Of a stretch of DNA of 64,000 nt, positions 1-64,000 are shown in pieces. Below the pieces are notes generated by a model. That model did not search any database, had not been told where the DNA came from, and saw only the letters and a list, made by a program, of their open reading frames with translations. Source of the DNA: Naegleria gruberi (lineage: Eukaryota); NCBI GenBank assembly GCA_000004985.1, contig GG738845.1; one strand, written 5' to 3'. Numbering within the stretch: position 1 is the first letter of the stretch; each line of letters opens with the position of its first letter. The position numbers and the translations under genes are program-made.

Positions 1-638
1 AGAAGAAACCTGCTCTTAACAAGTTACAACTTCTTCCTGAAGTTATTGAATCTTGTAAAAAGATTTATTTACAAGGCCATTTAATCTCCGAAGGTATCTT
101 GGGAGCATTGGAGAAGTGGATAGTACCTGATAAGGATTTACCACACCCAAGTATCAATATTCAAACTGGAGTGTTGACAATTTTAAATGATTTACCAGTT
201 TCATCATCATATGAAGGAGATGAAAAATGGATTACAAGAGAATTATTGAAATCATCCAAGATTCCAAAAACAATCAAACAAATTGCTAACAATCCATCAA
301 CAACACCAAGCAATAGAAAGTTGGCTAAAAAAATTGTTGAACGATGGAGCAGATTAGTATATCAATTACCATCAGAATACGGAGAATTGTACAAAAAGCA
401 AGCCGTGATGGTGGATGAAACTCCACAACCATCACCAAAACAAACCTCTTCATTTTCTAAATCTTCAGAACCAATCCAAAGGAAGAAACCTAAATCCAAT
501 TCAATCAGGGCTAGTATTCCAAGGAAAGAAAGTTTTGATTTTACACGATTACCTCCATCTAAACCACTCCTTAAAAAAGAAAAGGCAGAAAATGAAGTTC
601 ACAAGAGATTGTTGAATGTGGGCAACAGAAAAAGATAA
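1..638 (+). CDS. IWS1: IWS1/Spn1-like transcription elongation factor, C-terminal part. The 5' end lies outside the window.
   Basis: Frame of ORF 99..638 stays open back to position 1. 'RKLAKKIVERWSRLVYQLPSEYG' resembles the conserved IWS1 C-terminus ('AGKLINEWSRPIF'), followed by a basic tail. Stop TAA at 636-638. Confidence 0.5.
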   Translation, partial: KKPALNKLQLLPEVIESCKKIYLQGHLISEGILGALEKWIVPDKDLPHPSINIQTGVLTILNDLPVSSSYEGDEKWITRELLKSSKIPKTIKQIANNPSTTPSNRKLAKKIVERWSRLVYQLPSEYGELYKKQAVMVDETPQPSPKQTSSFSKSSEPIQRKKPKSNSIRASIPRKESFDFTRLPPSKPLLKKEKAENEVHKRLLNVGNRKR

Positions 639-701
639 TCAATTCATTTCCGAAATAAAATCGAATGGTGTTTCATTAGCAAAAGATTTTTTAATAAAAA
701 A

Positions 702-3107
702 ATGAGCTTAAATTCACCAACCTCCCTGCAACATACCTCTTCTGTTGCAGCTATCAACGAGATCATAGAGGAATTTATTACCTGTACTTGGGAAACTCTT
801 CCTAATGATGTGAGAGAGGTGCTAGGAGGAAATAAACAAATGTTTGAAAAAATCTTGAAAGATTATGCTATGGAAAGACAAATACCATATGAACAAGCTC
901 CTGTACAATTATTGTTGATGAGTAAGAGAGATTATTATTTGGAGATGGTAGAATATTTGAGAAATAATTTGAGAGTAAGTTCTTGATCACGTGTTATATT
1001 TTTGATCACATAATCTTTCTTCGGGATGAATAGTTATTTCCATACCAATTTTCTGATGTTGTCATCAACGAGTTGGGTATTTTACCATTTAGTTTTTATA
1101 TTGAAATGGTATTTACAATTATGAAGAATGAAAAATCGTACGATATTCTTCCTAATTTTACAGCTGCAGATGTAAATAGATTATTGGGAATTGGAAGAAA
1201 TCAATATATTGATATTATGAACAAAGTTAGAAGTAAAAAATGGACTTGGAGATTCAATAAGAATATTATAAGAGAACAATTACCTTTACAACCAATTGAT
1301 ACAAAAATAGACTATTGGTGGATTGTTGATTGTTTTCCAATGCCTCAACAAGAATTTCTAAAAATTTATAATGTGAGTTTAGTTTTAACATTGATCATTA
1401 ATCATTCTCATTATCAATAACAGACACTCACCACTGATGAGGCTATTGCAGTAGCTATGGTAAAAAATGAAGGTAAAATTCTAGCTTGTAGAATTTCCTA
1501 TCCAGAGCTAATATCAATTTACAAGAAAGGTCTAGTACATTTTCATGTACCTATCAATAGCGATGATTATATAGTAATACCACCTTTGAAGGGATTTATT
1601 ATGAATAGAACGCCAAATGATCATTTTGAAAAGTTACTTTATGATATCCTTGTTACATTGGATGAAAGAACTACAGTTGGACAGTTAGCTAATATTTTAC
1701 AAGTAGATGAAAATATCATTAAATCTGCAGTCTCTGTGTGCTGTAGATTAGGGTTTGCTAAAAAAAGAGTGGCTAAACCAAAGAATCTATCTGAAACAAG
1801 TGAAGATCAATATAAAAATATTTGGCAACCCTTCATAGATGAATACCACGAAGAGCTAGTCAAGGATGAATCCAATGCCACAAGTGAAAAATTATCAACA
1901 GAAAATAATGCTATTATTAATTTTACATCAAGTTTTGAGAATGGTGGTGAAAAAAAAAAGAGAATTGGATTCTTATTCGACTCATCCCTCACAGCATATT
2001 TAATGATGGGTAATTTAGCAGAAGGATTAAAAAATCATGCTGTAACACTCTTTGAAGTTGGAAAAATGCAAGATGAATTATTAGATGAATTTTTGAGGGA
2101 ATTGGATAAAGTAGTTTGTCCAACTGATAATGAAGGAGAAGCACTTAAATACTATACTCATGCAATTGCCTTAAGAAACACTTTGAGATTTTTGAGACAC
2201 AATCAAAACTTTGCCATGTCAGGATCTGATGGAGGTGTGGATATGTTAAGATGTGAGAGTTTGAATAATTTAGACCAAGGTACAAAAATGCGTATTATTG
2301 AAATGAATTATTCTATTCTGATAGCCACAGCTCCAATCGCTTCAAGGGCAATTAGTTTACCAAATTGTATTCCTAACTTTTATGGACCTCCAATTCCTCA
2401 TGTTTCTTCTCCATGGTTCAAAATTTATGTATATACTTGTTGTGAAATGGGACCTCCATCAGTACTTTTTGTAAAAGGACAACGTATCAAAAAATTACCA
2501 AATATGATTGAAAATAACGAAAAAATAATGATTTCTGGATGGGAACAAGAACCTTATGCTGTACATNNNNNNNNNNNNNNNNNNNNNNNNNNNNNNNNNN
2601 NNNNNNNNNNNNNNNNNNNNNNNNNNNNNNNNNNNNNNNNNNNNNNNNNNNNNNNNNNNNNNNNNNNNNNNNNNNNNNNNNNNNNNNNNNNNNNNNNNNN
2701 NNNNNNNNNNNNNNNNNNNNNNNNNNNNNNNNNNNNNNNNNNNNNNNNNNNNNNNNNNNNNNNNNNNNNNNNNNNNNNNNNNNNNNNNNNNNNNNNNNNN
2801 NNNNNNNNNNNNNNNNNNNNNNNNNNNNNNNNNNNNNNNNNNNNNNNNNNNNNNNNNNNNNNNNNNNNNNNNNNNNNNNNNNNNNNNNNNNNNNCAAAGA
2901 GTTTGTGATGTAGTTATTAAGAGAAACCTATTTAATGAGGAAAATTTGAAGAATCATACAACACAAATGAAATTAATGTGTGATGAATTTATGCAGTTTA
3001 TCCAAAGCAACTCTGATGATACATGCATATCAGATCAAACACAAGTACCTTATCCTTCAAAACCTGTATTCTTTGATGGTACTTCTTTGAAACAATATAG
3101 ATTTTAA
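702..3107 (+). CDS. FAM91A1: FAM91A1-family protein, multi-exon, interrupted by the assembly gap.
   Basis: Translated exons match FAM91A1 well: '[30 protein letters not shown]' vs human '[30 protein letters not shown]', and 'RIGFLFDSSLTAYLMMGNL..HAVTLFEVGK' vs 'RIAFLFDSTLTAFLMMGNL..HAVTMFEVGK'. Introns are about 978-1037 (GTAAGT..ATAG) and 1377-1427 (GTGAGT..ACAG). The gene contains the N-run at 2567-2894. The assignment of the C-terminal exon after the gap (ORF ending 3107) is tentative. Confidence 0.7.
2567..2894. other. Assembly gap (328 N).
   Basis: Uninterrupted run of n characters. It lies inside the FAM91A1-like coding region. Confidence 0.99.
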
Positions 3108-3155
3108 TTTGCTTCAATAAATTAATTGTAACAAAATTAATAATTATTAAAAAAA

Positions 3156-4997
3156 ATGTTGAACAACACCCGAAGAATTTGCGTATCATCTTTCCAGCAG
3201 ATGATTCGGGAATCTTCCCTCAAGACGTCAATTCCTATAGAAAAATATAATTGGAATCAATCAAGAAATTATAATTTCAACAAATTATATCTAGCTAGTA
3301 TTCAGTCAGAATTTGGTTCAATAGGAAAATCAGTTCCTGAAAAGAATAGATTTCCAATGATAAAAACAAAATCTGGAAAACATATCCAATATATTGACCA
3401 ATGTATGGTAAGAGTGAAGGGAGGAAATGGAGGAAATGGTTATGTTCATTTTCTGAGAGAAAAATATAAACCTATCGGAAAGGCAAGTGGAGGTGATGGA
3501 GGAAGTGGAGGAAGTGTTTTTATTAAATCAGTTGATAGTAGACGTTCTTTGTGTGATATTGATTTTATCCAAAAAGCTCCTGATGGAGAAAATGGTCAAA
3601 AGAGAAACAAGAATGGAAGAAAAGGCGTAAATACATATATTTATGTCCCTTTAGGTACACAAATTTTTGATGCCGATACAAAGGAATTAGTTGCAGATCT
3701 TCAAAATGATGGTGATGAAGTGTTGGTAGTTAAAGGAGGTAAAGGTGGATTGGGAAATCAACATTTTTCTTCTAGTACAAACCGTAGTCCACAACAAAGT
3801 CTTGATGGTATAAAAGGTGAACAAAGAATTCTCAAATTGAAACTGAAAACAATAGCAGATGTAGGGTTGTTAGGATATCCAAATGCTGGAAAGTCCACTC
3901 TGTTAGGTTCTATTTCAACAGCCAAACCTAAAGTTGCTGCCTATTCATTCACAACACTTCATCCTACTGTGGGAGAAGTTTATCATAGCGAAAGTGGTTT
4001 TACTTTTTCTTGTGCAGATATTCCTGGATTAATCGAAGGAATGAATAGCAAACTAAAAACAAAAGGTTTAGGCCATGATTTCTTGCAACATATTGAAAGA
4101 ACAAAACTTTTACTCTATGTTGTGGATGTAAGTGGTCTAGAAGGTATGGGTATTCAATACAATGAAGAGACTGGAGATGTCAAATATGAATTTATTACGG
4201 ATTCTTCACCATTTGATTATAGTAAGAATACAGAAGAATCTAAATTATTGTCTAGGCAATCTGAAAAAAGAATGTCAGTTCTTTCACCAAAAACATCATA
4301 TGATGATGATGTGTTTGATATAAAATCATCTGCCATGATGGACTATTTTGGAGAGGAAGCAGATACAGTATTGGACGATTTGGAAGATGATGATGTTATG
4401 ATAAATAATTCTCGTATGGAAAAACTGAGTAAAAGAAGACAGGCTCAGGAAAGATTTAGAAACAGAACTCCCTTACTTCGAACAATTACGCAAGATGAGT
4501 CAATAGAATTAAATAGGGAAGTAAGAGATTCACAATATCATAACCAAGAAATTGATGAAGAAATTGATGAAGAAATTGATGAAATTGTATATCACCACTC
4601 TAGTATGGATAGAACAGATCCAGAAAACACTTCTATTAACCATGATCCATATGCCAATACTATTCTTGATACCTTACCTGAATTTAAGAGGAAACAAAGA
4701 CTATATCAACCATGGGATGTTTTGAGATTACTTAAAAAAGAGGTAGAACTCTACATGCCAGGTCTTTCAGATAGAGCACAATGCATTATTGCAAACAAAA
4801 TGGATGTTCCTGGTGCTGAAAAGAATTTTGAAAAGTTAAAAGAATTCGTACAAAGCGAGTTTGGTGACATTCCAGTAATACCAGTTTCTGCCAAAGATAG
4901 TGTAAATGTTGAGAATGTAAAGACTTTCTGCATTGAATATTTGGAAAAGAATAAGAAAAAATTGGAGCAAATGCAACCTCAATCAGATCTTTACTAA
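3156..4997 (+). CDS. Obg-family GTPase (mitochondrial Mtg2/GTPBP5-like) with a large insertion in the G domain.
   Basis: Single 613-aa ORF. It has the glycine-rich Obg fold ('VKGGNGGNGYVHF','GGDGGSGGSV','VKGGKGGLGNQHF'), G1 'GYPNAGKST', G2 'TTLHPTVGEV', G3 'DIPGLIEG', 'GLGHDFLQHIERTKLLLYVVD', G4 'NKMD' and G5 'SAK'. About 240 aa containing (EID)n repeats sit between G3 and G4. Confidence 0.75.
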   Translation: MLNNTRRICVSSFQQMIRESSLKTSIPIEKYNWNQSRNYNFNKLYLASIQSEFGSIGKSVPEKNRFPMIKTKSGKHIQYIDQCMVRVKGGNGGNGYVHFLREKYKPIGKASGGDGGSGGSVFIKSVDSRRSLCDIDFIQKAPDGENGQKRNKNGRKGVNTYIYVPLGTQIFDADTKELVADLQNDGDEVLVVKGGKGGLGNQHFSSSTNRSPQQSLDGIKGEQRILKLKLKTIADVGLLGYPNAGKSTLLGSISTAKPKVAAYSFTTLHPTVGEVYHSESGFTFSCADIPGLIEGMNSKLKTKGLGHDFLQHIERTKLLLYVVDVSGLEGMGIQYNEETGDVKYEFITDSSPFDYSKNTEESKLLSRQSEKRMSVLSPKTSYDDDVFDIKSSAMMDYFGEEADTVLDDLEDDDVMINNSRMEKLSKRRQAQERFRNRTPLLRTITQDESIELNREVRDSQYHNQEIDEEIDEEIDEIVYHHSSMDRTDPENTSINHDPYANTILDTLPEFKRKQRLYQPWDVLRLLKKEVELYMPGLSDRAQCIIANKMDVPGAEKNFEKLKEFVQSEFGDIPVIPVSAKDSVNVENVKTFCIEYLEKNKKKLEQMQPQSDLY

Positions 4998-5034
4998 ACT
5001 TGTCATTAGAATATTAAAAGGAAGAGTAATTTGG

Positions 5035-5928
5035 TTATTCAATCTTCTTTTTAGCAATGTAGTTAGTGTAGAAAAATTGAATAAATTGTAAGATCAAAGT
5101 ACCATTAACAAGATGAGAAAAAATTCCTGCATAATACCCATTAGAACAATGGTTTTCACCTTTGATGAAGAACCAATATGAAACAAGTAAGAAACCAGAA
5201 AATAATTGAACAATTTGACCACCAGTTAGGATATTCTTCCATTTAAGTACCTTTCCTCTTGCTGCTTGCAAATAATAATAGTACATGATTGTGTGGATTA
5301 TTGACTGAACAGTAATGGTATAGGAAATCAAATTTGATAGATCCATGGCTTGTTAAATTTAACAATTAAATTTGATACCTACGTTAACAAATATACACCA
5401 CCAGGAGCCAATAAACCAAGGGTCCTTAAGCCAACTCCAAGTAATCCAAATCATTATTAAATGATGATACACATGAAGGACAATTAAGGGTTTTTTCTTA
5501 ACAACAATCAACAATGTATCCACCAATTCGTAGTATTTGGAAAGGTGATAAACAAACACCCAAAAGGCTACAGGCCCATTGGTCATTAACTTTGATTCCT
5601 TGTCATCATCGGGGCAAATTGCTCCTCTGAAAACACCTTCATCTAAACATCTTTGATAAATCTCATATATAATACCACACATCATGGAAAAGGAAAGTAC
5701 AATCAAAATGAGGTTGTGTAGTTGTGTGAGGGTGTACATTATTGGACCATCCTTGATCTTTTTACTATCAAGAGATTGTTCATTTGGTTCCACTCTCTTC
5801 TCGGTTCCAAGAAGTGTCTTTAGACCATATGAAACAATGAGGTAAAGAACGGAAACAATAAGTGGAAGTTTAAAATCCAAAACCCATTCATGATTTTTCA
5901 CGTCAAAGTTGGAGAAATAATTGAGCAT
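5035..5928 (-). CDS. ELO-family fatty-acid elongase, two exons with a ~30-nt intron.
   Basis: ORFs 5359..5928 and 5035..5346 together give an ELO protein. It has the 'LHVYHH' HxxHH box and 'HTIMYYYYLQAA', and is multi-TM. The only in-frame join is via a 30-nt intron at top-strand 5349..5378 (mRNA GTATCA..ACAAG). An alternative GTAGGT donor breaks the frame. Confidence 0.7.
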
Positions 5929-6100
5929 TTTTTTTGTACGAATTTGTCTCAGACAATTTGTGAATCATCAAAATTGATGCTGGTAAGCGAATTACCCGTT
6001 GTGAAAACAAGGATGGATATCTTTTAAAAGAAGCTAACAAGACTTTTGTTGAACCAATCCTTTGGTTCAATTAAGGAAAATCAAATGAGCTGTTGGGTTG

Positions 6101-7845
6101 CTACTCATTATTTGAATTTATTGACACAAGAGAACTTCTTGTTTCAATCTTTTGCTCAAACTCTTTAAATAATTTCCACCGTTTCTTGCTCTCTGTACTT
6201 GGGAAAATCTTGGCCAGAGTGAATGAAAAAAGTTCTTGAACTAATGCCACTAAAACTCCCATAAAGGCAACCCCATACAATACAAAAAATATTAAAATTA
6301 CCTTAGAAGCTGTATCTGTAATAAATATTAACATCATATATAGAAAATCAATTACGTACGTGTTACATAAACATCCCCAAAACCTATTGTTGTCAAACTA
6401 ATGATTGTAAAATAGAGTGACCTTAAAAAGGTCCAATTTTCGTTCTTACCACTTTCCAGGCTCAAAAAGATACAAGCACCAATTACACAATAAGTAATAA
6501 TAAACAAAACAAAGTAACAAAGTTGAGCATATGGGTTTGTCAAACCTTTTCGAATAGTATTTGTTAAAAAATATCTCAACCTTGTTCTACTTATTATCAA
6601 TCTGAGCATTCTCTCGATGGTTATAGATATAAAGTGAAGAACAAAGTTAATGTTTTGAAGTAAACGTTTGCCAATAATTGATATTAAAAACGAGATCCAA
6701 ATTATACCAAAAATAGCATGAATAATCACCAGTATTTCCCCTGCAACAGTAATCGGTGAGTAGTCACCATAACCTATTGTTAGCATTGTTACTGCACTGA
6801 AATAAAAAGCAGATAAATAGTTCCATTTTGGAAGATTCTCCAAGGTGTAAACAATTGTTGAATTTGAGTTTGATAAGCCTCCTTCCTTTTCTTCCAATTG
6901 TTGCAATTCGTTCATTCCCTCAGTAATCCATATGGATATGCAAAATAATGCCATGAAAAGTAGACATATAATTGTCATTGAAACTACCCACAAACAATTA
7001 TTAAGAAATTGCCTTTTAGACATCATTGTGGATTCTTTCTTTTCCCTTAATTGTAATATATCAATAGTGCCATAGTATTTAATATAGTCTCTATATTTTG
7101 CAAAATAATATTCATGTCTATTCAAAATACATATATAAACTGTGTCACAAATGTACAACTCAGTATCAATATTTTCCATTGTTTTGTCAAAGCCATGAAG
7201 ATCATAAAACTCGTTCAAGTATTCCTCTACATCCTCTATGTCAGGCAATGACATTTTTAACATTTCCAAGTTGTTATAATTAACACAATAGCCTTTGGAA
7301 AAATGACTTTCAGGCCAAAAACATTGAGATATTACACAAAACTTGTCTTTAGAGAAGTTTGCTCGAGTACTGGGATGATTACGTGAAAAGGTTGTTCCAT
7401 CCTCTTTAATAATATTCACAGGTTCAGAATCCATTTTTTTTCCTTTTTCCTTTAAGGTATTAGATTGTAGAACTTCATCTTTGGGTTGTGAAGAATATTC
7501 CTCATGAAAATACTCTGAATAAATATCAAATCGTTTAAATAAAATGGATTGTCCATCTTGGTCCTTTTGATTTGTGAATGTCTTTAACTCTTGTTGAAAT
7601 TCGTCGTCTTTGTGAGAAGTTGCTCCCTCATTACTAAAAAAAGAATCGGAAAGGAGTTGGTTTAATCTAGCTAAGTGGTTCAGTGTATGGAGAGGTTGAT
7701 TGCCAATAGTATGATATTGAATTGTTACATTATTAGTCCCATCATCAGACCAACGTTGGTCAGTTATTTCAACGGGGTTTAACGTTATTTCCACATCTTC
7801 CTCATTCCTTAATAATTGTTTATTGGAGAGCAACCGCTCTTCCAT
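6101..7845 (-). CDS. Two-pore-domain (4TM/2P) potassium channel with a ~280-aa N-terminal cytoplasmic domain; two exons.
   Basis: ORF 6352..7845 contains TM1, pore 1 'TIGYGDY', TM2, TM3 and pore 2 'TTIGFGD'. TM4 ('ILIFFVLYGVAFMGVLVALV') is in ORF 6101..6337. The proposed intron is at 6316..6359 (GTACGT..TTACAG), joining 'GFGDVYVT' to 'HTASKVIL'. The exact splice site is uncertain. Confidence 0.6.
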
Positions 7846-8050
7846 TTTTTTTAATGATCAAAATTAAAGCTTCTCTAAAACTCACAACAAATTAATGGTG
7901 GTTTTAGCTGTGAAAATCAGTAAGATATTTTGAAGGCAAGTACTTACTGTACCATCCAGCTCGAATTGAATCAAGATCATCTCTATTTAGCAATTCATTT
8001 AGAGTTGCAAAAGTGTTAAACATACATTTATTTACAATAATTTACAAAGT

Positions 8051-8509
8051 TTAGAAAGTGAATTGTGATTCTTGTTCATTTTCCATCATTTGGTCTTGAG
8101 TTGTTATTACTTTTAGAATTGTCTTCCTACTTGTTTCCTGTAACTCTCCATTCACAAAAACTTCATCCAAAATAAAGTACGCTTTGTGGAAATTTAAAAT
8201 TAAATCCAATTCACAGACATTTCCAAAATATTTATCTAATACCTCCACAAAATGGTGTATCATTTCCATAGCAATTAACTCGTTATCATCCTTGTCTATG
8301 CAAGCAACAAAATAAAGTGATGCATATCGTTTAAAAACCAATTTATGTTCTTTAAAATCGAGAAAGTTACTCAACTTTGATGGTCTTCCGACAACCATAT
8401 GAGCAACTTCCTTTACTATTCTTGCTCTTTCATTTTGTGAGTAGGTTGAATACCATTTGGCGAGACGAACCTTTGACTGTCTTGATATTAAAAGAACAAA
8501 ATGAATCAT
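8051..8509 (-). CDS. Adaptor-protein complex sigma subunit (AP-1 sigma-like).
   Basis: 'MIHFVLLISRQSKVRLAKWY...RYASLYFVACID..NELIAMEMIHHFVEVLDKYFGNVCELDLILNFHKAYFILDE' is near-canonical AP sigma. The first ATG is at 8509..8507. The longer N-terminal extension in the ORF track is probably 5' leader. Confidence 0.85.
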   Translation of the reverse strand: MIHFVLLISRQSKVRLAKWYSTYSQNERARIVKEVAHMVVGRPSKLSNFLDFKEHKLVFKRYASLYFVACIDKDDNELIAMEMIHHFVEVLDKYFGNVCELDLILNFHKAYFILDEVFVNGELQETSRKTILKVITTQDQMMENEQESQFTF

Positions 8510-8537
8510 TTTTTTTATGATGATGTCAGCAATAAAT

Positions 8538-9566
8538 TTATTGTTTGATTTTCTTTGTTGGAGGTTGTGGTGTTTTTGTTTCTGTTGTTGGAGTAGAGGT
8601 TGAATCATTTGATGAAGTGGGCGTTGATGATGAAAGCTTTCTTTTTCCGTATAAAAACTTATCCATTCTCTCCATCATATCTAACTTCTTTGTTGTTTCT
8701 TCTGCAACTCCTTTTCTTGTGGCTCTGAAATTCTTTGTACCAATAGTTTTAATGTCTTGTTGTTGTACGTGAATCTTGGCTTGTACGTTACCTAGTTCAT
8801 CTCTGAAAACATTCTTTAAACGATCCTTGCTCTTTCTCAAAACATCTGGAATCTTCATGGCATTCTTCTTTAAATCATCAGAAGCCCATCTTGTTCTTCG
8901 GAGAGACAACTTCATTGATGGACCAATATCAACTAATTGAACATGAGGAGTTTTTTGACCACTCTTTTCAAAATTGATTTTGTAATGATTAAAAGCTAAA
9001 TTATTGCTATCAATAGCAGTAATTGAAATAACATGATCTAAACCTAATAAATTGATTGATGAAGGATCTTCAATTCTGAAAAAATCTAAAAACATGCTTC
9101 TAATAGTTTCAAATTGTGGATTGTTTTTAAATTCATCTCCTTTAAATACAATACAAGGCTTGCTTCCGAGATTGTTCAATAGGCTTGCCTTGGATTCCAT
9201 TTGTTTCAATTCACTTACTCCGAACTCAACCATATCTAAGATTTGTTGATCGAAACATCTTCCCATTATTATATTGTTTGGTCTTTTCTTTTGGTGGGAT
9301 CCAATAAGGAAAAGAGATGTATCTTCGGATTTTACTAGCTTTTCAATTGGTTGGACTTCTTCGAATGGTAACAAGTCGTGTGTTTCTTGTGTAAAGTTAA
9401 CAGAGAATGGTGTACGTAAGCGATGAAGATCTTGTAATAATGTCTTGAGATCCTTATTTACTTTTCTTCCGGACAAGATGAGGGATCTTTTTGGATTTTC
9501 AATAACTTTTGGCTTTCTGTCTTCTAAAAGTTTGGTTGCTTTTCTCTTGGCCTTTTTTCTAATCAT
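8538..9566 (-). CDS. RPF2: Ribosome production factor 2 (Brix-domain, RPF2).
   Basis: 342-aa ORF. 'SLFLIGSHQKKRPNNIIMGRCFD..ILDMVEFGV' vs human RPF2 'SLFMFGSHNKKRPNNLVIGRMYD..VLDMIELGI'. 'GPSMKLSLRRTRWASDDL' vs 'GPSLDLVLRRTHLASDDL'. Confidence 0.85.
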   Translation of the reverse strand: MIRKKAKRKATKLLEDRKPKVIENPKRSLILSGRKVNKDLKTLLQDLHRLRTPFSVNFTQETHDLLPFEEVQPIEKLVKSEDTSLFLIGSHQKKRPNNIIMGRCFDQQILDMVEFGVSELKQMESKASLLNNLGSKPCIVFKGDEFKNNPQFETIRSMFLDFFRIEDPSSINLLGLDHVISITAIDSNNLAFNHYKINFEKSGQKTPHVQLVDIGPSMKLSLRRTRWASDDLKKNAMKIPDVLRKSKDRLKNVFRDELGNVQAKIHVQQQDIKTIGTKNFRATRKGVAEETTKKLDMMERMDKFLYGKRKLSSSTPTSSNDSTSTPTTETKTPQPPTKKIKQ

Positions 9567-9839
9567 TTTAGATAATGATGGTTGTGAATTTTTTTTTCTG
9601 GTGTATTGTCTGCATTTTGTTTGAAGTAAAAATAAATCATGAAATATTTTGAAGAAAATTTATTTGATAAGATTTAATTTTGTTTAAAATAGTTTAAAAC
9701 CTATTGTTTATTATTTAATATTTCAATTTAATAATGTTATTTAATTTATTATTAATATATTTAAAAATGTAATTATTTATTGAACAACTGAAAAGCCGCA
9801 TCGTTCTAACAATTAAAAATAAAATAATTATCTAAAAAA

Positions 9840-10825
9840 ATGCAATTCCAACTTGATGCAGAAGGTAAGTTTGTTGTTTGTCTTAAGAAACAAATTGTTC
9901 AAACATATCCAATTCGTAAAAAGCATTCAGAAAAGTTCACCCATTGGAGTTTTATAACAAATTTTTACCGGAAGGCGTTAGACCTGATGGTAGACCATTG
10001 AACATGATACGAGAGACTGTTGTTTCATCGGGATCTTTGGGAAATTGTGAAGGATCATCTCTTGTAAAGACTGGAAATACAAGTGTTGTTTGTGGAATTA
10101 AAGCGGAAGTAATGATACCAACAGAAGATGCACCAAAAAATGGAAAAGTTGTCATTTCATTTGATTTTCCTTCTATTTGTGCAGCCGATGTTACTGGAAA
10201 TTGGGAAGAAATTAATGAAAAAAAAAGTGTAATTCAACAGAGATTGGCAGGAATATTTTATAATTGCAATGTTATGGATCTTAGTCAATTGTGTATAGAA
10301 GAAGGTAAAGCTGTTTGGGTTTTATATGCAGATTTATATTGTTTGGAAAATGATGGGAATGTATTCGATGCAGCACTTATTGCTTTATTAACAGCACTGA
10401 AAAATGGTGAGTTATTTTCATGAATTTAAATAATAACTTTTATTGAAATATAGTATCACTTCCAACTTGTCAAATAACGAAGGATGATGAGGCAATTGTC
10501 ACTAATGAAAATTCAAACATTAAACTTCAATTAGACCATTATCCAATACCATTGTCATTTGGTAATCTTTCAGAGTAAGTTTATTACAAAAATTTTCATC
10601 CAATTCTCTTTAAGATTTACAATAGTAGATCCAACAAGTGAAGAAGAATCACTATTGGCTTGGAAATTAACAATTGTTTATAATGAAAGAAATGAGTTAT
10701 GTTCGTTATTTAAACCTGGTGGAAAGTCTATCAAACAGTCAACATTAAATTATTGTTTAGAGATGGCCAAAAAGAGAACAGGAAAAATCATTTCAATGAT
10801 TGAAAAATCTGTTTCTGTCCAATAA
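9840..10825 (+). CDS. EXOSC8: Exosome RNase-PH-like subunit Rrp43/EXOSC8, four exons.
   Basis: 'VRPDGRPLNMIRETVVSSGSL..GSSLVKTGNTSVVCGIKAEV' and 'FTIVDPTSEEESLLAWKLTIVYNERNELCSLFKPGG' match EXOSC8 ('[28 protein letters not shown]', '[36 protein letters not shown]'). Introns are at 9865-9923 (GTAAGT, 59 nt), about 10411-10454 (GTGAGT) and about 10576-10615 (GTAAGT). Confidence 0.8.
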
Positions 10826-11042
10826 AAACATTGACAAAAGAACCAATGCATTCTTTAATTATTAAATCCATTAAAAAATAGAATATTTTGCTTGCTAAAA
10901 ATAATTTAAAAAAAACGTTAAAACAAATTAACTTCATAAGTTATTAACCTCTCTAACATAAAAAAGATCATCATCTTGAGGTTTTAATAGGTTTTAAAAT
11001 TTATTTTAATAGTGGCAGAATAAATATACTGTATATAAAGGA

Positions 11043-13007
11043 ATGCCGGAAATTTGGTGCAGCACTTGCAAAGCACACGTAAATCCAGAACAAACAACAG
11101 AAGGATTATATTGTGGAGAATGTGGAGAAGAATTAGGTAGTCATTTTGAAGAAACTGTAGAGTTTAACGAAAATCATACTATGGTTGGCAGATTTGTTTC
11201 GTCCGAGAGAGCAATGGCTAGTGCAGCTACAGCACTTGCTGGAGTGCCACAATTTTCCTATGATGAGAATGGTAATTTAATATTTACTTCTGCAGTTCCT
11301 CAGGCTGGGAATACTGAAAAGCCAATGACAGAAAGTAGACTTCAAACTATTGAAAAAGCAAAAAGAAGAATAAGTGTAATTGCACTTTTAATGAAAATAC
11401 CAAACCATTATGTTGACCGAGCGACAAATACTTACAAATTAGCTCTTTTGAAAGGATCTACAAAAGCAAGAAATCCTGATATTGTAGCAGCAGCTTGTTT
11501 ATATTTTGTTTTACGTCAAGACAAACAACCATACATGTTAATGGATTTTTCTGAATCTATGAAAACAGATGTATTTTTAATAGGTCATTGTTTTTTAGAT
11601 TTAATGACTGCTCTCAATTTTAAATTACCAGCAGTTGAACCTTTCTTTTATGTGAGACGTTTTGCAAATAGGTTATTATTGAACTCTGGAAAAGAAAATG
11701 CAAATCAAGAAGCAATTAATAGAGTAATCCAAACAACTTTGAAATTAATTGCCAGTATGAAAAGAAATTGGATTCAAACAGGAAGAAGACCTGCTGGTAT
11801 TTGTGCTGCAGCACTTTTAGTAGCAGCTAGAATACATGGATTTAAAAATATTTCAAAACAAGATGTTGTAAAAGTTGTAAAGATATGTACAGCTACTTTA
11901 ACAAAACGTTTAATGGAGTTTGATAAAACAGAAACAGCTCAACTTTCTCCTGAAGAGTTTGAAAGAAGAGAACAAGAAATTAATAATGGTAGTTTTCAGG
12001 GAACAATAGACGTTTCAGATCCTCCTGCATATTCTCGTTCACTTAAGGAAAAATCTAAACTTATGGAAAGATATGAACCTGAACAAAAGGATTTAGAAAG
12101 AGGAACAGATGTTAATGATCAAGATGTTGAAGAAGCAGAAAAACTTATTCAAGACAAGGAAATTGAAGAAATATCAACAGAACTAGAAAAAGGGGATCAA
12201 TTAGCAAGAGCGCAAAGATTACAAGAATCCCAATCAAAACCAATACCGGATACTACTTTACCTTCTTCATCTCTTCCTTCAGCTAGTCAAGATGTTAGAC
12301 AAACTCAAATCAAGAGTTCTGAATTTGAAGATGATGAATCTATTTCATATGAAGAAAGTAATAATCACTCAAAAATTTCCATAGAAAATCAAACAGAACA
12401 ACAAAATCAAATAGAAGAAGACGAGGAAGAAGAAATTGATACATTATCTGATTTTGAGGATGATTCCGAAATTGAAGAAATTGTTATTACTGAAGAATCA
12501 GAAATAGAAGGAAGAGAAAAACTTTGGGATGAATTGCATTTGGAATATCTACAAGCCATGGAAGAAAATAGAAAAGAAAGGGAAGAAAGAAAAAAGAGAG
12601 GTGGTGGAAGGAGAAAAAGAAATAATACGAATGTGGATGCATCTTCTTCAGTTTTTAATATGGGAGGATTAATTTATGGAGCTAGCAATTCAAATCAACC
12701 TGAAACACATGCAGTTTTTAGAAGTGCATCTGAGGCCTCTGCTAATTTACTAAGAGCTAAAATAGCAAGAAATTTGGTTTCTAAATCTCTTTTTGATGAA
12801 GATGAACTTTTAAGTGATACAATGACAATACCACAATCTAATGCTGATGTTGACAATAATTTATTAGGAAAACGAAAACCATTATCTATTCAAGAGAAGA
12901 ATAGATATGAATACAAGAATGATGAAGAGTATGAAGATGATTTTGTGGATGACTTTGAAGGTGATTATGAAAAACAGCCCAAGAAATTCAAGTTTAAAAA
13001 AAAATAA
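11043..13007 (+). CDS. BRF1: TFIIB-related factor (RNA polymerase III TFIIIB subunit Brf1-like).
   Basis: Single 654-aa ORF. It has an N-terminal Zn-ribbon ('CSTCKAHV..YCGECG'), two cyclin-fold repeats ('RISVIALLMKIPNHYVDRATNTYKLAL','IVAAACLYFVLRQDKQPYMLMDFSE','GRRPAGICAAALLVAARIHGF') and a long acidic C-terminal half typical of Brf1 rather than TFIIB. Confidence 0.7.
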   Translation: MPEIWCSTCKAHVNPEQTTEGLYCGECGEELGSHFEETVEFNENHTMVGRFVSSERAMASAATALAGVPQFSYDENGNLIFTSAVPQAGNTEKPMTESRLQTIEKAKRRISVIALLMKIPNHYVDRATNTYKLALLKGSTKARNPDIVAAACLYFVLRQDKQPYMLMDFSESMKTDVFLIGHCFLDLMTALNFKLPAVEPFFYVRRFANRLLLNSGKENANQEAINRVIQTTLKLIASMKRNWIQTGRRPAGICAAALLVAARIHGFKNISKQDVVKVVKICTATLTKRLMEFDKTETAQLSPEEFERREQEINNGSFQGTIDVSDPPAYSRSLKEKSKLMERYEPEQKDLERGTDVNDQDVEEAEKLIQDKEIEEISTELEKGDQLARAQRLQESQSKPIPDTTLPSSSLPSASQDVRQTQIKSSEFEDDESISYEESNNHSKISIENQTEQQNQIEEDEEEEIDTLSDFEDDSEIEEIVITEESEIEGREKLWDELHLEYLQAMEENRKEREERKKRGGGRRKRNNTNVDASSSVFNMGGLIYGASNSNQPETHAVFRSASEASANLLRAKIARNLVSKSLFDEDELLSDTMTIPQSNADVDNNLLGKRKPLSIQEKNRYEYKNDEEYEDDFVDDFEGDYEKQPKKFKFKKK

Positions 13008-13032
13008 AAAAAAAAATTATTTTATAAAAAAT

Positions 13033-16000
13033 ATGCCACCAAGGAAATTTGCTAAGAGAGGTAAAAATAAACCATCATCACCCACAGTTAGTGATGAGGA
13101 AATAGATCTTGGAGAAAATACAACAAGTAGTGAAAATAATATTTTAGAAAAGCCAGAAATTGGATCAACTTCCAATACCGAAGAACATCTACCATCCGAG
13201 CAATATTTACAAATAATACGTGAACATTTTATACAATCATGGAACAATAACAGTTCACCTTTTAAATGGGCTTATCAATTAAAACAAAAATGCAAAAACA
13301 ATCCAAATCTTGAAAATCACTTGATTGGTATGTTTTTTTGAAATTTTGACAAAATTACCCTTTCGACAGAATCTTTTATTGATATCACTCTTAGACGTGA
13401 TACAAATAGTAATATATTTTTTAATTACTTGAATCATTCTCTGATGACGGAGCTTTTATCATTGGATACTTTTACAAAACAACTCTTTGACATTCTTCAA
13501 GTTGACAATAATAATATTTGGAAAAAAACATCATCATGGTTTGAATTATTAAAAATCATAGAATACCACTTACCAATAGTTGTAGAAAAGATTGCAATTT
13601 CTTCATCTGTGAGGATTGGTGACAGTGATAAAAATCATAATGTGCAAATAATTGTACAACCACAATTGTTGGAAAATAACAAAAAAAGAAAGATTGATGG
13701 AGTTGTTGATTCGGATTTAAATAATAACAAAAAGAGAAAATTTATTGTTGATTCATCAGATTTTAATAATTTAAAATATATATCTAGGGTTGTAATCAAC
13801 TCTTTCATGATTAATTGCTTATATATTGCTAATTCATATGAAACATCAGGAAGTAATTCTCTAATTTGTCTAAATATTATCAAATCTATTCAAGTTCTTT
13901 ATAGAATTTTAACACAGCCAAATATTAAACTCTTTTTATTATTTTCAAAATATACAGAACAGGAGTTATGGACAGTATTTATGAATATTACACATTCTAA
14001 ATTAATACCAATTCTAGAAAAAATTAAACAAATATCATCAAACAAACAAACACATTTAGAAAAAGAATTTGTAAATTTATGGCAAGCACTAAATAGGTTT
14101 ATAATATTTATGCTATCTACTGAAAAAAATGGAGAATATCAAGCAATTCAATTTAAAGAATTGAATCATTCTAGACCTTCTAAATCATTGCAATCAACTT
14201 TAAATGAAAAAGCTTGTTTTACTACTTCTCTACTTGTTGAAGATGAAATATCAACCAAAAGTATTACACGTACAAATATTGATAACACATTTTCAAGATT
14301 TGATAATATCAGAATTTTAAAGGAAAGAAGTTTTTTAAACTTTTATTTTGACATTCTTTATAGTGGAATAGAAAAAGTACACGATCTTCAAGCACTTGAA
14401 ATAACAGATATGGCCCAAAGATTAATTGTAGACGACAAGGCTCATAGAATTATGGTAAGAAAATCTTTTCTAGTTTCAAAGCTCCCTCTTTTAATTAAGA
14501 AATGGTATGACAGTTTTGGAAATGAAAAACAGTTCTATGATCCATTTTTCAATTGTGCAAATATTAAGAATATTCATAGCAGTTATTCAGAAAAAGATAT
14601 AAGGTATCTTACTGATACTTCATTCAATAGTATTGAAAAAGCACTTTATATGACTTCTAAATATTGCGTAATTACAAATCATCAACATATTTTAAAGGAG
14701 ATAATCAATCATTGTGTATCACTCAAATTAATAGCACCAGAAAATATAAGAATGTTAATTAATGACAGTGTAATTGACAATGAAGAAAATGAGGATATAG
14801 AAATTCAAAAAAATTATTTTTCAAACTTTTTAGAGAAAAATCCTGTTGAATATGTAGTTAATTTGGTAATTTGTCCAAGATATCAAGCAGCTGTAATTAA
14901 AGCTGACTTTTTAGAAACAAGTGAACATTACTTTGGAAAAATGGACTGTTTGATAAGAAATCCATCAGTTTTGGATATTATACAATTACACGGGTTTATA
15001 CCTGATGTATTAGAACGAGTATTTATTGAAATGAGAAATATTTTTGATACCAAAGAGGATCTACAACATACAAAGTTTGCTTTGGCATTTACTCTATTGT
15101 ATATAATTGCTGAAAGATTTGAATTTAAAAAGGTTAAAGAAAATAGAGAAATATTTTACATGTTGATGGATAGACATTTTATTAATGAAAGCGCTTTGGT
15201 ACACTTAAAAGAATGGTTTCAAAACTGGTTTGAGGATCGTTTGGATAGATTTAGTGAAAGTATTGAAATTTCTAATATTTGCCAAGATATACTTAAAGAA
15301 TTGTTTTCAGTTTCTGCAAGAATAGCCCAAGCAGGTTTTGGCGGAGAAGTAGATATGGAAGGCATACAAAAGTTAAGAAGACAATACTCACCTTCTGTAA
15401 TTTTAAAAGCATCTACTTGTATGGCCAAGCTGTTTGTTGAATGGTATTTTTTAAAACCAGCAGATTTAGAATTTAAATTGGTTCCAATTCTTTCCTTTTT
15501 CCATGAACAGTTTGGATATCATGTAGAGGTTGGATTTTCAGCTGGATTACTTCCAGCATGTTTGCAAGTGTTTCCTAATCTTGAAAGTACTAGAGAAAAA
15601 ATTCCAGATCTAGTGGAATCCATATACAAAGCATTTTTAGCTAAAAATAGAGAAGTATTTGGATTTAATATTTCAAGTATAATGTTACATAATTTACTTG
15701 TTCAATGTGTTCATACCTGCACACAAAATATCAAATCTTTGGAAAGAAGAAAACCAGTTGTATTTAATTATCACTTACCTACTATTCAATCACTTCTTCA
15801 TGAATCTTATTTAATTACAGGTTCAAACATTGAATGGCAATTAGCAACTCAAGAAGATTCCCAAGAATTACATCAAGGAAAGGTCTTTCTATTACCTCCA
15901 TTATTAGGATTTGGAAATACAAACGTTAATCTTTCATCTTCTGCTTCTTCAGCAGTTGTACAAACATGGGTTGAACACGAGTTTGAAAATATATATAGAA

Positions 16001-16818
16001 GTTTGGCTGTTTCTAGTTTGACTTCTCTAACTACACAGGGTTTTATAATGAACTCTACAATGCGAGTATCGTTTAATGTACTTGTGAGAGGTTACAGAGC
16101 TATGGGAGCGCTTAATTTTCTTAAGTTTTTATTAGATCATATTTTTGAATGTTTACTTAAAGAGGATGAAGAACCTTTTGATGCCATAAGAGTAGCTGAG
16201 GCCGCAGCAATAATGTTCTTTATAAGTGCTGGTGAGGATGGTATTGATACATTGTTAAGAGAGGCAACAAACAATGGATTATTTGAATTTTTACTACAAC
16301 ACCATCATGAACAACATAAGAATTTTCTTGAGACTGGTGTTCAAATTTATAATAGACCACCAAATCCTAAAACACCCTCTGTGAAGGGTATTCAAGCCCT
16401 TTCTAATGTAGAATATTTATACATATTGAGCTCATTGTTTGGCTACTTTACTGTATTTGTACTTTCAATTAGAGAACGAAGATTATCAAATAATGAGGGA
16501 ATTCAAAGATTTATTTTCCATCTAATTGAGGAACACACACACAAGATTATTCATGAGGAAAAACATTTCATGACACATTTTACATTATCCTTTTTTGAAC
16601 AACTAAGCAAAATACCAAACCTCATTTTGCAAACACAACATGTATTGAAAAAGCAGCCAGAATGCTTCCCAAATTTTTGTCAAATAGTTACAAGAGCATC
16701 AATTGGAAATTCTTTTCTTGTTTCATTTGGTCGAAACTTGGGATTTTCGGATGGTTTAGTATTAACATTGCTAAAGCATTTAATTTCAACAAGTGTTTGC
16801 GACAATGTTGGAGAGTAA
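13033..16818 (+). CDS. Large (~1240 aa) all-alpha protein of unknown function, two exons.
   Basis: The ATG at 13033 opens exon 1. A 42-nt intron at 13328-13369 (GTATGT..GACAG) joins in frame to the 1129-aa ORF ending at 16818. I could not recognise a catalytic motif, so no family is assigned. Confidence 0.55.
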
Positions 16819-16856
16819 TTCCGCCAATTTTTTTGATAAAAATAAATTCAAAAAAA

Positions 16857-19013
16857 ATGGCCAAAAACTTGATTTTATCATGTTGGGGATTGTCGGAAGA
16901 GTTGTTAAGTGGTGGCAGAGTATTAGACAGTATCCATACATTGGAATGTTTACTAACTAATGTTGGATTTGATCGTGATCCAATATGGGAAGTGGAAACA
17001 AGACTTAGAATTTCACAAATATATCTGAAGCATACTAGAAATTTTCAAAATTGTAAAGATCACTTATTGCGAGGTGTAGGTTTAATTAATATTATTATTT
17101 TTTTTTATAATAATAAATTTCAAGATTATGGTCTTGACATCATTCACGGATCAAGTGTCAACTGGTGTTGAAGCATATTACTTGGATCCGAAATTAAAAA
17201 TTTCATCAATCCAGATAGAACTCTACAAATGTTTAGGTTTAACTTATTCACAAATGTCTCAATTTCCAAGTGCTTGTGAAATCTATAACAAAGCAATAGA
17301 TTTTGTTGAATATATTTTAAATGTTATTGAATCCAAGAAAGAATTGGATGAAAATTTGAAACAACTCAAGTCATGTCTATCTTTGTGGCGCCATTATTTT
17401 CGTATATCTTTGATACACACTTTGGAAATGGATAATTTTTCTAATGATAGAACAATTGATATTGAAAGAATGATTCAAATAGGTGAAAGGGAAGAGTCGC
17501 AATGTAGTGAAAAAGTTAATAAGAGATTGATTGCCTATTATTTAATAAGAGTTTTTCAAGGGTTAAAACAAGATTATTGTTATGTTAATTGGAATATTGA
17601 TTATATAGGAAAAAAGGATTATATAATTAACTCATATCTTTCAAAATTACAAAAAGAGTTCTCTGTAGAAATGGGCACAGAAGAAGAAAAACAATTTTTG
17701 GAACAAAGAACAGATCCTGACTTGGTAAGTGTTTTAGTGATTTAAATATTCTATAGCATGACTAGATTCTCCTTTATATCAAATATTTACTTTTACTTGG
17801 ATTATATAAAATTTCATTAGGGAATCTTTCTGATTTGAAATTAATCCTAAAATCTATTCAAGATTGCACACAGGCACTTCAAAATGCTATGAAAACACCA
17901 CATTTATTTACCTATGAATGGCTTGAATTGAATCCTATAATAAGTATGGTGTGGCTTATTGCAAGCTATTTTTATAGAACATGTGGTCAACTTTCAAAAT
18001 CAGAAGGATATAACACAAAAGGAATTTCTATGGTTGAAAAATACCTAAAAGAGCTTGATAATATTGGCTTCATGCTTGATAAGAAGAAGAATGACAATGC
18101 CTTATATTCTATATTCATCAAATTTAACTTATTACAAGATATGATTTTGATTCATTTATCTAGATCAGAGTTTGTACTTGCCGCAAAAAATACTTTCAAG
18201 CTAATAGAGTTCTTATATCAATTCCCTGATCTATTTGAAACCTATAGACATAACATCCATTTATTAATTGGACTTTTATTATTTTTTACAAATAATCCCA
18301 AAACATATTCAGCTGCAAATGATCATTTTGAATTTGTTGTGAAGCATTCTACATCAAGAAATTTAGTTACTTGGGCTAATATTTATCAAATATTTTGGAA
18401 ATTAAATTGTGTAGGTGAAGAATATTCTACAAACCAATTATTTAGTGATTTGGATATCCTAAATAAGTCACTAGATAAGAATGGGCTAAAGCAGGCTGAA
18501 AATTTTAAAAGTTATATTTCATTTATCAAAGGTATTCTATGTTTGAGAAATTCAGCATTCGTAGAAGCGAAAAATCATTTTCAAAAATGTATTGATCTAA
18601 TGGAAAAATTGTCACTTGGTCAAAAGGGTGTACTAAGACAGTGCATTCTTGGAATCTTAAAGTGTTCATGGAAAAACCATGATTCTTCAAAACAAAAAAC
18701 ACTGGAAGGTGTTTCAAAAGTTGTGCAAGAGGCAACCAATGATCAAGATTTGTTGAACCAGATGCAGTGTTTAGCATTTTTATTAGAATTGTCTAACAAT
18801 TCCTGTGGGTCAGAAATGGATACAACAACTGATTTTGATATTGATAATATAAGATTGAGCCAACCCGAACCTATTCAAAACCAATTCTTCCAAGTTGAAC
18901 AAACACTCAAAGAAAATGTTAATATTCTACTTAATAGTGAGATTAATTCTCAATACGAAATATTAAAATCTTGGTTTCCTAATGGAAATGAGGGCTACGG
19001 CAAGAAACTTTAA
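16857..19013 (+). CDS. MAU2: MAU2/SCC4 cohesin-loader subunit (TPR-like), three exons.
   Basis: N-terminus 'EVETRLRISQIYLKHTRNFQNCKDHLLRG' vs human MAU2 'RIEARTHLQLGSVLYHHTKNSEQARSHLEKA'. Introns are about 17075-17123 (GTAGGT..TTCAAG) and about 17746-17829 (GTAAGT..CATTAG). All three exons are in frame. Confidence 0.65.
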
Positions 19014-19063
19014 ATTGAATTTGATTAAACAACAAATTTTAAATAATATTATTTTTAAAAAAA

Positions 19064-22000
19064 ATGTATTCACCACCTGAGTCCCCTGCCTATTATAATA
19101 CTCCCTCGGATGATGAATACGAAGGAGGAACAAACATCATTGACAATAATTCATCCTTCTCATCACTGGATAGCTATGGATCAAATCTTTCTAATAATCA
19201 ATCTTTGGAATCACTATCGGATGAGAAAAAGAAAGCTTCATTAATTGATACGAAGATTGATTGGTTCGAATTTTTAGTCCATCCTAAAAAGCTTGATCAA
19301 CATGTAGGTTCAAGTTAAATCTTCTTATTATAATTCACCAAGTTAGAGGATCTTCAAAAAGACAACAGTTTACAACCATCCGCTCTTGATTTAGCTATTA
19401 CTTTTGTTGAACAATGTTTACCACCAACTGATTCTAAAACTCAACAAATTAATGACAGAACAAAAAGATATATATCCATAGTTACAAAAATAGCATTCAA
19501 ATCAAACTTTACTTTGGAGGAAATTGAAACTAAATTTCCAATTCCATTCCAAAAACATATTATTCTTGGAACTCTTTTAAGAAAAAGAAAACATTCAGGA
19601 GTGCAAGGTATTGTACATACATCAAGTCAAGACAAATTATCGGAAATTGACCTGTCAAGAATTGATACAATTAATGAAAATTGTTTGGAAGACTTGGCTA
19701 GTTCATATATCGAAATTATTTATCATCGCTGGGTTATAAGATCAATTTCTAAAAGGTTACCTCTATGGTTTATTAAATCACCTTCTCTAGAAGGAACAGA
19801 ATCTTACGATTTAGTACAATTAGGAGAAGAATCCCTTACAAGTTTGGAAAAATTAGTGGCTAGTGCAGAAAAAAATCCAAATATATTCGACAATTTAATT
19901 GACAAACCAGATTCTTTAGATAAGGTAGTATTTGGCATGTCTTTAATATTGGATATGGCAAATTATTACTTTTTCAGGGAAGATTTCCAAAACTCTTTCA
20001 AATATTTGAAATCTCTTCATGAAAAACTACTCAAATATTCAGACAAAAATTTTGAACCTTTAAAAGAGAGTTGCAACACGCTTATAATAGCATGCCAATC
20101 TGTAATTATGGCAAATAACCCTAGTGAAGGTTTACTTCTTCCTGAAAACAAAAAAACTCTCTTTTTCAGACAAATAGATGAGATTGTTAAGAGCTTAAAT
20201 AATCAATCAGAAGTTAAGGCTGAACAATCACAATTACTAATAGAATTACTCATTCAAGATATTATGGAAAATCAATTAAGTAGAGAATATCGTATAAGCT
20301 TATGTTACAAGTTGATTGAGAAGGAAAATCTTTTTAAAAAGATCTTAGCATGTAATATTATTCAAGATATGGTAAAGATTATACAAGGCCATACTATTCA
20401 ACAGGATATCGAAACAACTGGTTCATTTGATCAATCAAGTGTTAATGAAAAGTCTAAACATTCTATCATACCAGATGGTAATGAGGGAATTAATGTTTCA
20501 GTTCAAACCCATCTAGACCGATATGTCTTGAAACACAAGTTTGTTACTAGCCAACCTATAATACCAGTGTACATAATTTTATTCCTTAAAAGGCTAGAAT
20601 ACGAGTACAAGAAAAATGAGAGAAATAATGACTCTTTAGTATGGGACAGTAATATGAATTCTATTATTTCTGATTTTGTTTGTAGATTAGCTAAATATGT
20701 AAATCATCCAATTGTATATGCCACTTTACTGTCAGAGGGAGAAACTTATTTGAACTCAACCAACGAAAGTACACAAATATTTAAAAGTTTAATGTTAGAA
20801 AGTGTAGAAAAAACATATCACCTTAGTAACTTTGAAAATGTCTCCTCTTTAGAATATCAAGAGTATAACTATGGGTTACTTCCAGAAAATGTCCAACACA
20901 AACTGCTAACAGCCTGTTCTGAAAAAAAGACTGAAAACACCTCTTACTTTCAAAATTTGAAAACTTTGATTGTTAAAAAAAGAGTTTATGATTCTGCCCT
21001 CAAAGCTAATCATGTACTATTTTCTGATGATTTAGAGGAAGTTTTAAAACACGAGTCCACAAGCTTTGAGCCACTGAAGAGATTGAAAACAGAAACTAGC
21101 GATTACTTAGCATTGAGAGCTAGAAGTTTATTGTATCGCAATTGTTTCAATAGTCCAACAATAACTCATAGGGCAAAGACTTTTTTTGACGTTTCAATGA
21201 CAATTGCTAGATTTAAAGATTTTGAAACATCTAAACGTATTGCATTTGACAAACTGTTACTCTCTCTTTCTGAAAAACCACACAATTATTTAATAATAGA
21301 GGAATATGCTACTCCAAGAATAGAAAGTAAGCAAATTGAAAGACCCTCACCACATATTGACTGTATGGAAGATTTCTCTGCTCTGTGTGAATTATGCAAT
21401 TTACAAAAAAACCCAACTATAGATTCAATTAATATCAGTGAGAAATCAAAACCAGACTTATCTCATATTAATCTAGTATTCTTGGGAGAATTATTTAAAA
21501 ATCTAATTAATTTAGGTGATTGGGCTTTTATTAGGGATTTCTTTAAACAGATACAAACAGTATATGAGCAAAATACATCTGATGATGTTCATATTGTTTT
21601 TTGCAGATTTGCAATACTAGTTGAATCATTAGCTTATCATATGCATGCACCAAGAAATGGGGCTCCTAAAAAAGTGTTCAAAGATTTGAAAGATGATATT
21701 TATAAGTTTGTGAATAACTTGATTTATTTACCAGATCAATATCATTACGAATCTGATAGTCTTAATTTTGAGGACGAGAATAGACTAAGATGGGATGACT
21801 TTCATTTACTCGTTTCAACAAACAATCTCAAGTTCCTAATGGATCTATCAGTAATGTTATCGTTTGTTTTAGTTTCAGTAAGAATGACTGTTGTAGGAAA
21901 TAGATCCACATCTCCTCCAATGTTAAGAAATCCAACTCAACCAATAATGACAGGTCATTACAAGCATTTAGCAAAACTAATAATGCCTGAATATTTTTGT

Positions 22001-22699
22001 AGCTCTACAAAGAAAAATTGGTTACTTGGTAACGAAAAGTTTGTAGAAGATACCTTAATAATAATGCTTCAACATGTATTGGAGCGTGTAATTAATTTGC
22101 AAGAACAATCTTCAACCAAACCTATTAGTAGTTTCTACCTTTTTAAATGCTGTCTTGCTGACGTATATTTCGAAAAGGGTAAATTTAGAAGAGCTTTAGA
22201 ATTGTATTTGGAATGTGGAGAAATGAGTTTCCCTCATTTCTATAAACCATCCAATGAGGAAGTTGTTGAAAGAATGTTTAGATGCCTAGTTGAGTTGGGA
22301 GAATACACAGCAGCAGCTGTTCTACATCAATTTGTTCACAGCACTTACGATAATGAAATTGAAAGTCAATCCAGAACACACGTTATTTCTGACAATTTCA
22401 TTAACACTAACAACAGAATTGGTTATACAAAAGAAATAATTGATAATTTATACGAATCTAATGGTCTAAACGAGAGGTGGTTGTTGTATTTTTATGATCT
22501 ATCCTATTTGGAATTGGTAGTCCATGTAGCACACCAGAAAGGAGAGTTTAGTAAGGAAGATTTGATAATTCAACACATCCAAAGAAGTGAAATTAATTCC
22601 AATAACAAAACAGAGCATAGAAAAGAATATATCCAAGCAATGAAGGAAACATTTTTACGAAGATTATATCTTCATATAACCACCTTCTTGAAAAATTAA
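19064..22699 (+). CDS. INTS8: Integrator complex subunit 8, two exons.
   Basis: Exon 1 has 'KIDWFEFLVHPKKLDQH' vs human INTS8 'CWFEFLLEESLLEKHL'. The C-terminal TPR region 'YFYDLSYLELVVHVAHQKGEFSKEDLIIQ..RKEYIQAMKETF' vs 'YYDYIWDVTILEYLTYLHHKRGETDKRQIAIK..RRKKKFLQAMAKLYF'. A 39-nt intron sits at 19304-19342 (GTAGGT..CCAAG). The ORF-track 'M' at 19514 is a TTG. Confidence 0.75.
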
Positions 22700-22791
22700 A
22701 TAGTAACCAAGTGGTAGCATGGAATAAATCTTATTATTTAAATAATTGAAAAACAAGAAAAAAATATTTATTGTTGCTGTTCACGAAAAAA

Positions 22792-25700
22792 ATGAAAGTA
22801 AACTCGTACGCACCATCAACCGCGTTTAATTTCAACGCTCCCGTGGTTGGTGGCATTTCCACTACAACAGGTAATAGTGCCAATAATGTTTCGGGTGGAA
22901 ATCTTTTTAATGGAAGTATCTTACCATCATCAACAAAAGAACAATTAATGGAATCCAAAAAATTAGTCAATCAAAATTTAGAAAAGGATAGCAAGTTTGT
23001 TGATATTTACGAACTTTCACAAAATCAAAACGATTCCTATGATGAAGTAACGTATCTTGAATTTTTAATAATTTTTAATTTTTATAGTTGTTCGTAAAGA
23101 AACAATTTGTAGCCCTTCCTGATCCAATCTTTGAAGAATATCGTAGACTTGAATACAAATGTTTCATGGGTATTTTCCCTGAAATACATAGAGCTTGGAT
23201 TACTATTGACAACAAATTCTTCATATGGAGTTACTTGGATGGTAGTGATTTTAATGAATATGATGAGTTGGATCAAATAATTATTAGTGCCGGAATTGTG
23301 AAGCCAAAGCCTAATATTTTCAAAGATTATGTTAAATATTTACTAGTATTAGCAACACCAATAGAAATTGTTCTTGTAGCTCTTGCTTTTAACAATAATG
23401 ATGTTTCCTCGCCAATTAATGGTACAGAGACAGAAAAACAACAACATCCTTCATTTGATTCACAAACAGGAAGTATTTATTCTGAAATGGAGCTTTTCCC
23501 AACAAATTATATCATCCCATCAGACAATGTAAACATGTTAAAAATTGTTGGAACAAAAAATGGAAGAATTTTCATGTGTGGAAAAGATGGATGTTTATAT
23601 GAACTTACATATGAACCTGAGGAGGGCTGGTTTAAAAGCAAATGTAGAAAGCTGAACCATTCACAAAGTTTTGTTGGACTTTTAGTCCCTTCCTTCTTAA
23701 AGTTTACTCATGATGATCCTATTATTGATATTGTCGTAGATGACACAAGAAATATTCTTTATACTCTTTCAGATAATATGACCATTGAAGTTTATGATCT
23801 TGGAGAGAATGGGGATAGTATGAGAAAGGTTGTTAGTTATTCTAATTTACTTCAAGATATGATGAGAAAATTTCCAAATTATAATTGTAACTTGAATTCG
23901 CTCAAAATTATTTCAATTGCTCCAATATCTGAAAATGAATCAAAAGCTGTTCACTTGGTTGCCATTACTTCAAAGGGAGATAGAATATTTTTTACAACTG
24001 GCTACTCTCAAGATGGACTTTCCAATTCTGATAGACCTATTGGAATATCTCTTCTTCATATCAAATCAGTTTCATTTACTAGTAACACGATGAGTAATAA
24101 CAAATTTATTCCTGGTGGATTACACAAAATTCATGAATGCTTCTATAAGGATGGTGTTTGCATTTTAGCTGATGAGCTTAGTAACCAAGTTGATTCACTT
24201 GTTTGTTTGTCAATGGAGAGAAAGTATGGAGAATATGGATTTGGTTTAAACGAAAATGTAACCACCAAGCATTTAGATAATGGTATGACACACTCTATTG
24301 CTGAAATTCCTTTGTACTTGGATCCTGTTTTGGTTTCATCCCAAAATAGTCTAAATGAACTTTCATTCCAACACATCAAACCACCAAGAGAGTTCGTTTG
24401 TTTAAGTAATAATGGAATGCATTTGTTGGTAAAGCTTAGACCTGTAGACTTTTTACAACAAATTCTCCAACAAAGTCAATCCGATAGCTTGTTAAATAAT
24501 TTTTTTACAAAATATAGTGATGATGAAGCTTGTGCAATGTGTGTTATGCTAGCTTGCGCACCTCCAGCTTATAATAATATTACTGATCATGATCAACAAC
24601 CAACTCTCCATGACGAAATGCTCATTAAGAGAGCCGAACAAGCTTTCTTTAAATATGGTGGACTTCCTAGATTAGAATCACAAGAAAGAAACATTACTAA
24701 TAACACTATGGGTGGTCCTGTATCGGCAATAGATATCAAGTATAGTGCTCAACACAATGGTTTATATTTATATTTTACAAGATTAATGAGACCTCTATGG
24801 ATTTCTCCTGTATTTAATAGCAGAGTAAGAGACAATGAAACGTTAATTACATCATTACGTTACTCTCCAAAACAGCTTAAATATGTGCAACAATGTCTCT
24901 TTGGTATTTATAATTTTTTGAAACGTAATCCCCAACTGCATGAAATACAATCTAATGTCAAAAAGTCAATCCAAGAAAAGGTTGTAGATTTATATAACAC
25001 AAAGAAAGATGAAGAAGCCAAACGATTGGAACAAAGATCCATCCACAACTTGTATGTCTTACTCAAGAGATGCTACCAAGGATTGATTTTTTTATACTTT
25101 ATGGATAAGTGTAAACTTGCTACATTATTCTCTTCGTACTCACATACTCGAATTTCTCAAATAGCCAGAATGCCGTTCTGTGATTTATTCTTGACATCAG
25201 AAGGCGAAAAGATGATGAAAGAAATGGTAAGAATGGTTGTGATGAGAAGTAAAGAGGTTGATGCCAAACAAAAAATATGTGAAGAACTCAAGAGTTGTGA
25301 TGAGTTCTTTGATCCAAAGGATTTGGAGGAATATAAGGCATTGGATGCATTGGAAAAGGCTAAAATTAAGCACGATCAAGATTCTATGTTTGAATCACTT
25401 GAAATGTTTAAAAAGATTGCTGGTCATATTAATATTTTGGTTGTTTGTAAGGAATTCCAAAAACTTGGCTATTATACAGGTGCTGTTGAATTGGCATTAA
25501 CAAGCGCTGAACAAAGGGATCCAAGCAACTTGGCCTTAGAATGGATAAAGGCAGGTAAACCAGCTCTTGACATGGCTGGTCAGCAAGCTTTCGCTGCTAG
25601 AAATGAATGTTATACATGTGCTTTGAGCTCCTTAGATTTGGCAGATAATGAGGAATCACCAATAATTGGTAATCAAATTGACAAGGAAACCAAATTCTCT

Positions 25701-26786
25701 GATATTCTGGAAAAAATGTCCAAATCAAAGGACTCTCTTTTCCATGACACTCTTTATCAATGGTTAATCGAGCACAATCTCTCTGAAAAGTTATTGAGTT
25801 TGAATACTCCATTTATTGAAAATTTCTTAATTAAGCAAAACAAGCATTATGAGGAGCTTTCTTCTTACTATTTTAATAATAGAAGGTATGATAAGGCAGC
25901 AAAGGTACTTCTTAAACTTGCTGAAACTAAAAGTGATGATGTTAACCTCGATGGAAGAATTCAACACCTCACCCATGCAATTAATTATGCCAAAGCAGCC
26001 CAAACACAGGATGATTTACTAAACAGCCTTCAAGATAAATTAGATGTAGCACTCATCCAACGAAGAGTTCTTAAGCAAATACAAGAAATCAACCATGACT
26101 CGAGTGATATTATTGCTGATTTGGAAAGCTCTCTCTTTGATATTAATACTCTTTATAATAAGTATGCAGAGCCTTTTGATTTGTTAGAGTCTAGACTTTG
26201 TATTCTTCACTGTGCAAAATATAAGAATCACGAGCTAATTCAAGATTTATGGAATGAATTGATTGATATCTCTATTAAAGAGAATAATCTTGAATCTAAG
26301 ATTATAAGTTTAGGAAAGGAACTTACTGGTATTTACTTCCCTCTTGAATTTATTTGTGGCCAATTAGAAAAGAGAACATTGGATTCAAATTTTGAAGCTG
26401 GTTGGGTGGTTAAACTAATGAGAGATAAAGTTGGTGTGAAATACACCAACTTGTACAATGCATACCACAACTTGTATATTTTACTTAGTCCAACCAAGTC
26501 AAAAGTTGGAAAGGATGTAAGCATGTTCTATAATCAAGGTAGATTCGAAAATCTTCCAGACACAAAAGAAATGGTGCTCAGAATTTTAGAAAATATTGCA
26601 AAGATTCTTGGTGATTGGCTAGGCGAAATTAACACACCATACGATTTGCAATACGTCCAAACTTTCTCATTGGGAGATATCAAGAAAGATGTTAATGAAT
26701 ATATTTCAGCCTTGAATTCATTCTCAAAGAGTTCTAAAACTGATGAAATCAAAAAGAATTTAAAGAACATTGTCAATAGTATTTAA
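22792..26786 (+). CDS. NUP155: Nucleoporin Nup155/Nup170 family, two exons.
   Basis: 'CFMGIFPEIHRAWITIDNKFFIWSYLDGSDF' vs human NUP155 '[31 protein letters not shown]'. '[38 protein letters not shown]' vs '[38 protein letters not shown]'. A 41-nt intron sits at 23047-23087. Confidence 0.85.
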
Positions 26787-26835
26787 TAAATTAACGGAAA
26801 CTTTCCCGCCTTTTGAATATAATTAAACAAAAAAA

Positions 26836-27879
26836 ATGGAATTGTTCGACATTGAAGAAGCCATAATGAACCACCAAACCAAGAGTATTTCGGATCATGA
26901 TCAAGTAACAATAGAAAAACCATCAAACACAAGTAATCACACACAAGATGAACAAGCAGAAAATCACACACCACTAATTTTACATGATCCGCTTACCCAC
27001 TCCGTTGAGCATAACAACTCGGATACAATGAACACTTCATTAACGGATGAACCAATGGAACCTGTCACAAATAGTAACATTGAAAAGCAAACATCTTGTT
27101 CATCTCCTTCTATTCCCACATCAATAACTAATAATTCTATGTCTGCATCACCTTCAGAACAGCTAAACACTTCTTTTGAACAAATTAGACAACCGGAAGA
27201 GCAACAATTGCATCGTTTTGCAGAGGACAAAGAAGAACTAGGAAGATATCACTCCCTGAAGCAAGCCATTGATACCATGTTCAAAAATGTAATGAATATG
27301 CGGGGCACTAATGTTCAATCACATAGAAATGAGACCCCTTTTGATATTGCTGTATCTCAATTCCCCAAACAATTTCTTCAAAAATACGAAAGTGCAATGC
27401 TAGAAGTTTTCATAGCAATGCAAAAACGAGAATCAGAAGGTTTCCTGGAAGAATGTAGCCATTACTTGAAAGAAAGAGGGGTCAGACAAAAACTGAATGC
27501 TCTAGATCGAACACATAAATTGAGTGATTGTATAGTTTATATGAAAAGAGGCACAGTCCTTAGCCAAACGGAATCTAGTTACGTTGTTTTATCAAAAGAG
27601 TTGGAAGATGAAAATTTAATGAAGAAAAAAACCTGTCTTTCCCAATTACAAGATTACCTCCAAATCAAGAAGCAATTTCTACAAGAAATACAAAACCATA
27701 ACAATCACGTAAGGCATATGAATGAGGAACTAAGGAAAAAGAATGATTTCCTTATGGAATGTATTCAAACCAGCCTATTACCCGATCTGAAATCGAAACT
27801 TTCTCCAATACTCTCTTCATGCGAAAACATAGATGATTATTGCAATAGAGCACAATCACAACAATCCTCATACAACTAG
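26836..27879 (+). CDS. Hypothetical 347-aa protein: S/T-rich N-terminus and predicted coiled-coil C-terminus.
   Basis: Long ORF with an A-rich Kozak start and a clean stop. I recognised no family. Confidence 0.45.
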   Translation: MELFDIEEAIMNHQTKSISDHDQVTIEKPSNTSNHTQDEQAENHTPLILHDPLTHSVEHNNSDTMNTSLTDEPMEPVTNSNIEKQTSCSSPSIPTSITNNSMSASPSEQLNTSFEQIRQPEEQQLHRFAEDKEELGRYHSLKQAIDTMFKNVMNMRGTNVQSHRNETPFDIAVSQFPKQFLQKYESAMLEVFIAMQKRESEGFLEECSHYLKERGVRQKLNALDRTHKLSDCIVYMKRGTVLSQTESSYVVLSKELEDENLMKKKTCLSQLQDYLQIKKQFLQEIQNHNNHVRHMNEELRKKNDFLMECIQTSLLPDLKSKLSPILSSCENIDDYCNRAQSQQSSYN

Positions 27880-27903
27880 TTGGAGAAACTATATAGTGTC
27901 ACT

Positions 27904-30900
27904 TTATTGGAAATTTACGGATATCTCAGTATTGTTTTCCATAAATACAAACTCTGCAATGTAATAAATAGCATGAGGAGAAATTGTGTGATTTTTCCCA
28001 ATTCTTTCTTTAAAGTAAAATCCTTCGATGAACCAATCAAACACATTATCTACCATAAAGCCAAAATTGTCGTTCAAGTCGTACAACTTTTGTGGTTCAG
28101 GGAAATGAAAAAGTGCTTTTGGATTTTTGCATACAGTCCTTGCCTCCACTACCTTATCAAAAAGGGAATAGAATTTAATTCTTTCTGTCTCTGTAGTATC
28201 ACATTTTACATTAAATACAATCTTTCCTTGATTTTCATCCTCCATCATATCTGAGTCTTGTCTTATTATGTGAAATTGGTAATAGGTTATTGGAGCTTTA
28301 AATATATGGTCAACTGTCACATGTCGTTTCTGTTCATAGAATAGAATGCTTCCATGTTTGTTAATAAATAACTGCTTGGGTATTTGATCAGGTAATTGGA
28401 TCGGTATTTTTTCCATTGAAACAGAGATGGTTTTGTTCGTAGAGAATATTGGAAGACTAAGGCTCATACTTTTGTTAGATTTCTTTAAAATGTTTCCATA
28501 TGCGCGAGAAATGAGCTCAGAACTACTAGTAGTTCCTACATTTTTGAATTGAGTGTTCAACTGATTTACCCATTTTTTTCTTTTTTCGGCTTGTATTGGA
28601 TCAAATTTTTGGTTCTTTTCTAAGTTAACTCTAATTTTGTTGTTTTCTATTTGTATGTTTAGAGCAATCTCATTATAATATCTGTTCTCCTCGGTTTCGA
28701 ATATCTCATCTTTAGTTAGACGAGAAGTGTGCGTCTTAGTAGCTCTGAGTTTAATAGAAGGAGCTCTTGGTTTTTGTAGTGTTGGAGGGATATATACAGT
28801 TATATCAGAATCCATTCCACCTATTTCATTTGAAAATGTACCATCATCAATATTTTGAGGTTCTGTAGGTTGAATGGATCCTTGGATTGGTGGATTGGTG
28901 GTTGTAAGCACATGAAGATCTTCAAATACTATATTCATACTGGCATGATTATCTGTATCTATCTGTTCATGTGCTGAGTTTTGTACAACGTTAGAAGATG
29001 TTTCTTCAATAAGAATAGGTGCAACTTCAGTTTCTTTCTTACGTTTTGGAATTTTCACGCTTGCCAAATCTACTGTTTCATCTGTATGTTGTGATATGAT
29101 GGTTGGAATTTTGATAATACACGACAAATTTGAATTTTCATTTTCTATTGCTTTTTTCTTTTCCTCTTTCTTTTTTTCCTTTTTTTCCTTTTTTTCTTTC
29201 TTTTCTTTTTTCTCTTCTTTCTTTTTCTCCTTCTTTTCTTTCTTCTCTTTCTTCTCTTTTTTTTCTTTCTTTTCTTTCTTTTCTTTTTTCTCCTCTTTTC
29301 TATCTTCTCTTTTTGATTTATCTTCCTTCATTTTCTTATCATCCTTAACTTTATCTTCTCCTTTCTTTTTAATAGATGGCAGTGGAATGTCCATAGAAGG
29401 AGAAAAAATACCAATAGGACCCTCGGATGATGTGCTGGGTTGTATTGGTTGAGTACTTGGATATATTGAGGTACTACTTGGAGGTAGAGGTGGAGGAAGT
29501 ACCAATTGCATTGGTTGAACTGTTTGAGTACTTGGGTATGTTGATGGAGGAGATTGCACAGTTGAAGGAGTTGGGTTTCAGGAACCTCTCGCTGAAGTGT
29601 ATTATTCTCTAAATTATTTTCCAAAAAAACTGGAGAAGGAGGTTTGATTTCAGGTTTGGTTTTCTTTGCTATTTTTGGAATGTCATGAAAGGCTGTTGTC
29701 TGTATTAATACACTTGTAGATGATTTAACATCTGTAATTGGATTAGGGAATTTTTCAGACTCATTAATAGGAGTCTCTAATATACGAGTGGTGTTTAGCT
29801 CATTAACAGGCACAGGGGGGATACTGTCTTTTGGTGACTGTTTTCTGTTTGACTTTATCTCATTGTCTGAATCAGAAGATTCTGTTTCTTCATCCTCCGA
29901 GTTAATAATTTTTTTGGACAATGGTCTAGATTCTCTTGGTTCTTCCTTTTCAATAGTAGGTTGGGAAACTGTTGGGGGTGTAATCGAAACAGGAATTTCG
30001 TATGACATAGTTCCCGGAGATAGTTCAGTAATCTTCTTTGTGTGCAATAAACTTTCAACATCGGCCATAAATTTTATCATTGCTTTTGTTGCCTTTGTGG
30101 TTTTTTTTGTTGTTACTTTTTCCACTTCATGTTTTACACATTTAGTTATGTGCGATAAATCTGATATCAGTGCATCCACATTCCTATAGAAATGACTCTG
30201 TAGTCTACCAGATACAGTAGCAAATAGCATTGGATGGGGAGTATTTTGAAGAAATGGAAGGTTTGAGCATTCAGAATTTGTGAAATCTGTTAAAATTTGT
30301 GCTACTTTTGTTTCAAGTGTAGGATCTATTTTTGGTAGTACTTTTTTCGCTTCTTCTTCTACTTCTTTGATTTCCCAAACACTAATATCTTCCGTGTCAT
30401 TTGTATCCCATGAGATGTGCAAGGTTTCAAATAGGCAATGAGGTTCATTAGGTTTAGTTTTGATCTCTTGAATTAAACCAGTGTAGGGAATTGGTAGCTT
30501 TGTAGTGGCATCAATAAAATCCATAGTTATTGACATTTTATCTCTGAGTGATTTATAGTATTGTGCTGATTTCAAATAGTGTTCGTATGTGATAATGAAT
30601 GGCCTACAATCCGAATAGCATAAATCAAAATTAAGAGTATCACCAACCTTTACCGAGTAAGGCAAAGTACTGTTGAGAATTTCCTCTTTCATGATTTCTT
30701 TTACTGTGAGTGTTAGAGTAAAAAAATTAAATCTACTTGGTTTTAATCCATTTTGTGACTTTGATATTAAACTATCCAATTCAGTGATGAAAACATTCTT
30801 GTATTCGATTTTGGATATGATACACCTAGTAGAAGGGGGAAATTTAGATACATCCCTCTTAAATCCATTAGGTGTTTGTTTAGTTTGAAAATATTTTAGA

Positions 30901-31259
30901 AAAAATGGAAGTACAGTGTGTTTTGTAACACTTTCACAATAGGAGATATACCCATCCCTAATGAAAACAATATCATCACCCAATTGTGGGACATAGAATT
31001 GAGTAGGTTTGTAGTCTGTTTCAAATGCAATATGAACAGATTGCTCCAAAGTTTGTTTAAAGTCATCAAAATAAGTGTCATAATCCTTATTAGCTTCCTC
31101 CTTCACTGAGAGAGTTCCGTTTTTATACTCATAAACTTGTTTCGATTTAGATCTTGTAGTTTTTGTTTTTTTTCTTGTGTTTTCACTTTGTACGTGTTCA
31201 TTGTCACTATCATCGGTTGATTCCGATCCCGTACTTTTTGATGGTTGTTTTCTCTTCAT
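27904..31259 (-). CDS. Large chromatin-protein-like gene, about 1100 aa if joined. It has a BRWD/PHIP-like 'GDxVxFxRxGY' module, an acidic/basic (KEKKEK)n tract and a P/S/T-rich segment. The reading frame is interrupted by a +1 shift near 29560-29580.
   Basis: ORF 29328..31259 (N-terminal part: 'YVPQLGDDIVFIRDGYISY', like BRWD1/PHIP 'PQMGDEVIYFRQGHEAY') and ORF 27904..29559 (P/S/T-rich, then ~50 residues of KEKKEKKEKK, then a C-terminal globular domain) overlap in different frames. The sensible frame switches within 'cctgaaacccaactccttcaactgtgcaatctcc'. The 'M' at 29559 is a GTG. Confidence 0.5.
29150..29340. repeat. About 190-bp polypyrimidine (top strand) / polypurine tract encoding a (KEKKEK)n low-complexity repeat.
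   Basis: The top strand is almost pure C/T ('ttttctttcttttcttttttctcttctttc...'). The + strand poly-F/S ORFs at 29096..29452 are its antisense artefacts. Confidence 0.8.
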
Positions 31260-31351
31260 TTTTTTAATTATTAATAATATTCAAAAATAATATTCTGATG
31301 ATATTAAAATTTTCCAACATACAACAAATTCCATACAACAAAAAAAATATC

Positions 31352-32838
<1,487 letters not shown>

Positions 32839-32844
32839 ACTTTA

Positions 32845-35242
32845 TCACTTTTTAAACGATTTTTGTTTTTCTATCTTTGATAATTGCAAAGCTTCTTGAA
32901 TACTTTTTTCCAATTTTCCAATTTCACTTTCTACTTCATTGGCAAAATTTAGAAGCTCGTTTAGGTTTTTGTTGTCTATCAATTCCTCAGAAACTTCTCT
33001 ACATTCTGTGCAGTGGTAATGGAATGAATTGGTGGCATGATCCAATTTTTTGACTTTGTCGATACTGCAACATTTTGTGCAAAAGGCATGCCCACATGTA
33101 AATATCTTGGGTCGAAGCGTTGGTTCTTTGCAATGACAACACTTAGTATATCTCTCAACACCTTCGTAGAGCACCTTAATTCTGAATGCCACCCTCTCAG
33201 AAGAAGCAACCTTTTGAGCTAAGGAATCATAAATTTTTCTCAGATAATCATTACGATTTCTAAGTTCGTATAAAAGATGCGAATCAACTTGAGTAGGCGT
33301 TGTAATACTTTCTTCCGCATTGACTTGACTTAGTCCCTGAAGCACTTGTTTTTCTTGTTGGTTTTTGATTAAAGAGTTGTCGAAAAACATGAAAGGATTC
33401 TTTTGGTGTGGAGAAGTTTGGGCAGTACCCTTACTTTTTTGATATTCATATAATTGATCTCTCAACTGAAAAAATATAACTTCTCGATCAGTTATTATGT
33501 ACTTACGTAAGATACAGTGTCTCTAGTTCTAGATAAATTTTCATGAAGCTCTTTGTTAACCATAAACATTTCAAAAAGAGCTTTTTCATTCAAGGTCCCA
33601 TCTTCATTAAAGAAGTGTTTAATGAAATCAGCCATTAAATCCTGTTTTTCTTTGTTGGATAATTTGTCATCATTCGACATTATTTTAGAAAGGGTTTGTT
33701 CTGCAGTTTTTGCAGGTCTTCCATTAATCATTTTATCCATTTCTTTCTTCATGGATTCATATCTTTCTTTATACATAGACATTTCATTAATTAAATTACT
33801 GGCATCATCATATTTTTTCCTCAGATCTGCCATTTGTTCTTTTAATTTCTTCTTTATATCAGTAATTCAGACCTCGTTCAACATACCTCTAGTTGTCTTC
33901 TTATTTGTTTATCTTTAATAAAATTATTAACTATATTATCAGATCTATCTTCCTTTACTCCAATAAGCTCGCTCGAATACTTTTTCATTATGTTCTCAAT
34001 TTCTTTTCTCATACTTAATTGAATCTTTTTAACTTTTTCTTTAAAAGCTGATGTAACTTTGAATATAATATCATTAGTCACCTTAACGTGCTCCTCAATA
34101 GTTATTGTTTCTTGGCCTTTTCTTTTTGCCTTTTCTTCCTTCAGATTCAAATAGTAGGAAGTCCTTAATGAGTCATAAATTAATTGTTCAGTTTCAGAAT
34201 TAGGATTGAAATCATTATCCTCATCCTTTTCATCATTTAAAGATATTGTATGAAATTTTGAGGACATATTGTCATCCAGCTTGGAGCTAAAACTATTAGA
34301 AGCTTCCTCCATAAAGTTTCTTATCTTCTTCCTTGCTGTTGATGGAAGAGATTTGGAGCTAGGAATATTTTTAAGACCACTATATCTCCTGGTAGCACCA
34401 GCACTAGCAACTCTGTTGAAAGATGATCTTGCAAAAACAGCGTCAGATCTGGAAGTTAAGGTTACTGATCGTGTGAGATCTTCTTCACTTTTTACCCAAT
34501 TTACCCTTACACTGTTCAAACTATTTCCAAATGCATCTGTTGTTAACATGTCTAGTGTATCAAGAGGTAACTGGGGTATATGGAGCTTGGAACTGAGAGC
34601 TCCAAGCTCTTTGGCAAAAGGTGCTTGTACACTTTTTGGCAAGACATCCAATCCTGCAGATGGGTCCACAGTTGTGGTAAAAACTTGTTGATTGTAAACT
34701 TGTTGCTCACTTCTGACAGTGGGAGAGAGAGGAGGCCTTTCTACAAAACCTCCTCCCTTTGCATTCTTATCTTTTTCAGGATTGTGTCTCAACATTGGAA
34801 ATCGTTTTAGAAGGAATTTTTGTGTATTGATTGGTCTAGAAATGTTAATCATGTCTTCGCTAACTATTTTCCTATCGACATCCGTCAATGAGGGTGGGTA
34901 CAAATCGAAAAGTGCCATTTTGTCCCTCACACCTATTGTTCTCTGTTTCTTTTCTTTCAAGTATGGTCGTTCCTTAAAAACAGGCCTATTAGGCACAGTG
35001 GTTGGTTGAACATTTTCCTTACACAGTTCTTCAGTGGGACCAATTGAAGCATCTTGTTGGGAGAAGGTTTGATTGGATTGCTCGCTTAACGTATTGAAGG
35101 TATCAGAAGAAGAGGTTGGAGTTTGTGCGGGGGATGGTATAGAGAGCCTTACACTATTAATTTGATGAAGATTGAGAGGGGGTACTCCAACTTTTGCTTG
35201 ATGAGGTGTAGATCCCGAAGATGATGAAACTACAACAGACAT
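32845..35242 (-). CDS. Ser-rich / coiled-coil protein with C-terminal C3HC4 RING finger. Three ORF-track pieces are joined by two short introns.
   Basis: ORFs 33878..35242, 33495..33833 and 32845..33465 join in frame through GTATGT (35 nt, about 33844-33878) and GTAAGT (41 nt, about 33467-33507) introns. The RING is 'CCHCKEPTLRPKIFTCGHAFCTKCC..HYHCTEC' (C-x2-C..C-x-H-x2-C-x2-C..C-x2-C). A separate-genes alternative is not excluded. Confidence 0.5.
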
Positions 35243-35354
35243 GACCAGTAGGTGTCGATGAAGATGTAGAGGACTATCCTTATCCCAATTTTATCTTTTT
35301 TTTGAAATGAACAGTTTTTGAAAGAGTAATCTTGGCGCCTTTTTAATAAAAAAA

Positions 35355-35909
35355 ATGAAGAGAGAAGAAACAACCATCGAGAGACGTCTAACCCAGCTGA
35401 AAACGCATCTGATCGGGTTTGACAATGATCATGTTGAGATTAATTCAACAAGCAATACCGATCCTAACAGCATTGTTTTTAATGCCAGACCAATAGAAAA
35501 TGATGATTTTGACAAGGGATATTTGCAATTACTTTCGCAACTCACTTCTGTTGGTGATATTTCAAAGGAGGCTTTCACACATCGTTTATCAAAAATGGAC
35601 AACGATGTTTATAGAATAGTCGTGATTGAAGATCCTACTTCAAAAAAGATTGTTGCTGCAGCAACAGTTTTTGTGGAATTGAAATTTGTACACAATTGTG
35701 GAAAAGTTGGCCATATCGAGGATGTAGTTGTAGATTCTTCTGTAAGAGGTCAGTATTTGGGTGTTAAAGTCATTGAGGCATGTAAGCAATTTGCCAAAGA
35801 AAAGGGTTGTTACAAAACCATATTGGACTGCTCTGAAAGGAATGTTTCATTCTATGAGAGATGTGGATTTAAGAAAAAGGAATTGCAAATGAGATTTGAT
35901 CACGAATAA
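35355..35909 (+). CDS. GNA1: Glucosamine-6-phosphate N-acetyltransferase (GNAT family).
   Basis: 'GYLQLLSQLTSVG..IVAAATVFVELKFVHNCGKVGHIEDVVVDSSVRGQYLGVKVI..CYKTILDCSERNVSFYERCGF' parallels GNPNAT1 '[72 protein letters not shown]'. Confidence 0.85.
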   Translation: MKREETTIERRLTQLKTHLIGFDNDHVEINSTSNTDPNSIVFNARPIENDDFDKGYLQLLSQLTSVGDISKEAFTHRLSKMDNDVYRIVVIEDPTSKKIVAAATVFVELKFVHNCGKVGHIEDVVVDSSVRGQYLGVKVIEACKQFAKEKGCYKTILDCSERNVSFYERCGFKKKELQMRFDHE

Positions 35910-35938
35910 AAGAGAATATTAACCATCCAAAAACTTCT

Positions 35939-38900
35939 TTACTTTCTAATCTTTTTCAAATTTTTACATAATGATGTTAAATACTTGTCAGCATTTTGGG
36001 TAACCCTACAAGACCGTAAATTAATTATTTCAAGATTTGGACAACAGTTGGCAATAATTTTGACTTCCTTATCTGTTACAGAGTGTACATTTTCTAGATT
36101 AATATGTTTTACAAACTTTCCTACATTCTTTTTCCAAGATAGAACCTCTTGTTTGAATTTCTCTTGGGCAGCACTCACACTTTCTGCTTCTTCAGGATAG
36201 AATTTTCTGAAGAAATCATTAGTATTAGAAAAGAACATTGTTATTCTCTTTTCTCCATAGTATTGTTTCCAACAATCTTCATGTTGGGAAAAAGATGGAC
36301 AATGCATACCTGAAGCCTCAAATTCCACTTTGTATCTAATAAAGTATAAGATGTCGAATAAAATATCACAATCATTAAGGAATGACAAATCCATCTCCCA
36401 TTGAGACCATTCAAGGAGACTATATTTGTTGAGGGATGACCTAACCAATCTTACAGTAAGAGAATAAATGTCTGGTTCTAAAGCTCTACTACATAGCAGG
36501 TAAATACATGGCAAATCATTTTCAGAGGCAAACTTTTGGAGTATGTTTAAATGAACTTCTCCTTGCTCAATTTGCACTTGTAAGTCAATAAGGAAGGAAG
36601 ATGCAGATTTAGCTTTCAAGTAATTTACAAATATTTCAACAATATCCCAAGGATAATCAAATGATAGGGTATTGGACAGTGTTTTTGATGAGTAGGGTTT
36701 AAACCTCCATTGATTGGTTTCATTGATTGAGACTTCAAATGGAACTTTCTCTATTGAGAGCACAGTAATAAAGGTTGAAGATTTTTCAAACCCCTTTTCT
36801 TGTTTTGAAATATTGGCTGTATGCATAATAGTTGGTAAATGAATTATTGGGACTTGTGCAAGTGTTGGTTGCTGATTACTTATTTTCATTCTTTCCATTG
36901 TTTTCTTCATAGAGTCTAATAATCTATTGTATTCATTTCTTGATGTTGTAATCATTGAATTAATATCAGATTCTTCTAAGTGTCCACCAATCTCAACTTT
37001 CTCATCAAAGAGGTGACTAATTTTATCGAGATACTTGGTATTGTTACAACACTTCTCAAGAATTTTCTCTGACTCCACCAAAGACAATTCATACTGCTCC
37101 ATATCCAACACCAAATCAAAAGTATCCTGTGCAGAAGTTGCAGAGTTTAACATGGCTAATGCATTTTCCATTGACGAGTGAAATAAAGAAACAGAGTTTC
37201 TTATAATTCCATCATAGGCTGCTCCAGCTTCTGAAACGGCTTGCTTCAAAAATTCACTGTCTTGCTCTGAGTTTTCTGTAACTTCTTGGAACATGTTTAA
37301 ATATGTAAGTTGGTAAAATTCTCTTTCTTCTCTAAAGATTTCAATATAGGAATCAGCCTCTTCAAAGAGAGTAACTGAGTCTTTAACCTCTTCCAATGTC
37401 TCTACAACACCAATCATTTCTTCTACAACATCAAATACAACCAATTGTTCACTCCAATCAATTGCTCTCATCAAAGATAACTCAATTATTTCTCCAACAA
37501 TGTTTGAACATACGTCCTTAGATGTCGGTTTGAGTACTGCATCAATATCAATAAAATTATCAAGAGTGCATGGAAGAACGTATTCTTTTGTTACTTGATT
37601 TGTTTTCACAGTATTTGTTTGTCCAATAGTTTTCTTGGCTATGTTTGGTGTTGACGAAACTTTAATGCTTCTATTTGCCCTATTTGTCTTTTTGAATATA
37701 GTGTCACTAATTGAATCCCAAGCATTTGGATCATTGAATGTATATTTTTGGGAAAGACTGATAATAAGAGATTTGAGTTCTACATTCAAACCAGAAACAT
37801 TTTTAGCTGCATCCTTAACACTAACCGATATATTTTCAGGTGTTGCTGTTGTACAAGTACTAGTTATTGAATAGCTTCCTTTCATTGACCAATGCAATAT
37901 TCTATTAGACCATCTAAAAGGAGACCATGTCTTGTGGGCTCTGAGAACCATATTTTGTTTATCATTCGATCCTTGCCTAGCTATTTCGTCAATGGTCGAG
38001 CCATCGTATTCATTTACAAACTTGTTAACATTTGCTTTATAGAGTGAAGATACCAACTCTACAAAGCAATATGAATTCAAGTTTTCAAAAGTATTAAAGG
38101 ATCTCCACATGTACTTTCCTGCCCATGTATCGAGCACATCTTCGTTTTCAACTTGTTCACAATAAACAATAAGAAATATTCTGTTTGTAGTGTCCATTGG
38201 AATAAATTCCAAATCATAAAGAGATCCTAAACTTTCAATACCAAGAGATGATTTCAACTCAAGCATTCCTCGACAGAATTTTTGTTCGAATTTTTCGTAT
38301 TGGTCAATATTGGTCTCTAAATTGACTTGATTTTGTGGGTCTTTTTCAACTGGATAACCAATTTTCTCTCTTAATCTAATACTTTGTATCCATTCCCATT
38401 TTTGTCTGTCTATTAATCCTTTTGAAAGTTTAACATGTGGTATCATCATTCTCTTGTTTTCCTCAACTAGTAACCTAATATTATTTTTTGGTGTCCAACA
38501 CCATCTCAGGTAACACAAATATAAACCTTCATCTAGAGGCTTTGTGCTTGCTTGAAATTGTTTGGAAAAACTTATTATATTTTCAACAAATCTTGGTCCA
38601 TAATAGGTACTAGATAGTCTCTCGATTCTTTCATTAAAATGATTTATAATTCCTAGACCTTGATATAATCTGTGTTCAAAAACCGATCTTTCTTCCCATA
38701 AGTAATCCTTCACGTTAAATGAAGATCTGTCTTCAATATATTTGCAACTGATCAACATGGCTACTTTTGATTCCTTAATATCAACAATTCTATCATACAA
38801 TAAACCAAGATCACAATTAAATAAGCCTTTCAGCTTTTTGGTAGCTCTAATCATGTCATATTTTAGATTTGGAAACATATTTTCTGGTGGATCTTCTAAG

Positions 38901-40910
38901 TTGGAAATGTGTTCAGACCAATTTTTTCCTAGATCTAGGAGCCACTGATAGTCTGAACAGTCTGTGTTTAAACTTGAAACTGTTGTATATGGATATCTGA
39001 GCTTCTCAGAAGGAAGCATGTTGCAGTTATCCATCAAAATATGTGTGTCAGTATAAAAAAGCATTCCAAAAACAATATCAATGGTAGGACCGTCCAAGAA
39101 CTCTGGAGGAAATGGTACATCAGGTAGTTTTCCCCTTCCTTGCCAGTTATCCAAAATAGGCATTAAAAGTGGTGTTTGGTCAATTAATAGTTCAGTTTTT
39201 TCCAATGTTTCACCGTCTTTCATATTTCCAATCAAAAGTGATAGTTTGTCTCGTATTTTAAGTTCAAAACCCCCATCACTTCTAACAGGACAAATAACTG
39301 ATTCGTTAAACATATCCAGTATTAAAGAAATTTCCTTTTCGTCATTAGGGTTTGTATTGTCCAATCTTAAGCAAAGTGATTGTAGTAAAGCCTTACGATT
39401 TTGAGACTTTCTTATCATAGTTCTTAGATTGATCAAATCGTCTAAGGATATTCTTTTAGTATCAAAAGCGATTGATAGCAAATTCTGGACATCTTCGGGA
39501 TTAAAGGATGATGGACAAGTTGACTCAGCAAATTCAACACTTGCAAGTCTCATATTCAAAATATCTTCATCTGATTCATTTTCATGGATTTTTGAAAACG
39601 CCAAATTAAGTCCTTTCTGAAACTTTTTCAAAGATTTTTGGTTCATTATAAAGATCTCCTTATCTCCATCAATATTAAGTTCAAATTTGACATTATTTCC
39701 TGATTCTAATACCTTAATGGAAAAACTGTCAGCAAGAGAATAACTTTTTACCACTGATCTGGCTGTTCCTGAAAATGATAGCCCTGTTCTAGGGTTGTTA
39801 AGTGTCACTACAATATATGATCCACACCAATCTCTAGCAATCACTAAAACTACATTGTCCTTTTTCTTTTTCGTAGTTTGGCCTGTTAAAATACCTTCAA
39901 CTGCTACTAATACTTTTACATCACCCATACCAACACCAGTGAAAATACTACTTTCAATAGATGCCTCCAACTCTCCTCTTTTTTGTTTAACTGGCACATC
40001 TTCCTGTTGAATAATAGAATCTCGTTTTAAGAATAAGGTACCTCTCATTGATCTGTTTCTACTGGTAGGTGTGGTTGGAGATGGGGAAGTAGGTTCCATA
40101 GTAGTGACCTTTTCGAATTTAATCTTATTCTTTGTGTCTGAATTTGTTGAATCAGCAACAGACACAATATTCGAAACAGCAAAATCTGCAAATACATCAT
40201 CTTGATCAACAGTATCCTGATCGCTTGATGTACTTGTAAAAGATCCCTTGGATATTTCTCCCTTTTCGGTAATATCTTTGTTTGATGCAAAAGAGCCCTT
40301 AGATATTTCCCCCAACACTCCAACAAAAGAACCTTTCCTTGATCCAAATATTTTTGATTTTAAAGTTTTGAAATTTGTCTTTTCTTTTGGAATGGGTATG
40401 TCTGTTTTTTTGTCTAGTGATCGCCTATTTACATCCACTGTTTCGGATTGTGGTGGTGTTGTAACTTTTGGTGAGGAATCACCCTCTGTTTGATTACTAC
40501 CAACAAAAGATGTCGATTTTTGAGATGTTATTGGTGTATTAGGAGGAGTGTCTGAAGAGTTTGAGGAATTGGTTGCCTTATTATTTTCATTTGATGATGA
40601 CGGTTGTGAAGGAAGATCATTACTGTTATCATTATTAGAGTCCAAATCCTCATTTTGCATGTATTCTTCAGTTATTTTTGCCACTAAATCAAAATCCATA
40701 TCAGGTAACTCATACAAAATCTTATTATAAGTTTTGTTAATGTAATATTTTGTTTGTTTCACTTCATCAATACATTCCTTATAAACAAATCTAAGGAATT
40801 AATAGAACTATTCATAGGAAGACTTACTCAATGTCATTGATTGTTTTTCCTTTGGGGAAATAAAGTACATTTCCTGTTTGTTCATCAACATGCCTTACAA
40901 ATCCTTCCAT
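35939..40910 (-). CDS. Very large (>1600 aa) multidomain protein: low-complexity N-terminal region, PH-like domain, and C-terminal leucine-rich repeats. An upstream first exon is missed by the ORF track.
   Basis: The 1607-aa ORF 'M' at 40762 is a GTG. A real ATG at 40910..40908 opens a short exon ('MEGFVRHVDEQTGNVLYFPKGKTINDIE'). It splices through a GTAAGT intron of about 37 nt into the long ORF in frame ('FVYKECIDEVKQTKYY'). The C-terminal 'NCCPNLEIINLRSCRVTQNADKYLTSLCKNLKKI' is an LRR cap. The family was not determined. Confidence 0.5.
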
Positions 40911-41000
40911 CTACCTTATTTCAATTGTTTGTAACAAATAGAGAGGTAATTTTTTTAATGGGGAGAATGAATTAAAATTAAAATAATAAATAATTAAAAA

Positions 41001-42128
41001 ATGTCTTTCTTCTCCTCGCACTTGTTTTCTCATTGTATCAACACACTTTCATATAGTACATATTATCGGAATATTTGTTGTGTTGGCACTTTTGATTTGA
41101 ATAATTGGTATCATGGAGGAGAAATTAATGTGTGTAAAATATCAAAAGAATTCGATCGGCCAACCATAAAATTATTGGCTTGTCTTGATAACAAGATTGG
41201 TATTCATAAATTGGTCTGGTCAGAGATATTTAAAGAATTAATTACCACAGCAAACCATGACGGAAGTAAGTTACTTTACAGCAAAGTGCACGCTAAATGG
41301 TTTTACCAATTTTTTTAGGTATTTCATTGTGGAATTTGAACGAAACTAAAAAGATTAGCACAACATTGGTAGATAAAGGGTACAATATCACATGTGTTGA
41401 CTGGAATAATTTTAATGATTCTTCAACTTTAATTTTAATAGGTTCCTCCTCTTCAAGAATTAAACTGTTCGATTCCAGAAACCTAGAATATGTGGTTCAA
41501 CAATTTAGTGAACATTCAAAAATTATTAATGATATCAAGTAAGTGGATCTTATTTGAAATCAATATAATGAATTACAGATGGAATAATAATAACAAGGAT
41601 GAATTTGCCAGTGTGAGTGGAGATGGTCTAGTCAAAATTTGGGATAAAAGAGTAAAGAGCAGTGTGATCACCTTATTAGACAAGGAACAGGGTGTGATTC
41701 CAGTTACATCTTGTGATTGGAACAAGGAGAGTGATTGGATACTCGCTGTGGGAAATGAGAATGGTCAATTAGTTATTTGGGATACAAGAAATGACTTGCA
41801 ACCCCTTCAAAGGAGACAAGCTCATTCTTTTAAAATCAATAGTATATCATTTGATACTGTAGATACTAGTCGAGTCATGACTGGTTCTAATGATCATGTA
41901 TTGAGGATATGGAATTTTTCAAAAAATCAACAAGGAATCTATCTTTCACAAGAGCATAAAATTCATAGAGACATTGTCAAAACTGCTGAATGGAATATTC
42001 ATAGTCCAGATGTTGTTACATCTGCAGGATATGATCAAAACATAATTACTATTCCTCTATTTAACATGACACAGGTGAAAGAGTATGAATTGGAAGGAAC
42101 ACTTGTGGTATGTTTTCAACATATTTAA
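41001..42128 (+). CDS. WD40-repeat protein, three or more exons.
   Basis: Exons join via GTAAGT introns at about 41272-41326 and about 41539-41578. WD motifs include 'GDGLVKIWDKR', 'GNENGQLVIWDTR' and 'SNDHVLRIWNF'. The exact N-terminus is uncertain. Confidence 0.55.
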
Positions 42129-42256
42129 TTTAATTTAAAATTTTAAAAAAGACTGAGAAAACAAGAAACATAACTGCTTCTAAATTGTAAAACAAAGGTA
42201 AATTTCTTCAATTTCTTTTAAATTGACTATTAATAATATTTGATTAAAGATAAAAA

Positions 42257-43159
42257 ATGAGCGAACAACTTAAGAGAAAGGAACCAAGCAAACCAACAAC
42301 ACCAGCCAAGAGATACAAAAAACAATATATTCCTTTAGAGGGTATTGTTGACGCATCACAAGCCGACAAACAACAAATTTGGTTGGTAAAAATACCAGAC
42401 TTTATCGATCTTGATAAATACAAGGATGAGGAAACTATTGGTTCCGTTATAATAGAAAAAAATACAACAAGTAATTCGGAAGCCAAATGTTCACTTCACA
42501 TTGAACCTCCTGCAGGAGGAGAAGCACTTACAGTGAGTGACTTTGATTTAATAATGAACAAGAAGAAAACTCCTATGTATGTGTTTGGTATGACTAAACT
42601 AACAGAGGAAGAAACACAAGAGAGAGAAAGACTAAGACAAAGGAAAAAAAGTGAACCTCTTTTGGAATTGAAGTATATTGATGACACTAAAATTAATATT
42701 GCTGGACATATTGATCAATCATGTAATGCCGTTGTGAAATTTGGACAAGCCTATGGACAATTATCTAAAAATCGTGTATTACAATCCAACCAGAAAGAAA
42801 AAAAGGCAGTGCAAGTTGCTGAATCTCAATCCACCAAAAAGAGCGTTAACCTTTTGGATGCATATAGAGATGGAAAGAAGGATGATACACCTAGAGACAA
42901 TCGTGTCAGGGAAGATGGTGAAAAAATCAAAGCAAAAATTTTCTCTCTCTACAAGGAAAGACAATATTGGAAAATGGAAGAACTTGCAAATATTACAGAC
43001 CAACCTACACAACATGTCAAAACCATTTTGAGCTCTATTTGTGTCTACAACAAGTCAGGTGAATACAAAGGTTACTATCAATTAAAACCAGAATATGCAA
43101 TTGATGAATCAAAAAAAATTGGTACTCACGATTTGGGAGAAGAAGAAGAATGGGAATAG
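42257..43159 (+). CDS. GTF2F2: TFIIF beta subunit (RAP30/Tfg2-like).
   Basis: 'QQIWLVKIPDFI' vs human 'TGVWLVKVPKYL'. The C-terminal winged helix 'LYKERQYWKMEELANITDQPTQHVKTILSSICVYNKSGEYKGYYQLKPEY' vs 'FEKHQYYNLKDLVDITKQPVVYLKEILKEIGVQNVKGIHKNTWELKPEY'. Confidence 0.8.
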   Translation: MSEQLKRKEPSKPTTPAKRYKKQYIPLEGIVDASQADKQQIWLVKIPDFIDLDKYKDEETIGSVIIEKNTTSNSEAKCSLHIEPPAGGEALTVSDFDLIMNKKKTPMYVFGMTKLTEEETQERERLRQRKKSEPLLELKYIDDTKINIAGHIDQSCNAVVKFGQAYGQLSKNRVLQSNQKEKKAVQVAESQSTKKSVNLLDAYRDGKKDDTPRDNRVREDGEKIKAKIFSLYKERQYWKMEELANITDQPTQHVKTILSSICVYNKSGEYKGYYQLKPEYAIDESKKIGTHDLGEEEEWE

Positions 43160-43269
43160 AATATTTTGTAAATAAACTCTTTGTAAACATTCTCCCATTA
43201 TTTAAACGGTATCCGTCAAATTTAATTATGTGAAAAAAAGATATCCGTTATTCATAATTGTGTTAAAAA

Positions 43270-44319
43270 ATGTCATCATCATCTGTTCAACAAGGTTTGT
43301 AGCTTCTCTTAGGATCCTGTGAACACAAAATTAAACACTCATTAAAGGCTCGGAATATTGGCCTCATGTAAAAGGTTTTTTAGCAGGAGTGAGTAGTGGT
43401 GTTGCAAAGTTAGTTGTTGGTCATCCGTTCGAGTAAGTATTGATTTCCAAAATATTATTAAATAATATCTTGTTTTTAGTACTGTCAAAGGTTTGTTAAT
43501 ATTTAAAGGTGGTGTTAATGTGGACATTAAAATATAGTTAGATTACAAACAGAGGGATATCATGGTAAATTCTCTGGTCCTATTGATTGTCTTGTTCAAA
43601 CTGCCAAGAAAGAAGGAGTGAAAGGTCTTTATAAAGGTGCATTGGTTCCTTTGTTTGGCTGGTCAATTATGGATAGTGTTTTACTTGGAACTGTTACTTA
43701 TGTAAGAAAATATATAAAGGAATCAAGCAAAGATCCAAATTATCAATTAACAATACTGGACCATTCTATTGCTGGATTTGTTGGTGGTATGACTTGCAGT
43801 TTTGTGGCTAATCCTATTGAACAAATTAAATCAAGACTCCAAGTTCAATATAATTGGGATACTTCTACTCAAAGGTACAAAGGACCTGGAGATTGCATGA
43901 AACAACTTTACCGTAATCATGGTGTGGCAGGATTTTATACAGGAATGACAGGAACATTGTGGTTCCGTTCATTTTGTTCAGTTTACATTGGATCCTATGA
44001 ATATTTCAAACAATTAGGAAATGAATATAGGGTACCAACTACTCTAAATAACTTTATTGCTGGAGGAAGTGCTGCAACAGTAATGTGGATTGGATGTTTC
44101 CCTGCAGACACAGTGAAAAATAGAATCATGTCACAACCAGATGTTCCAAAAGATCAATTGAAATATAAGGGCTTGATTGATTGTGTGAAAAAGATTTATG
44201 TTAATGAAGGAGGGTTGAAAGGATTTTATCGTGGATTTGTTCCATGCCTATTGAGATCATTCCCAACAAATGGAGCCTCATTCTTAGCTTGGGAATTTAC
44301 AATGAAATGGCTTTCTTAA
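43270..44319 (+). CDS. Mitochondrial carrier family protein (SLC25). Multi-exon, including an 11-nt micro-exon.
   Basis: Carrier signatures 'GVAKLVVGHPFDTVKVRLQT', 'PIEQIKSRLQ' and 'PADTVKNRIM'. The 5' part is built from tiny exons (43270-43294, ..., micro-exon 'tactgtcaaag' at about 43490-43500) flanked by GTTTGT/GTAAGT introns. The last large exon is ORF 43618..44319. Confidence 0.65.
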
Positions 44320-44413
44320 ATTATATGCATATGTTTAATTTCTTCTTATTGTTGTAAATAAAACGAAAATGTTACCTTTTTCCTTTGTGCACTATTAAAC
44401 ACATTTAAAAAAA

Positions 44414-46639
44414 ATGCCTAAACACAAACCTGGCACCGAAGCTTCTGATGAAAAATTTTCTTGTAAAGCATCGGAAGTTGTTGATCATCAAATAGCGCTT
44501 AAAAAAAAGAAAACATCTTTCAAATTTTCATTATTATTTTTGAGTGATTTGGCTTTGTTTTTTTCCATGATGTTGCATTTCATGATCTGCCCCTATACAA
44601 AAGTAGAGGAAAGCTTTAATACTCAAGCAGTTTTTGATATTTTGAAGAAAAGTAACACTCAAGATTTTGATCACATGTTCTTCCCGGGCGTTGTACCAAG
44701 AACTTTTATTGGAGCAAGCGTTGTCGCTACACTGGTTCAAATTGTTAAACCAATCCTTTTACCTATTTTTCAGATATTTTCAATTATGTCCTCAGATGCC
44801 CCTTCGGATTTATTATTAACTAGATTTATATTGGGATGTCTTTCGTTCAGTGGATATCAGTACTTCAAGACTGGAATCAAATCAAAATTTGGATTATCAA
44901 CAGCTCTATGCTTCAATATTATTAATTTAGTTCAGTTCCATTTATTATTTTACATGTCACGCCCATTGCCAAACACTTTTGCATTAGTATTAATATATTT
45001 TGCATTTGGGTTTTGGGTAAGGGATAAGGTCAAATCCATGTTTTTCTTGCTTGGTTTTACAGCTGTAATTTTTAGAAGTGATGTATTTGTATTGACAGCA
45101 CCTCTAGCCATCCTATGTCTTATTACTTTTCAAGTTAATTTATTCTCAGGAATATTAATGGGCTTGAGTTCAATAATTTGTGGTATTACATTTTCCATTT
45201 GTGTTGACTCTTTTTTTTGGAATAGATTTATTTGGCCTGAAGGAGAAGTGTTTCTATATAATACTATTGAAAATAAGAGTATTAATTGGGGCGCTATGCC
45301 CTATCATTGGTATTTTACATCGGCGCTGCCAAGATCTCTACTGTGTGCCATACTTTTTATTCCGTTCTCTATTAATGCCCTTAAAACAAGTGTCAGTAAC
45401 ATCAAAAAGAATAAGAAAATACTTCTATTAACCATGTTTTTAGGAGCACTGACATTTGTTGTACTTTATTCATTTCTTCCTCATAAGGAATTAAGATTCA
45501 TATTCTTTTCATTACCAATTTTTAATTTGGTTGGTGCTGTTGGATTATCATCATTATTGTGCGTACATAATCCTGGTTTTATAAGAATTGGTTTTTCTAC
45601 GATTCTATTGATAGGATCATTGCTCGCTAGCTCTCTCCTTCTTCATGTTAGCTCTTTGAATTACTTTGGGGCAAGCTCACTAACAAAATTACACAACTAT
45701 TTAGACAACAGAAACTCTACAACAACTGTACTCATCCACATGGATGCTCACGCTACAATGAATGGGGTTTCTCAATATTTATATCGTGATGAATACTCGT
45801 ATTCTAAACTAGAATTATTAGATAATGTTACCTCCAACACAATTCATATGGAAATGTTTACACATTTACTCTCGGGAGACGAAAGAATATTGCATAATAA
45901 GAATTTTAGACTAATTGGAAGACAGAGTGGATTCAAAGGCGTTAACTATAGGCAACTTCTTACCCCACTTGAATTCTCACCCTCTCAATTTATTAACGTG
46001 GAAAATAAGATTTATATTTTCGAACGCGTTAATCGACCTGAATACTTAGTACCCATAGTAAAATGGGCCCAAAGAAGAGACAAAATCCATCTCACAATAG
46101 AGTTATCAAATGTTTCTGATTTAAGTGTTCATCTCATAGATAGAGATGAACTTAGTTTCAGAGGAAAATCCAAAGAGAATTGGTATGCGTTTGACCTTAA
46201 ATTATTGGATGATGTTGGCAAAATGAGCTTTGAACCAGGAATAAGATGGCTTAAAATTACTTTACTGAAGAGAAAGCCATACTTTTGGACAAAACTGTCC
46301 AAAGAGACAACACCTTTCAAAAAAGATTGGGACAACTGGGTTGAAAGTGATAAGGAGGATTATAACCCTGCTCTTGCCCTTTCTTCTTTGGACCCCAAGA
46401 TTATTCAACAATGGTATACAGAAGGTCATGGAACTACTGAAACCACCATGCTTCAAAAATTCACTCAACTTGCTCACCTTTCCTACAATAATTCCCTCAT
46501 ACTGGTTTACCAATGTATCGAAAGAATTCACCACACTTTTTCTCCTCTTCAATTTTCAGGTTTGGTCTTATTTGCAATGGGTTTGCTGTTGTTAATGTTG
46601 CATGTATTAGGATCGTCCACAAAGCAAAAACAAGAATAG
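44414..46639 (+). CDS. ALG12: ALG12 (Dol-P-Man alpha-1,6-mannosyltransferase, GT22) fused in frame to a p23-like CS domain, a 'WDNW' acidic linker and a C-terminal transmembrane segment.
   Basis: Residues about 30-545 align along human ALG12 end to end ('ICPYTKVEESFNTQA', 'FPGVVPRTFIGA', 'PHKELRFIFFSLPIFN', and C-terminal 'FINVENKIYIFERVNRPEY' vs 'FNVHLQTKLVLLERLPRPS-stop'). Without a stop the ORF continues into a canonical CS/p23 fold: 'VKWAQRRDKIHLTIEL..LSVHLIDRDELSFRGKSKENWYAFDLKLLDDVGKMSFEPGIRWLKITLLKRKPYFWTKLSKE'. Then comes 'KDWDNWVESDKEDY' (p23-like), and the protein ends in a hydrophobic anchor 'LVLFAMGLLLLMLHVL'. Confidence 0.65.
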   Translation: MPKHKPGTEASDEKFSCKASEVVDHQIALKKKKTSFKFSLLFLSDLALFFSMMLHFMICPYTKVEESFNTQAVFDILKKSNTQDFDHMFFPGVVPRTFIGASVVATLVQIVKPILLPIFQIFSIMSSDAPSDLLLTRFILGCLSFSGYQYFKTGIKSKFGLSTALCFNIINLVQFHLLFYMSRPLPNTFALVLIYFAFGFWVRDKVKSMFFLLGFTAVIFRSDVFVLTAPLAILCLITFQVNLFSGILMGLSSIICGITFSICVDSFFWNRFIWPEGEVFLYNTIENKSINWGAMPYHWYFTSALPRSLLCAILFIPFSINALKTSVSNIKKNKKILLLTMFLGALTFVVLYSFLPHKELRFIFFSLPIFNLVGAVGLSSLLCVHNPGFIRIGFSTILLIGSLLASSLLLHVSSLNYFGASSLTKLHNYLDNRNSTTTVLIHMDAHATMNGVSQYLYRDEYSYSKLELLDNVTSNTIHMEMFTHLLSGDERILHNKNFRLIGRQSGFKGVNYRQLLTPLEFSPSQFINVENKIYIFERVNRPEYLVPIVKWAQRRDKIHLTIELSNVSDLSVHLIDRDELSFRGKSKENWYAFDLKLLDDVGKMSFEPGIRWLKITLLKRKPYFWTKLSKETTPFKKDWDNWVESDKEDYNPALALSSLDPKIIQQWYTEGHGTTETTMLQKFTQLAHLSYNNSLILVYQCIERIHHTFSPLQFSGLVLFAMGLLLLMLHVLGSSTKQKQE

Positions 46640-46668
46640 ACTAGGTATGAATATAAATTAAAATCTTA

Positions 46669-48627
46669 TTAGTGGATAAGTCTTTGAGATTCTTCAGAAT
46701 CTCTCTTGTAATCTCTGATACACAAATAAATGCCATATGATGAAAAAGTCAAAATGATTACAACCATAATGAATGCAATCAAGGCAAAAACTGCATAAAA
46801 TACATCAGTAAGAATAATGGCAAGTTGTTCATTGATAGGTTCACAATCAATTTGCCAGAAGCCAGTTGCAACATTTCTGAATTTGTCGTCAGTAACAACT
46901 TTTGGTGGAGGTGTTGTTGGACCGTGCATACTGAGAGCAGCATTTAGTATTTCAACATTTCCACTATTTTTCTTTCCAAAAGTTTCATCAACAACAGCTC
47001 TACGAAGAACCTTAACTTGATTAGAGTTTTCATAAGCAACTTGCATCTTGTAAAGATTAGTAATTTCAGTAGCATTAACTTGAGACAAGACAAGTCTACC
47101 ATTTGTCAACCATGGTTGGTTGAAGTCAGTAACATAACCACCAACAGTAAACTTGTTTGTTGATTGGTCAATCGAGAATGAAACGGCATTTGCAATAAAT
47201 CTCAATTGAGATTCATTTTGAGTGATGAAAACCATATCACGCTTAATAAACATATCAGAAAAGTATCCTGATTGAGCCACAACTCCTTTAGAAACGAAAG
47301 TATAGAATGGAATGACATTCTTATATTGTTCAATTGTAGACTCGTAAGTGATGTCTTCTGTATTACCAACAACGACAATATTTTCACCACGAACATCAAA
47401 ATCGGTGGCATAGTTGACTGAGGTCTTGATCAAATTCTTACCGAGATTAATTGATTTAACAACTTGTCCAGTACTAATTTGGACAATGATCAAGAATGGT
47501 GTGATAGCTTGGGATTGTTCAAAATCGAGGGTTGTTTGATGGAAAGCTTCAAATCCCTTTTGTTGTTCACGGCTCAAAGACACTAAAAAGTAGGCAACAG
47601 ATCCATCAATAATCATTTTAGCACCCAATGGTAATGAGTTTGTTGATTCAACTCTTGGAACAATAACTTTAGCAAACTTTTGGGTTAAGGTAGCCTTTGG
47701 TGAAATACCTGATACAGGGGTGGTGGTAGAAACACTGAATCCAATTAATTTCACACTTCCCTGATTCAATAAACTTAAAGTACAGTCAAAAGTAAGCTTG
47801 GAACCAACTTCATCAGGATTTTCAACAACAAGATTGGAAATTCTAACATTGATAACCTTTTGCAAGCTTGTAGAGTCTTCAAGAGAAGGAATAGAGTCAA
47901 TATCGACAGATGGTGTTTGAACTCCAATGACAGTACCATTAACATCATAAATAGGTTCATTTTTGATGAATTCTGATGGGAAAACATAAGTAAAAGCCCC
48001 AAGAGTGTCATTATAATTAATGGTAGGGATGGAGGTTGAGTTAGCATCTAAAATTCCAAATCCAAATGCATTACCAGAAATGAAAGGAACAACTGAAATA
48101 AATGCTGTATGATTGATCTTTTGATACTTAATTTCATCACCAACAAAAATATTTTCACTATTAGAAAGAACCTTGTTTGTATCGATTTTCACAGTTTGAA
48201 CTGATGGTCTAAATGCCATTGTTTCAATATCACTCTTATATTTATAGTCTGTTGGAACAGACAAACTGTAAAAAGTACTAATTGGATTAGAAATTCCAAT
48301 ATAAGTAACTTCAGGGAATGGGAAAAGAGTTTGGTTTGCGATTTTCTTCGTAACACTATCGGATTGGAGTAATGTCAAAAATACACTACTTGTTGCATTA
48401 CTAAAAGTCATGGTATCATAATTAGCAACCTTTTGTGCTCTACTCACAAAAGTAGTGAAATATTGATTAATAGGTTGTTGATCAACAATGTATTGAATAT
48501 AGTCCCTCTCTTGCACATCTTCAGCAACAGCGTTCAAATTTGAACAGGTTTGAATGCCACCACTAACTACCATCACCAAACTGCTCACCAACAAGCAACA
48601 TACAATCCCAAAAGTTAGTCTTTTCAT
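46669..48627 (-). CDS. Predicted secreted / type I single-pass membrane protein (652 aa), unknown family.
   Basis: N-terminal signal-like 'MKRLTFGIVCCLLVSSLVMVVSG'. A long N-glycosylation-motif-rich ectodomain. C-terminal TM 'LAIILTDVFYAVFALIAFIMVVIILTF' plus a short charged tail. Confidence 0.5.
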   Translation of the reverse strand: MKRLTFGIVCCLLVSSLVMVVSGGIQTCSNLNAVAEDVQERDYIQYIVDQQPINQYFTTFVSRAQKVANYDTMTFSNATSSVFLTLLQSDSVTKKIANQTLFPFPEVTYIGISNPISTFYSLSVPTDYKYKSDIETMAFRPSVQTVKIDTNKVLSNSENIFVGDEIKYQKINHTAFISVVPFISGNAFGFGILDANSTSIPTINYNDTLGAFTYVFPSEFIKNEPIYDVNGTVIGVQTPSVDIDSIPSLEDSTSLQKVINVRISNLVVENPDEVGSKLTFDCTLSLLNQGSVKLIGFSVSTTTPVSGISPKATLTQKFAKVIVPRVESTNSLPLGAKMIIDGSVAYFLVSLSREQQKGFEAFHQTTLDFEQSQAITPFLIIVQISTGQVVKSINLGKNLIKTSVNYATDFDVRGENIVVVGNTEDITYESTIEQYKNVIPFYTFVSKGVVAQSGYFSDMFIKRDMVFITQNESQLRFIANAVSFSIDQSTNKFTVGGYVTDFNQPWLTNGRLVLSQVNATEITNLYKMQVAYENSNQVKVLRRAVVDETFGKKNSGNVEILNAALSMHGPTTPPPKVVTDDKFRNVATGFWQIDCEPINEQLAIILTDVFYAVFALIAFIMVVIILTFSSYGIYLCIRDYKRDSEESQRLIH

Positions 48628-48803
48628 TTTTTTCTTTCAAGAGAATAATAAAATAAAAAAATTTGAATAACAATTACATCCGGTACCTGTTAATTTGAAA
48701 ATTAATTACTACACCATACTGAGCATTTGATACTCTGTAATATTGCTTTGGCTCTCAAAGTCTTGTTAATGTACATTAAATATTTGAAGTAAAAGTAAAA
48801 AAA

Positions 48804-49667
48804 ATGCGCAACGTTATTCAAACCCCAACCTTCTCTATTACCGAAATCATTAGTGACAGCGAAGAAGAAGCTGAAAAGGAAGATTTCATCAAGCAAAAAC
48901 AATTAGAAGAGGAAAGAATAAGTCAACTCTTGGAAGATTCTAAAAAGAAGAGGAAAAGGAAAACAAATGATGAAGAAAATTCGAAAAAGAAAAGCAAATT
49001 ACCTTCTCTGAATATTATGGACAATTTTGATGAAGAGGTTAAACCAGGTCAAGTTAAAATTTCAAAACCTTTTGATTATGAAGCACTTAAACAATCGGAG
49101 CAATCAAGAGGAGTAGTTTATATATCAACAGATTTCCCAAAAAATCAATGTCCTCCAACACTCAAAGATGACAGGTCCTTGAAGAGAATGTTAAGTGAAT
49201 TTGGAGAAGTATCAAGAGTTGAATCAAAATATGAAAAACGTGGATTAAAAAAGTTCAGAATAGGATACTTTGCTGAGTTCGCTGACAAAAACACAGCAAA
49301 AAAAGTTGCAATCACACTCAATGGTAGTCCAGTTTCCAGGAGTGATAGTAGAGTATATAATGTCAAGTTTATGCCAAACTTTGAGTGGAGTGAAGTTGGA
49401 GAGGATGAAGAATTACAGAAAATGAAAAGAAAATTGTTGAAAGCTGAAGTTCAAAAGGAATTGAAAACAATTAAAGAATTTAAAAAGAACAAGAAATGGT
49501 CTGAGTCCATTAAACAAAACAAAACATCGCAACCACAGTCAAACTTTAGATTTAATCAAAAAGGATTCATACGTCACGAACACACGGACACAACTCATAT
49601 TGATACTCTTAATATCTTTACAAGTAAGGATAGTCAGGAAAAAAAACTTCAATCCAACAATAAATAA
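48804..49667 (+). CDS. ESF2: ESF2/ABT1-family nucleolar RNA-binding protein.
   Basis: 'RGVVYISTDFP..LKRMLSEFGEVSRVESKY..GYFAEFADKNTAKKVAITLNGSPV..VKFMPNFEW' follows the ABT1/Esf2 RRM-like core ('[42 protein letters not shown]'). It also has a K-rich tail. Confidence 0.6.
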   Translation: MRNVIQTPTFSITEIISDSEEEAEKEDFIKQKQLEEERISQLLEDSKKKRKRKTNDEENSKKKSKLPSLNIMDNFDEEVKPGQVKISKPFDYEALKQSEQSRGVVYISTDFPKNQCPPTLKDDRSLKRMLSEFGEVSRVESKYEKRGLKKFRIGYFAEFADKNTAKKVAITLNGSPVSRSDSRVYNVKFMPNFEWSEVGEDEELQKMKRKLLKAEVQKELKTIKEFKKNKKWSESIKQNKTSQPQSNFRFNQKGFIRHEHTDTTHIDTLNIFTSKDSQEKKLQSNNK

Positions 49668-49682
49668 TCTCATTTCAAAAAA

Positions 49683-52569
49683 ATGATAAAATATTTAAAT
49701 CGGAAAGGGTCGAACCCATTCACCACAACATTTAGAAATTGTACATTATCATCAAGACAGAATGAATGTGCGGAAAAGTATTTTTCTATAGAGGAAAATA
49801 TTCATAAAGTAATAGAAAATAATAATTTTTGCAGCAATATGTTTAATCAAAAAGAATTTGGAATTAATTCATTTTCAAAAAAGCATTCACGAAATTTACT
49901 TCTAATTTATGGGTGCAACAACAACAATAACCTTTTCTACACTCAAAACAAAAACCGAAAGTCACACCAAGCACAACATCACCGAAACTTTTCCCAAAAC
50001 CTCGTTTTAAAAAATATGCACACTTTCTACGAAATTCTTCAAACCCCAAATCGTGAAGGAGAGACAACAATTGTATTCTTTACGAATGGTAAAAGGTAAG
50101 TTAACAATAACTCTAAATTATTAAAATTCAAATTAGATATCTATTTAATGCCTCCGAGAATCTTCATAGATTTTGTACAGAATGCGGGGTGCGTGTATTC
50201 AGTGGTTTAGAACATATTTTCATTCCTCATATTTCTCCGTCATATTTGGGTGGTTTACCAGGAGCAATAATTACAGCTTCTGAAACGAGTACAACGAACA
50301 AATTTCATCTTTACGGACCCCCAAATTTATGGCATTATTTGACATCTTTAAGACAGTTTGTCAAAACTCCAATTTCCTTCAAAATAATGTTAAATATTAT
50401 GATGGAACATCAGGTTGAAGAAGATTACTTAATGCATAAGGATGAGAATATTTCAGTTAGAGGAATTTTATTAAAGAGTGAAAATACATCCAGAAGGGAA
50501 GACTACCACAAATTATTACCCTATTGTGACTTTGGAGGTCCATTTGCATTAAGAAATTCATCAGGAACCTTCATAAAACAGAGTCATGAAAAAGGAATGG
50601 CATGGGATTTTCTCTTTCAAAATAAGAATAGAAAGTCTCAAGATTTATCGCCATCCAAGAAGAAATTGAAGAAAGAGCCAGAAGAATTTTATTATAGTTT
50701 CAAAAATAGGCTCAATATTCAACCAATAGGTGAACTTAATGCCAATCAAGGACATGTAGACACATTAAGAGAAATGTTAAAATATATCAATCCAACTCTT
50801 AATGATTATTGTATGTGCTATGTTTGCAAGACTGCAGATGTACCAGGAAAATTTGACAGTAATAAGGCTACAGAACTTGGAGTATTTGGAATGATGAGAG
50901 GAAAACTTGCAAGAGGAGAAACCATTGTAGTTAATGGAGTAACTATTAAACCAGAAGATGTAATTGATCCTCCAACTCCTGGTTCAGAAGTTTTGATTAT
51001 CAATTGTCCAAACGAAAGCTATCTTAAGAGTCTTGTCACTCACAAACAATTTGAAAAGTATTACTCAAAGGCTGAATCTGTTATTCATTGTGTCTCTCAT
51101 GAAATTCTTGTATCACCACAATATCAAGAGTTTATGAAAAGATTTTCTCCAGATTGTGATCATGTTATTGTAAATGAAGATTCCTCAAAACCTGCTTCCT
51201 CATTTGTATCCTCATGTACCAATATTGTAGAGTTCAGTCTAGTAGATAAGGATCTTTTTACATTATGTTTAAATCCAAATCATAACCAACATTCTGAAAC
51301 TCATCAAAAAACATTGAAATCTCTCCATTCAAATTCAAAAATTACATATGGAGAAAGTCTAATGAAATATGTATTGATACCTACCCGTAATAAGGGTTTC
51401 GATTTTACCAAAGTACCTTACATACGTGAAATTGTGCCATCATCTGTTGAAAGCAACTTTTATCAAAGCTACCCAACAATTGCTAAATATTTGAGGGAGT
51501 ATTTAGACAAATTCAATGACTACGAGTATGCTTTGAATGAAACCCACCCACAAGCAAAAATTTTACAACAATGTGGTGATCAAGAGTTTGAAATTATCTT
51601 TTTGGGTACTGGTTCTTCTGTCCCATCCAAATATAGAAATGGTAAGTAACTAATCCCATTCCACCAAAATTTACTCTTGTTATTATAGTCACTGGAATCT
51701 TGTTGAATTTATTTGATAAAGGAGCAATTCTTTTTGATTGTGGTGAAGGCACGTTATCACAACTCTATAGAGCTTGTGGGAAAGAAAGAGCCGAAACTAT
51801 TCTCAAAAATTTGAAATGCATTTGGATTTCACACTTACACGCTGATCACCATCTAGGACTTGCTTACTTGTTGGAAAAGCGTTCCAAATTAACCTCTGAA
51901 GATGTTGTTATTGTTGGGCAGGGACGTATCAAAGAGGCATTGAGCGAATATTTAGTTTGTTCAAGTGATACCAAATTTAATTTTGACTTTATACCTATGC
52001 AAACTCTGGAACCAGAAAGATATTGCCCAGAAAAAATTCTTCTCGATAGAGTTATTAATCCACTGGGACTTAAATCATTTATCAATGTTCCTGTTGACCA
52101 TACCTGTGCTGAGGCATATGGTATTGTAATAACTCATCAAAATGGATGGAAGGTTGTGTTTTCAGGTGACACTAGACCTTGTTCCCGTTTAATTAAGGCT
52201 GGAAAGGATTGTACTGTCTTGATTCATGAAGCAACATTCGAAGCTTCAATGATTAAAGATGCCATTTCCAAGAAGCACACATGTTCATTTGAAGCAATTG
52301 CTGTAGGAGAGCAAATGAATGCTTACAGAACTATTCTTACTCACTTTTCACAAAGATATTGTAAATTCCCAATCGTAGACTCTCAAAAAACCGACTATGC
52401 TTTGAGAAATGTTGCTGTGGCCCACGATTTGATGAGACTTAATGCTAAAAAGTTAATTCCAATACCAAAGGTAATGCAAGTTTTAAAGCATTTCTGGACC
52501 ATTATCGAAATGGATACACAAAGTTATGCATTTGATTTTGATGAAACAGAAGACGAAGAAAAGAAATAA
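49683..52569 (+). CDS. ELAC2: tRNase Z long form (ELAC2-like), three or more exons.
   Basis: Exon junctions are GTAAGT at about 50097-50137 and GTAAGT at about 51645-51686. N-half 'KRYLFNASENLHRFCTECGVRVFSGLEHIFIPHIS' vs human '[35 protein letters not shown]'. C-half '[52 protein letters not shown]' vs '[51 protein letters not shown]'. The real start could be downstream of 49683. Confidence 0.75.
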
Positions 52570-52639
52570 ACCATAAAACTTGCTCTTCATTTCCTTCTTC
52601 AAATAAAAAATTAACCAAATTTCTCTAATTAAAAAAATA

Positions 52640-53302
52640 ATGCCACTCATCAAGAAGAAAACCCTGCAAAGTGCTGCAGATAAGAAGGATGAAAATGTTA
52701 AACATAAATCAAATAGTAAAATGATTCCGAAAATTCATGATAGTGATGATGAAGTACCAGAGATGAGTCAATCAACAAAGGCCAAGTTAGCTGTTGCCGA
52801 ACTTGCCAAGCAGGAATTAAAGAAAGAATCAGCAAAGAACAAGAAGATACAAAAGATTGCTAAAAAATCAAACAAACGAAAAGTGGAAGAAGTTGATGAG
52901 CAATCGGATAATAAGAAACAAAAGAAACTTCTCGATGTATCTGTGTTGGACTTTTTGGTGGAAGAAGACAATAAGAAGAATGAACCTATCCAAAACGAAA
53001 AACCACAAATACAAGCAACTTTAGAAACAGCCGCACCAACAAAATCGAGGTCGAAACGTTTTGTTGAATTGGGATTGGAGGCAAGAATTGCTAAAGAAAA
53101 GGTTGACCCATTTACAGTCAAGACAGAAGTAGACCCATCTGTGTTACAATTTTTACATTTAGAATTCTACAAGAAGAATCACAGAAAGGATACTGCCAAA
53201 TTTTTGGATGCAAAGAGAAGTACTATTGTTCCAGCCTCTGACTTTTTTGGAGAACAAAAATGGCCAATAGATCAAGTATTCTTAAACCCTTACGATTTTT
53301 AA
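52640..53302 (+). CDS. Lysine-rich, probably nuclear/nucleolar hypothetical protein (220 aa).
   Basis: ORF with A-rich start context, many K/E runs and a conserved-looking C-terminus 'GEQKWPIDQVFLNPYDF'. No family assigned. Confidence 0.4.
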   Translation: MPLIKKKTLQSAADKKDENVKHKSNSKMIPKIHDSDDEVPEMSQSTKAKLAVAELAKQELKKESAKNKKIQKIAKKSNKRKVEEVDEQSDNKKQKKLLDVSVLDFLVEEDNKKNEPIQNEKPQIQATLETAAPTKSRSKRFVELGLEARIAKEKVDPFTVKTEVDPSVLQFLHLEFYKKNHRKDTAKFLDAKRSTIVPASDFFGEQKWPIDQVFLNPYDF

Positions 53303-53410
53303 TAATATTTATTGCCCTAATAATTTTTAAATTTATTTTTTTGCAATACTTTCGTTTGAAGGAATGATCAAGCTAAAAATAAATCTTTATAAAAAATACA
53401 TACAAAAAAA

Positions 53411-54166
53411 ATGTTCTTAATGAGATCCGAATATGACCGTGGTGTTAATACATTCAACCCACAAGGTCGTCTTTTCCAAGTTGAATATGCCATCGAGGCT
53501 ATCAAACTCGGTTCAACAGCTGTAGGAATTCAAACACCTGACGGAGTTGTTTTGGCTGTAGAAAAACGTTTAACTTCCTCTCTTTTGGAACCATCATCTG
53601 TTGAAAAGATTATGGAAATTGATTCTCATATTGGATGTGCCATGTCTGGTTTAACAGCTGATGCTCGTACACTTGTTGAACATGCTCGTGTTGAAACTCA
53701 ACAACATCGTTTTACATACAATGAACCAATGGGTGTTGAATCTTGTACCCAAGCTGTTTGTGATCTTGCTCTTCGTTTCGGTGAAAATGGGGATGACTCT
53801 GATGATGAGGATTCTGGTGCTGGAATGAGTAGACCATTCGGTGTTGCCTTGCTGATTGCAGGTATCGATGAAAATGGTCCAAGCTTGTATCATACTGATC
53901 CGAGTGGTACTTTTACGAGATATGAAGCCAAAGCAATCGGAGCAGGTTCTGAAGGTGCTCAAACAACTCTCCAAGAAGAATACAACAAATCAATGTTCCT
54001 TGAACAAGCAGAAAATTTAGCCATTTCCATTTTAAAACAAGCTATGGAAGAAAAGGTAAACTCCTCTAATGTTGAAATTGCAAGCATTACTGTTAGTAAT
54101 CCTGTCTTTACTGTTTACTCCAAAGAAAAGTTAGAGGAAATAATCAATAGAGTTGCCAACAAGTAA
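53411..54166 (+). CDS. PSMA5: Proteasome subunit alpha type-5.
   Basis: '[42 protein letters not shown]' and '[30 protein letters not shown]' are near-identical to PSMA5. Single exon. It has a small acidic insertion '[15 protein letters not shown]'. Confidence 0.92.
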
Positions 54167-54301
54167 TTTCTGACACTGATGTAAAATTGTATAATCTACC
54201 ACCCATCCCAATATTTCCCAATTCCCAAAAAACCTATTAAAAGCATTGTATTTTATTTTTGTAAATATTCCTTTATTGGTTATGTTTATTCTTGGAACAC
54301 T

Positions 54302-55441
54302 TTACTCTTCAGCCTTAATATCATCAGTTCCTTTGATATCGACAAATCGTTGTTCAATTATCTTGTGAATATCATAACCACTGACGAACTTGTCAATTGT
54401 ATTGGCAATTTGTTCAGCATATTTCTCATCAAAAAGCATATTATAGTGATTAGAACCATTGACAGTGATTACTGATTTGGTGTTGAGAGTTGTTTCCATA
54501 GATTTGAGAACCTTGGTATCAATAATTGGCTTCTTATCGCCATCCTTCAAACCATGCTCAGAACGAATTAAAGCGATTGGATGTCTTAAACGAATTAATT
54601 CTTCCAATGAAGGTGCATAGTCTTCCAATGATCTCAAATCCTTTGTGGCAGCTAATCTTACATCATCATTATTTTGACTCTTTGAAAATTCAACAAATGA
54701 TTTAAAATCAATGTTTTCACTATTAACAGCACCTTGAAGGAATAGAGCCTCGTTTGGAGAAGCGAATGTAGATGCTATCTTTTCGTGCAATTGAGTAACA
54801 TCAGCCATTGAAGCCTTGTTGATAGGGTATCCACCATTAATTAAAACAGCACCACTAATACGGTCTGGACATTTGTTCATTAACATATATGCAATATTTG
54901 CTCCAAAACCATGACCAACAACAAAGGCTCTTGGTAATCCGTAGTATGTCAACAATCTAACAAAATCTAAAGCATGATTAACCAAGTTCAAAGAACCTGA
55001 TGTTTTTTCCTTTTCCTCTTGTGTATTGTATAATTGGTTCAAATCGGTAACTTGGGTTTTACCTCTTCCCTTCAAATCCATAGTAACTATACCATATGGG
55101 TAGTTAAGTTTACGGGCAATTGTTGAGAAAACTTTTGAATTTGTTGTATAGTCATGAATAAAGACGATTGGATTTGGTGGTTTCTTTGACTTTCCTAAAC
55201 CATTGAAACTTAAAGAAGAAATTTCGTAAGGATGTTGGGCGTGTCTTTTTGGTATGTTATGTTCAATCCAAGGAAAAGCCTCATCAGGATTCAAAGTCTT
55301 CAAGTCTTCATATACGGAAGCTTCACTCTTGGTTGATGTGTGGAACAAACATGAAATTTTTCTAGCGGTGCTAGATGAGGTGCTAGAGTTGGTTTTTACT
55401 GATGAACGAAGGACTTTTTTAAGCATTTTTTTCCAATTCAT
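54302..55441 (-). CDS. Alpha/beta-hydrolase-fold protein with a degenerate nucleophile elbow (GHGFG instead of GxSxG). Probably mitochondrial.
   Basis: 'PIVFIHDYTTNSKVFSTIARKL..VTMDLKGRGKT' then 'RAFVVGHGFGANIAYMLMNKCPDRISGAVLINGGYP'. The N-terminus is basic and S/T-rich, like a presequence. Confidence 0.6.
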   Translation of the reverse strand: MNWKKMLKKVLRSSVKTNSSTSSSTARKISCLFHTSTKSEASVYEDLKTLNPDEAFPWIEHNIPKRHAQHPYEISSLSFNGLGKSKKPPNPIVFIHDYTTNSKVFSTIARKLNYPYGIVTMDLKGRGKTQVTDLNQLYNTQEEKEKTSGSLNLVNHALDFVRLLTYYGLPRAFVVGHGFGANIAYMLMNKCPDRISGAVLINGGYPINKASMADVTQLHEKIASTFASPNEALFLQGAVNSENIDFKSFVEFSKSQNNDDVRLAATKDLRSLEDYAPSLEELIRLRHPIALIRSEHGLKDGDKKPIIDTKVLKSMETTLNTKSVITVNGSNHYNMLFDEKYAEQIANTIDKFVSGYDIHKIIEQRFVDIKGTDDIKAEE

Positions 55442-55488
55442 AAAAAATAAATAATTAAAAAATAATTAAAAGTTTCGTAATTATTTTA

Positions 55489-56121
55489 CTAATTATCTTG
55501 CTGTGTCACTATCGATGTTCTATAATATTTATCTCTTTTGGAAAGAATAGCAGAGCATGCTGAACGTAATCTGTTAATTTCCATAGCTGTCAAACTTGTA
55601 AAAGAATAGCCCGGGAAGTAATCTTCTGCTTCAACATCTGCCAGACCTTTAGTCAGACCATCCGTCAGATTATCTCTTCTTTTATCTTCAATAGTTTTTA
55701 AGAGAGATGAAATTTCTTCTGGATTCTCTTCAAAATCATTTTTGGCACTTGATCACTTTGTGTTATTAATTCGAATTAATAAAAACATTACCTACATTTT
55801 CAATAAAAGATATCCTATTTCTAAAAAGTGATTTGGCATTGGATAAAATTGGTGACTAACAGATGACTTTACTGATGCCTCCTCTAGCCAGGAAACTTGA
55901 AGCCATTCGGGTATTATTATTTTACATTGATTCAATTTTTTGAGATGAATAGCTGCCCACAAAGGAATTGTAATTTCTTGATTGGCAAGAGCAGGTCCTA
56001 TTGAACAGGTTATTAACTTGATGTGTGGAAGGTTTTTTGTTGGTCGGATTGTTATCATGGTTTCCTCTGCCAAGTACTCCAACTCTTCGTTAGATATTAG
56101 GTTCTCCCTATGTCTAAACAT
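55489..56121 (-). CDS. GINS2: GINS complex subunit Psf2, two exons.
   Basis: Exon 1 'EELEYLAEETMITIRP..IKLI..GPALANQEITIPLWAAIHLKKLNQCKIIIPEWLQV..FYPMPNHFLEIGYLLLK' vs human GINS2 '[71 protein letters not shown]'. A 48-nt intron (GTAGGT) joins to exon 2 'AKNDFEENPEEISSLLKTIEDKRRDNL..FTSLTAMEINRLRSACSAIL'. Stop at 55489-55491. Confidence 0.75.
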
Positions 56122-56188
56122 TTTTTAAAAAAGTTGGCGGGAATGTTTGAAATTAAAAATAATTTAAAACTCCATTCAATCAAAAAAA

Positions 56189-59100
56189 ATGCAAAAACTT
56201 TCATCGCAAAAATCTCTTAAGAGTTTACTTTACGGAAAAAAGTCTGTCAATCTAAAGATTAATTTACCTTCACAATTCAGGAATTATAGTTTTAAAAAAA
56301 CAAATTCCGATTATTCAATTTTGAAGGAAGGCGATAATATTCATGGTTGGGTCCTAACTTCAATAGAAAATTTGAAAGATTTTGACTTGGTTGCCTATCG
56401 TTTAAAACATTCACAAACTGGAGCTGAATACTTGCATCTTGACGCTCCTTTTGATATGAATAATTCATTTGCAATTAATTTTGAAACACCTCCAACTGAT
56501 GATACCGGTATGCCACACATTCTTGAACATACAACTCTTTGTGGCAGTGAAAAATATCCAGTTCGTGACTTGTTCTTTAACATGATGAAGAGAAGTTTAA
56601 ACACTTATATGAATGCCTACACAGCAAGCGATCATACCACATATCCTTTCAGTACTCAAAATGAAAAAGATTTTTATAATTTGATGTCTGTGTATTTGGA
56701 TTCTACTTTAAATCCTAGGATTTTAGAAACAGATTTCAAACAAGAGGGACATAGACTAGAGTTTGAAGATCCTCTCGACTTGAATTCAAATTTACAAATC
56801 AAAGGAGTTGTTTATAATGAAATGAAGGGAGCCATGAGTGATAGTAATCAATTCTTTGCTTATAATTTACAAAAATCAATTCTTCCAAATACTGTTTATG
56901 CTTTTAACAGTGGAGGTGACCCATCAGCCATACCAAATTTGACTTACAATCAATTGAAACAATTCCACCAACAAAATTACCATCCTAGCAGGGCAAAAAT
57001 TTTTACTTATGGATCTTTTTCATTTATTAATCATATCAATTTTTTAAATGAAAATGCCTTTTCAAAATTTTCTGAATTACCAGTAAGAAATTCTTCAAGC
57101 AAAGTTGAAAAATTTACAGAACCTAAACAAGTAGAAGTGTTTGGGCCACCAGATTCCATGGTTATTGATGAGGAAAAGCAAACTAAAGTCTCTGTTTCTT
57201 ACTTGATGAATGACAACTCTGATGATTTTGAAACCTTTTCCCTTTCTTTTCTATCCGCCCTATTGATGGACGAGCCAAGGGGTGTTTTTTACAAGAATTT
57301 AATTGCTTCAGGATTGGCTCCAGATTTTTCTCCTTATTGTGGTTTTGACTCTTCAATGAGCACTCCAATATTTTCTATTGGAGCTCAAGGTGTTGCAAAG
57401 AAAGACGTAGAAAGTATTGAGCAGGCAATAAGAGCAACATTTGAAGAAGTAGTTCATAATGGAATTGATCAGGGTCTCATAGATACAGTTTTACATAACG
57501 TGGAATTATCAATCAAGAAAAAGTCAACCAATTTTGGTGTAAACATTTGTTATCCAGTATTCTCCAACTGGATTCACAACAATGACCCAACAGGTACTTT
57601 TAAAATTAATAGTCAAATTGAAAGATTGAGAGGTGAACTTGAAAATCCAAACTTTTTCAAAGAGAAAATCAAAAAATATTTTATTGAAAATCCGCACCGT
57701 GTTACATTTGTAATGCATCCAGATCCTAAATATTTCGAGAACCAAGAGAAGAATGAAAATGAAAGAATTGAAAAAATATCCAATTCACTAACTGAATCTG
57801 AAAAAATCAAGCTTATTGAGCAATACAAGGAAATGGAGAAGGCAAAAGAATCACAGGAAAAAAATGTTGAACTATTACCTACTGTCACAATCAGTGATCT
57901 GTCCAGACAAATCATGGATCCCCAAAATGTTCAGTCTCTTCCAGGATCTCCAGAATTCCACCTTAATGTAGTCAAGGGAACTAATGGTATTGTACAAGTA
58001 ACATCCATAGTTCCAATATCATTAGCAGAAATTCCAGATCATTTACAAAAATTTGTTCCAATATTTGGTAATGTAGGTATTTTATCAAGTATTTAACTAA
58101 TTTTTATTTCTTCTTATGTAAAGTTACTTGTAAGAGTTGGTACATCACAAATGGATTATCTCCAATTGGCCCACCAAATAGAATTGCATACCGGTGGCAT
58201 TGATGCTAGCCCTTTAATCATTCCAAGTTTAGAAAAGCTGAATGACTTTTCTTTTGCCCTTAAATTCTCTTCATACTGTTTGGAAAGAAATGTAGAAAAA
58301 ATGATTGAGCTCATGAGAGAAATTTACACAAATACCAACTTTTTTGGAAATTTAAATTATTTACAATCTTGTATTGATCAATCAGCAAGTGATGCAGCAA
58401 GCGGAATACTTCAAAGTGGTCACCACTACGCCAAGCTCCATGCTTCATCCTCTCTTTCATTTTATGACTATTTAGTAAATAGTACCAGTGGTATTGGTGC
58501 TATGAAGTTTATTAAGGAACTCTCATCAAATGCTGATACTGAGTTAATCGCCACCTCACTTCAAGAATTGGCTCCTTACCTTCTCAGAAAGGATAAAATG
58601 AAATTCCTCATCACATGTGAGGAGCATCAGGCAACTAGAGTTATGAATGTAGTGAAGGAGCAATTCTATGAATCAATTCACAATAACTCTGTATCAAGTT
58701 TGGAAAAGATGAAGGCCCAATTAGACTTTAAGCCTAATTTTGTCAATACCTATCTTTCTATTCCTTCTTCGGTTAGCTTTGTTGGTAGAGCTTTAGCCAC
58801 AGCACCATTTGCTACAAAGGATTCGGCTCTCTTGAGGGTAGTTTCAACAGTATTGCATTCTAATTACTTGCATCAAGAGGTTAGAGAACGTGGTGGCGCT
58901 TATGGATCCAATGCCTCACAAAGTATGAATGGAGTTTTCACGTTTACCTCATATAGAGATCCAAATCCAAGCAGAAGTATTGCTATTATGGCTAATGCCT
59001 CTGATTGGATCCAAAAGCTTGGTTCAGTAACTAGCAAAACTGTTCAGGAAGCAAAACTTCAAGTTTTCCAACAATTAGATGCTCCTGTCACTCCACACGT

Positions 59101-59329
59101 TCATGCCCAAAGCAAGGTTATATATGGTATTAACGATGATTTGCGTCAGTTCAGAAGAAACGTTGTTCTAGATGCCACAAGGGAAGATCTTATTGATACT
59201 TGTGTTAGATATCTAGGAGGAGAAAATGACAAATCTTCCTCCAATACAATTATTGGAGGCAGTATTGAGAAGGACATTGACCAAAACGAAATGTCAAAAT
59301 GGGTATTAGTTAAAGATGAACTTAATTGA
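56189..59329 (+). CDS. Mitochondrial presequence protease (M16C, PreP/Cym1), two exons.
   Basis: join(56189..58072, 58124..59329) with a 51-nt GTAGGT intron. The inverted zinc motif 'HILEHTTLCGSEKYPVRD' is present. 'LAHQIELHTGGIDASP' vs human PITRM1 'QAQQIELKTGGMSASP'. '[28 protein letters not shown]' vs '[28 protein letters not shown]'. Confidence 0.85.
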
Positions 59330-59526
59330 ATTAAAATAAAAATGAACATTTTACATCCATTTCATTTTCCAGCCATTAAAATGCATGTAGTTCAAAATAT
59401 TTTCATTTATTTCCTTGTGTATTATTTTTCTATTTTCAGTTAGAAAGGTGTTAGATTTGTGTGTTTTTGGAAACCTTTTTTGAAATGTGCACTTTCTGCA
59501 ACACGAAACCAATTCAAATAAAAAAT

Positions 59527-60578
59527 ATGAAAAGATCAAGCACAATACCAAAACCAAGTAATACAGGTAGTGACAAAATCAATGATGAATTTATTCTTTC
59601 AATTGTTGGTATGTAATTTCCAATCACTTTATTGATGAACTTTAATCACTGTGAAGGAGATGGAGCAGTTGGAAAGAGTTCTCTCTCCACAAGATTTATG
59701 CAAGGTACTTTCGATAAGCAACAAATTTATGATCCTACCATTGAGGATGCTTATTACATAAAAAGAAATGTAGATGGAAAACCAACCCATCTGGAATTGA
59801 TAGATAGTGCAGGACAAGAAGGTTTGTACTTTTAAAACTCATTTCCAAACTCTTTTTTTAAAGAGTAAGTTTATTCTTTTGATTCCCTCACCATTATAGA
59901 TACAAAGCCTTGAGGTCAACTTTTATGAGAAGATCATTCGGGTTTATTTTTGTTTTTGATGTTACAAATGGAGAAACCCTAAAAGCATTGAAGGAGTACT
60001 ATGACCAAATAATAAGAATTAAAACTGGTGATGAAGAATACATTCCTGATTCCAATATTCTCCAAAGGCCCCCATTTCCTTGTATATTTTTAGGAAACAA
60101 GATAGACCTTTTACTAAAGAACCCACAAATTGCAAAATGGAAAGAGAAAATTCAAACATCCCAACAAGAAGAAAAAAGGGATAAGAAGCTCCTTAGAAAG
60201 CTTGACAAGGAAGTTAGATCCTTCATAGAAAGAGAAATTATTGGAATTCAGACAGGAGAAAAGAATACATTCCATCTGCCTCTTTACTGGACATCAGCCA
60301 AAGAGAATATTAATGTAGTTGAAGGGTTTGAAGGAATAGTAAGAGAAATGAGAACAATGTCAATCCCTATAGCAAAACAAAAAAGAATGAACAACACACC
60401 AAAAACTCTCTCTAATCAATCAAGTTCAACTGAAAGAAGACGATGGTCAAGTTTTAGCTCTTCAAAAAAGTCCACTCCTAATCATTCCATTGAAAAGCCA
60501 TCATCATATCCAAGCAGAAGGGGAAGTTTCTTATTTTCCTCATTTAATTGTGATAATGATATGGAAGACTTAGTATGA
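59527..60578 (+). CDS. Atypical Ras-superfamily small GTPase without a C-terminal CAAX, with a long basic/Ser-rich tail; three or more exons.
   Basis: Exon 1 'MKRSSTIPKPSNTGSDKINDEFILSIV|GDGAVGKSSL' is joined by a 48-nt GTATGT intron. It has G1 'GDGAVGKSS', switch I 'YDPTIEDAY', G3 'DSAGQE', G4 'LGNKIDL' and G5 'TSAKE'. The splice just after G3 (59830-59888) could not be resolved with canonical GT-AG sites. Confidence 0.65.
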
Positions 60579-60645
60579 GTAGTAACATTTCAATTCTTAA
60601 TAAACCTTAACTGTAGTGCATATACTCATTACATTTTTAAAAAAA

Positions 60646-63496
60646 ATGCCTAACTCTAGATCTTCATCAATTTCCAACCGTAACATTATGGAGGATGTTG
60701 AAAGTGCTCTGGATGATCTTGAATACTTTGATCCCATTCTCTCACCATTGGAGGAGGAGAAGATGTGTATGGACAATATTTGTCAATGCCTTAATGACTG
60801 CTTCTTTATGATAAAACAATATACTGAAGGAGAAGAGTCATTTAATGTAATTTTAGTGGACCAATCTTTGGAGTGCTTCCAGCTCGCAAGTAAGTACAAA
60901 ATATGTTCATGAATTAATAACTTGCTAAGTTTCTCTTCTTGGAGCCGATACATCCCCAGAGAGAATTTCGGAAATTGGATTAAAAGGAAATAATAATATT
61001 CCCTCCTTTCTTTCCATGATAATTAAATTCATCTCTCTTGATTTAACAACAATAGAAGTGGAACCTTCATCCAATTATTCCCAGCATCAAATTGTAAAAA
61101 TATTTATTAACTTGAAGATTTATGCTCTCAAGTGTTTGGCCAAGTTGATTTCAGTTTGTTCCTTAGAGACAACTGAAGATTCTTACAAAGAACTTTCTAA
61201 AAATTGTGCAGAGCTATTTGTAAAAGATGAAGGTCTGAATGCTCTTTTTGAATGTCTTGTCATTGACGACAAGTATGACACAAGCGATCAATCAGATGAA
61301 AAGATGAGGTTAATCATTGTGGAAACTTTGTTCTTTTTTGTTTGTAGAAATGAAATTGCAAGATTAGCAGTGGTTTTTCAACAAGGTCTTTTACTAATTA
61401 TGGAACTTATGACAGTAGAACCTAATTCCACCATAAGAAGCTATTATTGTGCCATTTTGAGAGAATTTTGCATCACCTACCCAGAAGATTTGGTAAAAGA
61501 AAATTGTATTGAAAACTCAGTTTCTTACCTTGCAGCAGACCCTTGTGATGATGTGCGGGCTTTGAGTGCTGAAATAGTGGAAATGTTAATCAAAACAGAT
61601 TCAACTAATCTAGAGAGAATTGACTTGATTGAAATTGCTAAATTGTTAAATTCTGTGTTGAACAATGACACCTCTGCAGTTGTAGAATCTTGTTGTAAGC
61701 TTTGTGAAACACTTTTTAAAGAAGACACCCACAAGATCATTCATTCTGAATTTATTAAGAACAGTTATTGGGTATCATTGGTGAGAGTAATGAAAAACCA
61801 CGATTTCAAAACAGCCTCTTGTGCCATTAGAGCTATTCGGTACTTAGCCCAGTTTTCTGAAAGAGACGATTTAGCACAAAAATGTTTGCTGAAGTTTGAT
61901 GCAATTTCAACCCTTCTCAAGTTCTTGTTAGATACAACCTTTGATAAGAGAACCAACATAGAAGAAAAAAGGAGTAAGTTTAAAAAAGAGAGAACACAGA
62001 AACATCAACCTGTTGCAGTGGATGAGGCTTGTGAAGTTTTGAAAACAACTATCAAATTGGAATCAGCATTTCTTTTTTCTATGCTATTTTATAGATCTCC
62101 AAGATTGAAACAAAAGGTTAAGGATGATCTGAAGGTGTTTCCAAATTGGATTATGGCTCTTCGAAGAAAACTCGTACAAGCTGTAGCTCAAAGCGAAATT
62201 TCATATTTTGAAAATGTTGAAATAACAAATGAGTTGGGATGGAATATGGCAAATTTTGTTATTGAAAAAGAAACAGTTTACGACGAAAAAACAGTTGTTG
62301 AGTATATTTTAACAGAACCAAAACCTCCAACAGAGGAATCTGGATATCAAGAATTTGATGGACGAATTAAGCAATTCTTGATCAAAAGTTGTCTTTCGCA
62401 AACGTTTGAACAACCAGAATCCCAAGAGGTGCTAAATTCGGTTCAAACTGAATCCCCCAGAAGAATAGATCCCCAATCCCCAGTTGCAACAAAAAGAGTG
62501 GAAGTAATCAGGAAAACAAAATTGCCAGAAATTCCTTCTCCTAGAAAACAAGCAATAATTTCCACCCATTCGCCAAGCATTCCCTCCCCAATTTCTGTTA
62601 TTCAAACACCTGAAAGGGAAACAGCAAAATTCAATGTAATTCAATGGAAGGCTCCTGTTTCACTTCTCTCTCCTCAAGACGGAGAAGAATTTACTCCTGG
62701 TTATTTTGGTCAGCCAATGAATAACATTCCAAAGGGGGATAAAGTTGAGAAACGAACAGAGAAAGTTTCCAGGAATCTTTTTTCAAGTCCAATGAAAAAC
62801 ATTCCAACCTATGAAGAGGTGGACTTTAATCGCCTCATTTGTATTTGCAAGGCATACTCAATGTGGTATGAGAGTACAGAGATGAGGTATTCACGAGAGG
62901 AAGAGCAAGACAGATTTATCACAACCTTCCAATTAGCGAAACTAGGAAAACAATCTCCAATGTATAGTCCACTTAACTCTCCCAAAGATCCAAGGGCAGT
63001 CAAAGGAACACACTTGTTTTATCAAAAGATACCTTACCATTTCAAACACTCTCCTCAAAAATTGACAAAAGTTTGGAATGATGAGCATGTCAGAGCATCG
63101 GATGTATTTCAATTCCATGTTTTATTCGAACAACTTGATGAGAGAACTCTTTTACAAACAATTGAAAATTTAAAGAAACATTTAAAGGTAATCTCGAGGG
63201 ACTTTGTAGTAACTCCTAAAGAACACAACGCACGTGGAAGAAAAGTATTCCTATTAGATTTGAAGCAAAATATATTACCAAAATTGGAACAATCATTTTT
63301 GGATTTGTTGAAAAGGGGAAAAGAATTCGGGTTTAATAGAATACTTGAAATTATTAATTCTTGGAAAGAAGCAAAAGTCAGAGTCGATCTGGCATTAACT
63401 CATGAAAACATGTTAGAAGTATTAGAGTGTGTAAAAATTGAACTTGCTAAAGAACAATTAGAAAAAATCAAACTTGACAAGTCAGAAAGTAAATAA
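60646..63496 (+). CDS. Armadillo/HEAT-like repeat protein (~920 aa), two exons, unknown function.
   Basis: Exon 1 (60646..~60890) splices through a ~97-nt GTAAGT intron into the 826-aa ORF, in frame ('..FQLA|RNNNIPSFLSMIIKF..'). Repetitive helical ~40-aa units ('LFECLVIDDK..','IVETLFFFVCRNEIARLAVVFQQGLLLIMELM'). The C-terminal third is S/P-rich. Confidence 0.5.
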
Positions 63497-63509
63497 ATAT
63501 TAAAATGAT

Positions 63510-64000
63510 TTATTCTTCGTCTGAATCCTTTTCCCACCTAGCATTGTATCGTTTTCTACTCTCTTCCTTTTCCTTGTCTGTAGCCTCTCTAGCCTCTTGT
63601 CTCTTTTGTTTGACTGTTTCATAGTCATCCTTCAATCTATCTTTCAACTTTTGGTATCTTTGCTCCTTGGCTGATTCAATCTTGGAAGCTTGTTTTACAT
63701 CTAGTAAAGGATCATTTGGTGTCTTGGTTGATTTGATTTGCATGGTTTCATAATCCAAAGCCTTAGCAATTTGACCACTTTGCAAGTTAACACGAGGAGC
63801 AATTTGAGTCTTATGTCCCTTAAGGGTGTTCCATTCCATACCTAGAGGATGTGCAAAAGCACCATCTATGACGGCAGCTTCCACTTGATTATGTACTGGA
63901 ATAAGGAATTTGTCAGGGATTTTGGCTGTTTCTCTAATGATGACATGATTTAAATTAGAATCTGAACGTTCATCAATTTTTTGCTCTCTAATCTTCTTTT
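63510..64000 (-). CDS. Conserved-looking charged protein, C-terminal part (N-terminus outside window); unassigned.
   Basis: The open frame continues to the window edge ('..KKIREQKIDERSDSNLNHVIIRETAKIPDKFLIPVHNQVEAAVIDGAFAHPLGMEWNTLKGHK..'). It ends in a K/R/E/D-rich tail 'RKRYNARWEKDSDEE'. Confidence 0.4.
   Translation of the reverse strand, partial: KKIREQKIDERSDSNLNHVIIRETAKIPDKFLIPVHNQVEAAVIDGAFAHPLGMEWNTLKGHKTQIAPRVNLQSGQIAKALDYETMQIKSTKTPNDPLLDVKQASKIESAKEQRYQKLKDRLKDDYETVKQKRQEAREATDKEKEESRKRYNARWEKDSDEE

Follow-up and report, generated by a model that had tools for sequence, protein, structure and literature searches.

A conserved chromatin-reader-like gene of Naegleria gruberi NEG-M whose reading frame is broken once in the draft sequence

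The metazoan proteins PHIP, BRWD1 and BRWD3 carry a WD40 propeller, a BRWD_AD (Tudor-like ancillary) domain and two bromodomains, and plant ARF proteins contain an ancillary domain (PDB 4LDU and 4LDX) together with a B3 DNA-binding domain and PB1. Closer to the gene described here are single proteins of other heteroloboseans: N. fowleri FDP41_011429 (P0009; XP_044567212.1; UniRef A0A6A5CB61; 1218 aa), which UniProt names 'BRWD/PHIP ancillary-like domain-containing protein', the N. lovaniensis gene C9374_003770 (P0001), a single uninterrupted ORF of 1320 codons, and Pharyngomonas kirbyi P0007, a complete transcript ORF of 1116 aa. The N. gruberi NEG-M gene, which is the orthologue of FDP41_011429 and C9374_003770, lies on the minus strand of a 64,000 nt stretch of contig GG738845.1 (assembly GCA_000004985.1), referred to here as the window. 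NEG-M is a long-cultured axenic strain. Seven ORFs of the window, and RuvBL1 once spliced, have products identical to NEG-M proteins, which disposes of fungi, apicomplexans, ciliates, Galdieria and a nucleomorph, sources that composition and intron size had suggested.

The initial annotation described two minus-strand ORFs that overlap in different frames at this locus, and these are present: ORF A (29328..31259, 643 aa) and ORF C (27904..29559, 551 aa counted from GTG). Frame C is open already from 29577, because its last stop, a TGA, sits at 29580-29578. The frame switch had been given as +1, which needs correction; frame C is -1 (equivalent to +2) relative to frame A, since 31259-29577 = 1682 = 3x560+2. 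The features of the locus are:

27904..31259, minus strand: whole gene, ATG at 31259-31257 and stop at 27906-27904, about 1117 codons with the frame repaired
29581..31259, minus strand: 5' part of the coding sequence, read in frame A (residues 1 to about 560), assigned by codon usage and by an MKRKQ start as in the Naegleria orthologues; basic N-terminus, Tudor-like region, degenerate bromodomain and acidic Ser-rich linker
30939..30995, minus strand: YVPQLGDDIVFIRDGYISY motif, residues 89-107; no block is better conserved in the family
30345..30485, minus strand: BRWD_AD-like (Tudor-like ancillary) domain, residues 259-305, from Pfam PF25313 and a PDB profile match
30126..30263, minus strand: degenerate bromodomain core, residues about 333-378, from Pfam, a BRD1 alignment and a PDB profile
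29540..29580, minus strand: interval that necessarily holds the frame lesion, 3' of the frame-C TGA at 29580-29578; context CCTGAAACCCAACTCC
29328..29576, minus strand: out-of-frame ORF A tail, 82 codons and TGA, non-coding by its negative codon-usage score
27904..29577, minus strand: 3' coding segment in frame C, assigned by positive codon-usage score and motifs common to the orthologues; P/S/T-rich linker, K/E tract, second linker and conserved C-terminal domain
Upstream of the ATGA at 29331-29328, minus strand: frame-C peptide TVQSPPSTYPSTQTVQPMQLVLPPPLPPSSTSIYPSTQPIQPSTSSEGPIGIFSPSMDIPLPSIK
29151..29301, either strand: pure polypurine (coding strand) or polypyrimidine (plus strand) tract, 151 nt
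27907..28700, minus strand: conserved C-terminal domain, about 265 aa, with motifs QAEKR..W, FYSLFDKV and FDWF.EGFYFK

By a log-likelihood score of codon usage, for which 30 other ORFs of the window served as training set, frame A is positive as far as about 29640 and frame C from about 29580 on, where the signal is handed from one frame to the other without a gap. All 82 codons of the ORF A tail score negative, and the tail has no counterpart in the orthologues, whereas the same DNA read in frame C does have one. Two earlier impressions, that the upstream ORF runs into nonsense after about 29580 and that the downstream frame is meaningful from the same region, are thus substantiated. The lesion is equivalent to one base missing, or two extra, just 3' of 29578, at a site where the longest homopolymers are A3 and C3. 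It is the only frame break in the gene; apart from it, neither half contains a stop and both score as coding over 3.3 kb, and neither the several lesions nor the lost coding signal of a decayed pseudogene is seen. At 29331-29328 the TGA of ORF A overlaps a frame-C ATG in the sequence ATGA. In the look-ups made, no record matched the exact product of ORF A or of any of four start variants of ORF C, and scans of JGI metagenomes with a 27-mer adjoining the junction and with the N-terminal protein gave no match.

The orthologues came to light only by exhaustive search; word-indexed homology searches gave no match for either terminal part or for a trimmed core of the N-terminal one. Exhaustive phmmer with an N+C construct aligned two stretches of N. 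lovaniensis P0001 (E=1e-68) and three of Pharyngomonas P0007, and the orthologue matches that cover both conserved modules had E=1e-68 and 5e-67. P0009, P0001 and P0007 are single proteins collinear with both ORFs (alignment A1), and ORF A and ORF C are therefore best read as the halves of one intronless, conserved gene. This one-gene reading, which agrees with the initial annotation of a large chromatin-type gene cut by a frame switch, has strong support from orthologous sequences that carry both halves in one polypeptide chain. P0009 is collinear with the N. gruberi gene at 37% identity, both beginning with MKRKQ (as does the N. lovaniensis protein) and ending with ...INSQ, and tblastx matches to both Naegleria loci are one-stranded and span 31043 to 27991. 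Upstream of the K/E tract, the frame-C sequence PPPLPP...DIPLPSIKKK has counterparts in N. lovaniensis (PPPPPPLHSLKDLPTIQKKK) and N. fowleri (LPSLPNIQKKKK). The Naegleria orthologues thus share with the N. gruberi gene the start, the order of blocks, the C-terminal domain and the position of a K/E-rich patch, but have one unbroken frame; that of N. gruberi is interrupted only at the -1 break at 29580-29540. In N. fowleri, exon 1 encodes aa 1-855 in one frame across the equivalent region. The comparison also reveals two faulty gene models: the sole 'intron' of the N. fowleri model spans an N gap and is fake, and the N. lovaniensis model has been truncated N-terminally by annotation.

With the frame repaired, the product is predicted to be a nuclear-type protein of ~1117 residues in which a Tudor-like BRWD_AD-type domain is followed by a degenerate bromodomain, then by a long disordered linker that includes the K/E tract and finally by the conserved C-terminal domain; it is probably a chromatin reader. 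The Y, P, Q, D, F and G columns of the YVPQLGDDIVFIRDGYISY block are invariant in an alignment of eight sequences (A2), and the block is 59% identical by tblastx to both Naegleria loci; we take its Y-[VI]-P-Q-x-G-D motif region to be shared with PHIP, BRWD1 and BRWD3. The BRWD_AD match (PF25313, E=1.9e-5) scores 24.7 bits against a 40-bit cutoff, and relatives score 19.5-37.4 bits, so that the domain is sub-threshold in all family members. A family profile run against the PDB matched the ARF ancillary domain at E=1e-7, and the preceding dimerisation-domain strand weakly; Pfam ARF_AD also gave weak matches. The BRWD/PHIP-type module proposed initially therefore holds at the level of the family, given the UniProt name and the PDB matches to ARF ancillary domains and bromodomains, while the BRWD_AD score itself stays below threshold.

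The same annotation saw no obvious bromodomain, which is half right: a weak, degenerate one follows the Tudor-like region. Pfam Bromodomain (PF00439) scores 14.1 bits in the N. gruberi protein against a cutoff of 21.7, which the relatives P0003 and P0005 exceed (24.7 and 25.7 bits), and the family profile matches the PBRM1 and BRD4 bromodomains at E=1e-8 to 1e-6 (PBRM1 at 1.4e-8). The acetyl-lysine-anchoring Asn is absent, KHE standing opposite KYN in the BRD1 alignment and the family consensus 'vkre(S)' opposite 'akrYN' of PBRM1. WD40 repeats, as noted at the outset, are lacking: the N-terminal 561 aa gave no WD40 match at E<=1, nor did the Pfam domain search find any in P0009, P0007 or the N. 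lovaniensis ORF. The C-terminal domain, which the comparison defines as a conserved unit, is 46-47% identical to the Naegleria orthologues and 20% identical to Pharyngomonas and to a Logan contig protein, and had no match in Pfam or the PDB. Single-sequence AlphaFold2 models of the two modules were unusable (pLDDT 34 and 35).

Compared with PHIP, BRWD1 and BRWD3, the Naegleria protein has a sub-threshold BRWD_AD match with a degenerate bromodomain after it, but it lacks the WD40 propeller, has one bromodomain where they have two, does not keep the acetyl-lysine Asn and ends in an unrelated C-terminal domain. On this domain comparison the gene has a module in common with these proteins and is not their orthologue. 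Plant ARF proteins are likewise distinct, since the Naegleria protein has neither B3 nor PB1, and the likeness is that of a Tudor-like fold element alone.

The K/E tract had been described as 190 bp of pure polypyrimidine, which overstates it; the uninterrupted plus-strand C/T run at 29151-29301 is 151 nt (113 T and 38 C), and with three purines tolerated the tract extends over 174 nt (29141-29314). Its translation is a pure K/E run of 49 residues and one Arg (AGA). Because all K and E codons consist of purines only, the polypurine character is no independent observation, and the tract is adequately explained by about 50 consecutive K/E/R codons, that is, by low complexity in K/E coding. The patch is interrupted in the orthologues and homogenised to the pure run in N. 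gruberi. The tract contains a perfect mirror repeat of 18+18 nt with a 1-nt spacer, and Tandem Repeats Finder (TRF) reports imperfect periods of 9, 18 and 51 nt with 73-79% matches. Its long purine-pyrimidine run and mirror symmetry are compatible with H-DNA or triplex formation, for which it is a candidate only. While it resembles H-DNA-forming (GAA)n-like repeats in both respects, the Naegleria tract is imperfect, not a microsatellite, and lies in frame within a coding region.

What then broke the frame? The break is an ordinary sequence-level lesion or an error of the draft sequence, and is not a decoding signal. Between these two, a consensus error in the scaffolded draft is slightly more likely, and we give an even chance to the specific reading of one gene with a single break caused by such an error. 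Under it, the frame of one gene would have been broken once, by one missing (or two extra) base(s) between 29580 and about 29540, a site about 275 nt from the 151-nt polypurine tract, which may be hard to clone and to sequence. The draft status of the assembly is evident from an N gap at 2567-2894 of the window.

The strongest competitor is a recent frameshift allele, a true 1-nt deletion (or 2-nt insertion) in NEG-M that is either fixed or carried on one haplotype; we consider this a serious possibility, at somewhat less than an even chance. The truncated product would be a Tudor/bromodomain protein with an 82-residue nonsense tail, without the K/E tract or the C-terminal domain. The observations that favour it are largely those that speak against a draft error. 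No other unexplained frame break is found among about 30 genes of the window, and the break site has no long homopolymer. Across the 9.3 kb of the window that is represented in independent Illumina metagenome contigs from this species there are 9 substitutions and no indel, and the reference is therefore not indel-prone in general; the metagenome (ERR1078381) contains a strain that is 99.9% identical. The contigs stop at 28330 and 31383, so that the junction and the tract lie outside their cover. (A literature search for the metagenome project PRJEB11402 gave no match.) The gene also seems to be missing from public N. gruberi protein sets. Further, NEG-M is reported, in a passage of PMC9928731 that cites Fritz-Laylin 2010, to be a heterozygous diploid, which makes a real null allele plausible. 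Against a real allele stand the single lesion, with full coding signal and no stops in both halves over 3.3 kb, and the conservation of the gene from Naegleria to Pharyngomonas, given which its loss should be selected against. In addition, the one substitution seen in the C-terminal half relative to the metagenome strain is synonymous (ATC>ATT, n=1). Of the causes named initially, pseudogene and assembly indel thus both stay live, while programmed frameshifting and unusual splicing are disfavoured by the absence of splice and frameshift signals and by the unbroken frames of the orthologues.

That the locus holds two independent genes, the upstream one ending at the TGA at 29330-29328 and the downstream one starting at an ATG at 29511, 29394 or 29331, is highly improbable. 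The ATGA stop/start overlap would permit termination-reinitiation, and N- and C-terminal modules are found apart among database fragments (for example P0003, P0005 and P0008), but these separate matches are mostly short contig fragments, and full-length homologues of three heteroloboseans hold both modules in one chain. Moreover, over the 82 codons that precede the ATGA, frame C is open, scores as coding and has motifs of the orthologues, and the frame-A tail is not coding by its codon usage. We think it just as doubtful that the break is genuine and tolerated or used, with a truncated reader made from frame A and a K/E-C-terminal product made by reinitiation at the ATGA (29331-29328) or by non-canonical -1 recoding; if true, the gene would have undergone a split specific to this lineage, whereas other heteroloboseans have it in one piece.

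Programmed -1 ribosomal frameshifting, or transcriptional slippage, uniting the two frames in expression is harder still to credit. Like the -1 sites of retroviral gag-pol and coronavirus ORF1a/1b, the locus has two long overlapping ORFs, the second in the -1 frame, both open and adjacent with an overlap of 250 nt; unlike them, it lacks a slippery heptamer where the frames change and a stimulatory structure, and the arrangement is not conserved in orthologues, the equivalent region being in a single frame in N. fowleri and N. lovaniensis. No X XXY YYZ heptamer occurs within 29580-29540, where the coding signal switches, and the only canonical one, U UUU UUG at 29628-29622, would lead to a stop three codons later. 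The downstream RNA (140 nt) folds at an MFE of -9.8 kcal/mol (z=-0.7 against shuffles), with no stable structure; for slippage, the site offers no run beyond A3 or C3. Neither Rfam nor tRNA scans found an RNA gene in the window.

The initial annotation had found no canonical GT-AG intron that restores the frame, and none fits the local splice consensus, which we drew from confirmed and likely introns of the window as a GTNNGT 5' site, an AG 3' site and a length of 37-59 nt; the introns of RuvBL1 are validated, in that the spliced product equals XP_002683069.1 exactly. Three other overlapping ORF pairs of the window, examined as possible further frameshifts, have ordinary explanations (a gene boundary at 8051/8538, a start codon at 16599/17086 and an intron with GTACGT at 6101/6352), and a U12-type site, ATATCC at about 29466, was dropped for want of a supporting feature. 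An unconventional short intron that repairs the frame, such as the 29-nt GTGCAA...CCAAG at 29559-29531 or candidates of 44-56 nt with GT-AG ends further 3', is very improbable: 61 GT-AG pairs of length 3n+2 do yield an open product, but none of the 61 has G+5/T+6, and hence the GTNNGT that every likely intron of the window has, the 29-nt candidate falls below the local size range, every candidate either removes frame-C sequence that scores as coding or keeps frame-A nonsense, and the orthologues are intronless at the equivalent place.

In summary, the practical value of these observations lies in annotation, and they indicate no new biological mechanism. Public N. gruberi protein sets appear to lack a chromatin-reader-like gene that is conserved in heteroloboseans, the probable cause being this one frame break, and pangenome comparisons would for that reason count the gene as absent from N. 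gruberi; one of them gives 599 genes absent in this species (PMC9928731).

Both long minus-strand reading frames described in the initial annotation appear in the ORF listing, where they overlap in different frames:

29328..31259, minus strand: ORF A, upstream, 643 aa from an ATG
27904..29559, minus strand: ORF C, downstream, 551 aa from a GTG, overlapping ORF A in a different frame

Word-indexed homology searches with the gene's protein gave no match; an exhaustive phmmer search using an N+C construct as query gave eight, among them the following:

Naegleria lovaniensis C9374_003770: 977 aa, with two matching stretches
Naegleria fowleri fragment P0002: 381 aa, its cluster also containing P0009
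N. fowleri FDP41_011429 (P0009): 1218 aa, UniProt name 'BRWD/PHIP ancillary-like domain-containing protein'
Pharyngomonas kirbyi (P0007): 1116 aa, complete transcript ORF

The FDP41_011429 protein, which starts MKRKQ and ends ...INSQ, is collinear with ORF A and then ORF C, showing 37% identity, and the tblastx matches share a single strand between 31043 and 27991. The complete N. lovaniensis gene reads through 1320 codons without interruption (PYSW02000001.1, L003:2972-6934); in N. fowleri residues 1-855 are encoded in a single frame by exon 1, and the one intron annotated in that gene (187 nt, GTAGGA...CTAG; VFQX01000009.1, L002:8567-8753) lies well 3' of the junction equivalent. The frame-C motif PPPLPP...DIPLPSIKKK, between 29577 and the K/E tract, matches PPPPPPLHSLKDLPTIQKKK and LPSLPNIQKKKK of the orthologues, in which the frame-A tail has no counterpart. 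Collinear single-chain orthologues and shared frame-C motifs indicate that ORF A and ORF C derive from a single intronless ancestral gene, of which each is one half, and that the break is specific to the N. gruberi window sequence. The proposal of one large gene cut by a frame switch is thus upheld, both halves being carried in a single ORF or protein in N. lovaniensis, N. fowleri and P. kirbyi.

Two of the orthologue models merit comment. The N. lovaniensis ORF extends 343 codons upstream of the C9374_003770 model to MKRKQ (L003:2972-4000); the deposited 977-aa model begins at an internal Met, and the extension includes the Tudor-like region. The FDP41_011429 intron changes frame and spans 10 Ns within a His/Pro-rich coding stretch, and appears to be an artefact of annotation bridging an assembly gap rather than a real intron.

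Frame C is open from 29577, its last stop being the TGA at 29580-29578, and since 31259-29577 = 1682 = 3x560+2 it is the -1 (=+2) frame of frame A. The break is therefore equivalent to one base missing or two bases extra, and not to the +1 shift originally assigned. A codon-usage log-likelihood ratio trained on 30 other window ORFs is positive for frame A down to about 29640 and for frame C between about 29580 and its stop at 27904, so that the coding signal changes frame at about 29580 without a gap. The 82-codon tail of ORF A scores negative throughout, in keeping with its description as nonsense.

There is about an even chance that the break would prove to be a consensus error of the draft sequence. 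The 328-nt N run at 2567-2894, within an ORF region at 1421-2908 (+), identifies the source as a gapped draft assembly, and the position of the break near a long polypurine tract in such a draft would count towards an error or a recent event. A real allele, fixed or heterozygous, falls somewhat short of an even chance. It is favoured by the absence of other unexplained frame breaks in about 30 window genes, by metagenome strain contigs showing 9 substitutions and 0 indels over 9.3 kb of the window, and by the report that NEG-M is a heterozygous diploid (PMC9928731); however, an error or an event of very recent date would fit with the lesion being the only one, with the full coding signal of both halves, with the deep conservation of the gene, and with the sole substitution in the C-terminal half being synonymous (n=1). 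The three Illumina contigs (ERZ929261 / ERR1078381, PRJEB11402) are 99.86-99.92% identical to NEG-M, indicating that the sampled environment or host contained an almost identical strain of N. gruberi; they span 25063-28330, 31383-33499 and 55485-59430, with 28331-31382 outside all of them. One of them (L006) has 102 nt at its start that fall outside the alignment with the window.

All remaining explanations are, even together, unlikely. Reinitiation could yield a separate downstream gene, as the frame-A TGA overlaps a frame-C ATG (ATGA, 29331-29328, minus strand), but the 82 frame-C codons upstream are coding and orthologous, and the overlap is probably coincidental. Introns of the window, confirmed or likely, have lengths of 37-59 nt and 5' sites GTAAGT, GTGAGT, GTATGT or GTACGT, and the two-intron splice of the RuvBL1 neighbour reproduces XP_002683069.1 exactly. 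The G+5/T+6 present in every local intron occurs in none of the 61 frame-restoring GT-AG pairs at the break, which agrees with the earlier failure to find a canonical intron; the shortest of these pairs, at 29 nt (GTGCAA..CCAAG), falls short of the local size range. The sole canonical -1 frameshifting heptamer in frame A (U UUU UUG, 29628-29622) is followed in the new frame by a stop three codons on, folding of the 140 nt past the junction is no better than that of shuffles (z=-0.7), and the context CCTGAAACCCAACTCC has no run of more than 3 bases. With the orthologues unbroken, there is no evidence of recoding or of the unusual splicing entertained initially.

The N-terminal half has sub-threshold Pfam matches to BRWD_AD (residues 259-305, 24.7 bits, cutoff 40) and Bromodomain (14.1 bits, cutoff 21.7), the latter cutoff being passed by two relatives. 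Run against PDB, a family profile built from eight members matches bromodomains of PBRM1 (1.4e-8), BRD4 and BRD1 and the Tudor-like ancillary domain of plant ARFs (1e-7). 'No obvious bromodomain' is therefore right only in part: the matches point to a weak, degenerate one. As had been noted, no WD40 propeller was found in the N-terminal half by Pfam search; the acetyl-lysine Asn is not retained. With PHIP/BRWD the protein thus probably has a reader module in common, but it differs in both these respects and is no orthologue, so that the BRWD/PHIP-type label fits the module only. Its domain content suggests a chromatin-reader function. The C-terminal domain spans about 265 residues; its identity with the Naegleria orthologues is 46-47%, and it can also be recognised in Pharyngomonas and a Logan contig protein; no Pfam or PDB relative was found, and single-sequence structure models were useless (pLDDT 34-35).

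The uninterrupted C/T-only tract is present on the + strand, at 151 nt (29151-29301; 113 T, 38 C) instead of the 190 first given, or 29141-29314 with three purines allowed; elsewhere in the window, pure runs of purine or pyrimidine reach 32 nt at most. The tract codes for 49 residues of nothing but K and E (KEEKKEKKEKK...), following an Arg encoded by AGA. Every codon for Lys and Glu consists of purines only, so the strand asymmetry restates amino-acid composition and the tract is accounted for by K/E coding. TRF periods are imperfect only (9, 18 and 51 nt, 73-79% matches). A perfect 18+18 nt mirror repeat inside the pure tract is compatible with H-DNA, for which the tract is a candidate.

The window is gene-dense, with about 32% GC. 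An Integrator subunit 8-like gene (19514-22699, +; TPR_INTS8, E=1.6e-20) lies near housekeeping genes for Nup155/170, BRF1, TFIIF-beta, Obg GTPase, Brix/RPF2 and proteasome alpha-5. A 347-aa ORF with a weak Nnf1-like match (26836-27879, +), 25 nt from the target gene's stop, has its exact product only in an ENA metagenome contig and not among NCBI, UniProt or EukProt N. gruberi proteins, and may be unannotated or modelled differently. At 56189-59329 (+), two same-frame ORFs of 635 and 392 aa separated by a stop are merged in GenBank into one 1029-aa presequence protease (XP_002683079.1) and left split by the metagenome gene caller.

Seven window ORFs are identical to N. gruberi NEG-M proteins (EFC50334, EFC50328, EFC50667 and others) from a 1.56-Mb scaffold. 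Neither half was matched by any N. gruberi protein in homology searches, exhaustive search or exact look-ups, in collections that do hold other proteins from the window. Annotation of the gene thus appears to be missing for N. gruberi, and the frame break is a plausible cause. The observation is real if ordinary, the locus being a conserved lineage-specific gene in a copy that is either frame-broken or mis-sequenced.
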